A DNA stretch of 64,000 bases from Minutocellus sp. GHC0000111 (taxonomy: Eukaryota), in the NCBI GenBank assembly GCA_977018835.1, contig OZ361257.1, positions 4,092,001 through 4,156,000 on the forward strand, read 5' to 3'. The position numbers were made by a program, and so were the translations under genes. The notes beneath the pieces were generated by a model. The model saw nothing but the letters and a program-made list of their open reading frames with translations. It ran no database searches and was not told where the DNA came from. Shown piece after piece: positions 1-64,000 of the stretch (positions are counted from its first letter, which is position 1; the number at the start of each line of letters is the position of its first letter).

Positions 1-192
1 AGGCTATTCTCGTGACCGTCGAGGCTATTCTGCTCAACATAATTACGTGAGTTTCTTCGGTGACAACATGGTCCCCATTGATACTTTGCCGCCTTCCGAC
101 GACGTCGGGGGCATATCTCTCCTGACTCTCCGGTGACGCCGGGGGTCATCACCAATATCTTCCTGCGACGCAGGGGATAAGTCCTGGTCGGG

Positions 193-2271
193 ATGCCCGA
201 CAACGATGGGAACACCGGCGTGCAGCAGCCCAAGCAGGAGCAGCAGCAGCAGCAGCCGAGCCGGGGCAAGAACAACAGCAGCCGCCGCGGTAACCGTCAA
301 CAGCAGGCTCAACGTCCGGCATACAAGTCCAAGGTCCCCGGACTGGAGTCCGCCATCTTCTCCGCCAGAGGAACGGCCGCGGGATTCAACAACAATGTCA
401 TCGCCATCGCCGACTATGTCGTCGGGACGGATACCAAGTACCAGTACGAGGTTGGAATGGCGATCCGCACCCGCTCGGCACAGACCATCACCGAGCCGGT
501 CGATCCGGGGAAGGATGCCAGCTCATCAGCGCTCAAGAAGTTCGAGATCCTGTTCAAAGAATGGGTGGTCCGGTCGGCCCGATACGGCGACCAACTCAAG
601 TCGGTCTTCCCACTCATCCTTGGGCAGTGCGACGACGACCTTCGTCATCGGATAAAAAACAGAGCGGATTTCAGCTCCATGGAGAGCAGCGGCGCATCAC
701 TCAGTCTTCTCTCCGCCATCGAGGAGGAGGGATACTCCCTGCATTCATCAGAATATCCAGTCCTTAACTACCTCAACGCCGTTGTGCGCATGCAGAGGAC
801 GCGAATGGACAAGGACGGCCGTATCACCATCGGCGAGCACATCGAGAACGTCCAGGCCGCCGAGGACCTCGTCGACCGGTCCGGCGGCAGTACTACCGGC
901 ATACCGCCCGCCCTCAAGATTCTACCGCCCGCGTATCAAGGGCTGTGTATGTTCTTCGTCAAAAGCGACCACCCAGACGATCAGCGCATTGAGATCTTCA
1001 ACCCAAGTGAGCCTACCGACGAGGAGATATCCCGGATATCAGCCCATGTCCGCGATGCTATCAAGGCAGCGTATCTTCTCTCCAGTCTCCCCAACGACAG
1101 ATATGGCAAGCTCAAGGAGGACCTGCACAACCAGTACGCGGCGGGGAATGACTCCTATTGCCGCAGCCCATCCAAGATGCAGAGCTACATCGTGAATTGG
1201 CGGAACAGAGCCGGCTCGAGGCCGGGACAGACGGTCGGCGGCCTCGCCTTCGCCACCGAGGGGCAGATCGACGACGACGATGCCAATGACACCGTCACCA
1301 ACGAGTATGTCTTCTACAACGACCAGGGCAAGCTCGTCCGATTGTGCTACATCTGCAAGAGCGACAAGCACCTGATGGACAAGTGCCCCGAACGCAAGGA
1401 CAAGAAGGGCAAGGCAGCCAAGTTCGAAGGAGAGGCCCACGCTCTCACCGGCGCCTTCTCCGGTATGGACGTCAACGACTACGAGGACCAGCCTTTCCCC
1501 GAGTTCTGCTTCCACCAGCATTCAACTATCCAAGCATCCTACGCCGACGCCCTCCACACCTCCGATCGTCCGACCGATATGTTACATCGGGATTGCCGTC
1601 GCAATGACGGTGTCCCTTCACTGGCTGAGGTTGGTGACGGGGGGGAGGAGCTGCACGTCACTGGCATGATTGCCGACGATGTCAACCACCCACAGCCGGA
1701 GGATCGGATCCTGCTCGACAGCCAATCGACCGTCGACGTATTCAAGAACCGCCGTCTTCTCAAGAATATCAGGCGTGCGACCGCCGTACTACATCTCAGC
1801 TGCAACGCTGGAGTCGTCGAGGTCCGCTTGGAGGGCGACTTGCCCGGCTACGGTACAGTGTGGTATTATCCTGAAGGGATTGCCAACATCCTCTCCCTCG
1901 CCAGGGTCGCCAACAAGAAGATCAAGGACAGCAAGGACAAGCTCTACCGCAACACGTACGACAGCGACGCCAGCAATGACTTCGTGGTAACGAACAAGAC
2001 GACCGGTAAGGTGCACAGGTTTGTGCGATGCCCACGGGGGCTCCACTATCTTGACACTCGCAAGCAGTCCATCGGCTCGGAGCCGGGCGAGGCCCATGTC
2101 AATACCGTAGCCGACAATAAATCTAGTTACACCAATCAGGCTTACACGAGAGCTCTCGCGGCCCGTAAGGTCCAGCACATCATTGGACTGCCCAGCACCA
2201 AAGATCTCAAACGATACCTCAAGAATGGCCTGCTGCCGAAATGCACCCGACATCAGCACCTCTGGAAGTGA
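193..2271 (+). mobile_element. Ty1/copia (CoDi-like) LTR retrotransposon gag-protease ORF, 3'-truncated at ~2246 before integrase/RT
   Basis: 692-aa ORF with CX2CX4HX4C zinc knuckle (CYICKSDKHLMDKC), aspartic protease motif ILLDSQST, and downstream GYGTVWY..IANILSL and GLHYLD..NTVADNK..Y..RA..AR..Q..IG.PS..DL motifs typical of diatom copia pol. Similarity stops abruptly after LLPKC. No LTR is recognisable in the window. Confidence 0.85.
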
Positions 2272-2647
2272 CGAGAAGAAGTCTGCTGGCACCGACTCCC
2301 CTCCCGAGTCCGACGAGAGCGGCACCAGGAAGCGTCAACACTCCGAGGACAACGAACCGGATGCCTCCAACAAGAAGGTTCGGGTCGTCGATCCCGCTGC
2401 ACTCGGAAGCAAGCCATGCATGTCCAAGCGTGACAGCGGCGAGCTATCCAGTGAGTCGAGCTGGACCAGCAGCAACGACGATGACAACAACGACGGCGGT
2501 GCCTACTTCTCTGGCATGTCCACTGCTAAGGGCCTCAGTGTTGTCAAGCAGCAACGCTCGTACAACTCTGAGGTGTCAAGCGTCAGTGCATCTGGCAGCG
2601 ACCGAGGCTCTGATGATGGACTCAGCAAGGAAGAGAACACCGCTTGA
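2250..2647 (+). pseudogene. Orphan 3' end of an unrelated low-complexity (Ser/Asp-rich) gene joined to the truncated copia
   Basis: Open frame 2183-2647 becomes S/D/E/K-rich with an NLS-like RKRQ..KKVR after ~2250 and is followed by an AT-rich 3'UTR-like tract. No own start codon. Confidence 0.35.
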
Positions 2648-2822
2648 TAGGCATGGCAACTTGCTTTTAGATGTCTGCGCTGCAGGTCAACATGATCATG
2701 TCATCTAGCGTTATACGTACATAATTACTACCTCTAGGAGACAATGTAGGAATCAATGCAAATGATTGTTACTTAGTGATGTTGTATTCGCCCCTCTCTA
2801 TGTGCCTTGCGCTCCTTTAAAT

Positions 2823-5628
2823 TTAATCAACCTTGACGTTCTGGAAGATGGTGCGAACGAACTTGCTGGCAGCAAAGTGTCCGACGGTGCCGCATAGCAA
2901 ACCGAGATTCAAAGCAATGAGACCCATGTATCCAAAGTAAAATGATGTTTGGAGGAAGCCATTCATTCCCGTTTTGAAGATGTAGTAGTAGACGCCGTAA
3001 AGGAAAACGTAGCCGGCGGTGCTGGCGCCCGATGCAAAGGCCGTCCACTGCCAGAGGTAGTTCTCGGCGTTGAGGCAGAAGTAGACCACGATAACGGTAG
3101 TCATGCATACTACGATCATTAGGATGGCATAGACGCCCAAGAGGAATCCATAGACGTGATAGTACTTGTAGTTCCAGAGCGAGGTGAGGATATAGTAGAG
3201 CTCAATGAAGATGGAACCGAATGAAAGAAGTCCAGCGAACGGGACAATGTTCTGGGGCTTGCCGTACCATGCAACGCCTTCGTCGGGTATCGGTCGAGGG
3301 ATGGCGTTGACGCGGCAGGGGAAATGCTCTCCGGCGGGCTTGCCCTTGCCGCCGGCGGCAAGTTTGGCATGGCGGCCAAGGAGGGTGCCAAAGATCGTCA
3401 AGGGTACCGACATGAAGATATAGATAAGGAACACCTTGAGGATGACCATGAAGGGAATGTACGAGATGGTTCCGTAGACCAGAGAGATGAAATTGAGCGC
3501 CGAAAGAATTGCCGCCATAATCGTAGGGAGAAGAACGACGGTAAGGAACATAGTCGCCTGCCACATGGAGGTGCCGGTGGGCATGGGCACGTCCGAAGAA
3601 CCACTTCCGCTCTTGCCGCGAGGGTTGGTGGTGGCGTAGTATCGCTTGAAATACGAGCCGGACATGTATCCGGCAACGATTGACGAGAAGACGTAGCACC
3701 ACAGAATGGAGTGCAACACCTCGCCACGCTCCTCGTGGACGGCGCCATGGAGGGAACCAAGGCAGGCGTAGAGGATAACTCCGAAAGTAAGGACAACGAG
3801 CTGCCATCCGGTACCCAGCAAGGCGGCGAACAGGGGCAGCAACCTCGGTGCTCTGAAAACATCGCCATGGACCTGCTTCCAGCCACTCTCTTCCGTGCCA
3901 GGGCCGGGAACAAGCGGCTTGCCATTGTCGTCGTACTCATCCTCATCACCACCGAGCTCCAGATCATGTCCCATGGAGTACTTGGCATAGTCCTTCCGCA
4001 ACGTTCGGAGCAGAATCAAAGCGACCAATCCCGTCAGGAACATGACCATCATGAACGAGTTGAAAATGCTGAACCAATGGATCTGGTGCTTGAAGAAGGC
4101 GTGGTCCAAATACCGATCGAAGCGGGAGTGGAACTGCGCCGTGGTCTTCTGCCACTTGATGAACACGCGGAATTTGAGCGACACGCCGGGCTTGACCTCA
4201 ACCAACGAGGCCGGATCGGACGTCAGATCGACCTTGATGACGCGGTTGCCGTTGTAGTCGACGGTCAGGGTCCGCTCGGTGTACACGTAGGGCTTCAAGT
4301 CGGCATTGCTGGCATCTCCGGCGGCCATGTGCGCGGCGGCCTCCTCCTCCAGCTTGTTGAAGTCGCTCTCGGCCGCGCCACCAGCCGCCGCCTGAGCCCC
4401 TGCGTTGGCGGGGAGCATCTCGCCGACCATGCCCCAGATGGGCAGATCGTCCAGATACATCTGATAGAACCACTGATCCTCGGCGGCCTTGGTAAAGGCA
4501 GCGGCCTGCTCCTCCGACAAGGGTTTGGTAGTGCATTCCTCCACGACGGGGGTCGAACCGGCAGCGGTGTCGGACCCAAAGGTCAGATCGTGGCCGGTGT
4601 GGCGGAGGGAATGACCTCCGAGGGCCTCGCCGAGGTAGGTCGATTTCAAAGTGTTGAACAAACCCGAAGATCCCGTCTCCGGATGGTGCTCCGTATCAGG
4701 AGCACAGTACGGCAGTGTGTAGTATTCATATGCCTCCTGGGGATTGGCATACGGTCCAACCTGCATTATTGTGAGATGAAAGATGCGACAGAGAAGTGTG
4801 AGAACAAGGCATGATTCCGGGAGTCGAAAAAACAGAGAGGAAACTCCCATCCCATTCCATGCGTGCATATGATACATATTTCATCAGCATATATATCTGA
4901 TTCGATTCCTTCTCTTCAAAATGCCATCAAAAGCGGGAGGGCCAAGAACATGTTGCATCCACATTTGCTGAGTTATCGACCAAACAAATGGGAATTCCAC
5001 GAAGCTTTGCCGCTGATGACAAGCGACACATGATGTGCTGTTTTCCTTCCTGACAAGCCAGCGCGACGCAGGACACGATAAGCCAGTGGCATCCCTCGCC
5101 TATCAATCAACACTGCCGAAAAGCACATGCATGCATTGGACATTGGTCTCGTCGTGCTAGTCCAAGTCGTAGTCATTCGTATCTTTGAATCGCCTCGAAG
5201 CGCCAAAGCCGAAACGCAGCATGTGTTATTCAGCGATACCCTGCTGTGTATAATCATTCAACCATCGTCAGTGGCAGTCTGACCGAGTAAATGCCTACCA
5301 AACGCAATTCCCTTTCTTCCTCATCGTTCTCTCCCCTTTGCCTGCCACTCCAGCACATCTTATGCCCAGATATCCGTTGATCGTGTCTGTACCAAAAGTA
5401 CCGGATTCTACGGAAATTGCCCGCCGAAAAACTCCAACGAAACAGTAAAAACCGAGCATGTTTTGTGTTTGCTCCCTCCGCGATTGTTTGGTATCGCACC
5501 TTGGACACCCAAAGCTCGACCTTGTGGCCCTTCTGGTACGACTTTCCCGCCGCCTCGGCGGTGGGTATTTGGTGCGTGGCGACCAGAGCCGCGGCGGCCA
5601 GGGCCGTCGCTGCGAGGGGTCGGACCAT
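2823..5628 (-). CDS. Transmembrane 9 superfamily (nonaspanin/EMP70) protein; exons 5628-5500 and 4760-2823
   Basis: Signal peptide then ...VELWVSK|VGPYANPQEAYEYY across a GTGCGA...TGCAG intron (5499-4761). Hallmark motifs: YLDDLPIWG, HQIHWFSIFNS, EESGWKQVHGDVFR, FPCRVNAIPRPIP, C-terminal KVD. Confidence 0.95.
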
Positions 5629-5983
5629 CGTTGCCTGATGCTGCTTCGCTCAAAAATGACGAGAACGCTGCTGGAGGGAGGCGTATTTCGAAACGATGCA
5701 AAAGTGACGTGTAGCTGAGCGTAGGAGGAAATCCACAAAAAGCGCGTGTACTTTTAGCCTGCAAGCGGCACAATTCACATGATGAGTTGACACCACAAAA
5801 GATACGAGGACGGAATCAACCGCGTGGATCCCTCTCCAGAACCTCCGTCGTTAGATGCTTGAACACTTGTTGAGCTTTTGCAATAGTTGCACTTATCCAG
5901 ATAAAGGTTGCTATCTACGTAGCTAGGACCGGTCCTACAGATACCTTTCCCCAACAATCAAAAGCATCTTACTAATCATTACG

Positions 5984-7200
5984 ATGCTTCGACTTCTTTT
6001 TCTCAATCTGCTCCTTCTCGCCCCAGGGGGCGCGGTGGTCTCTGGGCATCGACGGCTGCTGGCCCCGATATCTGTCGGCGTCCGATCTTCTGCCATACGT
6101 AGTCAGCCTCGAGGCGCCGCGGCCGCAAGTACTGCCATGATGCCGTCCAGGTCGTCCATCAGGTACAAAGGCGATCTGCTGCTGCCCATCTCGAGAGGAG
6201 GGGGCGATGATGCTGCCAGCACTGCCGATGCCGGAAGTACAAGTACGAGCACACCAAGTCGTCCCAAGGGACTGAAATATCTGCGCTTGGCCTACACTGC
6301 TACCGGAGTTGCCACGGCGGCCGCATGGAGCACCATGGTCTACACAACGATTCGAAGCAACCAGCCCCCCGGGGCCATGATGCCCTGCTGGCAGCACGGG
6401 GTATTTGCCCGGATCGGGGCCATGTCGGCGGCAGGTCTCATCGGCGGCTGCTTTGCCAGCCTGGCCGCTACGGCCTCAAGGGCCACGTCGTGGGAGGATC
6501 TGGGCACGAGCAAATCCTGCCTTCGGCACAACCTGGCCCTCGTGACTACCGGGGTCGCCAGCTCTTTTGTGGGTGCGCTTCGCGGAACAAATTACCAAGA
6601 TTCCTGGATCCACGCCTCTCGCGTCACATCAGGTGTACAGCGGTACCATGCAAGCCAAGCTAATTGCGTGCTACGGCTCCGCTGCCATCCTGGGTGCCGC
6701 TGTCTGGGTCCGTTCCCTCCCCGACGAAGCACGGCGTCAACCCCTCACCTGGCCGCGCCGTGTCGTGGATGGGGTGTCCAGATCCCTCCTTAGCATCGCC
6801 CCCGCAAGCATCGACGATCCCGTGCAGGTCAAGTACAGCCTTCTCACTTCGTCGTTCCTAATCTTCACAGCCATGCAGACCTTGTGTAACATGCCCATCG
6901 CAGTCATCCCCAGCTGGACCAGCCGCAGACTGTCGAGGGCGTTCCCCATCTACACCTTCTTGGGGGCAGTGACGTGTTTCGATTTGAAGGAAGCGGCGGA
7001 AGATGGACAAATTCTCGTGGATGACAACTACCGCGCCTTGTCCAAGGGCGTCAAGACCTTCGGTGGGCTGTACCTTGGTGCCAGGGCGGGAGCTGTGCTG
7101 TTCGATCCGTCCTTCCCAAAACATTTCGGATCAGGTACCCGGCCTAGCCGCTGCTGCCATTGGCATGGTCGCGTTGACGCTTCGATCCGATAAGAAATGA
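5984..7200 (+). CDS. Signal-peptide-bearing multi-pass membrane protein of unknown function, split by two apparent 1-bp frameshifts (~6566, ~7130)
   Basis: Hydrophobic N-terminus. Overlapping ORFs 5984-6793, 6567-7193 and 7003-7200 read as one continuous hydrophobic protein if frames are switched at a TTTT run (~6565) and near 7130. Confidence 0.6.
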
Positions 7201-7719
7201 CGTAGATTACATGCAGTGAGTGTGGCATGATAATATCCTGTTGCTTCACATCTAAAATTTATTTTGGTCTGAGATTAATCCTCTTGCATGAATACCAATG
7301 GCATAGGCAATTGCGCGACCTGCTGATTTCTGGTCATGTTCATTATCCAATTGTAGTATGGACTGAGATTAAGCAAACAAAGTCGTCTTACTACAGGTGC
7401 TATCCATAGATGATGTCTTAATATATATGGTGTTGGGTATACATTAAAGTGTTGTTGTTGTTGTGTTTGTGGTTACTTCTTGTGACATCGGCCTCAATCC
7501 CTCGTGAAGGTCAACGGCCACAGCAACAACGCAAAAAATGCTGATTTTTACAGCTCTCCACCACCAGTACTTCCCACACCGCAACCAACGATTCTTTGAG
7601 GTGATACAATACTTTGCAGTACCACAGAAAGCACTTTGATATCCTTCCTGTGTAATGAGCGTGCTTTCTTGTCACTAATAAGCATGACCATTTGTCTTGG
7701 TGGACGCCACAGATAATTC

Positions 7720-9310
7720 TTCTCCAGCGACCCCACGAAATGCTAATGCTACTCAAAAAGGACCAACCTCGGCCAAAAGCCACCGAAACTTACCATCATT
7801 GCTTCCCTTTGTATACCAACTAAGCAACGATCTTGAATCAATTGAGCAGCCGTGCAGTAATCTGACCAAAACTACCCCCATTTCTTCATTCTGACTCCTC
7901 CTGAGCTCTCTGAGGCACCAAATTCTGGGTCAAATTCCACTCTAGAAGCATGCACGTCTCTTGGAAGTGGCTAGAATCGGCTGCAAACGGTCTGAACTCG
8001 CCGATATGTGTTGGGAGGCAAGTCAAAAGGGCTCGGTATGCCTCTGAATCAAGTTTCACGTCGATTTGCTCCGACGTCAGCTCTGGAAATCAATGCACGT
8101 CTGAACGTTTCCGTTCTTGAAAGGTCTAAAGGAACTGTCCAGAATGGGCCCAGAACGGCTAGAAAGGGCACGGAATGCACCCAAAGGCAGAACAAGGCAC
8201 CGGAGCTTGCTTGAGTCCAGTTCCAGTAGGGTTCTAGGACACTTCTGGCACGTTGGGCAGCCCTTGCGCGACACATGATAATCAAAAGATATTCTGCTAT
8301 CATAGCAACTGATTATAAATGGCACTGGGCGCCATTTGATATCCCCCAGCTATACTCATTGTGATATCTCGTCATGTGGTAGCAGCACTAGTATCTGTTG
8401 GTCTGTTGGAAGAGAGCGAAAATTTGCCGCTGACCCCCACGAAGAATCCCCGTATGACCATCAAATCATCAAGATTTGCAGCAAACCAGCGAAACTTTTC
8501 ATAAGAGGACGCCTCATACCATAGCTTGGCAGGGATAATAAGCCACAGCACCTATGGTCGACCGTTGGTACCAAACAGCTCCCGAAATGGCTCAGAAATT
8601 TCTCCGCGAAAGGCCGAGAAACGAAAAAGAGTGATTTCTGAGATTTCTGAGGCCACCGTGATGTGATGCCAATGCTTGCCACACCGCCACCGAGTTCATA
8701 TTTAAAGGCCAACAATCCATCAATGATATCAGTCGTCACCATTTGATGTGCTCCAGCTGTATTGATTGTGAATCTATGTCTTCTAGTACCAGCATGGAGT
8801 TCACCGTGAATTCATGCTGGAGCGTCAACGACCGTCCCGAAGAATCCTTATCTAGTAGGCCTCAAACTACCAACATTTGCACCAACCCTGCGTAACTTTC
8901 CATAAAGTAGCTATCCTATACTATCTCAACGCGATGATGATAATCTACAGCAGCAACCTTCCCACAAAATATCCCTACTATCCCCATTTCGCTTAAAAAT
9001 TACCGCCTCGAGGAGAAAAAAAGAAAATCATGACAAATTTCATGTCGTTTTTATCTCGAATTCCCATCCATACCAGTATGATGGATATTTCATGAGCATA
9101 TATGTCGCTCAGGTATACCAAGGGTCGCAGTTTTATGCCCTTCCCGTGCAGTAGTTGTAGGTGATTGTTGTACAGTATCAAAATTGGAATTTGGAATCAG
9201 CAGCCCGCGATTTCTGGCATCGACCTCCACGAAACATTCAGACACTCACTCAATCACCAATCCTTGGAGCAACCCCGCGAAACTTTCCATCAATGAGCCG
9301 CCTCATATCA
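7720..9310. repeat. Diverged direct repeats (~90-bp core gacc(c)cacgaa...caa-ccc-gcgaaactttccat), ~400-bp spacing
   Basis: Core visible at ~7725-7800, ~8430-8520, ~8830-8910 and ~9220-9310. Upstream motif ccatttgat..ccagct..tgattgtga at ~8330 and ~8738. Confidence 0.5.
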
Positions 9311-11349
9311 TATGTAGATAGCAATAAGGTATTGGTGTAGTGAATGGACGCGCATGATCCCAAACTATCGTCATGTTGGTAATTTGGACCCTCCAAAAGA
9401 ATAAAACAGGAGACAGTTTGGCCGAACTATCGACCCAACAGCTAGAAGAATGCTACCGGACATCAGCGTGGGTACATACCGTCCGAGTGGAAGCCACGCT
9501 ATCGTCGATTTGGCCTTGATGGGCATGCCTCTTGTGAAAGTGGTATCGCGGTGGAGAAGTTGAGGAGAATTGAGGAGAGTTGGTTTTACTTGTCATTGTG
9601 AGCGAATGCAAGGGGTTGCCAACACAAACTCAACAACCAACACATGCACTTCCGTTCTTTAGTACATACCTTGGCATGGCCGAACGAGAATCATCACCTC
9701 TCTGTCCAATTTCAGGAATTATTGTACCTAATCTGGTTTTAGCGCACGCTCCAACACCGGAAAATTTTCGGCAGATGCACAAAGCCCCAACAAAAAGGTC
9801 CACTTGCTGGCACTCAAACCACAGAAGAAGCACATCAATTGCTCAAGTAGTGTCATGGTAGCGAAATATCAAAAGTTGTATAGACACTCTCAGCGGATTA
9901 ATTCGAGCAATAAGGCCACATCGACATTGGGGACCGTTTTTGCGACGAATGATAATTGTTATTTTCGGGAGGATGAGGTCAGTTTTGCGACTGTTGCGCA
10001 CCCGAACTCGATAACACTGCCATTTCGTCGCCCCTTGCAAGCACCAAACTTGCCTATCATGTCTGCGAAAGTGGGCAATCTCCCATTTGATCGACGAAGT
10101 CGTTACTTTTCTGTGCAATTGTAGCCGTGGTGGAGGTCGAGGTCGGCAGGTGAAAAGTGCTAAAAGTCGATTTTCGTCAAATTCAGGAATGAGAGGCTCA
10201 GAATGAAGCCTCACCGGCCAAGGCATTTATACAGAAAAGAGATGCTGAGTCGAGGATTGTGGTTGCACACCATCTTGGTGGTCCTCTAGGCACAGCATTG
10301 TGATGGTGGAGGGAAATGTGAGAAATGGCACAGAGCCCACGGGCTTCGGGAGATATCCGGGTTATTTTTACTCAAATTTCCGGGTTCTCATCGAGGCACA
10401 ACATGTGTTGAATTGGAAGATACGGCTGGTTCCCACTGTCATTCCTCCTCTGCTGCCGCCCGTTGCCTCCCTCCATAACGCTCCAGCAATGATTGAAATG
10501 AATGACGGGGTAGATGGGCAAGGTAGTGCCATGTCTCACGCCCAAAAGGCAGGCAGGCAAGCAAGCAAGCGACACACAGGACGATGATGAAGAATGAGGC
10601 TGCTGAGCTGGCTGCTGGCACTGAACGAGTTGGCGCCATCATCAGCACGCTCTCCGAGGGCACTTCGTGATTGCTACGAAGTGGAGAGGCCGACAACAGA
10701 CTGGCACCGTCTAACATGCATGTAGATCTTGAATCGAGCACTCAATCTCTGCCGGCACTGCCGGTCGGTGCTAGAGATCTAGACGACGCGCCCATGTCTA
10801 CCACAAGCCAATTTTTATGTTGTTGCCGGTGGGTTTTCATTGTTATTGGAAGAAAGACGAAGCGGTGGCCATTGTAAATCCGTTGTTGCAGGTCTCCCAG
10901 TCTTTTTTCAGCACAAAAAACAAAATGACACCTCATGTAAACATGTGTCTGCATGACAAGTGGCATCAGCTAGCTAGCTAGTAGGATCAAGACATAGCTA
11001 GATCTAGATCTACACATAAGTGCGCATGACTGTTAGATGTCTGCATTGTTATGTAAACTGTTACACAAATGCATGGATCTAACCCAAAATTTCACATTGC
11101 TCTGCACTGTACAACTTGACGGCCAAGTGCATCACTGCGCAACAAGCTTGCGATCATCCCCTTGGCCGAAATCAACAATTCATGTGCGTCCCAGACGTGT
11201 CTCTGCTCTGCACAAAATGACAGCAAGTTCTGGATTCGCCATGTACAAATGCATTGGCAACATCCAATCAGCCAAGATAGGAAGTAAATGCTGCAAGCAC
11301 TTCTCTCCCAGCACAAACAAACCTCATGCACGCCGCTCAAAGCTCAGCG

Positions 11350-11530
11350 TTGTAGTTTGAAGTTGCACTTGTCGACGTATCGGCCGAGAGGGAAGACAAG
11401 ACGCAGGGCGCTTTATGTTTGTGCTCACAGGTTGCGTAAAAAGAAGGAGGACAACCACCCGAAATTCTCTGGACCGGAGGGACAGAAGGTGCACGAGAAA
11501 AGAAATCCCGATGAAGTTCTGTTCTCTGGG
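11350..11530 (+). mobile_element. Internal fragment of mariner-like element B (copy B0)
   Basis: Near-identical to ~18017-18197 (ttgtagtttgaagttgcacttgtcgacg...gttctgttctctggg). Confidence 0.9.
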
Positions 11531-11831
11531 TGGCGACGAATGTGATGACGACTTAGGTGATATGCACTTTGGGGAAAATCCATTCGCCGGTTCCCGCGTG
11601 AGGCAGAGCGGCAACATGGCCAACGATTTGTTTGTCAAGAATCGATGGATGTTTGGAGGTATATTTGGTGGTGCTGAGCAGACGACATCATCGACTAGCA
11701 TTAGCAAGAAGCGCAAGGAGAAGGAGGAGGATGTGGATGAAGAACCGCCAAAGAAGAAGAACAAGAAGAAGAAGAAGAGCAAGAAATCCAAGGGCGGCAA
11801 CACAAAGAAGTGGAATCCAGCCTTGATATGA
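11527..11831 (+). pseudogene. Duplicated last ~100 codons of the MYND/MSS51-like gene (36649-38031)
   Basis: Reverse complement of 36649-36953 (GGDE.DDDLGDM.FGENPF...KKWNPALI) with Y->C and Y->H changes. Confidence 0.9.
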
Positions 11832-12856
11832 ATAAGTAGATTGGGAAATAGTAAAGCGACCAAAACACCGACTTGACCTTTCGCCACAGGGTTCTCTCTT
11901 ACATGTAGGGCATGCAGGTTGCTTTCTCACCACGCACCACCACGGTTGCTATGCTAACGACGCTCCCAATGTCCGAGAAATGATGCGCATGAAAAGCCTC
12001 CCGAACGCCCATCACCAAAAATGGCGGGAGCGGTTTTCGAAGGGCCTCTCCAGCGACTTCCTGACAAAGGCGTGGTGTCAACGGCTCCTTGCATGCAGCC
12101 ACCCGAACCAACGAGCTCCACCATTCCTCCGATTGATCATAAATCAACAACGCATCTCCATCTCAACCAGTCTAATCACAGGAAAGCACGTTTGCCCCAC
12201 TCCAAAAGTGAAAGTAGAAAATGAAGCTTGCAGCCATCCTCCTCCCCGCCATCCTCTTTAGTGTTGGGTTCGCAGCCGAGTACGAGGTCGCGGACAGCAG
12301 CATCAGGGACCCGGTTTTCGGGTCTTTGGGCAAAATCTCATAAAAATCAGCACAAACGCACGCAGCTTGCAGCATTTATTTGCTATCATCCTGTCTTCAA
12401 GATGGCGGTGACGGCAGTGCCGACGGCATCCGCTTCACGCAAGGGACAAGCGTGGTGTCTCCAGAACGGGTTGGTCCTTGACCTTGGACCGACTCGGAGA
12501 TATCGATTTCATCTTCCCATGCCAGCGTCTGGCCGATTCACCCCATCCATCGCCCCTCCCGACTTCTGCCAGTTTTTCCGATGACAACCGGTCACCTCCT
12601 CCACCTCCCGACCCCACCACCACCTCCCAAATGCATTGATTCAAGTAGCCATGTGGTTTGAGCTCCGATGTCGGTCTCCATGGTCCCCATAATGGCGCAT
12701 CTTATGCGGTCCGGGTGACCCCGCGCCAAAATCGAGCGGGCCAAAAAAATCATCACCCGCCCGGCGCGCCCGCCACTCAATGAAACCTTCCTCATTTCCA
12801 ACCCACCCGACACACAAACTGTTGCTCTACTGCCACAAAACACTGCATCCAACACC

Positions 12857-15795
12857 ATGTTAATGCAAATGGCTGTTACTACTGCTGCCACCGCAGCTGA
12901 TGCGCCAGCATGTCGCCGCTCCCGTCGGTCCGGCAGCTCCATCCCATGCTTTGATTATTTTGTCCATCGGAGCGGCACCATCGATGCCTCTACGATTCGT
13001 GGCAAGTCTCCTGGGATGATCCAGACCACAGCGAACCGAGCATGGGCGGGCCTCTCACTTCAGAAACAGCAGGATGTTGTGGAGCAAGCCCGAGAGGAGG
13101 AGCTGTGCTGTCCGAGCCAGACCGGTCCTGATCCGGCACAAGATGTGCCGATTTCTCAAATTCAAATTGCTCGGCGCAATTCGTCATCCAACAACGCCGA
13201 TGCCAGCCCTGAGCCGACGGTCGAGGACAATGCTGGTATCGCTGCTCGTCCTGGTGATGACAACATCGAAGCTGGGGGCATCGCCGAGTCCATGGTGGTG
13301 GATGGAAGCGGCAACAGTGAAGAATCTGGCAATCCTGCCAGTGTCGGTGTTTCTGCTACCGGCACCGCCAATTCTGGTGGATCGACCGAGGAGAATTTGG
13401 ATGTGCTGCTGGTTGAGGCCGAAGCGCAACATGCAAAGCTGCAGAGGAGGCTTTGAAAGGGCTAAGGGACACCTTGAAACGAGAAAAGCGGAAGGATGAA
13501 AAGGCCATGGCCGATGCCGAGAAGAAAAGGAACAAAATGAAGGAGGCGATGCGTCATTTGGAGCAGAGGGTGCAAATGCGTGAACATCTTCGGTCGCACA
13601 GGATGCCGACGGATGCACCACCCGAACGCAAGAAAGCAATGAGAATGGAAGATGACATGCGACCTGCCATCAGTACTGGGGAACATGTCCTTGTGTCTGC
13701 CAACTTCAGTCCCAACATGAATCGGCCTGAGGGTAAGGGATTTGTTATGGTCAGTCGAGGTGTCGGTGGAGGTGCTCTTTGCGATGTCCAGCATGAGAAG
13801 CCTTTTGGTGGCATGATGCATGAGAATGTGCCTCTCAAGGCCATCACCCCGATCCCACTCGGCCTCAACACAGATTCAATTGCCAAGGACAGGCGCAAAC
13901 GGACAGTAGCTGCTCAGGCGGGGATGGATAGCGTTGACAGCGCCGGTGCCAATGAGCGTGCAAAGAGCGATGGCAGTCCGATGGAGACTCTTGTCGGAAA
14001 GCTTTTGCATGGCATGCGATACAGGAAGAAGGATGGATGTCTTCGAAAGGAGGCGAATCGAGCAACCAAAGGCAAGAAGGGATTGAACGACGAGGAGAAG
14101 AGCATGCTTTTTGCCCAGGGATTGCTTCTGGAAGTGCATTTGAAGAGCACCGGCGGGACGCAGCACTCAAGTAGGAACAGTTCATCGCAGAAGTTTCAGT
14201 CGGATGGGAGGGTCACTATTCGTGAGCTCTGCAGATCGTGGGGGAAGGGTAAGAATGGGCTGCGAGACATCCAGAACGAGTCTCGGAAGAATGCCATTGC
14301 CCGGGGCACACCAGCAGATCAGGCCGAGCTTGCATTTGTCACCCCCGCTCCCAAGGATTCGTCGGTTCGGCCAAAGTCTACCATTGACAATTACAAGACG
14401 GCTGAGCAGTACTTTACTGCTAAGCGCCTGTATGCAATCAATAAGTGCAGAGAGGCAAAGGAAGACTGCTATGATTCTGTGTCGAAGGAGGCTGACAATG
14501 AGTTGCTCAAAACGTACCTGACCGAGTGCGACACCATCAGCGACGATGACAAGCAGCTGTGGGAGCTGAAGAGGCGGGAGCACTTGGCAACGCAGCCGTA
14601 CATACAGAACGACATTGTTGCGGCCCTTTCCAGCAATCCTCAGCGATCGTTCCGTGGTTTGGAGCAGGACATTGGTCTGTGGTGCTCGCACAAGACGATT
14701 GAGCGGTGGCTCAAGTCATTCGACACCTTCACTTTCTACAAGGAGCGGCTGGTACCGCGCCTGTCGGAGGCTCAAAAAGCTAAGCATCTGGCCTTTGCTC
14801 AGCTCGTGCGGAATTTCTGGAACATTCGGGATGAGAACGGCAATTTACCGAATGGAAAGAAGCGAGTTCTCCTCGTGCATTACGATGAGAAATGGTTCTG
14901 GGGTCTCGTCCTCCGAGCTTTTGCGAAGGCTTGCGAGGAAATCGGCGTGAAAAAGCGAGATTACGCGGCCTTTCACAGGAGCCACATCAACAAGGTCATG
15001 GCCATTGCATTTGTTGCCGCTGTCTTTGACGGTTCTCTTGAGAATGGGTGCGAGGTTGTAAAACTGCCACTGGTACGAGCTCAAGCTCTTAAAATAGCGG
15101 AGCGAGCTCAGTACGAAGCAGCAACACAGCCTGATGGTTCAATACGGTACCCAAATACCAACCCCGATGGGACACCAAAGGAACCTCTTCGCCGGAAAGG
15201 AGAGTCGTTTCTTGTTTATTGTTGCGTTACTGGATCGAACGAAGGCACCAAAAAGGATCCGAAATGCTCTTTGCTCCTCGTATTCAAGGAGACTATTTTC
15301 CCAGCGATTCTCAACCTTGTCGGTCCGGGCAAGCAATACGAAGATTGCCATGTTATAATCCAGGGCGACCAGGCCGGGCCTCACGAGGACGGAACCTTCA
15401 CGCAATTTGTTACTAACTTCTGTGCTGAGCAAGGCTGGACGTGGCAGCCACAGGCACCGCAGATGCCTCACGCCAACGTCCTTGACTTGAGCGTGTTCCC
15501 CGCGATGAGCCGGCGGCACTCGGAATGGGCACGAAAAATGGTAGGCACCTCCGTCATTTCCACCGACCAGATCTGGGACACTGCCGAGGACGTTTACGAT
15601 AGCATGCCTAACTGCAAAATTGCTTCGGCCTTCATTCAGTACTGGAGGATAATGGGCCTGGTGATTAAGGCCGGTGGTAGCAATGAGTTTGTTGGAAGGT
15701 TGGGTGACGAAAACTTGCACACTGGAATTAGGATCGACTTCAACGAAACGGCCAAGGGGATGGAGCCCTCAGCTCGTCATCCTTCTAATAAATAG
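12857..15795 (+). CDS. Element A transposase (DD38D, plant/oomycete DD39D mariner-related); frameshift at ~13453 joins ORFs 12857-13456 and 13453-15795
   Basis: Motifs HYDEKWFW, IQGDQAGPH and PQAPQMPHANVLDLSVF, with 38 residues between the 2nd and 3rd Asp. Confidence 0.88.
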
Positions 15796-15890
15796 ATAGT
15801 ATTAATATCTTTACACATGTATTAAATAAATGTTACACGTCTACAAATTATTTATAGATCTACATGTAAGATGCAGCAGCATTGGTTTGT

Positions 15891-17033
15891 TTATATCACG
15901 GTGGGCTTCTTTGTTCTTCTATTTCTACCGGTATTCTTTTTTGCCTCCTTGGCCTTCTTATGATCATCAGAAAGCCACACAGCGTGGAGGGACTGACGAA
16001 TCTTTCCGCGCTTCACACCATGTGCATCGGCAAGTTTGTTGTCAGTGAGGGCAGGGTGAGCAGTTGGTTGTTTACTCCCATCCTCATATCCCAACTTATA
16101 TGCATCTAATGCAATCTTGTCAGTAGATAATGCAATAGAGAATTCTATTGTCTTGTTATCATACAATCCGAGTTCTCTGCTTCTCCACCCTTTCGGGTAG
16201 GCACCACAACCCTCTCTTACTTGGCGATCGACTTCGATCATGCCTAGCACTGTGGTGACCGCGACCTCGCTACCCCAACCAGGAACTTGTTTGAAGGGGA
16301 GGTAGACCCCTTTCTCTTTTCTTGGTTCGGGCCTCTGACTACATGTGGGTGACTTGTAGTTCTTTATATCTTGTGGTAGTGGTGCTTCTCCGTACGTCAA
16401 AAAGCACGCAAGCCTCCGATGTTCCTCAACCTCTCGTTCAATGTGTCGTTCGGTTGGTTCGGTTGGTTCGGTTGGAGGCAAGGGCTCCAAGATGGTAGGG
16501 GATGACAATTGAAGGTTGCTGAACGACGGGCATGAGCGGCTTGGGGTAAGAGCATACTGAGTATGAACTGACATTGGACTTGTTACCATGGGCGTGGCGG
16601 AGGGAAGGTCGAATGAGCTCACGGGCTTTCTCCTCTCGCCGCTTGGCTTGGCGTCGGCGGTTGCTATGCTCATCTCTGAGAATGAATCATCTTCATCAGA
16701 ATGAGATGAAACAGTAGCGGTACCGCGAAAGTCGGCACGCAATATGTCATGATGCAAGCACTTCCTTGCTTGGGCTTGTTCGGCGGCGAAGCCATCCTCT
16801 TCGTTGTACTCGCGTCGATATTTCAACACACGAGGAGATGTGAGGTCTGACGATGCCGGTGGGACCCCTTGGTTGTCCTCCTCGTCATCGTTGTCCTTGT
16901 TCTCTCGATACCGCGGATGTTCCGGCGTTTCGTTGGAAGTTTCCTTCTCATGGCGCGAGGGGCTGAATGCAGTCGCCTCGGCGCGTTTCGGTGGACGCGG
17001 TGGACTGAAGATGTGTCCCTTTGGAGTATCCAT
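15891..17033 (-). CDS. Second, convergent ORF inside element A (380 aa, unknown function)
   Basis: ATG at 17033 (MDTPKG...), open in both copies with only in-frame indels. Lies between the transposase stop and the right TIR, sharing an AT-rich 3' spacer. Basic C-terminal tail. Confidence 0.6.
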   Translation of the reverse strand: MDTPKGHIFSPPRPPKRAEATAFSPSRHEKETSNETPEHPRYRENKDNDDEEDNQGVPPASSDLTSPRVLKYRREYNEEDGFAAEQAQARKCLHHDILRADFRGTATVSSHSDEDDSFSEMSIATADAKPSGERRKPVSSFDLPSATPMVTSPMSVHTQYALTPSRSCPSFSNLQLSSPTILEPLPPTEPTEPTERHIEREVEEHRRLACFLTYGEAPLPQDIKNYKSPTCSQRPEPRKEKGVYLPFKQVPGWGSEVAVTTVLGMIEVDRQVREGCGAYPKGWRSRELGLYDNKTIEFSIALSTDKIALDAYKLGYEDGSKQPTAHPALTDNKLADAHGVKRGKIRQSLHAVWLSDDHKKAKEAKKNTGRNRRTKKPTVI

Positions 17034-17251
17034 GAGTATGGAAACTTCTTGAAGCGCCAGTCGGCAGAACTTGCCCAGTCTATTTGTGGTAATTGCTTGG
17101 AGGTCGGTTGTTGACGGATGTGTTTTGATTTGCTTGCTTTGCCGCGTGTTTTTCAAGGTGCGCGCAAACCGCCGTGTCGGAAAGTCCAAAGACCCAAAAA
17201 ACCGGGTCCCCGAAATTGCTGTCCCGGACCTCGTACCTAGGTACCTAGGCA

Positions 17252-20200
17252 CCTTTCGGTTTCAGAGGATTTGTAGAGGGTATACCAATAACCCCTAAAA
17301 AAGGACATTCTTGCACCCATTTCTCATTTCCCACCACGTGTTTTGTTAGTCGACATTCTCTTCGGGAGGAACGCAAATACTCCTCAACTCGTGGATATCT
17401 ACTGGACCTGCTCATTCAGTAGGTTGCCACCGACCAGTAGCATCCACTGAATTCGCAGGTCCAGTAGATTCTGGCAGGAACACACATGTTTTTTGGTCCC
17501 CCGCACACCCTCACCGCAACCCGCAAATTTTGTGACGATGACGACGACCAACCAGACCACGCCCAAAAAATACAAACGCAGCAGAACTTCGTTCTCAGGG
17601 AGCAAGAGAGGCAACACCAAGGCATCCAGGAAGGCGGCAAAGGCGGCAGCTGAGCCGAAAACACCATCGCCGAGCGCAAACACGTCGAAGAAGCGGCCAC
17701 GGACGGTCAAATTCGCCCCCGCCAAACCGTCACCGTCGTCGGCGAAGAAGAGGACGGCCCCTCCTCCTATCCCCATGGCCTTTCTCCTTGCAGCAGATGT
17801 CATTCGAAGGGCTGGTAAGGATCTGTGGTGGAGAGCAACCCCCGATTCCTGCGGCAAAGATGACATTTGTGTTGGTTCTCGGCAGAAATGGGAAGACGTC
17901 CTCCCTGCTTTCATCGAGGCCGACTTGTTGCGTTCCAAGTCCGTCGGTGGAGGAAAGCATGAGCTACAGTACAACGAGGAAAAATGGAAGGATGTGCAGC
18001 AACATCTCAAGGAGCATTGTAGTTTGAAGTTGCACTTGTCGACGCATCGGCCGAGAGGGAAGACAAGACGCAGGGCGCTTTATGTTTGTGCTCACAGGTT
18101 GCGTAAAAAGAAGGAGGACAACCACCCGAAATTCTCTGGACCGGAGGGACAGAAGGTGCACGAGAAAAGAAATCCCGATGAAGTTCTGTTCTCTGGGCGC
18201 TCGACTGTCTTAGCTGCTAAGCTAGGTGAGAGGTTGTCAGCTCACAGAAAGGAGGTGCAGTCAGCGCATTGCGAAGCAAGAGTAAAATCACTAGTCGACG
18301 AGTCCAAGAAACTGGGTTGGATGCCAGCAAGTCTCCTCAGCATGCTGAAAGGAACTGGTGATACTTCCGCCACTGAAGCAGCTGCAGCCTTCCCCAATGA
18401 TAAAGGTTTAGGAGGAGCCGATGCTTCCGTTGTCTGTGCCACCTCCAGTGACATTGATGAACAGGTAAAGGTCGCTCTCGGCCTCGACTTTGTTGTTCGG
18501 ATGGCCAACGATGACATGCTCCGTCCTCCTCGTCCCAATGCAACCGTCACCGAACCAACACCAATCAGAAAAGAAAAGCAGGCGAATGAAAGAATGCGGT
18601 TCAGCGCCGTGGCTCTCGCGGATTGGTGGGGATGCGGCGACCCAACTCGCACGCATGAAGACCGGCAACAAATTGCAACTGCCGCGTGTCGGCAAGTTGC
18701 GTACGATCACGGTTGTGCCAAGTCAACCGGTGGTTCTCAGCTTTACAAGTGGAGAGACCAGCTCTACAAAAGCCTTACTGATGGCATCAGCAATCCCATC
18801 GGCAGAAAGGAGGTTCGTGGAAGGAAGGCACACACGGACATGATCGAGGAGAAGGAGCCAGGATGTCTCCGCGAGCTGTGTCGGCATGCCACTCGGATGA
18901 AGGGTGCGATGGCAACCTTTAAGGAGCTAGCTGACTGTGTGAGAGCGCAAAATCAGCTACTCCAGATGAAGATAGGCTGACAATTAGTCTCCATCGTCTT
19001 CAGCGTTTTCGCTGGTGGAAACAGCAAGGCGGCAAGGAGAAGTCGTCGATCGAGAAGCCGAGGCTCACCCCCGAATGTTGTAGGAAGCGACTTGATTGGA
19101 TCGAAAAGTGGGAGGACATTACGACCGATCCCAACATTCCTGTAGCGTGTCTTGATGAAAAGTGGTTTTACACTGCTACTCGGCGACGAAAGATCAAGAT
19201 GTTGCCACTTTCTGACGAAGAACTAAGCAGTCCGAACCTCGCGTCTGTCCATGCTTCCGAGGCAAGCCCGAAAATTCGATCCAGAAGACACCCTGTCAAA
19301 GTTATGTGTCTTGGAGTTGTTGGCCGACCAATGAAGGATGAAACCAAAGACGTTGATTTCAATGGGCGCATCATGATCAAGAGAGTCGCCAGGGAGCAGA
19401 AGGTGGAAAAGCTTACGCGCAATCAGAATTTCTCTCCAGATGCTAAGGTAACGATGCGCTAAAAAATGACAAAGATTGGCGCGACATTTACGACGAGAAT
19501 GCTGACATGACCGCCGGCCATCTTTGCGACCACATTGCCGAAATCTACGGCCTTTCTGAGTTTGTTACAGAGCGATTGGAACTTCAACACGAGGACTGTA
19601 AATCCGACGGTCAGGCAAAAAGTCGGAAGCATGCCGCTGTTGGCTACAATCAAAAGATCTCGAGTCTCAAGCGACACACTCCTGATAGCAATGGAGAGAA
19701 GGTGAAGGTTGAGATCGACGACCTTGAGCTCGGGGTGCGGCATCAACGGGGCGACAAGGTTACCAAGGACTGTAGCTGCGACTCCAAATGGATGTTGGAG
19801 AGACTGTGTGACTCGAATGAGGTCGGGAAGGCGATTCGAGACGCACATCATTGGGTGAAGTGGGATCCACAAAATATTCAGGAGTCTGATGTTATGTGTC
19901 TTATGATGGACAATGCCGGCGGTCATGGGTCCAATGAAGCAGTTGAGAAGTGCACCGAGGACCTCAAAAACAAACACAAGATTGAGACAATCCAGCAGCA
20001 GGTTCCTCGGTCGCCCGAGACAAATGTTCTTGATCTCGGCATCTGGATGTCTTTGCAGTCGGCCGTCGAAAAGGAGCATCGCGGTCAGAAGAATGATGCG
20101 AATGCTCTTGACAAGACTGTGATGAAAGTATGGGCCAATGTCGCATCAAAAGAGGCCTTTCTCAATGTATTTGGAAAACTTCCAGTGATATATAACAACA

Positions 20201-20712
20201 TCAAGAGAAGTCGTGGCGGTAACAATCTTGTGGAGACCAGACGGGGAAAGGCTGGTCTCGCAAAAATTGCCGAGGAAGAAGCTGAAGAGGATGGTGAACC
20301 ACTCTGGCCAATTGATGCTCCCGGCGAAGATGATGACATTGAGGACGACATAGATGAAAATGATGAAGACGATGGAGTCATTGATTTGCTATAACTTATC
20401 ATAGCATGTCCATTTCTATTCATTACATTTTGATTTGGTGCTTCCCCAAAAATATGTATTTTTTCCCGGGGTGAGGAATGCAAATGTCGAAAAAAATCAT
20501 CACATAATGTACATTTATTGGTTCTGGTGCACAATATCTCTCGACTACATGTAGAAGTTGGTGACCATAACTTGGTTCTTGCCCCGACTTCCATCTTGGC
20601 CGTCATTTATTCCTCGGAGTTAGAAAATGTGAGCTTGGATTTTTGGTCTGGTGTGGTCGTGTTTCTAATACGTCATCATCACGTCACTTTCAAATCCTCT
20701 GAACTCGAAAGG
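17252..20712 (+). mobile_element. Mariner-like element B, copy B1 (3.46 kb, full length, 22-bp imperfect TIRs)
   Basis: Left cctttcggtttcagaggatttg, right caaatcctctgaactcgaaagg followed by TA (20713-14). The left TSD reads CA (17250-51). Confidence 0.92.
17538..20394 (+). pseudogene. Element B transposase (DD39D-type), frameshifted and hypermutated
   Basis: Motifs ACLDEKWFY, KVMCLGVVGRP, MMDNAGGHG and QVPRSPETNVLDLGIW, split over ORFs 17493-18980, 19199-19462 and 19507-20394. Confidence 0.88.
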
Positions 20713-20921
20713 TAGGCCTACCTAGGTACTCAGCGTTGCCTTTGCGATTCCACCACCGAAACTTTTACACCACACCGGCAAGGCGGCGGTGGTCCATTTG
20801 TCTAGCCGCGTCAGTGGCAGCTAGTAGTCAAAAGAATAATGCTGTCGGTACTCCAGATCATAATACTGATGGCCCTCTAGCCGCAACGGAGACCAAGCCA
20901 GCCGCATTAATCCACAGGCAA

Positions 20922-22046
20922 ATGAGTGACCCAACCGGCAGCGGGTATGCGGGCTATCATTTGATGGCAGAGACGGGTGCTCCCGACCATTCACATCGGA
21001 CATTGCCTGCTGCTCAAGCAACAGTCCCACAACACGAGGAATCACCACCAACATCATTCCCCCCTCGATTCGTCGAAATTGGAAGTCCATTCATCCATGC
21101 AGCGGATTATGCCGCGGGGATGGCAATGAGGGATAACGTCGTGCACGCAGTAATGTCTGAACTCAGTCTGGAGGGTAGCAACGAGGAGGGGGCTATGATG
21201 GACCTTGTGGATGAGTTCATACGCGGCATGACAGTTCGGCTGGAGCGCACCGGTTCTCTTGCTAGCGAATCGAGGAACACGAAATCAACATCACGGGCTC
21301 AAATATTGCCAGTTTTGGCCAAAGATGCTCCAGTGATTGCTTCGTGGTATAACGCACATGGCGACAAGGCTTTGTCCTACACCTCCAAAGCATGGAGCGA
21401 TTGGTGGGTGCAACGATGCGGTCATCCAGATGTCGGATGTGAGATGATCAAAGTGGTTGTGTGCGAAGATGGCAATGACGATGTGTGCACACAAGGAGAA
21501 GTCATACTCGGCATTGCCTACGTTGAGCGAACAGTCGTTGATCGGTACCCCATTGATTCGCCCCAAAGTGAAGAGTTATGCGGTGATGATGATGGATCAA
21601 GCTTAATTGGAAAGAAACGAAGAAGGGAAGGAACTGAAAGTATTGCCAATTCACGGATTATTCGCACCACACTTCTGCGAGGAATTCGAATCAACCCAAA
21701 ATACAACCCCGAGGTGACCAGAAGGCTGAGTGGTCTTAGCATCAAAAACAAAGATAGTGTTGCCACTATTGGTGGTATTCCTGGTGCACTCGTCGTCCAT
21801 GTTTTGGAACAGAGCTTGAGGTTTGGTAACGAAGCTGTAGGGGTGCATTGTCCAAAAATTGATTCTGCAGAGGCTTTCTTTCAGGGACTTTTCCAAGGAT
21901 CAAGACAAAGACGGAATAGCACATGCAAGATCACCACCCCAGAAGACGAGGACGGTAGAAAATACTTTCGCTTGTTTGGAGGCAAACGATGGGAAGTGCT
22001 CAGAGCGGCTATTGTGCAACAAATCAGACTAAGCAATCAGAATTAA
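20922..22046 (+). CDS. Hypothetical protein, possible GNAT-fold C-terminal domain
   Basis: 375 codons from the first ATG of a long ORF. The series ILGIAYVER / LLRGIRINPKYN / GGIPGALV / AVGVHC..AEAFF resembles GNAT motif A/B order (inference). Confidence 0.55.
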   Translation: MSDPTGSGYAGYHLMAETGAPDHSHRTLPAAQATVPQHEESPPTSFPPRFVEIGSPFIHAADYAAGMAMRDNVVHAVMSELSLEGSNEEGAMMDLVDEFIRGMTVRLERTGSLASESRNTKSTSRAQILPVLAKDAPVIASWYNAHGDKALSYTSKAWSDWWVQRCGHPDVGCEMIKVVVCEDGNDDVCTQGEVILGIAYVERTVVDRYPIDSPQSEELCGDDDGSSLIGKKRRREGTESIANSRIIRTTLLRGIRINPKYNPEVTRRLSGLSIKNKDSVATIGGIPGALVVHVLEQSLRFGNEAVGVHCPKIDSAEAFFQGLFQGSRQRRNSTCKITTPEDEDGRKYFRLFGGKRWEVLRAAIVQQIRLSNQN

Positions 22047-22365
22047 GAATTTCCTAATAGTGTTATTGTGAATTTATTCTCTTTGTTATCTCTAATCTCT
22101 GCTTCGCCAATACCGATTCACACCGCTTTGTTTCTTCGAACATTTTCGTTCATCTTATGATTCTATAATTCTTCTTCTTCTCTTCTTTATCTATTTCTCA
22201 CATAATTCGGGGCAAGCTACTTTGTATTTGCACCTGTTCGACATATATATTGATTGATCTAATTTTCCAAGAGAGGTCCTAATAGCCTTACCTAGGTAAG
22301 GCTCATCCTCACTGAAAGACCAGCAGAGGCGTCGAAAGAAGACGAAGATTGACTCACCGGCTCGA

Positions 22366-23787
22366 TTGAAGGATCCGGTGCCGACCATTCCGGATCAGTC
22401 GACCATTCCGGCTCGGCAATCGAAATCGTCTGGCCAATTGAGCCGAGCATTTGGTACTTCCATCAATGCCAATCAGCTGCAACCCTTGTCGGCACTAGTA
22501 CCGACCGAGGCACCGACTAAGAAGAGGAAGCCGCCGAGCGCCAGTTCCAGCTCACTGCCGAATGCAGGTGGTTCGCATGCAGCCGACTCTGCATCTGCAT
22601 CGGCTCCCAATGCTAGATCCGATTCGTTGGAAGATCGACGAGCCATTGCCGGTGATGGATCTTCGTCCGTTTTGAACAGAAGTGGCTCCATCGAGACTGA
22701 TGCCAGCACCAAGATTACCTCAGAATCTACTAGCACGATACCGCTACCGAAGCGGGCACGTGACGCTCTCCCTTCCGAGATAGATGATCCCACTCAATTT
22801 GAGTTCGACCCGGCCACTTGGGGCCGAATTCCCACCGACCTCCAACAGTGCCTCGTCAACAAATTCACTGACTCCAATGATCCTTACGGTCTGTCCCTCC
22901 GTTGTTATATTAGGATGCTGGGAAAGTCATTGGACTCGAACGGGCAATGTCCTCTCTATCTTTTGAGACGCAAAAACCTTCGTTTCGGAACCTGGAAAAA
23001 GCGGAAAAGCCTGCTCTACTATGCACCAACTCTACGTCGAGCAAAGGGCAAGAAAGAAACAAAATTGCTGCCAGATTCTGACAATGATGACTTGCAGGGC
23101 TGTTACTTTCCTCAGGTCCTATATTCCAACGGCAAGTATGTGGAATTGACTCTGGCACACACCGACATTGCCTTTCTCGACGGTACGAGGATTAGGGCTT
23201 CGGACATTGCCAAGTTGAGGTCCAAGTTTTTTGTCGATGAGATGAGAATTGATTTCGTTATATGGTCTCGAGATTTTTTCGGTTCATCCATGGCCATTGG
23301 TGATTTCAACCGAAGATGTTTATCTATCAAGCGGAGAGGAAGCTGGCATTTGGTCTCGAACAGTTCAGAATCATTTAGCACTGGCTTTTCGTATACGACG
23401 TACAGCTTTTCCACAAGTGGGGGTGTGTTCATCGATATTTGCGGTGTGTTCATGACACCATTGGTATACAACGGAGGAGCGCCTGCTCTGATTCAATGCG
23501 ATTCAGCATATCTGGTCAACAAAGATAGATCTCGAGAGAAAATGTCGGTGTCGATCCAGGACCGCACAATGAATGGAATGTACGGAGCTGCACGCCCATT
23601 GAACGCATACAAAGACTGGACACTGCCATCCAATGCCTTGAGAGAGAAGCTGGAGGACCTTCCAATGAACGGAATCCGTCCGAGGGATATTCGGGTAGAA
23701 GATGTTATTCTTGATAAAGGAGGTAACTGGCACCCAGGTACACGTCATTATCACCAGGAGGGCATGGACAAGTTAAGCTTAGGTTAG
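22366..23787 (+). CDS. Hypothetical protein (473-aa open frame, no nearby ATG; may continue by frameshift to ~24008)
   Basis: Long ORF with a Ser-rich N-part and globular-looking C-part. No recognised motif. Confidence 0.45.
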   Translation: MKDPVPTIPDQSTIPARQSKSSGQLSRAFGTSINANQLQPLSALVPTEAPTKKRKPPSASSSSLPNAGGSHAADSASASAPNARSDSLEDRRAIAGDGSSSVLNRSGSIETDASTKITSESTSTIPLPKRARDALPSEIDDPTQFEFDPATWGRIPTDLQQCLVNKFTDSNDPYGLSLRCYIRMLGKSLDSNGQCPLYLLRRKNLRFGTWKKRKSLLYYAPTLRRAKGKKETKLLPDSDNDDLQGCYFPQVLYSNGKYVELTLAHTDIAFLDGTRIRASDIAKLRSKFFVDEMRIDFVIWSRDFFGSSMAIGDFNRRCLSIKRRGSWHLVSNSSESFSTGFSYTTYSFSTSGGVFIDICGVFMTPLVYNGGAPALIQCDSAYLVNKDRSREKMSVSIQDRTMNGMYGAARPLNAYKDWTLPSNALREKLEDLPMNGIRPRDIRVEDVILDKGGNWHPGTRHYHQEGMDKLSLG

Positions 23788-24194
23788 AGATCTTATGGCT
23801 GGAGAAAGAAGGCAGCACAAGACGTAGTTGCATCAGTTCGGGCGCGACCAGGCCGATTTCTCAGGAAGGACCCCAAAAGGCGAGAAATCTACTATGATGT
23901 TGGCGACGAGAATGCTCAGAAAGCTGCAGACACGATGATCAACCACTTTGATACAGATGAAAGGAGGAAAGCGAAGGAGAAAGCGGAGGACAGAGGGCTA
24001 CATGGTTGAGCTGAGCTCCCAGAATGGATGATGTGTTTTTCTTTGAGATTTGACCGTTGGTCCTTGTAACAACAATAACCTAACCCCTAACATAACTTTG
24101 CCTTCGGTCCGATCCTGTCCGGCCTGGGCCAAGGATGCACTTGGTGATTATTTGTTCCACTCAGCGATGCTTCCCGGCAGCGGAGAATTCTCCC

Positions 24195-24915
24195 TCAAAC
24201 TTGAGGATTCGATCCAGAGCAGTCTTCAACCCCAAGACGAACCTTATCGCCCTTGCTGGGCGAATCCGTCTGGTACGTGACGCACAAATCCGTGTCGGAA
24301 CGCAGGCGGACAGATCCGTTGGAACCAGTCTTGAACCTCTGCTTGCGCGTCTTCTCGCACTCACGGAGCCTGATGCTGGAACCTTCGTCAATATTCTTCG
24401 GCTCCCAGCTACATTTGGAAATCACGAGAAATAATATAATGATGTGTGGTGAGTATTTCAACAAATATTCAAAATACTAAATTGCAATCATTAGTCAAGC
24501 CAATGAACTTACCACAAGTCATCTCCATCGTCCTCCTCCTTGGCCTTGATGCGTCCCCTGGAATCCTTCTTCCAGAGCTGGTCATCATCGTCCTCATCAC
24601 AATCAACCAGCTTCAGATACTTTCCTTCCTTCGCCTTGCCACCGGAAACACCGACAAAAAGATCATCGTCTTCGTTGAGAATAATGAGCTCATAATCATC
24701 GTCGGAATCATCCGAGTCGTCGGAATCGTCGGAATCGTCCGAGTCATCAGAGCTTGACGACGAATCATCGTCCTTCTTGTAGTGATGATGCGGATTGTGC
24801 AGGTAAAAGGAACATTCATTCGATTAGATGTAAGGTGTGAAGCGTGCATGGCATATCTGCTGCGCCAAGACAAAAACTTACGGTACCACCAAGGTTTCTC
24901 ATCGTACTGGTAAGG
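24195..24915 (-). pseudogene. 5'-truncated ricin-B/beta-trefoil lectin-like gene with Asp/Ser-rich linker and two introns
   Basis: Minus strand reads DDSDDSDD...GKYLKLVDCDEDDDDQLWKKDSRGRIK...DDLC|WEPKNIDEGSSIRLRECEKTRKQRFK...GSVRLRSDTDLCVTY. GTAAGT donors at ~24881 and ~24511. The 5' part is replaced by element B2. Confidence 0.55.
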
Positions 24916-27900
24916 AAAAAGGTCATTCTTGCACCCATTTCTCATTTCCCACCACGTGTTTTGTTAGTCGATATTCTCTTCGGGAGGAACGCAAATGCTC
25001 CTCAACTCGTGGATATCTACTGGACCTGCTCATTCAGTAGGTTGCCACCGACCAGTAGCATCCACTGAATTCGCAGGTCCAGTAGATTCTGGCAGGAACA
25101 CACATGTTTTTTGGTCCCCCGCACACCCTCACCGCAACCCGCAAATTTTGTGACGATGACGACGACCAACCAGACCACGCCCAAAAAATACAAACGCAGC
25201 AGAACTTCGTTCTCAGGGAGCAAGAGAGGCAACACCAAGGCATCCAGGAAGGCGGCAAAGGCGGCAGCTGAGCCGAAAACACCATCGCCGAGCGCAAACA
25301 CGTCGAAGAAGCGGCCACGGACGGTCAAATTCGCCCCCGCCAAACCGTCACCGTCGTCGGCGAAGAAGAGGACGGCCCCTCCTCCTATCCCCATGGCCTT
25401 TCTCCTTGCAGCAGATGTCATTCGAAGGGCTGGTAAGGATCTGTGGTGGAGAGCAACCCCCGATTCCTGCGGCAAAGATGACATTTGTGTTGGTTCTCGG
25501 CAGAAATGGGAAGACGTCCTCCCTGCTTTCATCGAGGCCGACTTGTTGCGTTCCAAGTCCGTCGGTGGAGGAAAGCATGAGCTGCAGCACAACGAGGAAA
25601 AATGGAAGGATGTGCAGCAACATCTCAAGGAGCATTGTAGTTTGAAGTTGCACTTGTCGACGTGTCGGCCGAGAGGGAAGACAAGACGCAGGGCGCTTTA
25701 TGTTTGTGCTCACAGGTTGCGTAAAAAGAAGGAGGACAACCACCCGAAATTCTCTGGACCGGAGGGACAGAAGGTGCACGAGAAAAGAAATCCCGATGAA
25801 GTTCTGTTCTCTGGGCGCTCGACTGTCTTAGCTGCTAAGCTAGGTGAGAGGTTGTCAGCTCACAGAAAGGAGGTGCAGTCAGCGCATTGCAAAGCAAGAG
25901 TAAAATCACTAGTCGACGAGGCCAAGAAACTGGGTTGGATGCCAGCAAGTCTCCTCAGCATGCTGAAGGGAACTGGTGATGCTTCCGCCACTGAAGCAGC
26001 TGCAGCCTCCCCCAATGATGAAGGTTTAGGAGGAGCCGATGCTTCCGTTGTCTGTGCCACCTCCAGTGACATTGATGAACAGGTAAAGGTCGCTCTCGGC
26101 CTCGACTTTGTTGTTCGGATGGCCAACGATGACATGCTCCGTCCTCCTCGTCCCAATGCAACCGTCACCGAACCAACACCAATCAGAAAAGAAAAGCAGG
26201 CGAATGAAAGAATGCGGTTCAGCGCCGTGGCTCTCGCGGATTGGTGGGGATGCGGCGACCCAACTCGCACGCATGAAGACCGGCAACAAATTGCAACTGC
26301 CGCGTGTCGGCAAGTTGCGTGCGATCACGGTTGTGCCAAGTCAACCGGTGGTTCTCAGCTTTACAAGTGGAGAGACCAGCTCTACAAAAGCCTTACTGAT
26401 GGCATCAGCAATCCCATCGGCAGAAAGGAGGTTCGTGGAAGGAAGGCATGCACGGACATGATCGAGGAGAAGGAGCCAGGACATCTCCGCGAGCTGTGTC
26501 GGCATGCTGCTCGGATGAAGGGTGCGATGGCAACCTTTAAGGAGCTAGCTGACTGCATGAGCGCAAAATCAGCTACTCCAGATGAAGATAGGCTGACAAT
26601 TAGTCTCCATCGTCTTCAGCTTTTTCGCTGGTGGAAACAGCAAGGCGGTAAGGAGAAGTTGTCGATCGAGAAGCCGAGGCTCACCCCCGAATGTTGTAGG
26701 AAGCGACTTGATTGGATCGAAAAGTGGGAGGACATTACGACCGATCCCAACATTCCTGTAGCGTGTCTTGATGAAAAGTGGTTTTACACTGCTACTCGGC
26801 GACGAAAGATCAAGATGTTGCCACTTTCTGACGAAGAGCTAAGTAGTCCGAACCTCGCGTCTGTCCATGCTTCCGAGGCAAGCCCGAAAATTCGATCCAG
26901 AAGACACCCTGTCAAAGTTATGTGTCTTGGAGTTGTTGGCCGACCAATGAAGGATGAAACCAAAGACGTTGATTTCAATGGGCGCATCATGATCAAGAGA
27001 GTCGCCAGGGAGCAGAAGGTGGAAAAGCTTACGCGCAATCAGAATTTCTCTCCAGATGCTAAGGTAACGATGCGCTAAAAAATGACAAAGATTGGCGCGA
27101 CATTTACGACGAGAATGCTGACATGACCGCCGGCCATCTTTGCGACCACATTGCCGAAATCTACGGCCTTTCTGAGTTTGTTACAGAGCGATTGGAACTT
27201 CAACACGAGGACCACAAATCCGACGGTCAGGCAAAAAGTCGCAAGCATGCCGCTGTTGGCTACAATCAAAAGATCTCGAGTCTCAAGCGACACACTCCTG
27301 ATAGCAATGGAGAGAAGGTGAAGGTTGAGATCGACGACCTTGAGCTCGGGGTGCGGTATCAACGGGGCGACAAGGTTACCAAGGACTGTAGCTGCGACTC
27401 CAAATGGATGTTGGAGACTATGAATGAGGTCGGGAAGGCGATTCGAGACGCACATCATTGGGTGAAGTGGGATCCACAAAATATTCAGGAGTCTGATGTT
27501 ATGTGTCTTATGATGGACAATGCCGGCGGTCATGGGTCCAATGAAGCAGTTGAGAAGTACACCGAGGACCTCAAAAACAAATATAAGATTGAGATAATCC
27601 AGCAGGTTCCTCGGTCGCCCGAGACATATGTTCTTGATCTCGGCATCTGGATGTCTTTGCAGTCGGCCGTCGAAAAGGAGCATCGCGGTCAGAGAAGAAT
27701 GATGCGAATGCTCTTGACAAGACTGTGATGAAAGTATGGGCCAATGTCGCATCAAAAGAGGCCTTTCTCAATGTATTTGGAAAACTTCCAGTGATATATA
27801 ACAACATCAAGAGAAGTCGTGGCGGTAACAATCTTGTGGAGACCAGACGGGGAAAGGCTGGTCTCGCAAAAATTGCCGACGAGGAAGAAGCTGAAGAGGA

Positions 27901-28321
27901 TGGTGAACCACTCTGGCCAATTGATGCTCCCGGCGAAGATGATGACATTGAGGACGACATAGATGAAAATGATGAAGACGATGGAGTCATTGATTTGCTA
28001 TAACTTATCATAGCATGTCCATTTCTATTCATTACATTTTGATTTGGTGCTTCCAAAACTGTATTTTTCCCCGGGGTGAGGAATGCAAATGTCGAAAAAA
28101 ATCATCACATAATGTACATTTATTGGTTCTGGTGCACAATATCTCTCGACTACATGTAGAAGTTGGTGACCATAACTTGGTTCTTGCCCCGACTTCCATC
28201 TTGGCCGTCATTTATTCCTCGGAGTTAGTTAGAAAAAGTGAGCTTGGATTTTTGGTCTGGTGTGGTCGTGTTTCTAATACGTCATCATCACGTCACTTTC
28301 AAATCCTCTGAACTCGAAAGG
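24916..28321 (+). mobile_element. Mariner-like element B, copy B2 (left TIR missing, right TIR intact)
   Basis: Matches B1 from aaaaagg(t)cattcttgcacc onward. Transposase ORFs 25111-27078, 27123-27728 and 27725-28003, with 39 residues between D2 and D3. Ends caaatcctctgaactcgaaagg followed by CA. Confidence 0.92.
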
Positions 28322-28340
28322 CACCTTGCCGGCAACGGAG

Positions 28341-31234
28341 GCGACATTGGCCCATGCTTTCATTACAGTCTTGTCAAGAGCATTCGCATCATTCGGACCG
28401 CGATGCTCCTTTTCGACGGCCGACTGCAAAGACATCCAGATGCCGAGATCAAGAACATATGTCTCGGGCGACCGAGGAACCTGCTGCTGGATTGTCTCAA
28501 TCTTGTGTTTGTTTTTGAGGTCCTCGGTGCACTTCTCAACTGCTTCATTGGACCCATGACCGCCGGCATTGTCCATCATAAGACACATAACATCAGACTC
28601 CTGAATATTTTGTGGATCCCACTTCACCCAATGATGTGCGTCTCGAATCGCCTTCCCGACCTCATTCGAGTCACACAGTCTCTCCAACATCCATTTGGAG
28701 TCGCAGCTACAGTCCTTGGTAACCTTGTCGCCCCGTTGATGCCGCACCCCGAGCTCAAGGTCGTCGATCTCAACCTTCACCTTCTCTCCATTGCTATCAG
28801 GAGTGTGTCGCTTGAGACTCGAGATCTTTTGATTGTAGCCAACAGCGGCATGCTTCCGACTTTTTGCCTGACCGTCGGATTTGTGGTCCTCGTATTGAAG
28901 TTCCAATCGCTCTGTAACAAACTCAGAAAGGCCGTAGATTTCGGCAATGTGGTCGCAAAGATGGCCGGCGGTCATGTCAGCATTCTCGTCGTAAATGTCG
29001 CGCCAATCTTTGTCATTTTTAGCGCATCGTTGACCTTAGCATCTGGAGAGAAATTCTGATTGCGCGTGAGCTTTTCCACCTTCTGCTCCCTGGCGACTCT
29101 CTTGATCATGATGCGCCCATTGAAATCAACGTCTTTGGTTTCATCCTTCATTGGTCGGCCAACAACTCCAAGACACATAACTTTGACAGGGTGTCTTCTG
29201 GATCGAATTTTCGGGCTTGCCTCGGAAGCATGGACAGACGCGAGGTTCGGACTGCTTAGTTCTTCGTCAGAAAGTGGCAACATCTTGATCTTTCGTCGCC
29301 GAGTAGCAGTGTAAAACCACTTTTCATCAAGACACGCTACAGGAATGTTGGGATCGGTCGTAATGTCCTCCCACTTTTCGATCCAATCAAGTCGCTTCCT
29401 ACAACATTCGGGGGTGAGCCTCGGCTTCTCGATCGACGACTTCTCCTTGCCGCCTTGCTTTTTCCACCAGCGAAAACGCTGAAGACGATGGAGACTAATT
29501 GTCAGCCTATCTTCATCTGGAGTAGCTGATTTTGCGCTCTCACACAGTCAGCTAGCTCCTTAAAGGTTGCCATCGCACCCTTCATCCGAGTGGCATGCCG
29601 ACACAGCTCGCGGAGACATCCTGGCTCCTTCTCCTCGATCATGTCCGTGTGTGCCTTCCTTCCACGAACCTCCTTTCTGCCGATGGGATTGCTGATGCCA
29701 TCAGTAAGGCTTTTGTAGAGCTGGTCTCTCCACTTGTAAAGCTGAGAACCACCGGTTGACTTGGCACAACCGTGATCGTACGCAACTTGCCGACACGCGG
29801 CAGTTGCAATTTGTTGCCGGTCTTCATGCGTGCGAGTTGGGTCGCCGCATCCCCACCAATCCGCGAGAGCCACGGCGCTGAACCGCATTCTTTCATTCGC
29901 CTGCTTTTCTTTTCTGATTGGTGTTGGTTCGGTGACGGTTGCATTGGGACGAGGAGGACGGAGCATGTCATCGTTGGCCATCCGAACAACAAAGTCGAGG
30001 CCGAGAGCGACCTTTACCTGTTCATCAATGTCACTGGAGGTGGCACAGACAACGGAAGCATCGGCTCCTCCTAAACCTTCATCATTGGGGGAGGCTGCAG
30101 CTGCTTCAGTGGCGGAAGTATCACCAGTTCCTTTCAGCATGCTGAGGAGACTTGCTGGCATCCAACCCAGTTTCTTGGACTCGTCGACTAGTGATTTTAC
30201 TCTTGCTTCGCAATGCGCTGACTGCACCTCCTTTCTGTGAGCTGACAACCTCTCACCTAGCTTAGCAGCTAAGACAGTCGAGCGCCCAGAGAACAGAACT
30301 TCATCGGGATTTCTTTTCTCGTGCACCTTCTGTCCCTCCGGTCCAGAGAATTTCGGGTGGTTGTCCTCCTTCTTTTTACGCAACCTGTGAGCACAAACAT
30401 AAAGCGCCCTGCGTCTTGTCTTCCCTCTCGGCCGATGCGTCGACAAGTGCAACTTCAAACTGCAATGCTCCTTGAGGTGTTGCTGCATATCCTTCCATTT
30501 TTCCTCGTTGTACTGTAGCTCATACTTTCCTCCACCGACGGACTTGGAACGCAACAAGTCGGCCTCGATGAAAGCAGGGAGGACGTCTTCCCATTTCTGC
30601 CGAGAACCAACACAAATGTCATCTTTGCCGCAGGAATCGGGGGTTGCTCTCCACCACAGATCCTTACCAGCCCTTCGAATGACATCTGCTGCAAGGAGAA
30701 AGGCCATGGGGATAGGAGGAGGGGCCGTCCTCTTCTTCGCCGACGACGGTGACGGTTTGGCGGGCGAATTTGACCGTCCGTGGCCGGCCGCTTCTTCGAC
30801 GTGTTTGCGCTCGGCGATGGTGTTTTCAGCTCAGCTGCCGCCTTTGCCGCCTTCCTGGATGCCTTGGTGTTGCCTCTCTTGCTCCCTGAGAACGAAGTTC
30901 TGCTGCGTTTGTATTTTTTGGGCGTGGTCTGGTTGGTCGTCGTCATCGTCACAAAATTTGCGGGTTGCAGTGAGAGGGTGTGCGGGGGACCAAAAAACAC
31001 ATGTGTTCCTGCCAGAATCTACTGGACCTGCGAATTCAGTGGATACTACTGGTCGGTGGCAACCTACTGAATGAGCAGGTCCAGTAGATATCCACGAGTT
31101 GAGGAGTATTTGCGTTCCTCCCGAAGAGAATGTCGACTAACAAAACACGTGGTGGGAAATGAGAAATGGGTGCAAGAATGACCTCTTTTAAGGGTTATTG
31201 GTATACCCTCTACAAATCCTCTGAAACCGAAAGG
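28341..31234 (-). mobile_element. Mariner-like element B, copy B3 (inverted, 3'-truncated; duplicate of B1)
   Basis: Reverse complement of 17252-20144. Shares B1's frameshift (LADCVRAQ...) and ERLCDSN/QQQ indels. Confidence 0.92.
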
Positions 31235-31452
31235 TGCCTAGGTACCTAGGTACGAGGTCCGGGACAGCAATTTCGGGGACCCGGTTTTTTGGGTCTTTGG
31301 ACTTTCCGACACGGCGGTTTGCGCGCACCTTGAAAAACACGCGGCAAAGCAAGCAAATCAAAACACATCCGTCAACAACCGACCTCCAAGCAATTACCAC
31401 AAATAGACTGGGCAAGTTCTGCCGACTGGCGCTTCAAGAAGTTTCCATACTC

Positions 31453-32589
31453 ATGGATACTCCAAAGGGACACATCTTCAGTCCACCGCGTCCACCGAAA
31501 CGCGCCGAGGCGACTGCATTCAGCCCCTCGCGCCATGAGAAGGAAACTTCCAACGAAACGCCGGAACATCCGCGGTATCGAGAGAACAAGGACAATGATG
31601 ACGAGGAGGACAACCAAGGGGTCCCACCGGCATCGTCAGACCTCACATCTCCTCGTGTGTTGAAATATCGACGCGAGTACAACGAAGAGGATGGCTTCGC
31701 CGCCGAACAAGCCCAAGCAAGGAAGTGCTTGCATCATGACATATTGCGTGCCGACTTTCGCGGTGCCGCTACTGTTTCATCTCATTCTGATGAAGATGAT
31801 TCATTCTCAGAGATGAGCATAGCAACCGCCGACGCCAAGCCAAGCGGCGAGAGGAGAAAGCCCGTGAGCTCATTCGACCTTCCCTCCGCCACGCCCATGG
31901 TAACAAGTCCAATGTCAGTTCATACTCAGTATGCTCTTACCCCAAGCCGCTCATGCCCGTCGTTCAGCAACCTTCAATTGTCATCCCCTACCATCTTGGA
32001 GCCCTTGCCTCCAACCGAACCAACCGAACGACACATTGAACGAGAGGTTGAGGAACATCGGAGGCTTGCGTGCTTTTTGACGTACGGAGAAGCACCACTA
32101 CCACAAGATATAAAGAACTACAAGTCACCCACATGTAGTCAGAGGCCCGAACCAAGAAGAAAAGAGAAAGGGGTCTACCTCCCCTTCAAACGAGTTCCTG
32201 GTTGGGGTAGCGAGGTCGCGGTCACCACAGTGCTAGGCATGATCGAAGTCGATCGCCAAGTAAGAGAGGGTTGTGGTGCCTACCCGAAAGGGTGGAGAAG
32301 CAGAGAACTCGGATTGTATGATAACAAGACAATAGAATTCTCTATTGCATTATCTACTGACAAGATTGCATTAGATGCATATAAGTTGGGATATGAGGAT
32401 GGGAGTAAACAACCAACTGCTCACCCTGCCCTCACTGACAACAAACTTGCCGATGCACATGGTGTGAAGCGCGGAAAGATTCGTCAGTCCCTCCACGCTG
32501 TGTGGCTTTCTGATGATCATAAGAAGGCCAAGGAGGCAAAAAAGAATACCGGTAGAAATAGAAGAACAAAGAAGCCCACCGTGATATAA
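31453..32589 (+). CDS. Second ORF of element A (copy 2)
   Basis: Near-identical to 15891-17033. Confidence 0.6.
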   Translation: MDTPKGHIFSPPRPPKRAEATAFSPSRHEKETSNETPEHPRYRENKDNDDEEDNQGVPPASSDLTSPRVLKYRREYNEEDGFAAEQAQARKCLHHDILRADFRGAATVSSHSDEDDSFSEMSIATADAKPSGERRKPVSSFDLPSATPMVTSPMSVHTQYALTPSRSCPSFSNLQLSSPTILEPLPPTEPTERHIEREVEEHRRLACFLTYGEAPLPQDIKNYKSPTCSQRPEPRRKEKGVYLPFKRVPGWGSEVAVTTVLGMIEVDRQVREGCGAYPKGWRSRELGLYDNKTIEFSIALSTDKIALDAYKLGYEDGSKQPTAHPALTDNKLADAHGVKRGKIRQSLHAVWLSDDHKKAKEAKKNTGRNRRTKKPTVI

Positions 32590-32684
32590 AAAAACCAATG
32601 CTGCTGCATCTTACATGTAGATCTATAAATAATTTGTAGACGTGTAACATTTATTTAATACATGTGTAAAGATATTAATACTAT

Positions 32685-35623
32685 CTATTTATTAGAAGGA
32701 TGACGAGCTGAGGGCTCCATCCCCTTGGCCGTTTCGTTGAAGTCGATCCTAATTCCAGTGTGCAAGTTTTCGTCACCCAACCTTCCAACAAACTCATTGC
32801 TACCACCGGCCTTAATCACCAGGCCCATTATCCTCCAGTACTGAATGAAGGCCGAAGCAATTTTGCAGTTAGGCATGCTATCGTAAACGTCCTCGGCAGT
32901 GTCCCAGATCTGGTCGGTGGAAATGACGGAGGTGCCTACCATTTTTCGTGCCCATTCCGAGTGCCGCCGGCTCATCGCGGGGAACACGCTCAAGTCAAGG
33001 ACGTTGGCGTGAGGCATCTGCGGTGCCTGTGGCTGCCACGTCCAGCCTTGCTCAGCACAGAAGTTAGTAACAAATTGCGTGAAGGTTCCGTCCTCGTGAG
33101 GCCCGGCCTGGTCGCCCTGGATTATAACATGGCAATCTTCGTATTGCTTGCCCGGACCGACAAGGTTGAGAATCGCTGGGAAAATAGTCTCCTTGAATAC
33201 GAGGAGCAAAGAGCATTTCGGATCCTTTTTGGTGCCTTCGTTCGATCCAGTAACGCAACAATAAACAAGAAACGACTCTCCTTTCCGGCGAAGAGGTTCC
33301 TTTGGTGTCCCATCGGGGTTGGTATTTGGGTACCGTATTGAACCATCAGGCTGTGTTGCTGCTTCGTACTGAGCTCGCTCCGCTATTTTAAGAGCTTGAG
33401 CTCGTACCAGTGGCAGTTTTACAACCTCGCACCCATTCTCAAGAGAACCGTCAAAGACAGCGGCAACAAATGCAATGGCCATGACCTTGTTGATGTGGCT
33501 CCTGTGAAAGGCCGCGTAATCTCGCTTTTTCACGCCGATTTCCTCGCAAGCCTTCGCAAAAGCTCGGAGGACGAGACCCCAGAACCATTTCTCATCGTAA
33601 TGCACGAGGAGAACTCGCTTCTTTCCATTCGGTAAATTGCCGTTCTCATCCCGAATGTTCCAGAAATTCCGCACGAGCTGAGCAAAGGCCAGATGCTTAG
33701 CTTTTTGAGCCTCCGACAGGCGCGGTACCAGCCGCTCCTTGTAGAAAGTGAAGGTGTCGAATGACTTGAGCCACCGCTCAATCGTCTTGTGCGAGCACCA
33801 CAGACCAATGTCCTGCTCCAAACCACGGAACGATCGCTGAGGATTGCTGGAAAGGGCCGCAACAATGTCGTTCTGTATGTACGGCTGCGTTGCCAAGTGC
33901 TCCCGCCTCTTCAGCTCCCACAGCTGCTTGTCATCGTCGCTGATGGTGTCGCACTCGGTCAGGTACGTTTTGAGCAACTCATTGTCAGCCTCCTTCGACA
34001 CAGAATCATAGCAGTCTTCCTTTGCCTCTCTGCACTTATTGATTGCATACAGGCGCTTAGCAGTAAAGTACTGCTCAGCCGTCTTGTAATTGTCAATGGT
34101 AGACTTTGGCCGAACCGACGAATCCTTGGGAGCGGGGGTGACAAATGCAAGCTCGGCCTGATCTGCTGGTGTGCCCCGGGCAATGGCATTCTTCCGAGAC
34201 TCGTTCTGGATGTCTCGCAGCCCATTCTTACCCTTCCCCCACGATCTGCAGAGCTCACGAATAGTGACCCTCCCATCCGACTGAAACTTCTGCGATGAAC
34301 TGTTCCTACTTGAGTGCTGCGTCCCGCCGGTGCTCTTCAAATGCACTTCCAGAAGCAATCCCTGGGCAAAAAGCATGCTCTTCTCCTCGTCGTTCAATCC
34401 CTTCTTGCCTTTGGTTGCTCGATTCGCCTCCTTTCGAAGACATCCATCCTTCTTCCTGTATCGCATGCCATGCAAAAGCTTTCCGACAAGAGTCTCCATC
34501 GGACTGCCATCGCTCTTTGCACGCTCATTGGCACCGGCGCTGTCAACGCTATCCATCCCCGCCTGAGCAGCTACTGTCCGTTTGCGCCTGTCCTTGGCAA
34601 TTGAATCTGTGTTGAGGCCGAGTGGGATCGGGGTGATGGCCTTGAGAGGCACATTCTCATGCATCATGCCACCAAAAGGCTTCTCATGCTGGACATCGCA
34701 AAGAGCACCTCCACCGACACCTCGACTGACCATAACAAATCCCTTACCCTCAGGCCGATTCATGTTGGGACTGAAGTTGGCAGACACAAGGACATGTTCC
34801 CCAGTACTGATGGCAGGTCGCATGTCATCTTCCATTCTCATTGCTTTCTTGCGTTCGGGTGGTGCATCCGTCGGCATCCTGTGCGACCGAAGATGTTCAC
34901 GCATTTGCACCCTCTGCTCCAAATGACGCATCGCCTCCTTCATTTTGTTCCTTTTCTTCTCGGCATCGGCCATGGCCTTTTCATCCTTCCGCTTTTCTCG
35001 TTTCAAGGTGTCCCTTAGCCCTTTCAAAGCCTCCTCTGCAGCTTTGCATGTTGCGCTTCGGCCTCAACCAGCAGCACATCCAAATTCTCCTCGGTCGATC
35101 CACCAGAATTGGCGGTGCCGGTAGCAGAAACACCGACACTGGCAGGATTGCCAGATTCTTCACTGTTGCCGCTTCCATCCACCACCATGGACTCGGCGAT
35201 GCCCCCAGCTTCGATGTTGTCATCACCAGGACGAGCAGCGATACCAGCATTGTCCTCGACCGTCGGCTCAGGGCTGGCATCGGCGTTGTTGGATGACGAA
35301 TTGCGCCGAGCAATTTGAATTTGAGAAATCGGCACATCTTGTGCCGGATCAGGACCGGTCTGGCTCGGACAGCACAGCTCCTCCTCTCGGGCTTGCTCCA
35401 CAACATCCTGCTGTTTCTGAAGTGAGAGGCCCGCCCATGCTCGGTTCGCTGTGGTCTGGATCATCCCAGGAGACTTGCCACGAATCGTAGAGGCATCGAT
35501 GGTGCCGCTCCGATGGACAAAATAATCAAAGCATGGGATGGAGCTGCCGGACCGACGGGAGCGGCGACATGCTGGCGCATCAGCTGCGGTGGCAGCAGTA
35601 GTAACAGCCATTTGCATTAACAT
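32685..35623 (-). CDS. Element A transposase (copy 2), same frameshift at ~35027
   Basis: Translation identical to 12857-15795. Confidence 0.88.
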
Positions 35624-36648
35624 GGTGTTGGATGCAGTGTTTTGTGGCAGTAGAGCAACAGTTTGTGTGTCGGGTGGGTTGGAAATGAGGAAGGTTTCAT
35701 TGAGTGGCGGGCGCGCCGGGCGGGTGATGATTTTTTTGGCCCGCTCGATTTTGGCGCGGGGTCACCCGGACCGCATAAGATGCGCCATTATGGGGACCAT
35801 GGAGACCGACATCGGAGCTCAAACCACATGGCTACTTGAATCAATGCATTTGGGAGGTGGTGGTGGGGTCGGGAGGTGGAGGAGGTGACCGGTTGTCATC
35901 GGAAAAACTGGCAGAAGTCGGGAGGGGCGATGGATGGGGTGAATCGGCCAGACGCTGGCATGGGAAGATGAAATCGATATCTCCGAGTCGGTCCAAGGTC
36001 AAGGACCAACCCGTTCTGGAGACACCACGCTTGTCCCTTGCGTGAAGCGGATGCCGTCGGCACTGCCGTCACCGCCATCTTGAAGACAGGATGATAGCAA
36101 ATAAATGCTGCAAGCTGCGTGCGTTTGTGCTGATTTTTATGAGATTTTGCCCAAAGACCCGAAAACCGGGTCCCTGATACTGCTGTCCGCGACCTCGTAC
36201 TCGGCTGCGAACCCAACACTAAAGAGGATGGCGGGGAGGAGGATGGCTGCAAGCTTCATTTTCTACTTTCACTTTTGGAGTGGGGCAAACGTGCTTTCCT
36301 GTGATTAGACTGGTTGAGATGGAGATGCGTTGTTGATTTATGATCAATCGGAGGAATGGTGAAGCTCGTTGGTTCGGGTGGCTGCATGCAAGGAGCCGTT
36401 GACACCACGCCTTTGTCAGGAAGTCGCTGGAGAGGCCCTTCGAAAACCACTCCCGCCATTTTTGGTGATGGGCATTCGGGAGGCTTTTCATGCGCATCAT
36501 TTCTCGGACATTGGGAGCGTCGTTAGCATAGCCGTGGTGGTGCGTGGTGGTGACAAAGCAACCTGCATGCCCTACATGTAAGAGAGAACCCTGTGGCGAA
36601 AGGTCAAGTCGGTGTTTTGGTCGCTTTACTATTTCCCAATCTACTTAT

Positions 36649-38031
36649 TCATATCAAGGCTGGATTCCACTTCTTTGTGTTGCCGCCCTTGGATTTCTTG
36701 CTCTTCTTCTTCTTCTTGTTCTTCTTCTTTGGCGGTTCTTCATCCACATCCTCCTCCTTCTCCTTGCGCTTCTTGCTAATGCTAGTCGATGATGTCGTCT
36801 GCTCAGCACCACCAAATATACCTCCAAACATCCATCGATTCTTGACAAACAAATCGTTGGCCATGCTGCCGCTCTGCCTCACGCGGGAACAGGCGAATGG
36901 ATTTTCCCCAAAGTACATATCACCTAAGTCGTCATCATATTCGTCGCCACCCATGTCTCTCTCTTCATCGTCGCTACCTCCTCCACCTTCAATGATATCG
37001 CGAATCATTGGCGGAAGAGATGCAATAAAACCCTTCTCGAATAGATACTGACAATCGGCAATGCCCTCCATTTCCGTATTGGTCGTGACCAGGAATGGTG
37101 TGCCTTCCTTGATGCATTTCAACGCACCATCCCAGCTGTAGTCAGGACAGGTAAAGCCCGGATTGAAGAATATCACAACGTCCGGCGAAGCGATCGGTCC
37201 TCTGCCAAACCTACCACCAGATGGTGGCTCGGTCAAAAACTTGTCGTCATAATTGGAACGGTGCGATTCCATCATTAGACAGGCCTGCATTTGTTTCCCA
37301 CCCTTTTCAATCGTAGCCAATTTCTCGAACACATCCATCTTGTTCTTCTTTTTAGGACAATCAGGTCCGACAAAATTGATATTGACACTCAGTTTGTTCG
37401 ATTCGGCTAGATCACATAGGGCATCTGCATAGGCTTGCTTTACATTGGCTTCCCCCTTGGCTGGGTGGTAATCACCCCAAAGTTCCACACCCTCCGATGC
37501 ACCGATGACATGCACATTGAGCACACCCTCGCTTCGCTTGCTCGAAAGCACCGACTGATAGCACGGCGCGCTGCTCAAAACGTTGGCCAGCGTGGCGGGG
37601 TACGATTCAAACTCACTCCGGACCCGATCTCGGGCTGCCTCGTCTTCTTCTTCCTTCTGTTCGCCCTCGTCAATGGCCTCGTCCTTGTCACAAAGGCGCA
37701 AGAGGGCGCAGACCACCGATCCATGTCCACCACCTTCTTCATCTTCTTCACTGGACGCTGCATCGGCCGCCCGACACTCGGAGCTGCAGTACGCCACCCG
37801 ACGACATCCCTTGCAGTAGCATGGCTTGGTCGCCTTCTCCTTGGATGACTTGTTTGCACTATCGCTACTTGTAGCGTCAGAAGTTTGGAGCGGTTTCGCG
37901 CAGTGGCAGCACGCATCGAAGCCCAGTCGGATGTCGTGGTTGGATTCGAGGGCGGCCGATACAAACGGGTGGGAGGTGCGGGTCTGCTGCTCCGGCAGGA
38001 CGTCGAGATGGAGCGACGCCAGGAGGTCCAT
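36649..38031 (-). CDS. MYND-type zinc finger protein with MSS51-like C-terminal domain
   Basis: CCHC...CKGCRRVAYCSSEC...H..VC zinc finger, followed by VHVIGAS..E, FVGP and FFNPG motifs. Lys-rich tail. ATG at 38031. Confidence 0.75.
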   Translation of the reverse strand: MDLLASLHLDVLPEQQTRTSHPFVSAALESNHDIRLGFDACCHCAKPLQTSDATSSDSANKSSKEKATKPCYCKGCRRVAYCSSECRAADAASSEEDEEGGGHGSVVCALLRLCDKDEAIDEGEQKEEEDEAARDRVRSEFESYPATLANVLSSAPCYQSVLSSKRSEGVLNVHVIGASEGVELWGDYHPAKGEANVKQAYADALCDLAESNKLSVNINFVGPDCPKKKNKMDVFEKLATIEKGGKQMQACLMMESHRSNYDDKFLTEPPSGGRFGRGPIASPDVVIFFNPGFTCPDYSWDGALKCIKEGTPFLVTTNTEMEGIADCQYLFEKGFIASLPPMIRDIIEGGGGSDDEERDMGGDEYDDDLGDMYFGENPFACSRVRQSGSMANDLFVKNRWMFGGIFGGAEQTTSSTSISKKRKEKEEDVDEEPPKKKNKKKKKSKKSKGGNTKKWNPALI

Positions 38032-38339
38032 GGTGGTGATAGTTGCTGAGGAAGGGAAAGCAATGGAGGGCCAGCCAGAGCTACGGGAGACATATACGTA
38101 CGTAGCCAGATTATGTGCCGGAAAGACGTCTCTGTGGGGAGTGCACCAATGCCAATTCAAGCTTCATTCAAGCTCTTGGAGCATTGCATTTTACCGTTCC
38201 ATCGTTCATGCTTGCATTGTTCCTCGCCTCGAACGCTTTGTTGCTTCGCTCGGCTCTTGCCACCAACGTGCTGCTCAAATCATTCGATACATAAATAACT
38301 GTGCAACTGACAAGGCATTCGATTGAAATTTCTATAATA

Positions 38340-39152
38340 ATGACTTCAATAATCGACTCCATCGACGAGTACATCACCGAAAAGGAACGTCGGTGGATCG
38401 CCCTCCTCGTATGCCTCGATGCATTGCTTTGGTATGCACTACGATACGTCAAGGAAGCGCGCGGGAAGGAACTCAATCTGGCCTATCCCCTCGTCAGCTT
38501 CGTGGCGACCATCCAATTTGTAAAATTTGGCTTTTCGGCATTATTCGACGGGACCATGATGGACCTCAACACCGACCCGTATTCGCGTCTCCGTGCCGAG
38601 CACGAGGGATTTGCCCAATTGTCCCAAATTACCTTTGCCTACGAGGTGTTCAACACATTGTCATGCATAGTTATGCCTCAATACCGTACCGTGGAATTCC
38701 TCGGACATCACGTTTTGACCATGATGATTGCCAAAATGTCACAAGCACACGGGCCTGAGTTCTATGGATTATTTTACGTCGGCATTGCTTCGGTCAGCAC
38801 TCTATTCTTAGTATTTGTGGACATTTTTCGATATGGACCGAAATCCTTGAAGCAGAACTTTGGCATGGTCAACACCGCGGCGCAGGTGCTGTTTGCCCTT
38901 TCGTTTCTGCTGGTCCGTGCCGTCATTTGGCCGTTGATGAACTGCGCCTTCTGGCGGGATGCCACCATCAATCTGAGAGATCCGCCGGAAGATGGTGGTA
39001 CGTGGAGACCGTATCTTATCGGATTGTTATTGGCCAATACATTTTTGGGTGCACTCCAAATATTGTGGGCGGGAAGGATTGTGAAGCGACTAAAGAAAAT
39101 AATCGGTGGGAAGGACTCGTCGACGACCAGTGCGGCGAAGAAATCAAGCTAG
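38340..39152 (+). CDS. TLC (TRAM/LAG1/CLN8) domain membrane protein
   Basis: Multiple TM segments, FLGHHVLT motif, STLFL..VD, FALSFLLVR, LQILW..I. Confidence 0.8.
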   Translation: MTSIIDSIDEYITEKERRWIALLVCLDALLWYALRYVKEARGKELNLAYPLVSFVATIQFVKFGFSALFDGTMMDLNTDPYSRLRAEHEGFAQLSQITFAYEVFNTLSCIVMPQYRTVEFLGHHVLTMMIAKMSQAHGPEFYGLFYVGIASVSTLFLVFVDIFRYGPKSLKQNFGMVNTAAQVLFALSFLLVRAVIWPLMNCAFWRDATINLRDPPEDGGTWRPYLIGLLLANTFLGALQILWAGRIVKRLKKIIGGKDSSTTSAAKKSS

Positions 39153-39278
39153 CTACATACTGCGAATGCAGATGAAAACATATAAGCTATGTGCCAGAGT
39201 TATTGTGCTACAGCGAATGCTCAAAGAATCCGGTACTCGGTCAAACTCTAGAGAGATGGAGAGATTGTTACATGTAAA

Positions 39279-41080
39279 TTAGACGCCCATAGTGCAGTTG
39301 GGCATGAAGACGGCGCCGTTATTGTCAGCAAAGGAGTTGAGGTCACAAGAGTCATCACCTTCGACAAGGTAATCAACGATCTCTGGAGCAGTCGCGTCGA
39401 TCAAATTGCCCTGGGCCTCATTTTTGGCAATGATGTTGTCGAAGCCATACTCCTTTCGGTCCGTCTTGGCTTCCTTGTATCCGATATAAAATCCAGCGCC
39501 ATCTTCGCCTCCAGAATTCTGGCCGTTGGAGTTGGCAACGATAAAGACAACGGTGTTGGAGTTTGATTCAATATCAAAACCAGAACCTCCGTTGTCAGTA
39601 GCGACGTTGTATCCGAGGTAGTTGTAAAGTCCACCAACAAAGAGTGGTCCCAAACCGGGTCCATCCTCATCGTCAATCTTGGCACAATCGCCCTTGTCAA
39701 CATTGAATCCTGAGTTGTCACCTCCAGTGCTTTGGGCGGTGTTGCGAATGATCGTGTTGTACATGTAATCGGAGCGGATTTTGAAGCCCTTGCCGTCATC
39801 CATACCGGCAACGACATTGGATACGATGAGGTTGTAGCCTCCGGTATAATCATCTTCACTACCGCCAGTGCACATGCCAGTGCCATCTTCAGGGGTGGGC
39901 TCGTTGTCAGGTTCATCATACTTAATATCAAAGCCTGAAGCGAAGAGGAAAGTAGTGAAGTAAGGGCACATCAGTTTTACATAAGAGAAAAGTCTCAACA
40001 TGTGATAGCACATATCGGAAAGGCGTAGGCTAGCATGTAACTCACCGTCCTTTTTGGTCCCAGTGATGGAATTTTCGATGAACTTGTTGTATACACCGCG
40101 GGTACTAACACCGTCCTCAGAATTCTCAGTGGCTATGTTCCGGTTAATATCGTTCACGATAGTATTCCCAATGAAGGTGTTGTGGCTTCCATCGTTGTCA
40201 ATACCGTCGTCGCCAAAATAACTAACATTGTTGCCCTGAACAAGGTTGAAAGTTCCAGTAGGCTCAAGATCAATACCATCGCCGTTGAAGTCTCCATCAA
40301 CACCAGAGCCGTTATCCGTGGCAGCACTGTTGAGAATCTTGTTGAAGCTAGAGGTAACCACTATGCCATCGTTTCCTGTCTGGGCCACATGGAGGTTTTG
40401 GATTTCATGCCCTCCATCTCCACCAATGACGACGCCAAAGTTTCCACCCTGGACATTGATGGGACTGTCAGGGCCCAGATCCGAAGACGCGGTGGAGTCA
40501 GTAAGGACGGCTCCCTTACCAGTCACGTAAACGACAGTACCGAGATCAGTGTCGACGTACGAATTGTCAGTGCACTCAACCCTGTATCCGTTGAAGTCAA
40601 GCTCGGCCGGTCCCTGAACGGTCACAGCAGCGTACTATGCCGGTATCGCCACCAGCCTTGATGGAATCTCCGACACAGGTAATGTCGAGCTGTGTGCATG
40701 TATTATTGAGAAAGGAGGAAGGAATGGCGCGGTGATGAGAGAATATTATATTGTAGTAGCTAGATTGTTAGAGTAAGCAGGCAACTTGCGTTAAGATTCA
40801 AAGATTCGTCTATGCGTTGAGAACGAATCATGGCTCGAGATGAATGAAAAGTTGCCAAGTCTTGGCTTGCCTTTGTCAAAGCATGCGTAATAACACATGG
40901 GCACCTTTTACTCACCTCTTTGATGGGAGCCATCCAGTAGTTGTCAGTAGTCACTTGCATCTTGCGAAGTCCACCAGAGGTGTTGGAGTTGAAAGTAAAC
41001 GGCTTGTCGCTGGGCCTAGCATGGATGCTGCCGACAACGGCAATGAGACCAGCGACGGCGCGACGGTTAACGATGGGCAT
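39279..41080 (-). CDS. Secreted right-handed parallel beta-helix (PbH1-repeat) protein, with introns
   Basis: Signal peptide exon 41080-40916 (GTGAGT donor) and in-frame intron 40045-39935. Repeats of DGI/GF-x-x...N.i..N.a..N. Exon structure at 40690-40915 is uncertain. Confidence 0.7.
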
Positions 41081-41523
41081 GGTTGATTCGGGGGAGGCAA
41101 TTCTAGCTACGGTAGCTCGAGAGTAGACACAAGATCCGTGGCTTTTCGATTGCGACAGCTTCAAGCTATCAAATTACGTCGGAAACTGTCGAAAAAATCG
41201 GGCACAACGCGAACGACTTTTTCAAGCCTCAAAAAGGTAATCGCAAGTCCCCTGCTGCATCACAGTGTTGTGGAAGGCTATTACAAGGGTACGGTGCCCC
41301 GTATTCTTGTTTAGTTTCAATGGGAGGCACATTGGCAACACATCTTGTGGCACCTCTTGTTTGAGCAAATGGGTTTCGTTTTATGATGAAATTCGATACA
41401 AAATTTTCTTTCTCTCAAGCAGCACAGCTATATCAGTCCACAAAAAATAAAATTCAAGACCAAATCAAAACACTCTCTTCCGTATCTATAAGATGTGCTA
41501 AATTAACACCCAAGATCATTGTA

Positions 41524-41596
41524 CCAAAGTAATTTTATTGTTGATTATGGTCTACAACATCCTTCTAAGCAGTAATCAGCAATAAAATTACTTTGG
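41524..41596. mobile_element. 73-bp TA-flanked miniature inverted-repeat element (24-bp TIRs, 25-nt spacer)
   Basis: cattgTA|ccaaagtaattttattgttgatta...taatcagcaataaaattactttgg|TAcaatg. Confidence 0.6.
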
Positions 41597-41790
41597 TACA
41601 ATGTTTACGAAACATCGCGGAGGGGGTGTCTGCTCTCTCGTGAAATCACTCTTGTGTGTAGGACGTCATAGATGTACACGGACGTGAATCTAGTCTAGAT
41701 CTAGATCTACATGTACATTGTACTAATAGACGGAAAGTTGTCGAATTCTATACCACCAGCAGCTTGTAGTCTGTATGTTATAATGTGAGT

Positions 41791-42634
41791 TTACAGCAGT
41801 CCAAAGAATTCGGTCCCAAGACCAATGCCTTGCTCCATTCGGATTCGAGCGGCGAAGGAAGTGAAACTGCTAACACAGTTCCCCAGCAGATAGTCCGCGT
41901 GCGTCATAACGTTGAGGTCCAGAAGTGACGGGTCCCCCATCAATGCATCGACGCCATCGCTGTGGTCATCTGTATCCGCCGGTTCGCTAGTGCTAATCAA
42001 TAAATCATATGTGTCGCCGAGGTTATATTCCGACCATATCTTCCCCCAAGTCCTGGAACGTCTGTGGCAACAATTAGAACGACACGACCTCCCTTTTTCT
42101 CACTCCTCTTCTTCGCTTGCTCCGCTGCTGTTTGAAGATCAGATGCAACCGAACCAACATTGACAGTCGGCAAGCAGAGTTCCAGAGAAATTGTGGACAT
42201 GTTATGTCGTCTCATCTCCTCTGAGCATTGAGGACTGGCCATGTACGTGTCACGTCCCACGGCATGTTTGCATGCTTTGACCCAGTCCGACCCTGCTCGC
42301 AAATGTGTGGCGACAACAATGTCATCTTCTGATGATATTCCATTTTCCAATAGGAATGTCTGCCGTCTTTCCTCCATTCGATCGGTCCATTTGAGATATT
42401 TCGCCACATAGCGATCTTGTGGTCTCATCGGAAATGGCGCAGATAATGAATTGCTGGGTGGTCTTTTGAGCTGAGATTGAACACAGTATTATGGAAATAG
42501 TGTTCCTTTGTAAATTCAATCCCAAGAAAGTGCCAATATGTTCCATCCTCGACGTCCGGTGTGCACTTGAAGTGATCCGCTGCTTTGTGTGCACTGTTGC
42601 AGTATATTGTGGCATCTTTGGAATTCCACCGCAA
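41791..42634 (-). pseudogene. Protein O-fucosyltransferase 1 (GT65)-like, frameshifted and apparently 5'-incomplete
   Basis: VATHLRAGSDWVKAC, YMASPQC, IVATD and DL..MTHADYLLGNCVSSFTSFAARIR match POFUT1 motifs, spread over three frames. Confidence 0.7.
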
Positions 42635-42721
42635 TTCTACATGTATTCTCTGTCAAAATCTCCCCACACCCCACAAGCACTTCTTCGCTCCACGTTCAAG
42701 TTGACCCCCCTTCGTCGCAAT

Positions 42722-43751
42722 ATGAGCATGCTCGCCCGCCTGCTGCTGATAGCAGCCGTATTTGCAGCCCCATGCGATGCTGCACCACGGGGATTTGCCG
42801 GTCGGGTGCCTCAAAGGACATCGTTCGAACCGACACAACGCTTGAACCGCCGAGTGATGACGCACGTGGAACCATCACCAGCAGCATGTGAGGCTTGTGC
42901 CATCGTGGAGACAATTCCTCGGGGTGGAGCCCAAAAGTCCATATCGGTCAAGACCGAGGGTGGCAATGCCCTCGTTGCGGGTATTCTGAATGGTGTGGGC
43001 AAGATATCTCCAACACTTGCAGGTCTGCTCAAGGTGCTTTTCAAGATTGTGGAGTCGCTGACGGGTCTTGATTTGGTACCGGTCAAGGTTGTAGAAAAGG
43101 CAAAGAAGAGCAGTAGAAGCAGTGGCAGCAAGAAGAAGTCCAGCAAGAGCAAAAAGAGTAGAGCTACTGTAGCAGAGGATGAGAGCAGTGATGACGAAGA
43201 GGCGGAGCCGGTCAAGGCACCACCAAAGAAGAAGAAGGCAGCAGATGGAGGCGGAGGTAGCGGAGGGGGATCTGCCGCCGCCAAGAAGCATCTGGCCACC
43301 AGCTTGAAGTCGACCAGTCCAAACTACCGCATCCAGAAGGAGCTGAAGCAATTCCTCTCGTCGCCACCGCCCAACCTCAAGGTGTCGGTGGGCAAAAACA
43401 TACGGGTGTGGATCGTCACGTTCAAGATGCCCGAGGATACGATTTATGCCGGGGAAAAGTATCGGCTGCGCATTCAGTTCCCCGCCGACTATCCCCACGC
43501 AGCCCCCGAGTGCGTACTTTATGCAACCGACTCCTCGGCACGAGCATGTGTATACCAACGGCGATATTTGTTTGAGCCTATTGGGTAAGGATTGGAGACC
43601 AACGATGACGGCACAAAGCCTGGCGGTCAGTATCATGAGCATTCTTAGTGGCGCCCGTAAGAAGAGTCTGCCCATGGACAACGCTCGGCAGGCCATGAAT
43701 AAGCCAGGTCAAAAGCAAGACGATTGGATTTATCATGACGATAACTGCTAA
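42722..43751 (+). CDS. Ubiquitin-conjugating enzyme E2, UBE2W-like, with N-terminal signal peptide; 1-bp frameshift at ~43495
   Basis: RIQKEL, FPADYP|TQPP, HEHVYTNGDICLSLL (catalytic Cys) and C-terminal WIYHDD. One extra C in tatcccc splits the ORF. Confidence 0.85.
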
Positions 43752-43916
43752 TATAAGAGATATATCGGTGCTCTAAGAATTTCATTGCACAAAAGCGAGA
43801 GTGGCTAGCTAGACCTATTCGTGGGTTCGCATCCTGAATCCTACTAATTGATTCTTCTAGCACGTATTGTTACCCACGCATTGTCACCCACCACACGTAC
43901 CCAAACACCACAGACT

Positions 43917-44954
43917 CTACTGATAAAAGTAAGTATCCATGTCCGGAATGCCACACGAATCCTGCAAGTAGCCCGATACCATGAGCTGACCCCATGCCTG
44001 AGACAAGGCAGGTCCACCACGATTCTGACAAAGCTTGGTCTTCTTCATCGGCTCAAAATATTTCTTCTGCGATCTTCCATACTCATTGTTCTGATTCGGA
44101 CCTGGTGCCGGCACTGGCTTGAGCTCATTCAGGCCCGTCGACTCGTTCAACACGGCAAAGAATTCATTGAGAGCAATCCGACCATCCGACCATTTGGCAA
44201 GTGCATCCTTCTGTGCGTTGGGTCCAATCTCTACCGGCAAGTCCCGACGTACTCCGGTCGTAATTTTCGACAATCCGGCCGCTGCTTTCTCAAACTTGAA
44301 TTGAGCCTCCCTCATGTCCTCCGCGGCATCCGAGGGCATACTGAGAGATAAGATGCGCATGGGATTGATGTAATCACGCTCGATGCGGCTGGGCTGGCCC
44401 TGGCCCTTGTTGTTGTTCACTCGGTACAGCTGCAGGGATCAAGATAGAACATGAGGAAAACGTTAGATTGTGATCGGAAAAGTAGCAGAGCATGCCATCG
44501 GACACACCCAAAAGTGAATTTTCCGCGGGGAACGGTTCAATGTGTGCCTTTTTTTGGTAGATGCTGCATCGAATTTCTCTCGAACACGTACTTCATTGAC
44601 CTCTCCCCAATCATCGATGACCGAGATCTTATCACGAAGCTCCCACAGATAATAGTCTGCCGCAATCTGAAGGGGAATTCGGTATTGCTTGTACGACCTC
44701 TGAGCCTCGGGGGGCAGATCGTCCAGAGCAGACCCCGCGGCATTTGCCACAGGAACATTGGACGTCATGGGAGACAAAACCAAGGCGGCAGTTACAGCAG
44801 ATGTCACGAGATTGCGGAACAAGTCCCTCCGGCCGAGATCATGTTCGTTTTGCTGGTCGGCAGAGGCGGAAAGAGGAGTGCTATTTGCTGCTGGCTGCAC
44901 GGTGGTGAACGCACCCGCCGTAGCGACGCACGTTGCAAGTAGCGAGAGGCGCAT
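43917..44954 (-). CDS. Plastid (thylakoid-lumen)-targeted hypothetical protein; intron 44591-44430
   Basis: Signal peptide ending TAGA-F, twin-arginine GRRDLF, hydrophobic stretch and ANA cleavage site. GTACGT...TGCAG intron joins EVNE|LYRVNN in frame. Confidence 0.8.
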
Positions 44955-45193
44955 GGCTCTTCTGCTGGTGAGGTAGAGAGCGGCGCCCGATAAATGATAC
45001 GAAACGTCATCGTCAGCCGCGGCAGCCAGGATTTCGCGGCGATAAACAGGCGCCTGTACTTCAAGACAATTGACTTGAGCGACGAAGCGTTATCGTATTA
45101 GTCTGTATCAGGCCCAGATTGTGCCGGATACGACTGTATTTCGTCACACCGTCTCAGAGTGAATATCAAGACGTAAAGGAACCGGATGCTAAT

Positions 45194-46213
45194 ATGAGTC
45201 GACAGTCCTCAGCTTTCATCATATTTGCTCTCATTGGTAGCGTCTCTTCGGGGTTTGGGTCAGCTAATGGCTTTTCTCCACACCACAACTCATGCTCGCT
45301 ATCTCAACTGGCGCGCAACCGCAAACAACCATCGACGGCACTTTCATCATCAGCAGCAAGCATCGGTGGCGACATAAACGCACTGATATCTCGCCTATCT
45401 CCTGATGCTGATACCGATGCAACCACACCGCAAGTTTACATAATTGGGACTGGTGTATCGAATGAAGTGATAAACCTGCCGCTCTCGACCCTGGCTATCT
45501 TATCAAAGGCAGCCGTGGTCCTCCACGACAATTTGTCACTTTCAGAGGAAGAAATACGCAAGGTGGTTCCAGAAGGCTGCATAGTTCAAAGTGTCGGCAA
45601 ACGAGGAGATGATGCATCGTCCGTGCCGCAATCAGAAATCGACCGGCTGCTTGTAGAGTCCGCTAAAGAGCCAGAAAAGTATCCAACGATACTCCGTCTC
45701 AAATCGGGCGATCCGTTCCTCTTTGGAAGGTCACGAACCGAAATTGACGCTCTTCGCGAGAACAACATTTCATACAGAGTTATACCAAACCTGAGCTCGT
45801 CGATTGCAGGCCCACATTACGCAGGAATGCCACTCACAGACCCCTTGCTTGATTCCCAGAGCTTTGCAGTGTTCAGCGGTACCAACGCACAGGGCATCGG
45901 TATTGGAGGTGACGGTGACACCGATTGGGGAGACATTGGTGTTGATACGCTGGTATTTCTCATGATCGGACGTTTGGATAAGTTGGGACAGTTATCGCAA
46001 AGACTGGTGGACTCCAATGGCGATCGATGGACTGCTGATACTCCATGTGCAATCGTGCAGAGCGCTGGAAGAGCCGAGCAGAAAGTGTGGAGGGCAACGT
46101 TGGCTACAATTGTACAATCAATTCAGAGTGATTTGGGAGGAGATTGCAAGACAGTGTCACCGGCGATATTTGTTGCTGGCAATGTGGCATCGCTTGCTTT
46201 GAAAGGGGTGTAA
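45194..46213 (+). CDS. cobA: Uroporphyrinogen-III C-methyltransferase (SUMT, CobA/UPM1-like), plastid-targeted
   Basis: VYIIGTG, VVLHDNL, VGKRG, RLKSGDPFLFGRSRTEI, TLVFLM, TPCAIVQ and SPAIFVAGNV motifs. Bipartite presequence. Confidence 0.88.
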   Translation: MSRQSSAFIIFALIGSVSSGFGSANGFSPHHNSCSLSQLARNRKQPSTALSSSAASIGGDINALISRLSPDADTDATTPQVYIIGTGVSNEVINLPLSTLAILSKAAVVLHDNLSLSEEEIRKVVPEGCIVQSVGKRGDDASSVPQSEIDRLLVESAKEPEKYPTILRLKSGDPFLFGRSRTEIDALRENNISYRVIPNLSSSIAGPHYAGMPLTDPLLDSQSFAVFSGTNAQGIGIGGDGDTDWGDIGVDTLVFLMIGRLDKLGQLSQRLVDSNGDRWTADTPCAIVQSAGRAEQKVWRATLATIVQSIQSDLGGDCKTVSPAIFVAGNVASLALKGV

Positions 46214-46286
46214 AAATATATTGGAATCAAATAACGCAACTCGCTAGTAACACAACAATTTCATTTGTAGCCTCTGGCTGGAAAGC

Positions 46287-47315
46287 TTATCGTCGTCCCT
46301 TCTTGCCCTTCTTTCCTTTCTTGCCACCTCGTTCCATTCCACCACCCTTTTCGGCCGCTCGGCCAAGAGCCTTCTTGGCCATCTTCAAATCAGTTCCAGA
46401 GCCCATGCCCTTCATATCAGCAGCTCCGTGCTTGCCCTTGCGATGACCGCCACCTCCTCCCATCACCTCGCGCTTGCGCTTCTTGCTTGGCAGATTGGAT
46501 CTCACTTGGCCCATGTACTTCTTTACATTACCGGCATATTTCTGTGCTTCATCAATGTGAGGCTTGTTCGACACAATACCCTGCAAATCCGGATCGTCTG
46601 ATTCATCATCCGATGGTATCCCATACGTTGTTGTGACGATGACCGATCCACCGAATTGATTCGTTGTCTCAGCATCGTTGTAGGTCTTTTTGGTCTCCTC
46701 TACTTCTTCGTGATCATGTTTGCTCATCTTTCTCTTCTCTGACCTTTTGCGTTCAGTTGAGGATACCGATGCATCACCGTCATCTGATTCCCCTTCGCTA
46801 TTACTAGCGCTTGCACTGCTATCGCTGTCATCGTCGTCATCATCGTCGTCGCCCTGTCCCTTGGCCAATCGCTTGAGCTTCTCGGCTTCTTCAATTTGTT
46901 CAAGGCGGCTCTTTCTGTCTTCCTTCTTCCTTTCTAATTTCTCCTTGCGGTCCTTGACCTTTTGCATTGCCAAGCCAAACACCCGCCGTTCCTTCTTTCT
47001 TGCTGACATTCCCGTGAGATATTCTCGTCTGGCTTCTGGATCGAAAGTAATTTCCAATTTTCGCCTGCCACCGAAGCCACCTCCATGACCGCGACCACCT
47101 CTGCCTCTCCCGCCACCTCTGCCTCTCCCGCCTCTTCCGCCTCTGCCTTGCTTTTTGAAGCCGCCGCGTGAATTGCCTTCGAAGCCACCTCCATGACCGC
47201 GACCACCTCTGCCTCTCCCGCCACCTCTGCCTCTCCCGCCTCTTCCGCCTCTTCCGCCTCTGCCTTGCTTTTTGAAGCCGCCGCGTGAATTGCCTTCTCT
47301 GTTGCCCCTGCCCAT
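46287..47315 (-). CDS. RRP17: Nucleolar protein Nop25/Rrp17 family with RGG-rich N-terminus
   Basis: ITFDPEARREYLTGMSARKKERR motif, charged coiled coil and acidic tract. Confidence 0.78.
   Translation of the reverse strand: MGRGNREGNSRGGFKKQGRGGRGGRGGRGRGGGRGRGGRGHGGGFEGNSRGGFKKQGRGGRGGRGRGGGRGRGGRGHGGGFGGRRKLEITFDPEARREYLTGMSARKKERRVFGLAMQKVKDRKEKLERKKEDRKSRLEQIEEAEKLKRLAKGQGDDDDDDDDSDSSASASNSEGESDDGDASVSSTERKRSEKRKMSKHDHEEVEETKKTYNDAETTNQFGGSVIVTTTYGIPSDDESDDPDLQGIVSNKPHIDEAQKYAGNVKKYMGQVRSNLPSKKRKREVMGGGGGHRKGKHGAADMKGMGSGTDLKMAKKALGRAAEKGGGMERGGKKGKKGKKGRR
47072..47297. repeat. Two tandem ~108/117-bp copies encoding RGG boxes
   Basis: EGNSRGGFKKQGRGGRGG...GHGGGF is repeated twice. Confidence 0.85.
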
Positions 47316-47614
47316 GTTGCTTGCTTCAGAAATGGCCGAATTGGTGGAGCGCGAGAATGACTCATAACCTGATAGATCATCGATCGACGCCGGTGACTCA
47401 CTGCCTCACCCGACTTTCGGAGAGTCTTCCTCATTACCGGTAATTCTATTTGCTTGATATCCCCAAACAGTAGATGTAAAGTAGGCAAAGACGTCAAAAT
47501 CCAATAGAAATGAGGAAGTGCACATTATGTGCTGCTTTCTCGAGCTCTTCAATAATCACAACCTGCAAACCCACCATCAATAATTCTATCCAAAATCTCT
47601 CTAATATTAAGCTC

Positions 47615-48085
47615 CTACTCCTCAACACCCTCCTCCTTGGCCTGTGTCGGACTCTCATCAGACCCCTCAAGCATGTTGGCATCACTTGATGCCTCCTCCT
47701 CGTCGTCATCATCTTCTTGAAACCACGGAGCAATGCCAGCCTCCTCCCGATCGACGCCCAGTCGCTTCATCTGCCACTGTCCCAAGACACTGGCACTCTG
47801 GATGGGACTCCACCCTCTCACGGTGCCCTGCAAGTAATAATAATCATCGGCATTGCCCGCAAAAATGCGCTTGCCGAACCATCCCCCGAAACTTTCCTTG
47901 GATATGCTAAAGAATTGATTGGGCACATCCACGCTCCACTTGCCCTTTCCACCGTCGCCCCAGATGGCCACGTTGGTCGGCGTCGATCCCGGTCCACCGC
48001 CATTGTCGTCGACGATCAGCCGCACCCACGTCTCCTTGATGACGTCCTCGTTGTCGTTCCATACGATGCCAATCTTCCATTCCGA
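47615..48085 (-). pseudogene. 3' portion of a Trp/Gly-rich hypothetical protein gene, 5' end missing
   Basis: EWKIGIVW...WGDGGKGKWSVD...DYYYLQGTVRGWSP...LGQWQMKRL plus an acidic tail. Upstream sequence belongs to an opposite-strand gene. Confidence 0.5.
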
Positions 48086-48973
48086 ACGGAGGTTCCCAAA
48101 TGTTGAAAAGTTGAACATTCTGTGTCTTCTTGAACGGGCAGGAACATTCTATTACGGTGACGAACAGTTCACCATTTCGCTGGAGGCCGCCCATTCCACT
48201 CCTTCATTCCTCTCCGCCTTTCCGAGGTTGAAAACGGCGTTTGTGGGAGGAAGACTGAAAGATGACGAGAACGAGATTCTTGATGAAGTGTATAAGCCGT
48301 ACGTATGTATTGGTCCTGAGGGGCATGAGGAGATCATTCGCGGGCTTATTTTTACGACAACGGGTGCATTCATGTCGGGCCTGCTCTCTTCTAATATGTC
48401 GATGATGAATGGGATCAATCCCTACTCTTGGAGCGCGGTAAGGCCATGCCGCCTTAACCCCACGGAAGCATGCGCTCATTGCAGGTTTCTTTGCAAGCAC
48501 ATGCCAGTTTTGCACATGTTAGGAGGATCAGGATGGTATACGGCAGATTGCTTCTGTCTACAAGAGCACGAGTTTTGGGAAATCATCGGAGAGTGTCCAG
48601 GGGGGAAGGAGGCAATAGAGGATAACAACGAAGGTGGTCTTTCTTCTTGCAGAAATATCTGAAGGAAGTAACCGCTCTGAAAGGAATAACACAAGAGAGA
48701 GCCAGGCTGATTATGACGAAACACTCCCACACCTGGGCTGATACTCGGTTTTGGGGTCTTTCCAAATTCGCCTTTGATGAACTCGACAAAGTGATCGAAG
48801 CTGGACTTGATCCGGGAAGGATTCAAAAGGAAAACTTCTTCGACAGATTCAATACTTACATGAATGATGGCGCGTCCAGACTGAATATATGGACCAAATC
48901 CACAGTGATTGGACTGGAAAGTAGTGGCTTTCCTGTCAGCTGCGACGACATCATTACTGTTGATGATTCATAA
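48086..48973 (+). pseudogene. 5'-truncated hypothetical protein (RFPNVEKLNILCLL...PSFLSAFPRLKTAFVGG..C..C..LC), frameshift at ~48640
   Basis: ORFs 47919-48662 and 48647-48973. The protein-like segment starts only at ~48086 and has no ATG. Confidence 0.5.
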
Positions 48974-49245
48974 ATAAGTTTAGACTGCAGGTTTTCAGAC
49001 CTTATCATCGCATTTTTGCATTTATTGATTGCTACGTTGCCAATCATAAATTGAAATGGGACAGATACAACTCGGGCGTCAACGGAGAGAGAACTCAAGT
49101 CAGCCAAGCCTCGCCACGCACGCAGTCAACGCCCCATGATGCATGGGAAAACGCGAGCGACGGCAACACAAGCCGAAACTGAGCTCAGAGTCGAAGAGGC
49201 AGCCGGCCAACGCACCCTCTCCCCTCCTAGCTACGTACTTTCCCG

Positions 49246-50478
49246 ATGGATTCAACCATGCCCGTCCGCAGAACAACCGACCACTTCGACTCCGCCAGGC
49301 GGTCCAAGGGCTCGCTTGCTATGGCTGCTGCTCTGTGCGCCTCGCAAACCTCCGTATCGCTCGTGTCGGCCTACAACGGTGGCGGCGGCAGCGGCAATGC
49401 CCGGAATGGCAACGGCTACAACTCGGTGTCCCCGTGGGGACCCAACAGCGAACAAGCCCTGCGGCAGCAGCGGACGCAGTACGCCAACTACGGAGACAAC
49501 AGCGCTGCCTTCTACCCCGATCAAATGAGAGACCGCGGCGGGCAGCTGGCCAACTACGAAGCTCCCAACAACAATAACGTCAATGACGCCTCGTTCGGGG
49601 ACAATGCGGCAGCGGCATATGGCAACCCCGAACAGAGGCGGATTCAGGGAGGGTCCCGTCGGCAGTACGGGGCGTACGGGACCCGCTCCCACGTCCACCT
49701 GTCGACCGACGGCGGCCGGCCGATGGACTCGCGCGTGCAACTGTGGGATGGACCGGATAACACCTCCCACACCGTCCGGGTGTGGAGCGAGGACGGCACC
49801 GGCCGACCGATGGACATTGGGATGGAGCGGATGGACCGATGGGGCGGCGGCGGCGCGCATGGCGGATATCGCAACGGCAGCGTCGACGTGCGGAATCGCG
49901 GGCCGATGGAGTATCCCATCCAGGCCGGGGTGAGCCACCGTCCCCACCAGCGGCAGCAACAGGTGTATGCACCACCCTCGCCGTCACGAGGAGCATTCGG
50001 AAGTGGACGGAGAATGGCGGCAGGCGGAGAAACGATCCAGGGAGGCACCGTCCGCCATTTCACCATAAACCCCACCGTGTCCTCCGTCCGCGTCACCCTC
50101 GAGAGCGACGGCCTGCCCATCAAGGCGTTGGTGGAACTTTTGCAGGGTCCCGGCCGTGTGGCGCAGCTGGCCGAGGTGTACAACCAGCACGGCAGGACGT
50201 TCGTGGCCACCCTCCCCACGCCCGGGTATGGGTCGACCATTGCCGTTAGGAACGACGGGCCGATGGAGTACCCGTTCTATGCCAGTGTGGAACCCATGTC
50301 GATGGAGGGGGGTGCTGCTAGTATGGGTGCTGGCATGGGTATGGGTGGAGGAGGAAATCGACATGGAGACCATGTGAGCGGAGGCAGCTACGGAGGGGGC
50401 GGGTACAACGGTGGATACGGCTACAGCAATGGCAGTGGTGGCGGCACCGGTGGTTATGGTGGATATCAGTACAACTAA
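49246..50478 (+). CDS. Secreted/targeted hypothetical protein with two internal repeats and Gly/Tyr-rich tail
   Basis: Repeat IQGG..R.(Y/F)...V.L.(T/S)DG.P....V.L..GP....VRN.GPMEYP..A.V occurs twice. GC3-rich codons. Start may be 49321. Confidence 0.8.
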   Translation: MDSTMPVRRTTDHFDSARRSKGSLAMAAALCASQTSVSLVSAYNGGGGSGNARNGNGYNSVSPWGPNSEQALRQQRTQYANYGDNSAAFYPDQMRDRGGQLANYEAPNNNNVNDASFGDNAAAAYGNPEQRRIQGGSRRQYGAYGTRSHVHLSTDGGRPMDSRVQLWDGPDNTSHTVRVWSEDGTGRPMDIGMERMDRWGGGGAHGGYRNGSVDVRNRGPMEYPIQAGVSHRPHQRQQQVYAPPSPSRGAFGSGRRMAAGGETIQGGTVRHFTINPTVSSVRVTLESDGLPIKALVELLQGPGRVAQLAEVYNQHGRTFVATLPTPGYGSTIAVRNDGPMEYPFYASVEPMSMEGGAASMGAGMGMGGGGNRHGDHVSGGSYGGGGYNGGYGYSNGSGGGTGGYGGYQYN

Positions 50479-50529
50479 AAGGTGAACCAGAATACATACG
50501 AAACATTCACACATACACATATATTGCTC

Positions 50530-50958
50530 CTAATAAGACCCCTCGGAGTCACTGCTGGAATCATCCTGCTCTGCGCCTTCTTCGAGATCAGTATCGAAAT
50601 GAATTCCGTTCTTGAGGATTCTGGAACGGGTCCTGTTGTCCCACCCAGCAAGAATGTCAAACACCTGCAGTTGCTCGTTTCCTTGGTCACTCTCTGTTAG
50701 GGCGGAACTAACAACGGCAAGGTACCTCCACGAAACTTGAGGGAACCACATGCTCACCCGTTCGCGTTCCATTGCACCAATCAAGCCCTCCTCTTCGCAC
50801 ATCCCCTTTGCTAGGTCAGCAGTTATGGTTTCAATGGTGTTGACCCGGTCGGGTTCTGGCAATGGCATTGATTGGAGATGCTGTTGGTCGTTGTCGGCTC
50901 GGCCCATCGGCATGTGACTGCTTGACACCTGAATCGAATCAGTCGAACATGTCGTCAA
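50530..50958 (-). CDS. Small hypothetical protein
   Basis: 142-aa ORF with an acidic tail, convergent on the previous gene. No motif. Confidence 0.3.
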   Translation of the reverse strand: MTTCSTDSIQVSSSHMPMGRADNDQQHLQSMPLPEPDRVNTIETITADLAKGMCEEEGLIGAMERERVSMWFPQVSWRYLAVVSSALTESDQGNEQLQVFDILAGWDNRTRSRILKNGIHFDTDLEEGAEQDDSSSDSEGSY

Positions 50959-51115
50959 GGGCCACCACGTACGTTGCTGACTTCAGAGAGCACTTGCATG
51001 GCTGCGCGAAATGGAACTGGAGAGCGGCGAGAGGCGAGACCGAGGAGCCGACAATTCTTATTGGGTGAGGCTGGGTGACTAGACATCATCCATATACCAC
51101 GCGGGCACTGCCATC

Positions 51116-52093
51116 ATGTACCAAAGAGGTTCAATTCTCGCCGTGACTCTCATCGCGATTGCCCGCCAAAGAACCGGCGTCTCTGCCTTCTCTTCAATGA
51201 CAATGTCCTCTTCGACCACCAGTGGTTCAGGACTGTGGACCCCAATTGCCATAGATGCGGCAAGAAAGTTCACCGTAACACAACGGGAAAAGTTGGACCA
51301 ACTGGGTGCACTCGACAAGGAATTTGGGCCAGTTCAGATTGTGGGCGAGCCCGTCGACTCGCCTGACACAGTAGACAGTGACAGTGAAGACGATACGACA
51401 ATATGCACCAAAATAATTCACTTTCAAAGGCACAGGCAGGGCTATCACAATTTGATCTGCGATATGTGGCGTGAAGCTGGCAGACCGATTGACTTTGATT
51501 CGCCTGACCCTGAGCTAAATCCTGTAACGCGTACCGAAATGGTGGACCCGCCGCTCACGGAGCTTGGCAGGAGGCAATGTAGTTCAGTGAGAGAAGAGTG
51601 CAGTAAGCTTTCGCCGGAGATTGTAATTGTATCTCCACTGTTGAGATGCATCCAAACTGCCAAGCTATCTTTTCGTGATCACGCTGATACAACTGTGACA
51701 CCATGGGTATCTCACGAAGGTTGTCGCGAAGAACTGGGGCTTCTGACTGGAAACAAGCGTCGTCCGATTTCAGCGATACGTGACGATTATCCCGAGATTG
51801 ATTTTGCAGCCATCGAACACGATGAAGACGAGCTATGGGATGCATATGGAGATCGCAGGGAAACACTGTTGGAAAAGTCAGATCGGATATATGACTTTCT
51901 TACTTCCTTTGTGATGCAAAGGCCAGAATCAGAAATTGCTGTGGTGTCGCATTCAGCATATCTATTTTCACTGTTGAATGCTGTAATGGACATCGAAGAC
52001 GAAGACTTGCGGTCCTGGTTCTTGACAGGAGAAGTGCGATCGCTCAAAGTCACTTATCGCAAAAGAAAAAGTAGCGACGATAGAAAGAGGTAA
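51116..52093 (+). CDS. Histidine phosphatase / phosphoglycerate mutase-like protein, plastid-targeted
   Basis: GVSA-F presequence, FQRHRQGYHN, DPPLTELGRRQ, IVSPLLRCIQTA and IAVVSHSAYL. Confidence 0.85.
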   Translation: MYQRGSILAVTLIAIARQRTGVSAFSSMTMSSSTTSGSGLWTPIAIDAARKFTVTQREKLDQLGALDKEFGPVQIVGEPVDSPDTVDSDSEDDTTICTKIIHFQRHRQGYHNLICDMWREAGRPIDFDSPDPELNPVTRTEMVDPPLTELGRRQCSSVREECSKLSPEIVIVSPLLRCIQTAKLSFRDHADTTVTPWVSHEGCREELGLLTGNKRRPISAIRDDYPEIDFAAIEHDEDELWDAYGDRRETLLEKSDRIYDFLTSFVMQRPESEIAVVSHSAYLFSLLNAVMDIEDEDLRSWFLTGEVRSLKVTYRKRKSSDDRKR

Positions 52094-52136
52094 TATGCTG
52101 ATTTCATGAGTTTACTAAAATGAAAATCTCGTTGCA

Positions 52137-53192
52137 TCACACTGTATTTTTGCGTAAGCCATCGCCATGGTCAAGATCTATCTCTACCCCTTTTGCCTCC
52201 CTCCTCAACACAAGCTCAACAATGGCTTGTCCCATCCCTTTCCCAACGAGCCAATAAGCCTCGGCGTTATTATTCCAATGGTAACCAAGATCAGATGGAG
52301 AAGCAGGATATGGATCTCTACAAAATGGCCTTGTATCTACTGTGGCCACCGTTCCATCAAATTCAGGATATTTGGTGAGATCGGAAACCGCCATCTGTGC
52401 GGCTACAATGTCTGCTCTCCGCCCTGGCTCATATCCAGCCATGCCAGATGCACCAATCGATATGGGCAGATCTTGCACGTCCAAATCCAGTCGAATATCC
52501 CGTATCAGATTGGCAAGATTGTATTCGTACTCTGCAGTCATGTTCAAATCGCACCCATCGTTCCATCCCTGATGCCAGGCGAATCCTGACAACTTGACGG
52601 GTCTGCCATCTTCGTGAGGAAAGTATCCAGTAACGTTTGACAGTGTAGCCTTGACGTTGGCAATCATCGACTGATAGTAGGGACCGACGGTTCCACCCGA
52701 GCTCGGAGGACGAAAATCCTCTGCCAGCGACTTTCCGCCCCATGCAATCTTCATGAGCAAAATCTTATCTCTCTTATGACGATTCAGACCATTACCGATG
52801 GCCCATCCGAATCCTAGCTCGGGTCCGATCTGGTACTGGCCCTGATCACCACCGCATAAACTGGCGTGAAGATTCCCATAATCGGACATGACGGGGAGCA
52901 GATCGTCGCGTCGGTTACATGCCATGAGCACATCTTTGCGGGTGGTCCAGGTGCCAGTCTTGTCATCTTGGAGCAAGCCGTACTGGTCCGGCACATTGTC
53001 TACCAACCATTGTAAGGTGGCGTTCTTTTCACTTCCTGTATCGTCGTCGATGGCCGTGATGACTCCATGGCCGACCATGTTACTTTGACCGACCAGCACA
53101 AACACACGGAGGGGATGCTTGAATTTGGGCGCGGCATCGGAATACACTGTCTGGGAGAAGAGAGCGGCGAAGAGTAGCGTCAAATGCAGCAT
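52137..53192 (-). CDS. Secreted SASA-domain (sialate O-acetylesterase / CE6-like) SGNH esterase
   Basis: VFVLVGQSNMVG, GPELGFG, KIAWGGKSL..DFRPPS, WHQGWND and YHWNNNA motifs. Signal peptide from Met at 53192. Confidence 0.85.
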   Translation of the reverse strand: MLHLTLLFAALFSQTVYSDAAPKFKHPLRVFVLVGQSNMVGHGVITAIDDDTGSEKNATLQWLVDNVPDQYGLLQDDKTGTWTTRKDVLMACNRRDDLLPVMSDYGNLHASLCGGDQGQYQIGPELGFGWAIGNGLNRHKRDKILLMKIAWGGKSLAEDFRPPSSGGTVGPYYQSMIANVKATLSNVTGYFPHEDGRPVKLSGFAWHQGWNDGCDLNMTAEYEYNLANLIRDIRLDLDVQDLPISIGASGMAGYEPGRRADIVAAQMAVSDLTKYPEFDGTVATVDTRPFCRDPYPASPSDLGYHWNNNAEAYWLVGKGMGQAIVELVLRREAKGVEIDLDHGDGLRKNTV

Positions 53193-53384
53193 CTTGACTG
53201 ATGGGAATAAGTCTACAGCTGCCATCTGCAGAGCACCCGGCCATCCATCCGGCCATGCATCGCCGGCCAGTCAGGCGCCACAAAGCCGGAGCAAGCGATT
53301 TTCCTCACCCCGAAAAATAAATGCGCCAAGGATAGAGGGGTCTTTCATCTGACATTGGCCAACGTCGACGTCGATGGCCGTGCT

Positions 53385-53627
53385 GTACGCCACCCGACGA
53401 CATCCCTTGCAGTAGCATGGCTTGGTCGCCTTCTCCTTGGATGACTTGTTTGCACTATCGCTACTTGTAGCGTCAGAAGTTTGGAGCGGTTTCGCGCAGT
53501 GGCAGCACGCATCGAAGCCCAGTCGGATGTCGTGGTTGGATTCGAGGGCGGCCGATACAAACGGGTGGGAGGTGCGGGTCTGCTGCTCCGGCAGGACGTC
53601 GAGATGGAGCGACGCCAGGAGGTCCAT
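53385..53627 (-). pseudogene. 5' fragment (~81 codons) of the MYND gene cut by the duplication junction
   Basis: MDLLASL...CKGCRRVAY, then unrelated sequence. Confidence 0.85.
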
Positions 53628-53935
53628 GGTGGTGATAGTTGCTGAGGAAGGGAAAGCAATGGAGGGCCAGCCAGAGCTACGGGAGACATATACGTACGTA
53701 GCCAGATTATGTGCCGGAAAGACGTCTCTGTGGGGAGTGCACCAATGCCAATTCAAGCTTCATTCAAGCTCTTGGAGCATTGCATTTTACCGTTCCATCG
53801 TTCATGCTTGCATTGTTCCTCGCCTCGAACGCTTTGTTGCTTCGCTCGGCTCTTGCCACCAACGTGCTGCTCAAATCATTCGATACATAAATAACTGTGC
53901 AACTGACAAGGCATTCGATTGAAATTTCTATAATA

Positions 53936-54748
53936 ATGACTTCAATAATCGACTCCATCGACGAGTACATCACCGAAAAGGAACGTCGGTGGATCGCCCT
54001 CCTCGTATGCCTCGATGCATTGCTTTGGTATGCACTACGATACGTCAAGGAAGCGCGCGGGAAGGAACTCAATCTGGCCTATCCCCTCGTCAGCTTCGTG
54101 GCGACCATCCAATTTGTAAAATTTGGCTTTTCGGCATTATTCGACGGGACCATGATGGACCTCAACACCGACCCGTATTCGCGTCTCCGTGCCGAGCACG
54201 AGGGATTTGCCCAATTGTCCCAAATTACCTTTGCCTACGAGGTGTTCAACACATTGTCATGCATAGTTATGCCTCAATACCGTACCGTGGAATTCCTCGG
54301 ACATCACGTTTTGACCATGATGATTGCCAAAATGTCACAAGCACACGGGCCTGAGTTCTATGGATTATTTTACGTCGGCATTGCTTCGGTCAGCACTCTA
54401 TTCTTAGTATTTGTGGACATTTTTCGATATGGACCGAAATCCTTGAAGCAGAACTTTGGCATGGTCAACACCGCGGCGCAGGTGCTGTTTGCCCTTTCGT
54501 TTCTGCTGGTCCGTGCCGTCATTTGGCCGTTGATGAACTGCGCCTTCTGGCGGGATGCCACCATCAATCTGAGAGATCCGCCGGAAGATGGTGGTACGTG
54601 GAGACCGTATCTTATCGGATTGTTATTGGCCAATACATTTTTGGGTGCACTCCAAATATTGTGGGCGGGAAGGATTGTGAAGCGACTAAAGAAAATAATC
54701 GGTGGGAAGGACTCGTCGACGACCAGTGCGGCGAAGAAATCAAGCTAG
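53936..54748 (+). CDS. TLC domain protein (copy 2)
   Basis: Identical to 38340-39152. Confidence 0.8.
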   Translation: MTSIIDSIDEYITEKERRWIALLVCLDALLWYALRYVKEARGKELNLAYPLVSFVATIQFVKFGFSALFDGTMMDLNTDPYSRLRAEHEGFAQLSQITFAYEVFNTLSCIVMPQYRTVEFLGHHVLTMMIAKMSQAHGPEFYGLFYVGIASVSTLFLVFVDIFRYGPKSLKQNFGMVNTAAQVLFALSFLLVRAVIWPLMNCAFWRDATINLRDPPEDGGTWRPYLIGLLLANTFLGALQILWAGRIVKRLKKIIGGKDSSTTSAAKKSS

Positions 54749-54874
54749 CTACATACTGCGAATGCAGATGAAAACATATAAGCTATGTGCCAGAGTTATT
54801 GTGCTACAGCGAATGCTCAAAGAATCCGGTACTCGGTCAAACTCTAGAGAGATGGAGAGATTGTTACATGTAAA

Positions 54875-56676
54875 TTAGACGCCCATAGTGCAGTTGGGCA
54901 TGAAGACGGCGCCGTTATTGTCAGCAAAGGAGTTGAGGTCACAAGAGTCATCACCTTCGACAAGGTAATCAACGATCTCTGGAGCAGTCGCGTCGATCAA
55001 ATTGCCCTGGGCCTCATTTTTGGCAATGATGTTGTCGAAGCCATACTCCTTTCGGTCCGTCTTGGCTTCCTTGTATCCGATATAAAATCCAGCGCCATCT
55101 TCGCCTCCAGAATTCTGGCCGTTGGAGTTGGCAACGATAAAGACAACGGTGTTGGAGTTTGATTCAATATCAAAACCAGAACCTCCGTTGTCAGTAGCGA
55201 CGTTGTATCCGAGGTAGTTGTAAAGTCCACCAACAAAGAGTGGTCCCAAACCGGGTCCATCCTCATCGTCAATCTTGGCACAATCGCCCTTGTCAACATT
55301 GAATCCTGAGTTGTCACCTCCAGTGCTTTGGGCGGTGTTGCGAATGATCGTGTTGTACATGTAATCGGAGCGGATTTTGAAGCCCTTGCCGTCATCCATA
55401 CCGGCAACGACATTGGATACGATGAGGTTGTAGCCTCCGGTATAATCATCTTCACTACCGCCAGTGCACATGCCAGTGCCATCTTCAGGGGTGGGCTCGT
55501 TGTCAGGTTCATCATACTTAATATCAAAGCCTGAAGCGAAGAGGAAAGTAGTGAAGTAAGGGCACATCAGTTTTACATAAGAGAAAAGTCTCAACATGTG
55601 ATAGCACATATCGGAAAGGCGTAGGCTAGCATGTAACTCACCGTCCTTTTTGGTCCCAGTGATGGAATTTTCGATGAACTTGTTGTATACACCGCGGGTA
55701 CTAACACCGTCCTCAGAATTCTCAGTGGCTATGTTCCGGTTAATATCGTTCACGATAGTATTCCCAATGAAGGTGTTGTGGCTTCCATCGTTGTCAATAC
55801 CGTCGTCGCCAAAATAACTAACATTGTTGCCCTGAACAAGGTTGAAAGTTCCAGTAGGCTCAAGATCAATACCATCGCCGTTGAAGTCTCCATCAACACC
55901 AGAGCCGTTATCCGTGGCAGCACTGTTGAGAATCTTGTTGAAGCTAGAGGTAACCACTATGCCATCGTTTCCTGTCTGGGCCACATGGAGGTTTTGGATT
56001 TCATGCCCTCCATCTCCACCAATGACGACGCCAAAGTTTCCACCCTGGACATTGATGGGACTGTCAGGGCCCAGATCCGAAGACGCGGTGGAGTCAGTAA
56101 GGACGGCTCCCTTACCAGTCACGTAAACGACAGTACCGAGATCAGTGTCGACGTACGAATTGTCAGTGCACTCAACCCTGTATCCGTTGAAGTCAAGCTC
56201 GGCCGGTCCCTGAACGGTCACAGCAGCGTACTATGCCGGTATCGCCACCAGCCTTGATGGAATCTCCGACACAGGTAATGTCGAGCTGTGTGCATGTATT
56301 ATTGAGAAAGGAGGAAGGAATGGCGCGGTGATGAGAGAATATTATATTGTAGTAGCTAGATTGTTAGAGTAAGCAGGCAACTTGCGTTAAGATTCAAAGA
56401 TTCGTCTATGCGTTGAGAACGAATCATGGCTCGAGATGAATGAAAAGTTGCCAAGTCTTGGCTTGCCTTTGTCAAAGCATGCGTAATAACACATGGGCAC
56501 CTTTTACTCACCTCTTTGATGGGAGCCATCCAGTAGTTGTCAGTAGTCACTTGCATCTTGCGAAGTCCACCAGAGGTGTTGGAGTTGAAAGTAAACGGCT
56601 TGTCGCTGGGCCTAGCATGGATGCTGCCGACAACGGCAATGAGACCAGCGACGGCGCGACGGTTAACGATGGGCAT
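54875..56676 (-). CDS. Beta-helix repeat protein (copy 2)
   Basis: Identical to 39279-41080. Confidence 0.7.
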
Positions 56677-57119
56677 GGTTGATTCGGGGGAGGCAATTCT
56701 AGCTACGGTAGCTCGAGAGTAGACACAAGATCCGTGGCTTTTCGATTGCGACAGCTTCAAGCTATCAAATTACGTCGGAAACTGTCGAAAAAATCGGGCA
56801 CAACGCGAACGACTTTTTCAAGCCTCAAAAAGGTAATCGCAAGTCCCCTGCTGCATCACAGTGTTGTGGAAGGCTATTACAAGGGTACGGTGCCCCGTAT
56901 TCTTGTTTAGTTTCAATGGGAGGCACATTGGCAACACATCTTGTGGCACCTCTTGTTTGAGCAAATGGGTTTCGTTTTATGATGAAATTCGATACAAAAT
57001 TTTCTTTCTCTCAAGCAGCACAGCTATATCAGTCCACAAAAAATAAAATTCAAGACCAAATCAAAACACTCTCTTCCGTATCTATAAGATGTGCTAAATT
57101 AACACCCAAGATCATTGTA

Positions 57120-57192
57120 CCAAAGTAATTTTATTGTTGATTATGGTCTACAACATCCTTCTAAGCAGTAATCAGCAATAAAATTACTTTGG
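57120..57192. mobile_element. 73-bp MITE (copy 2)
   Basis: Identical to 41524-41596. Confidence 0.6.
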
Positions 57193-57386
57193 TACAATGT
57201 TTACGAAACATCGCGGAGGGGGTGTCTGCTCTCTCGTGAAATCACTCTTGTGTGTAGGACGTCATAGATGTACACGGACGTGAATCTAGTCTAGATCTAG
57301 ATCTACATGTACATTGTACTAATAGACGGAAAGTTGTCGAATTCTATACCACCAGCAGCTTGTAGTCTGTATGTTATAATGTGAGT

Positions 57387-58230
57387 TTACAGCAGTCCAA
57401 AGAATTCGGTCCCAAGACCAATGCCTTGCTCCATTCGGATTCGAGCGGCGAAGGAAGTGAAACTGCTAACACAGTTCCCCAGCAGATAGTCCGCGTGCGT
57501 CATAACGTTGAGGTCCAGAAGTGACGGGTCCCCCATCAATGCATCGACGCCATCGCTGTGGTCATCTGTATCCGCCGGTTCGCTAGTGCTAATCAATAAA
57601 TCATATGTGTCGCCGAGGTTATATTCCGACCATATCTTCCCCCAAGTCCTGGAACGTCTGTGGCAACAATTAGAACGACACGACCTCCCTTTTTCTCACT
57701 CCTCTTCTTCGCTTGCTCCGCTGCTGTTTGAAGATCAGATGCAACCGAACCAACATTGACAGTCGGCAAGCAGAGTTCCAGAGAAATTGTGGACATGTTA
57801 TGTCGTCTCATCTCCTCTGAGCATTGAGGACTGGCCATGTACGTGTCACGTCCCACGGCATGTTTGCATGCTTTGACCCAGTCCGACCCTGCTCGCAAAT
57901 GTGTGGCGACAACAATGTCATCTTCTGATGATATTCCATTTTCCAATAGGAATGTCTGCCGTCTTTCCTCCATTCGATCGGTCCATTTGAGATATTTCGC
58001 CACATAGCGATCTTGTGGTCTCATCGGAAATGGCGCAGATAATGAATTGCTGGGTGGTCTTTTGAGCTGAGATTGAACACAGTATTATGGAAATAGTGTT
58101 CCTTTGTAAATTCAATCCCAAGAAAGTGCCAATATGTTCCATCCTCGACGTCCGGTGTGCACTTGAAGTGATCCGCTGCTTTGTGTGCACTGTTGCAGTA
58201 TATTGTGGCATCTTTGGAATTCCACCGCAA
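57387..58230 (-). pseudogene. POFUT1-like (copy 2)
   Basis: Identical to 41791-42634. Confidence 0.7.
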
Positions 58231-58317
58231 TTCTACATGTATTCTCTGTCAAAATCTCCCCACACCCCACAAGCACTTCTTCGCTCCACGTTCAAGTTGA
58301 CCCCCCTTCGTCGCAAT

Positions 58318-59347
58318 ATGAGCATGCTCGCCCGCCTGCTGCTGATAGCAGCCGTATTTGCAGCCCCATGCGATGCTGCACCACGGGGATTTGCCGGTCG
58401 GGTGCCTCAAAGGACATCGTTCGAACCGACACAACGCTTGAACCGCCGAGTGATGACGCACGTGGAACCATCACCAGCAGCATGTGAGGCTTGTGCCATC
58501 GTGGAGACAATTCCTCGGGGTGGAGCCCAAAAGTCCATATCGGTCAAGACCGAGGGTGGCAATGCCCTCGTTGCGGGTATTCTGAATGGTGTGGGCAAGA
58601 TATCTCCAACACTTGCAGGTCTGCTCAAGGTGCTTTTCAAGATTGTGGAGTCGCTGACGGGTCTTGATTTGGTACCGGTCAAGGTTGTAGAAAAGGCAAA
58701 GAAGAGCAGTAGAAGCAGTGGCAGCAAGAAGAAGTCCAGCAAGAGCAAAAAGAGTAGAGCTACTGTAGCAGAGGATGAGAGCAGTGATGACGAAGAGGCG
58801 GAGCCGGTCAAGGCACCACCAAAGAAGAAGAAGGCAGCAGATGGAGGCGGAGGTAGCGGAGGGGGATCTGCCGCCGCCAAGAAGCATCTGGCCACCAGCT
58901 TGAAGTCGACCAGTCCAAACTACCGCATCCAGAAGGAGCTGAAGCAATTCCTCTCGTCGCCACCGCCCAACCTCAAGGTGTCGGTGGGCAAAAACATACG
59001 GGTGTGGATCGTCACGTTCAAGATGCCCGAGGATACGATTTATGCCGGGGAAAAGTATCGGCTGCGCATTCAGTTCCCCGCCGACTATCCCCACGCAGCC
59101 CCCGAGTGCGTACTTTATGCAACCGACTCCTCGGCACGAGCATGTGTATACCAACGGCGATATTTGTTTGAGCCTATTGGGTAAGGATTGGAGACCAACG
59201 ATGACGGCACAAAGCCTGGCGGTCAGTATCATGAGCATTCTTAGTGGCGCCCGTAAGAAGAGTCTGCCCATGGACAACGCTCGGCAGGCCATGAATAAGC
59301 CAGGTCAAAAGCAAGACGATTGGATTTATCATGACGATAACTGCTAA
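58318..59347 (+). CDS. UBE2W-like E2 with signal peptide (copy 2, same frameshift)
   Basis: Identical to 42722-43751. Confidence 0.85.
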
Positions 59348-59512
59348 TATAAGAGATATATCGGTGCTCTAAGAATTTCATTGCACAAAAGCGAGAGTGG
59401 CTAGCTAGACCTATTCGTGGGTTCGCATCCTGAATCCTACTAATTGATTCTTCTAGCACGTATTGTTACCCACGCATTGTCACCCACCACACGTACCCAA
59501 ACACCACAGACT

Positions 59513-60550
59513 CTACTGATAAAAGTAAGTATCCATGTCCGGAATGCCACACGAATCCTGCAAGTAGCCCGATACCATGAGCTGACCCCATGCCTGAGAC
59601 AAGGCAGGTCCACCACGATTCTGACAAAGCTTGGTCTTCTTCATCGGCTCAAAATATTTCTTCTGCGATCTTCCATACTCATTGTTCTGATTCGGACCTG
59701 GTGCCGGCACTGGCTTGAGCTCATTCAGGCCCGTCGACTCGTTCAACACGGCAAAGAATTCATTGAGAGCAATCCGACCATCCGACCATTTGGCAAGTGC
59801 ATCCTTCTGTGCGTTGGGTCCAATCTCTACCGGCAAGTCCCGACGTACTCCGGTCGTAATTTTCGACAATCCGGCCGCTGCTTTCTCAAACTTGAATTGA
59901 GCCTCCCTCATGTCCTCCGCGGCATCCGAGGGCATACTGAGAGATAAGATGCGCATGGGATTGATGTAATCACGCTCGATGCGGCTGGGCTGGCCCTGGC
60001 CCTTGTTGTTGTTCACTCGGTACAGCTGCAGGGATCAAGATAGAACATGAGGAAAACGTTAGATTGTGATCGGAAAAGTAGCAGAGCATGCCATCGGACA
60101 CACCCAAAAGTGAATTTTCCGCGGGGAACGGTTCAATGTGTGCCTTTTTTTGGTAGATGCTGCATCGAATTTCTCTCGAACACGTACTTCATTGACCTCT
60201 CCCCAATCATCGATGACCGAGATCTTATCACGAAGCTCCCACAGATAATAGTCTGCCGCAATCTGAAGGGGAATTCGGTATTGCTTGTACGACCTCTGAG
60301 CCTCGGGGGGCAGATCGTCCAGAGCAGACCCCGCGGCATTTGCCACAGGAACATTGGACGTCATGGGAGACAAAACCAAGGCGGCAGTTACAGCAGATGT
60401 CACGAGATTGCGGAACAAGTCCCTCCGGCCGAGATCATGTTCGTTTTGCTGGTCGGCAGAGGCGGAAAGAGGAGTGCTATTTGCTGCTGGCTGCACGGTG
60501 GTGAACGCACCCGCCGTAGCGACGCACGTTGCAAGTAGCGAGAGGCGCAT
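59513..60550 (-). CDS. Thylakoid-lumen-targeted hypothetical protein (copy 2)
   Basis: Identical to 43917-44954. Confidence 0.8.
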
Positions 60551-60789
60551 GGCTCTTCTGCTGGTGAGGTAGAGAGCGGCGCCCGATAAATGATACGAAA
60601 CGTCATCGTCAGCCGCGGCAGCCAGGATTTCGCGGCGATAAACAGGCGCCTGTACTTCAAGACAATTGACTTGAGCGACGAAGCGTTATCGTATTAGTCT
60701 GTATCAGGCCCAGATTGTGCCGGATACGACTGTATTTCGTCACACCGTCTCAGAGTGAATATCAAGACGTAAAGGAACCGGATGCTAAT

Positions 60790-61809
60790 ATGAGTCGACA
60801 GTCCTCAGCTTTCATCATATTTGCTCTCATTGGTAGCGTCTCTTCGGGGTTTGGGTCAGCTAATGGCTTTTCTCCACACCACAACTCATGCTCGCTATCT
60901 CAACTGGCGCGCAACCGCAAACAACCATCGACGGCACTTTCATCATCAGCAGCAAGCATCGGTGGCGACATAAACGCACTGATATCTCGCCTATCTCCTG
61001 ATGCTGATACCGATGCAACCACACCGCAAGTTTACATAATTGGGACTGGTGTATCGAATGAAGTGATAAACCTGCCGCTCTCGACCCTGGCTATCTTATC
61101 AAAGGCAGCCGTGGTCCTCCACGACAATTTGTCACTTTCAGAGGAAGAAATACGCAAGGTGGTTCCAGAAGGCTGCATAGTTCAAAGTGTCGGCAAACGA
61201 GGAGATGATGCATCGTCCGTGCCGCAATCAGAAATCGACCGGCTGCTTGTAGAGTCCGCTAAAGAGCCAGAAAAGTATCCAACGATACTCCGTCTCAAAT
61301 CGGGCGATCCGTTCCTCTTTGGAAGGTCACGAACCGAAATTGACGCTCTTCGCGAGAACAACATTTCATACAGAGTTATACCAAACCTGAGCTCGTCGAT
61401 TGCAGGCCCACATTACGCAGGAATGCCACTCACAGACCCCTTGCTTGATTCCCAGAGCTTTGCAGTGTTCAGCGGTACCAACGCACAGGGCATCGGTATT
61501 GGAGGTGACGGTGACACCGATTGGGGAGACATTGGTGTTGATACGCTGGTATTTCTCATGATCGGACGTTTGGATAAGTTGGGACAGTTATCGCAAAGAC
61601 TGGTGGACTCCAATGGCGATCGATGGACTGCTGATACTCCATGTGCAATCGTGCAGAGCGCTGGAAGAGCCGAGCAGAAAGTGTGGAGGGCAACGTTGGC
61701 TACAATTGTACAATCAATTCAGAGTGATTTGGGAGGAGATTGCAAGACAGTGTCACCGGCGATATTTGTTGCTGGCAATGTGGCATCGCTTGCTTTGAAA
61801 GGGGTGTAA
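60790..61809 (+). CDS. cobA: Uroporphyrinogen-III C-methyltransferase (copy 2)
   Basis: Identical to 45194-46213. Confidence 0.88.
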   Translation: MSRQSSAFIIFALIGSVSSGFGSANGFSPHHNSCSLSQLARNRKQPSTALSSSAASIGGDINALISRLSPDADTDATTPQVYIIGTGVSNEVINLPLSTLAILSKAAVVLHDNLSLSEEEIRKVVPEGCIVQSVGKRGDDASSVPQSEIDRLLVESAKEPEKYPTILRLKSGDPFLFGRSRTEIDALRENNISYRVIPNLSSSIAGPHYAGMPLTDPLLDSQSFAVFSGTNAQGIGIGGDGDTDWGDIGVDTLVFLMIGRLDKLGQLSQRLVDSNGDRWTADTPCAIVQSAGRAEQKVWRATLATIVQSIQSDLGGDCKTVSPAIFVAGNVASLALKGV

Positions 61810-61882
61810 AAATATATTGGAATCAAATAACGCAACTCGCTAGTAACACAACAATTTCATTTGTAGCCTCTGGCTGGAAAGC

Positions 61883-62911
61883 TTATCGTCGTCCCTTCTT
61901 GCCCTTCTTTCCTTTCTTGCCACCTCGTTCCATTCCACCACCCTTTTCGGCCGCTCGGCCAAGAGCCTTCTTGGCCATCTTCAAATCAGTTCCAGAGCCC
62001 ATGCCCTTCATATCAGCAGCTCCGTGCTTGCCCTTGCGATGACCGCCACCTCCTCCCATCACCTCGCGCTTGCGCTTCTTGCTTGGCAGATTGGATCTCA
62101 CTTGGCCCATGTACTTCTTTACATTACCGGCATATTTCTGTGCTTCATCAATGTGAGGCTTGTTCGACACAATACCCTGCAAATCCGGATCGTCTGATTC
62201 ATCATCCGATGGTATCCCATACGTTGTTGTGACGATGACCGATCCACCGAATTGATTCGTTGTCTCAGCATCGTTGTAGGTCTTTTTGGTCTCCTCTACT
62301 TCTTCGTGATCATGTTTGCTCATCTTTCTCTTCTCTGACCTTTTGCGTTCAGTTGAGGATACCGATGCATCACCGTCATCTGATTCCCCTTCGCTATTAC
62401 TAGCGCTTGCACTGCTATCGCTGTCATCGTCGTCATCATCGTCGTCGCCCTGTCCCTTGGCCAATCGCTTGAGCTTCTCGGCTTCTTCAATTTGTTCAAG
62501 GCGGCTCTTTCTGTCTTCCTTCTTCCTTTCTAATTTCTCCTTGCGGTCCTTGACCTTTTGCATTGCCAAGCCAAACACCCGCCGTTCCTTCTTTCTTGCT
62601 GACATTCCCGTGAGATATTCTCGTCTGGCTTCTGGATCGAAAGTAATTTCCAATTTTCGCCTGCCACCGAAGCCACCTCCATGACCGCGACCACCTCTGC
62701 CTCTCCCGCCACCTCTGCCTCTCCCGCCTCTTCCGCCTCTGCCTTGCTTTTTGAAGCCGCCGCGTGAATTGCCTTCGAAGCCACCTCCATGACCGCGACC
62801 ACCTCTGCCTCTCCCGCCACCTCTGCCTCTCCCGCCTCTTCCGCCTCTTCCGCCTCTGCCTTGCTTTTTGAAGCCGCCGCGTGAATTGCCTTCTCTGTTG
62901 CCCCTGCCCAT
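61883..62911 (-). CDS. RRP17: Nop25/Rrp17 family protein (copy 2)
   Basis: Identical to 46287-47315. Confidence 0.78.
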   Translation of the reverse strand: MGRGNREGNSRGGFKKQGRGGRGGRGGRGRGGGRGRGGRGHGGGFEGNSRGGFKKQGRGGRGGRGRGGGRGRGGRGHGGGFGGRRKLEITFDPEARREYLTGMSARKKERRVFGLAMQKVKDRKEKLERKKEDRKSRLEQIEEAEKLKRLAKGQGDDDDDDDDSDSSASASNSEGESDDGDASVSSTERKRSEKRKMSKHDHEEVEETKKTYNDAETTNQFGGSVIVTTTYGIPSDDESDDPDLQGIVSNKPHIDEAQKYAGNVKKYMGQVRSNLPSKKRKREVMGGGGGHRKGKHGAADMKGMGSGTDLKMAKKALGRAAEKGGGMERGGKKGKKGKKGRR

Positions 62912-63210
62912 GTTGCTTGCTTCAGAAATGGCCGAATTGGTGGAGCGCGAGAATGACTCATAACCTGATAGATCATCGATCGACGCCGGTGACTCACTGC
63001 CTCACCCGACTTTCGGAGAGTCTTCCTCATTACCGGTAATTCTATTTGCTTGATATCCCCAAACAGTAGATGTAAAGTAGGCAAAGACGTCAAAATCCAA
63101 TAGAAATGAGGAAGTGCACATTATGTGCTGCTTTCTCGAGCTCTTCAATAATCACAACCTGCAAACCCACCATCAATAATTCTATCCAAAATCTCTCTAA
63201 TATTAAGCTC

Positions 63211-63681
63211 CTACTCCTCAACACCCTCCTCCTTGGCCTGTGTCGGACTCTCATCAGACCCCTCAAGCATGTTGGCATCACTTGATGCCTCCTCCTCGTC
63301 GTCATCATCTTCTTGAAACCACGGAGCAATGCCAGCCTCCTCCCGATCGACGCCCAGTCGCTTCATCTGCCACTGTCCCAAGACACTGGCACTCTGGATG
63401 GGACTCCACCCTCTCACGGTGCCCTGCAAGTAATAATAATCATCGGCATTGCCCGCAAAAATGCGCTTGCCGAACCATCCCCCGAAACTTTCCTTGGATA
63501 TGCTAAAGAATTGATTGGGCACATCCACGCTCCACTTGCCCTTTCCACCGTCGCCCCAGATGGCCACGTTGGTCGGCGTCGATCCCGGTCCACCGCCATT
63601 GTCGTCGACGATCAGCCGCACCCACGTCTCCTTGATGACGTCCTCGTTGTCGTTCCATACGATGCCAATCTTCCATTCCGA
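63211..63681 (-). pseudogene. 3' gene fragment (copy 2 of 47615-48085)
   Basis: Identical translation. Confidence 0.5.
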
Positions 63682-64000
63682 ACGGAGGTTCCCAAATGTT
63701 GAAAAGTTGAACATTCTGTGTCTTCTTGAACGGGCAGGAACATTCTATTACGGTGACGAACAGTTCACCATTTCGCTGGAGGCCGCCCATTCCACTCCTT
63801 CATTCCTCTCCGCCTTTCCGAGGTTGAAAACGGCGTTTGTGGGAGGAAGACTGAAAGATGACGAGAACGAGATTCTTGATGAAGTGTATAAGCCGTACGT
63901 ATGTATTGGTCCTGAGGGGCATGAGGAGATCATTCGCGGGCTTATTTTTACGACAACGGGTGCATTCATGTCGGGCCTGCTCTCTTCTAATATGTCGATG

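Follow-up and report, generated by a model that had tools for sequence, protein, structure and literature searches.

The window analysed here, a 64-kb stretch of DNA from the diatom Minutocellus sp., carries copies of two transposon families, A and B, together with a host gene and its partial duplicate. On the plus strand, a 185-bp internal fragment of mariner B (B0, 11346..11530) is followed by a duplicated piece of a MYND/MSS51-like gene, comprising its 3' end and flank (11527..12282), and then by element A (12283..17233), which has terminal inverted repeats (TIRs), a transposase with DD38D spacing and TA on either side (12281-82 and 17234-35). The element A transposase is split over frames 12857-13453 and 13417-15795; an HTH_Tnp_Tc3_2 domain is present in the element, as is a second, minus-strand open reading frame (15891-17261) whose nature is unassigned. 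A plus-strand spacer of TA-flanked CCTAGG units (17234..17251) leads into B1 (17252..20712, plus strand), a complete Tc1/mariner element with imperfect TIRs and a frameshifted transposase of a DD39D family. The last dinucleotide of the spacer (17250-51) is the left target site of B1. B2 (24916..28321, plus strand) is a copy of B without the left TIR, and B3 (28338..31234, minus strand) is an inverted, 3'-truncated copy within an 8.6-kb inverted duplication. Further on, an inverted duplicate of element A (A', 31253..36197, minus strand) matches A exactly over 12302-15888, including 86 TA sites, and the intact host MYND/MSS51-like gene (36649..38031, minus strand) serves as reference for its duplicate. 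The transposase triad has DD39D spacing in B2 and its relatives; with a DDxD triad, TIRs and a TA target duplication, A and B are Tc1/mariner elements.

Both families are very abundant as judged by the summed contig depth of read sets, which we took solely as 'very high copy' and never as a copy number. Scanning for DNA copies yielded a single locus, L001, in metagenome_contigs (70% identical to A, with TA between B-type and A-type ends) and no copy in viral_contigs or genome_contigs. Longer homologues of the B transposase were sought, with no hit, and no viral insertion was recognised within the window, where the targets are Tc1/mariner transposons.

The first-pass annotation had reported that copies of B differ mostly at TpA sites, often in opposite ways, and every reading it quoted is correct. 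TAT at 11378 in B0 corresponds to CAT at 18045 in B1 and TGT at 25663 in B2, with CA in B3 as well; the remaining pairs are CAC at 18831 and TGC at 26449, TGT at 18864 and CAT at 26482, TAC at 27558 and TGC at 19951, and TATA at 27582 and CACA at 19975. Its target-site dinucleotides are likewise CA at 17250-51 and at 28322-23 (the right site of B2) and TA at 20713-14 (the right site of B1), and Tyr codons of the intact MYND gene do read TGT and CAC in the duplicate. Between B1 and B2 we counted 34 substitution events: 15 single TA/CA or TA/TG differences, 5 CA/TG doublets, 3 of CG class, 4 other transitions and 7 transversions. TA-class differences thus make up 15 of 22 single transitions, compared with 19.6% by chance (P=1e-6). 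One of the three CG-class differences adjoins a deletion, where misalignment is its probable cause. That CG is absent holds for the sites compared earlier but not elsewhere, since CG-class differences occur at 18273, 19044, 17515, 17656, 16288 and 16890; CpG decay runs alongside the TpA change, at a much lower level. Copies of the elements exchange sequence and are unequal in mutational load. B1 and B3 are patchworks relative to B2, with B1-like, B2-like and private alleles in B3, so their differences are not all new since duplication.

Outgroup Tyr columns, polarised transitions and the DNA outgroup L001 all support the view that ancestral TpA became TpG or CpA in families A and B. At outgroup-Tyr columns of the two families (875 cells) we found 462 Y, 226 H, 185 C, 1 R and 1 F. 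The predicted loss of Tyr codons is evident: Cys or His takes the place of Tyr in 411 of 413 replaced cells, and just 1 cell requires a transversion. The split between 185 Cys and 226 His also bears out action on both strands, as do edited fractions at RTAY of 0.39 on the top strand and 0.47 on the bottom. The opposite change was never seen, with Tyr in 0 of 270 cells (B) and 0 of 887 cells (A) at outgroup-Cys/His columns. The database copies of A and B are protein predictions that probably derive from the assembly of the window itself and hence do not constitute an independent genome. When the window was polarised against the majority of read contigs (30 rows), all 13 A:T>G:C transitions lay in TpA (P=5e-13), 3 rows showed CpG decay and none went from CA/TG to TA. 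Compared with L001, 28 of 63 TA sites are CA or TG in the window and 11 of 319 CA/TG sites are TA (P=1e-16), with a net loss of CG (53 losses, 26 gains). Arg CGN cells changed in 7 of 704 cases in B and 3 of 1084 in A (10/1788 in total). A CG ancestor is contradicted by the outgroups, which have Tyr, so that the ancestral dinucleotide is TA. Base-calling error is countered by Illumina RNA-seq run X9, which holds derived TG at 13470-71 and, at a depth of 183 of 557, derived CA at 18702.

Editing depends on the flanking bases. The mean edited fraction per site was 0.43 for RTAY, 0.18 for YTAY, 0.08 for RTAR and 0.05 for YTAR, in a table that filters G-majority columns and still has a few columns fixed for G, maybe through family divergence. 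Both families show TAY above TAR and RTAY highest, while TAG, the least edited context, is nearly spared (0.03 per site). An effect of the +2 base was sought in both families and was inconsistent between them. Depletion is visible along the elements: RTAY observed/expected is 0.14 in the 5' part of element A and 0.51 in its main open reading frame, and in B1 it is 0.34 over the whole element and 0.08 in 18501-19400. At codon position 1, in a pooled count that keeps A-majority columns apart from G-majority columns, A>G occurred with T as the preceding base in 34 of 65 columns; with A it occurred in 10 of 98, and with G in 3 of 159 (AA>AG versus GA>GG, P=0.006). Per cell, AA changed about 12-fold less than TA (15/2166 versus 117/1369). 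In a separate count for family B, the 'after C' class lumps CpG-decay singletons together with sites at which the window itself has TA>CA; T>C at codon position 2 of this family affected a single column of 55 where C follows and a single column of 59 where T follows.

Adjacent mutated Tyr sites did not form strand-coordinated runs, in family B (114 same, 114 different; permutation mean 112; P=0.41) or in family A (21 same, 26 different). Such runs could be masked by many superimposed rounds or by gene conversion. A processive single-strand deaminase producing APOBEC-like clusters fits poorly with change on both strands, site by site, and with the lack of strand-coordinated runs.

Single-copy DNA lacks the TpA excess. 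TA-class transitions numbered 5 of 24 in the control (40 of 360 rows) versus 17 of 25 in the elements (36 rows; P=0.0014), with runs X15 and X11, which have little coverage of the control stretch, left out of the control. Host proteins agree, and the proposed restriction to transposons is upheld by both: three host protein clusters contain 1 Tyr/Cys/His column among 111 variable columns, the MYND protein pair has 0 of 7, and RTAY observed/expected in gene-rich stretches is 0.91-1.06. Spared sequences also include a copia-like open reading frame (193-2271; RTAY observed/expected 1.23) and P0014, a relative of B with 30 Tyr in 769 aa. Sister mariner families, represented by short contigs from other samples, gave no clear signal, Tyr/Cys/His accounting for 2/2 variable columns in the P0004 set, 2/26 in P0010 and 0/4, 0/49, 0/20, 2/38, 1/31 and 0/47 in the remaining sets. 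A 10.6-kb direct duplication has identical copies with 410 TA sites. Identical duplicates may be too recent to carry changes, and the 10.6-kb one may be an assembly artefact.

In the MYND duplicate, from which the polarity of change had earlier been argued, two Tyr codons are altered, by TA>TG at 11542 and TA>CA at 11565, but these are just 2 of 21 TA sites, both RTAY and both lying no more than 40 bp from B0. The two changes are private to the duplicate. Among the remaining differences, at least those at 11589 and 11614 are alleles also present in runs X1 and X3, and its T>C differences at 12031 and 12118 fall outside TpA. Over 36774-37893 the X1 contig departs from the intact MYND gene only at 36866, 36891 and 37013 and therefore keeps both Tyr codons.

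Any explanation has to accommodate what is established: the direction of change, its action on both strands, its transition-only outcome, the RTAY preference on the edited strand, the enrichment in transposons and the uneven load among copies. On balance, we lean towards attributing the TpA to TpG/CpA change on both strands of these two high-copy mariner families to adenine deamination: a host enzyme would act on the A of TpA in transposon DNA, probably as genome defence. Adenine deamination is our best guess for the activity of the candidate enzyme. Transposon chromatin would be marked or recognised, the A of a TpA converted to hypoxanthine, and the hypoxanthine fixed as G by replication, so that the edited strand reads TG and its complement CA. 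Conversion destroys the TA site, so the second strand would not be changed again. Single changes would build up over many rounds instead of arising in one processive sweep, and the transposase would be crippled by the loss of Tyr codons and other TA-containing codons. In its favour, editors derived from TadA prefer a pyrimidine before A and disfavour G (bioRxiv 10.64898/2026.07.20.739671). Engineered TadA enzymes, on the other hand, accept A whatever its neighbours, with slight bias only (PMC10085711). This loose context speaks against the deaminase model, given that the change here is nearly TpA-exclusive. The sparing of some mobile elements, the copia-like open reading frame and P0014, counts against the model too. 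If the process is a defence, it did not stop the spread of A and B, as both families are very abundant.

The damaged base, A or T, cannot be told from sequence because A>G and T>C on opposite strands are the same event, and this leaves room for a thymine lesion. 5-Formyluracil mispairs with G, and a TET/JBP-type dioxygenase that marked T in transposons (5-hydroxymethyluracil, then 5-formyluracil) would generate T>C at TpA, with mutation as a side effect of silencing. A persistent mark that is miscopied rarely, and each time independently, would fit the lack of strand coordination. Dinoflagellate TET/JBP homologues place 5-hydroxymethyluracil (5hmU) on repeats, where it silences transposons and reportedly replaces T preferentially in TA and TC; diatoms go unmentioned in that paper (PMC11572971). 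TC is no target in our elements, as the T>C count before C in family B attests, and we consider this explanation unlikely.

Polymerase eta has a broader spectrum than the signature seen here, yet error-prone repair synthesis of this type at methylated or silenced transposons could introduce A>G errors at WA motifs. WA is a hotspot of A:T mutation linked both to polymerase eta and to non-canonical mismatch repair (PMC6423074), and the slight elevation of AA>AG over GA>GG goes in the expected direction. Against this stand the roughly 12-fold deficit of AA relative to TA, the single transversion among 413 replaced Tyr residues and the lack of strand-coordinated tracts, which make the proposal quite improbable.

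We give similarly little credence to RIP-like sensing of duplication itself, perhaps through diatom DNMT4 driving the reverse change; we know of no chemistry by which a C5-methyltransferase would turn T into C. DNMT4 is related to fungal RID, its function is unknown, and among MMETSP species only diatoms were found to have it (PMC9998398). The two TA changes private to the MYND duplicate and the apparent sparing of low-copy or young elements are what such sensing would predict, but the proximity of both changes to a transposon fragment fits spreading. Both the 10.6-kb duplication and 3.6 kb of A and A' are identical, although perhaps too recent, and the main target in Bigelowiella natans is single-copy (bioRxiv 10.64898/2026.01.13.699255). 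Ordinary processes (CpG decay starting from ancestral CG, a RIP-like change of CA to TA, GC-biased gene conversion among copies or base-calling error) are largely refuted and very improbable: CpG decay and sequence exchange among copies do occur, but the ancestral state was Tyr/TA and not Arg/CG or Cys/His, biased conversion would reach beyond TpA, and the derived alleles recur in Illumina reads.

The well-known DNA hypermutation defences, namely RIP, APOBEC and methylation decay, act on cytosine. For a process that targets mobile DNA with A:T>G:C changes we found one published account, in a rhizarian alga; diatom DNA transposons add a second SAR lineage, in which genetic tools bring the enzyme within reach. 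The RTAY context, the spared TAG and the absent strand runs narrow the candidates. Loss of TpA biases transposon dating and annotation, and multi-copy transgenes in diatoms may be affected. Engineers of base editors would take an interest in the enzyme if it proves to be a DNA adenine deaminase occurring in nature.

RIP, a premeiotic, RID-dependent process of Neurospora and other ascomycetes, resembles the diatom process as a dinucleotide-specific transition hypermutation that degrades transposons within the same CA/TA/TG triangle. RIP changes C to T and creates TA (PMC7296669), whereas the diatom process removes TA; the polarised rows and outgroup Cys/His columns gave no instance of the RIP direction (C:G>T:A). 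Fungal mRNA editing by Tad2-Tad3-Ame1 and animal ADAR editing share with the diatom an A read as G and a strong preference for T/U before A. The fungal case involves an ADAT complex redirected to new substrates, with the motif TTAGGA (PMC13431901), and the ADAR2 hot spot is UAG, the counterpart of the context least edited in the diatom. A-to-I editing changes RNA, on the sense strand only and with UAG favoured, whereas the diatom change lies in genomic DNA, on both strands of a non-retrotransposing element and with TAG least edited. Dinoflagellate 5hmU is likewise a transposon-aimed base modification in a SAR alga, and a preference for TA has been reported for it, but it is described as a silencing mark that also occurs at TC, with no mutation signature reported in the available text (PMC11572971).

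The earlier statement that no described eukaryotic pathway has this signature is contradicted by Mettrop et al., who describe in a 2026 preprint TpA-only A>G hypermutation of integrated NCLDV and virophage DNA in the chlorarachniophyte B. natans (bioRxiv 10.64898/2026.01.13.699255). They measured the TpA-only spectrum de novo, at a rate about 1000-fold over background and active in some lines only; the enzyme is unknown, an ADAT2-like deaminase was proposed, and TpA-poor genes are enriched in transposon domains. The uneven load among the diatom copies would be compatible with activity in some lines only. Their text contains neither the word 'diatom' nor trinucleotide context. In the literature searched, with most subscription papers outside its reach, we found no diatom report of TpA hypermutation. 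Common to both algae are A:T>G:C changes only or almost only at TpA, on both strands of foreign DNA, with ordinary genes normal. The targets differ, being viral insertions in B. natans (the larger one single-copy) and high-copy DNA transposons in the diatom, a stramenopile, as does the evidence, a measured de novo rate in the former and a comparative record in the latter. We tentatively raise the possibility, which we hold to be less probable than not, that diatoms and chlorarachniophytes share an undescribed defence in which a natural DNA adenine deaminase is recruited to transposon or viral chromatin and edits RTAY sites singly, possibly in double-stranded DNA. Such a pathway would be to A-to-G change what RIP and APOBEC are to change at cytosine, and would amount to an adenine base editor occurring in nature.

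Elements A and B belong to the Tc1/mariner transposons: both have terminal inverted repeats (TIRs) and lie between TA flanks, and their spacing is DD38D or DD39D. Self-comparison recovered two copies of A in the window (A, 12283..17233, forward; A', 31253..36197, reverse) and three long copies of B plus one fragment (B1, 17252..20712; B2, 24916..28321; B3, 28338..31234, reverse; B0, 11346..11530). Both families are very abundant: over A and B, the summed depth of contigs from two public sequencing runs, X1 and X3, was higher than over the unique flanks by a factor of approximately hundreds to a thousand. That the window comes from a diatom is borne out by a gene for the pyrenoid shell protein of diatoms (PF25192, E=1e-49), which lies amid ordinary host genes. 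Element A holds a second long open reading frame (ORF) within its TIRs (15891-17261, reverse; 380 aa counted from the first Met), for which Pfam returned no match. TA-separated CCTAGG and GGCC units stand on both sides of B1 (17234-17251 and 20713-20730), and a similar GTAGGCCT flank occurs at a different insertion on a contig of run X9; since B opens with CCT and closes with AGG, these units could be excision footprints stacked on one another, or else a favoured insertion target.

The first-pass annotation had claimed a hypermutation of TpA to TpG or CpA in transposon copies, and every site it quoted was confirmed in the window sequence. TpA observed/expected was 0.37-0.41 in B copies and 0.28-0.57 in A, compared with 0.58-0.69 in gene-rich stretches. 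The edited context, RTAY, fell to 0.08 in mid-B1 against 0.91-1.06 in gene-rich stretches, with intermediate values of about 0.7 in two further non-element stretches (8001-11345 and 20715-24915). Of the 34 substitution events that separate B1 from B2, 20 were TA/CA, TA/TG or CA/TG doublets, and TA-class changes made up 15/22 single transitions where 19.6% was expected (P=1e-6). Depletion in B is weaker at the ends than in the middle, and the short AT-rich stretch separating the two ORFs of A (15796-15900) keeps 17 TA sites (TpA observed/expected 1.22); element ends or AT-rich DNA may possibly be protected.

We determined direction by placing database transposases, which probably represent additional copies in the window's own assembly, column by column on the window codons. 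The B set comprised 37 proteins plus B1 and B2, drawn from the 15 members listed per cluster (15/275 in the largest) and omitting two duplicates, along with three proteins that were divergent or chimeric; the A set comprised 59 proteins plus the window copy. Dropping columns with fewer than six sequences and residues in poorly matching neighbourhoods left 813 (B) and 966 (A) columns. Among the B members listed, the 26 columns that were Tyr in at least 4/6 outgroups held 165 Y, 135 C, 150 H, 1 R and 29 F, the last confined to one column that is Phe throughout the family, and 17 Tyr columns contained both C and H. The 21 outgroup-Tyr columns of A held 297 Y, 76 H, 50 C and 102 F, nearly all F coming from three Phe columns. 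With Phe columns removed, Cys or His accounted for 411/413 non-Tyr residues in A and B together (among members listed). The single Arg at Tyr columns is as expected if a hit on one strand removes the target. Tyr appeared in 0/270 (B, among members listed) and 0/887 (A) cells of outgroup-Cys/His columns, and Arg CGN columns had changed in 7/704 (B, among members listed) and 3/1084 (A) cells. At the three transposase motif residues singled out earlier, all or 5/6 outgroups have Tyr.

Sequencing reads and a DNA outgroup agreed with the proteins that TA is ancestral, as first proposed. Among the 40 of 145 variant places listed, 36 of which lie in A or B1, we polarised 30 where X1 and X3 both have a majority allele other than the window's, and therefore treated the window allele as derived; six element rows with intermediate shares, all TA-class or neighbouring sites, were excluded. 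These 30 listed places comprised 13 TA>TG or TA>CA, 3 CG>CA, 3 other G:C>A:T and 11 transversions, with no CA/TG>TA and no A:T>G:C outside TpA (P=5e-13). L001, a metagenomic locus that carries an element related to A (70% identity), has normal composition (TpA 0.63, RTAY 1.07). Of the 63 TA sites of L001 that could be aligned, the window has CA or TG at 28 and has kept TA at 17, whereas 11/319 CA or TG sites of L001 are TA in the window (P=1e-16). Net CpG loss in the window against this locus, with 53 losses and 26 gains, shows that both processes have been active over long times. At 497-589 of L001, from another sample, a B-type right end meets an A-type left end over one TA, an arrangement that speaks for TA being the true target site; the window order is A then B, and the two families seem to insert beside each other's ends.

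The excess was concentrated in mobile DNA. Transitions:transversions in X1 were 105:19 in the elements and 158:117 in a mostly single-copy control stretch (36180-53380, one short repeat included; P=6e-8), and X3 was alike. TA-class changes made up 17/25 element transitions among rows listed, compared with 5/24 in the control (P=0.0014), where 10 were CG-class; the 40 of 360 control rows listed are unpolarised and clustered in few divergent haplotype blocks. Only 1/111 variable columns in host protein clusters was Tyr/Cys/His. Derived alleles were present in X9, an Illumina RNA-seq run (TG at 13470-71; CA at 18702, depth 183 of 557), and hence are not long-read miscalls. Two further mobile families have the same pattern: a copia-like cluster with Tyr>Cys/His at 4/9 variable columns, carried by three relatives with Tyr retained in the window copy, and database protein P0213, with Cys/His at 4/11 columns that are Tyr in its seven relatives. 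The window ORF (193-2271), which we take from its motifs to be copia-like gag-protease and which had no Pfam hit, has normal TpA and 28 Tyr and is probably a young copy, still unmutated. A ~480-bp repeat at 41174-41657 has high read depth and is missing or replaced in X1 and X3 contigs; it is a small mobile element, polymorphic in presence, and its TpA loss is only mild. The TpA hypermutation is real, directional and transposon-enriched.

Across 204 strand-site observations, the edited fraction depended on the base 3' of the edited A (T 0.41, C 0.27, A 0.10, G 0.03) and on the base 5' of the T (A 0.37, G 0.24, C 0.19, T 0.12), giving 0.43 for RTAY, 0.18 for YTAY, 0.08 for RTAR and 0.05 for YTAR (TAY versus TAR, P=2e-12; RTAY versus YTAY, P=1e-6). 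Both mutated target sites and both changed sites in the duplicate of the host MYND gene are RTAY; the target site that kept its TA, at 20713, lies in GTAG. In a set of 31 non-identical B copies, neighbouring mutated Tyr sites showed chance strand coordination (114 same, 114 different), all four Cys/His combinations occurred in 45/63 testable column pairs, and mutation load per copy was overdispersed (93 versus 31 in permutations). Gene conversion among copies could increase this mosaic and blur strand runs. Tyr loss in B peaked mid-element and was low near the 3' end, different copies covering the two parts.

A host activity that deaminates adenine at RTAY sites of marked transposon DNA would be the most likely mechanism, with somewhat better than even chances. 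Oxidation of thymine as the lesion is unlikely; work on 5hmU bears on it (PMC11572971). A homology-sensing system is less likely still. The MYND duplicate (11527..12282) had changed at 2/21 TA sites, each within 40 bp of B0, and an X1 contig upheld the proposal that TA was original there; these changes fit spreading from a transposon and also homology sensing. TA changes were absent between A and A' over 3.6 kb (86 TA, identical) and from a direct duplication (37785-48404 and 53381-64000; 10,616 bases identical, 410 TA sites identical, running past the window end), which either arose very recently or is an artefact of assembly. Self-comparison also gave an inverted duplication of 8.6 kb (11527-20147 versus 36953-28338, 99.2%); its two breakpoints fall in or beside B sequence, B0 at one of them and B2/B3 at the other, and it may be an outcome of aberrant transposition or B-copy recombination. 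Error-prone repair is just as improbable as homology sensing, with reports on the WA motif (PMC6423074) and on DNMT4/RID (PMC9998398) bearing on these rivals. Published contexts cover a fungal editing motif (PMC13431901), an ADAR2 hot spot (PMC10661471) and TadA (PMC10085711; bioRxiv 10.64898/2026.07.20.739671). Host adenine deamination or not, the TpA process could be read as a selected defence or as a by-product of a silencing mark.

The first-pass annotation knew of no eukaryotic pathway with this signature, a statement contradicted by an account of Bigelowiella natans (Mettrop et al., bioRxiv 10.64898/2026.01.13.699255). In two viral insertions there, 230/231 mutations were A>G or T>C, each of these at TpA; transposon domains were found among TpA-poor genes, and an ADAT2-like deaminase was proposed. 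That text makes no mention of diatoms, and our literature search found no diatom report of TpA hypermutation. The effect resembles that of RIP (PMC7296669), yet the process is not RIP. The signature matches that of B. natans, while the lineage and main target are new, being diatom transposons here and viral insertions there: a recently described TpA signature appears in a new lineage, on a new main target.
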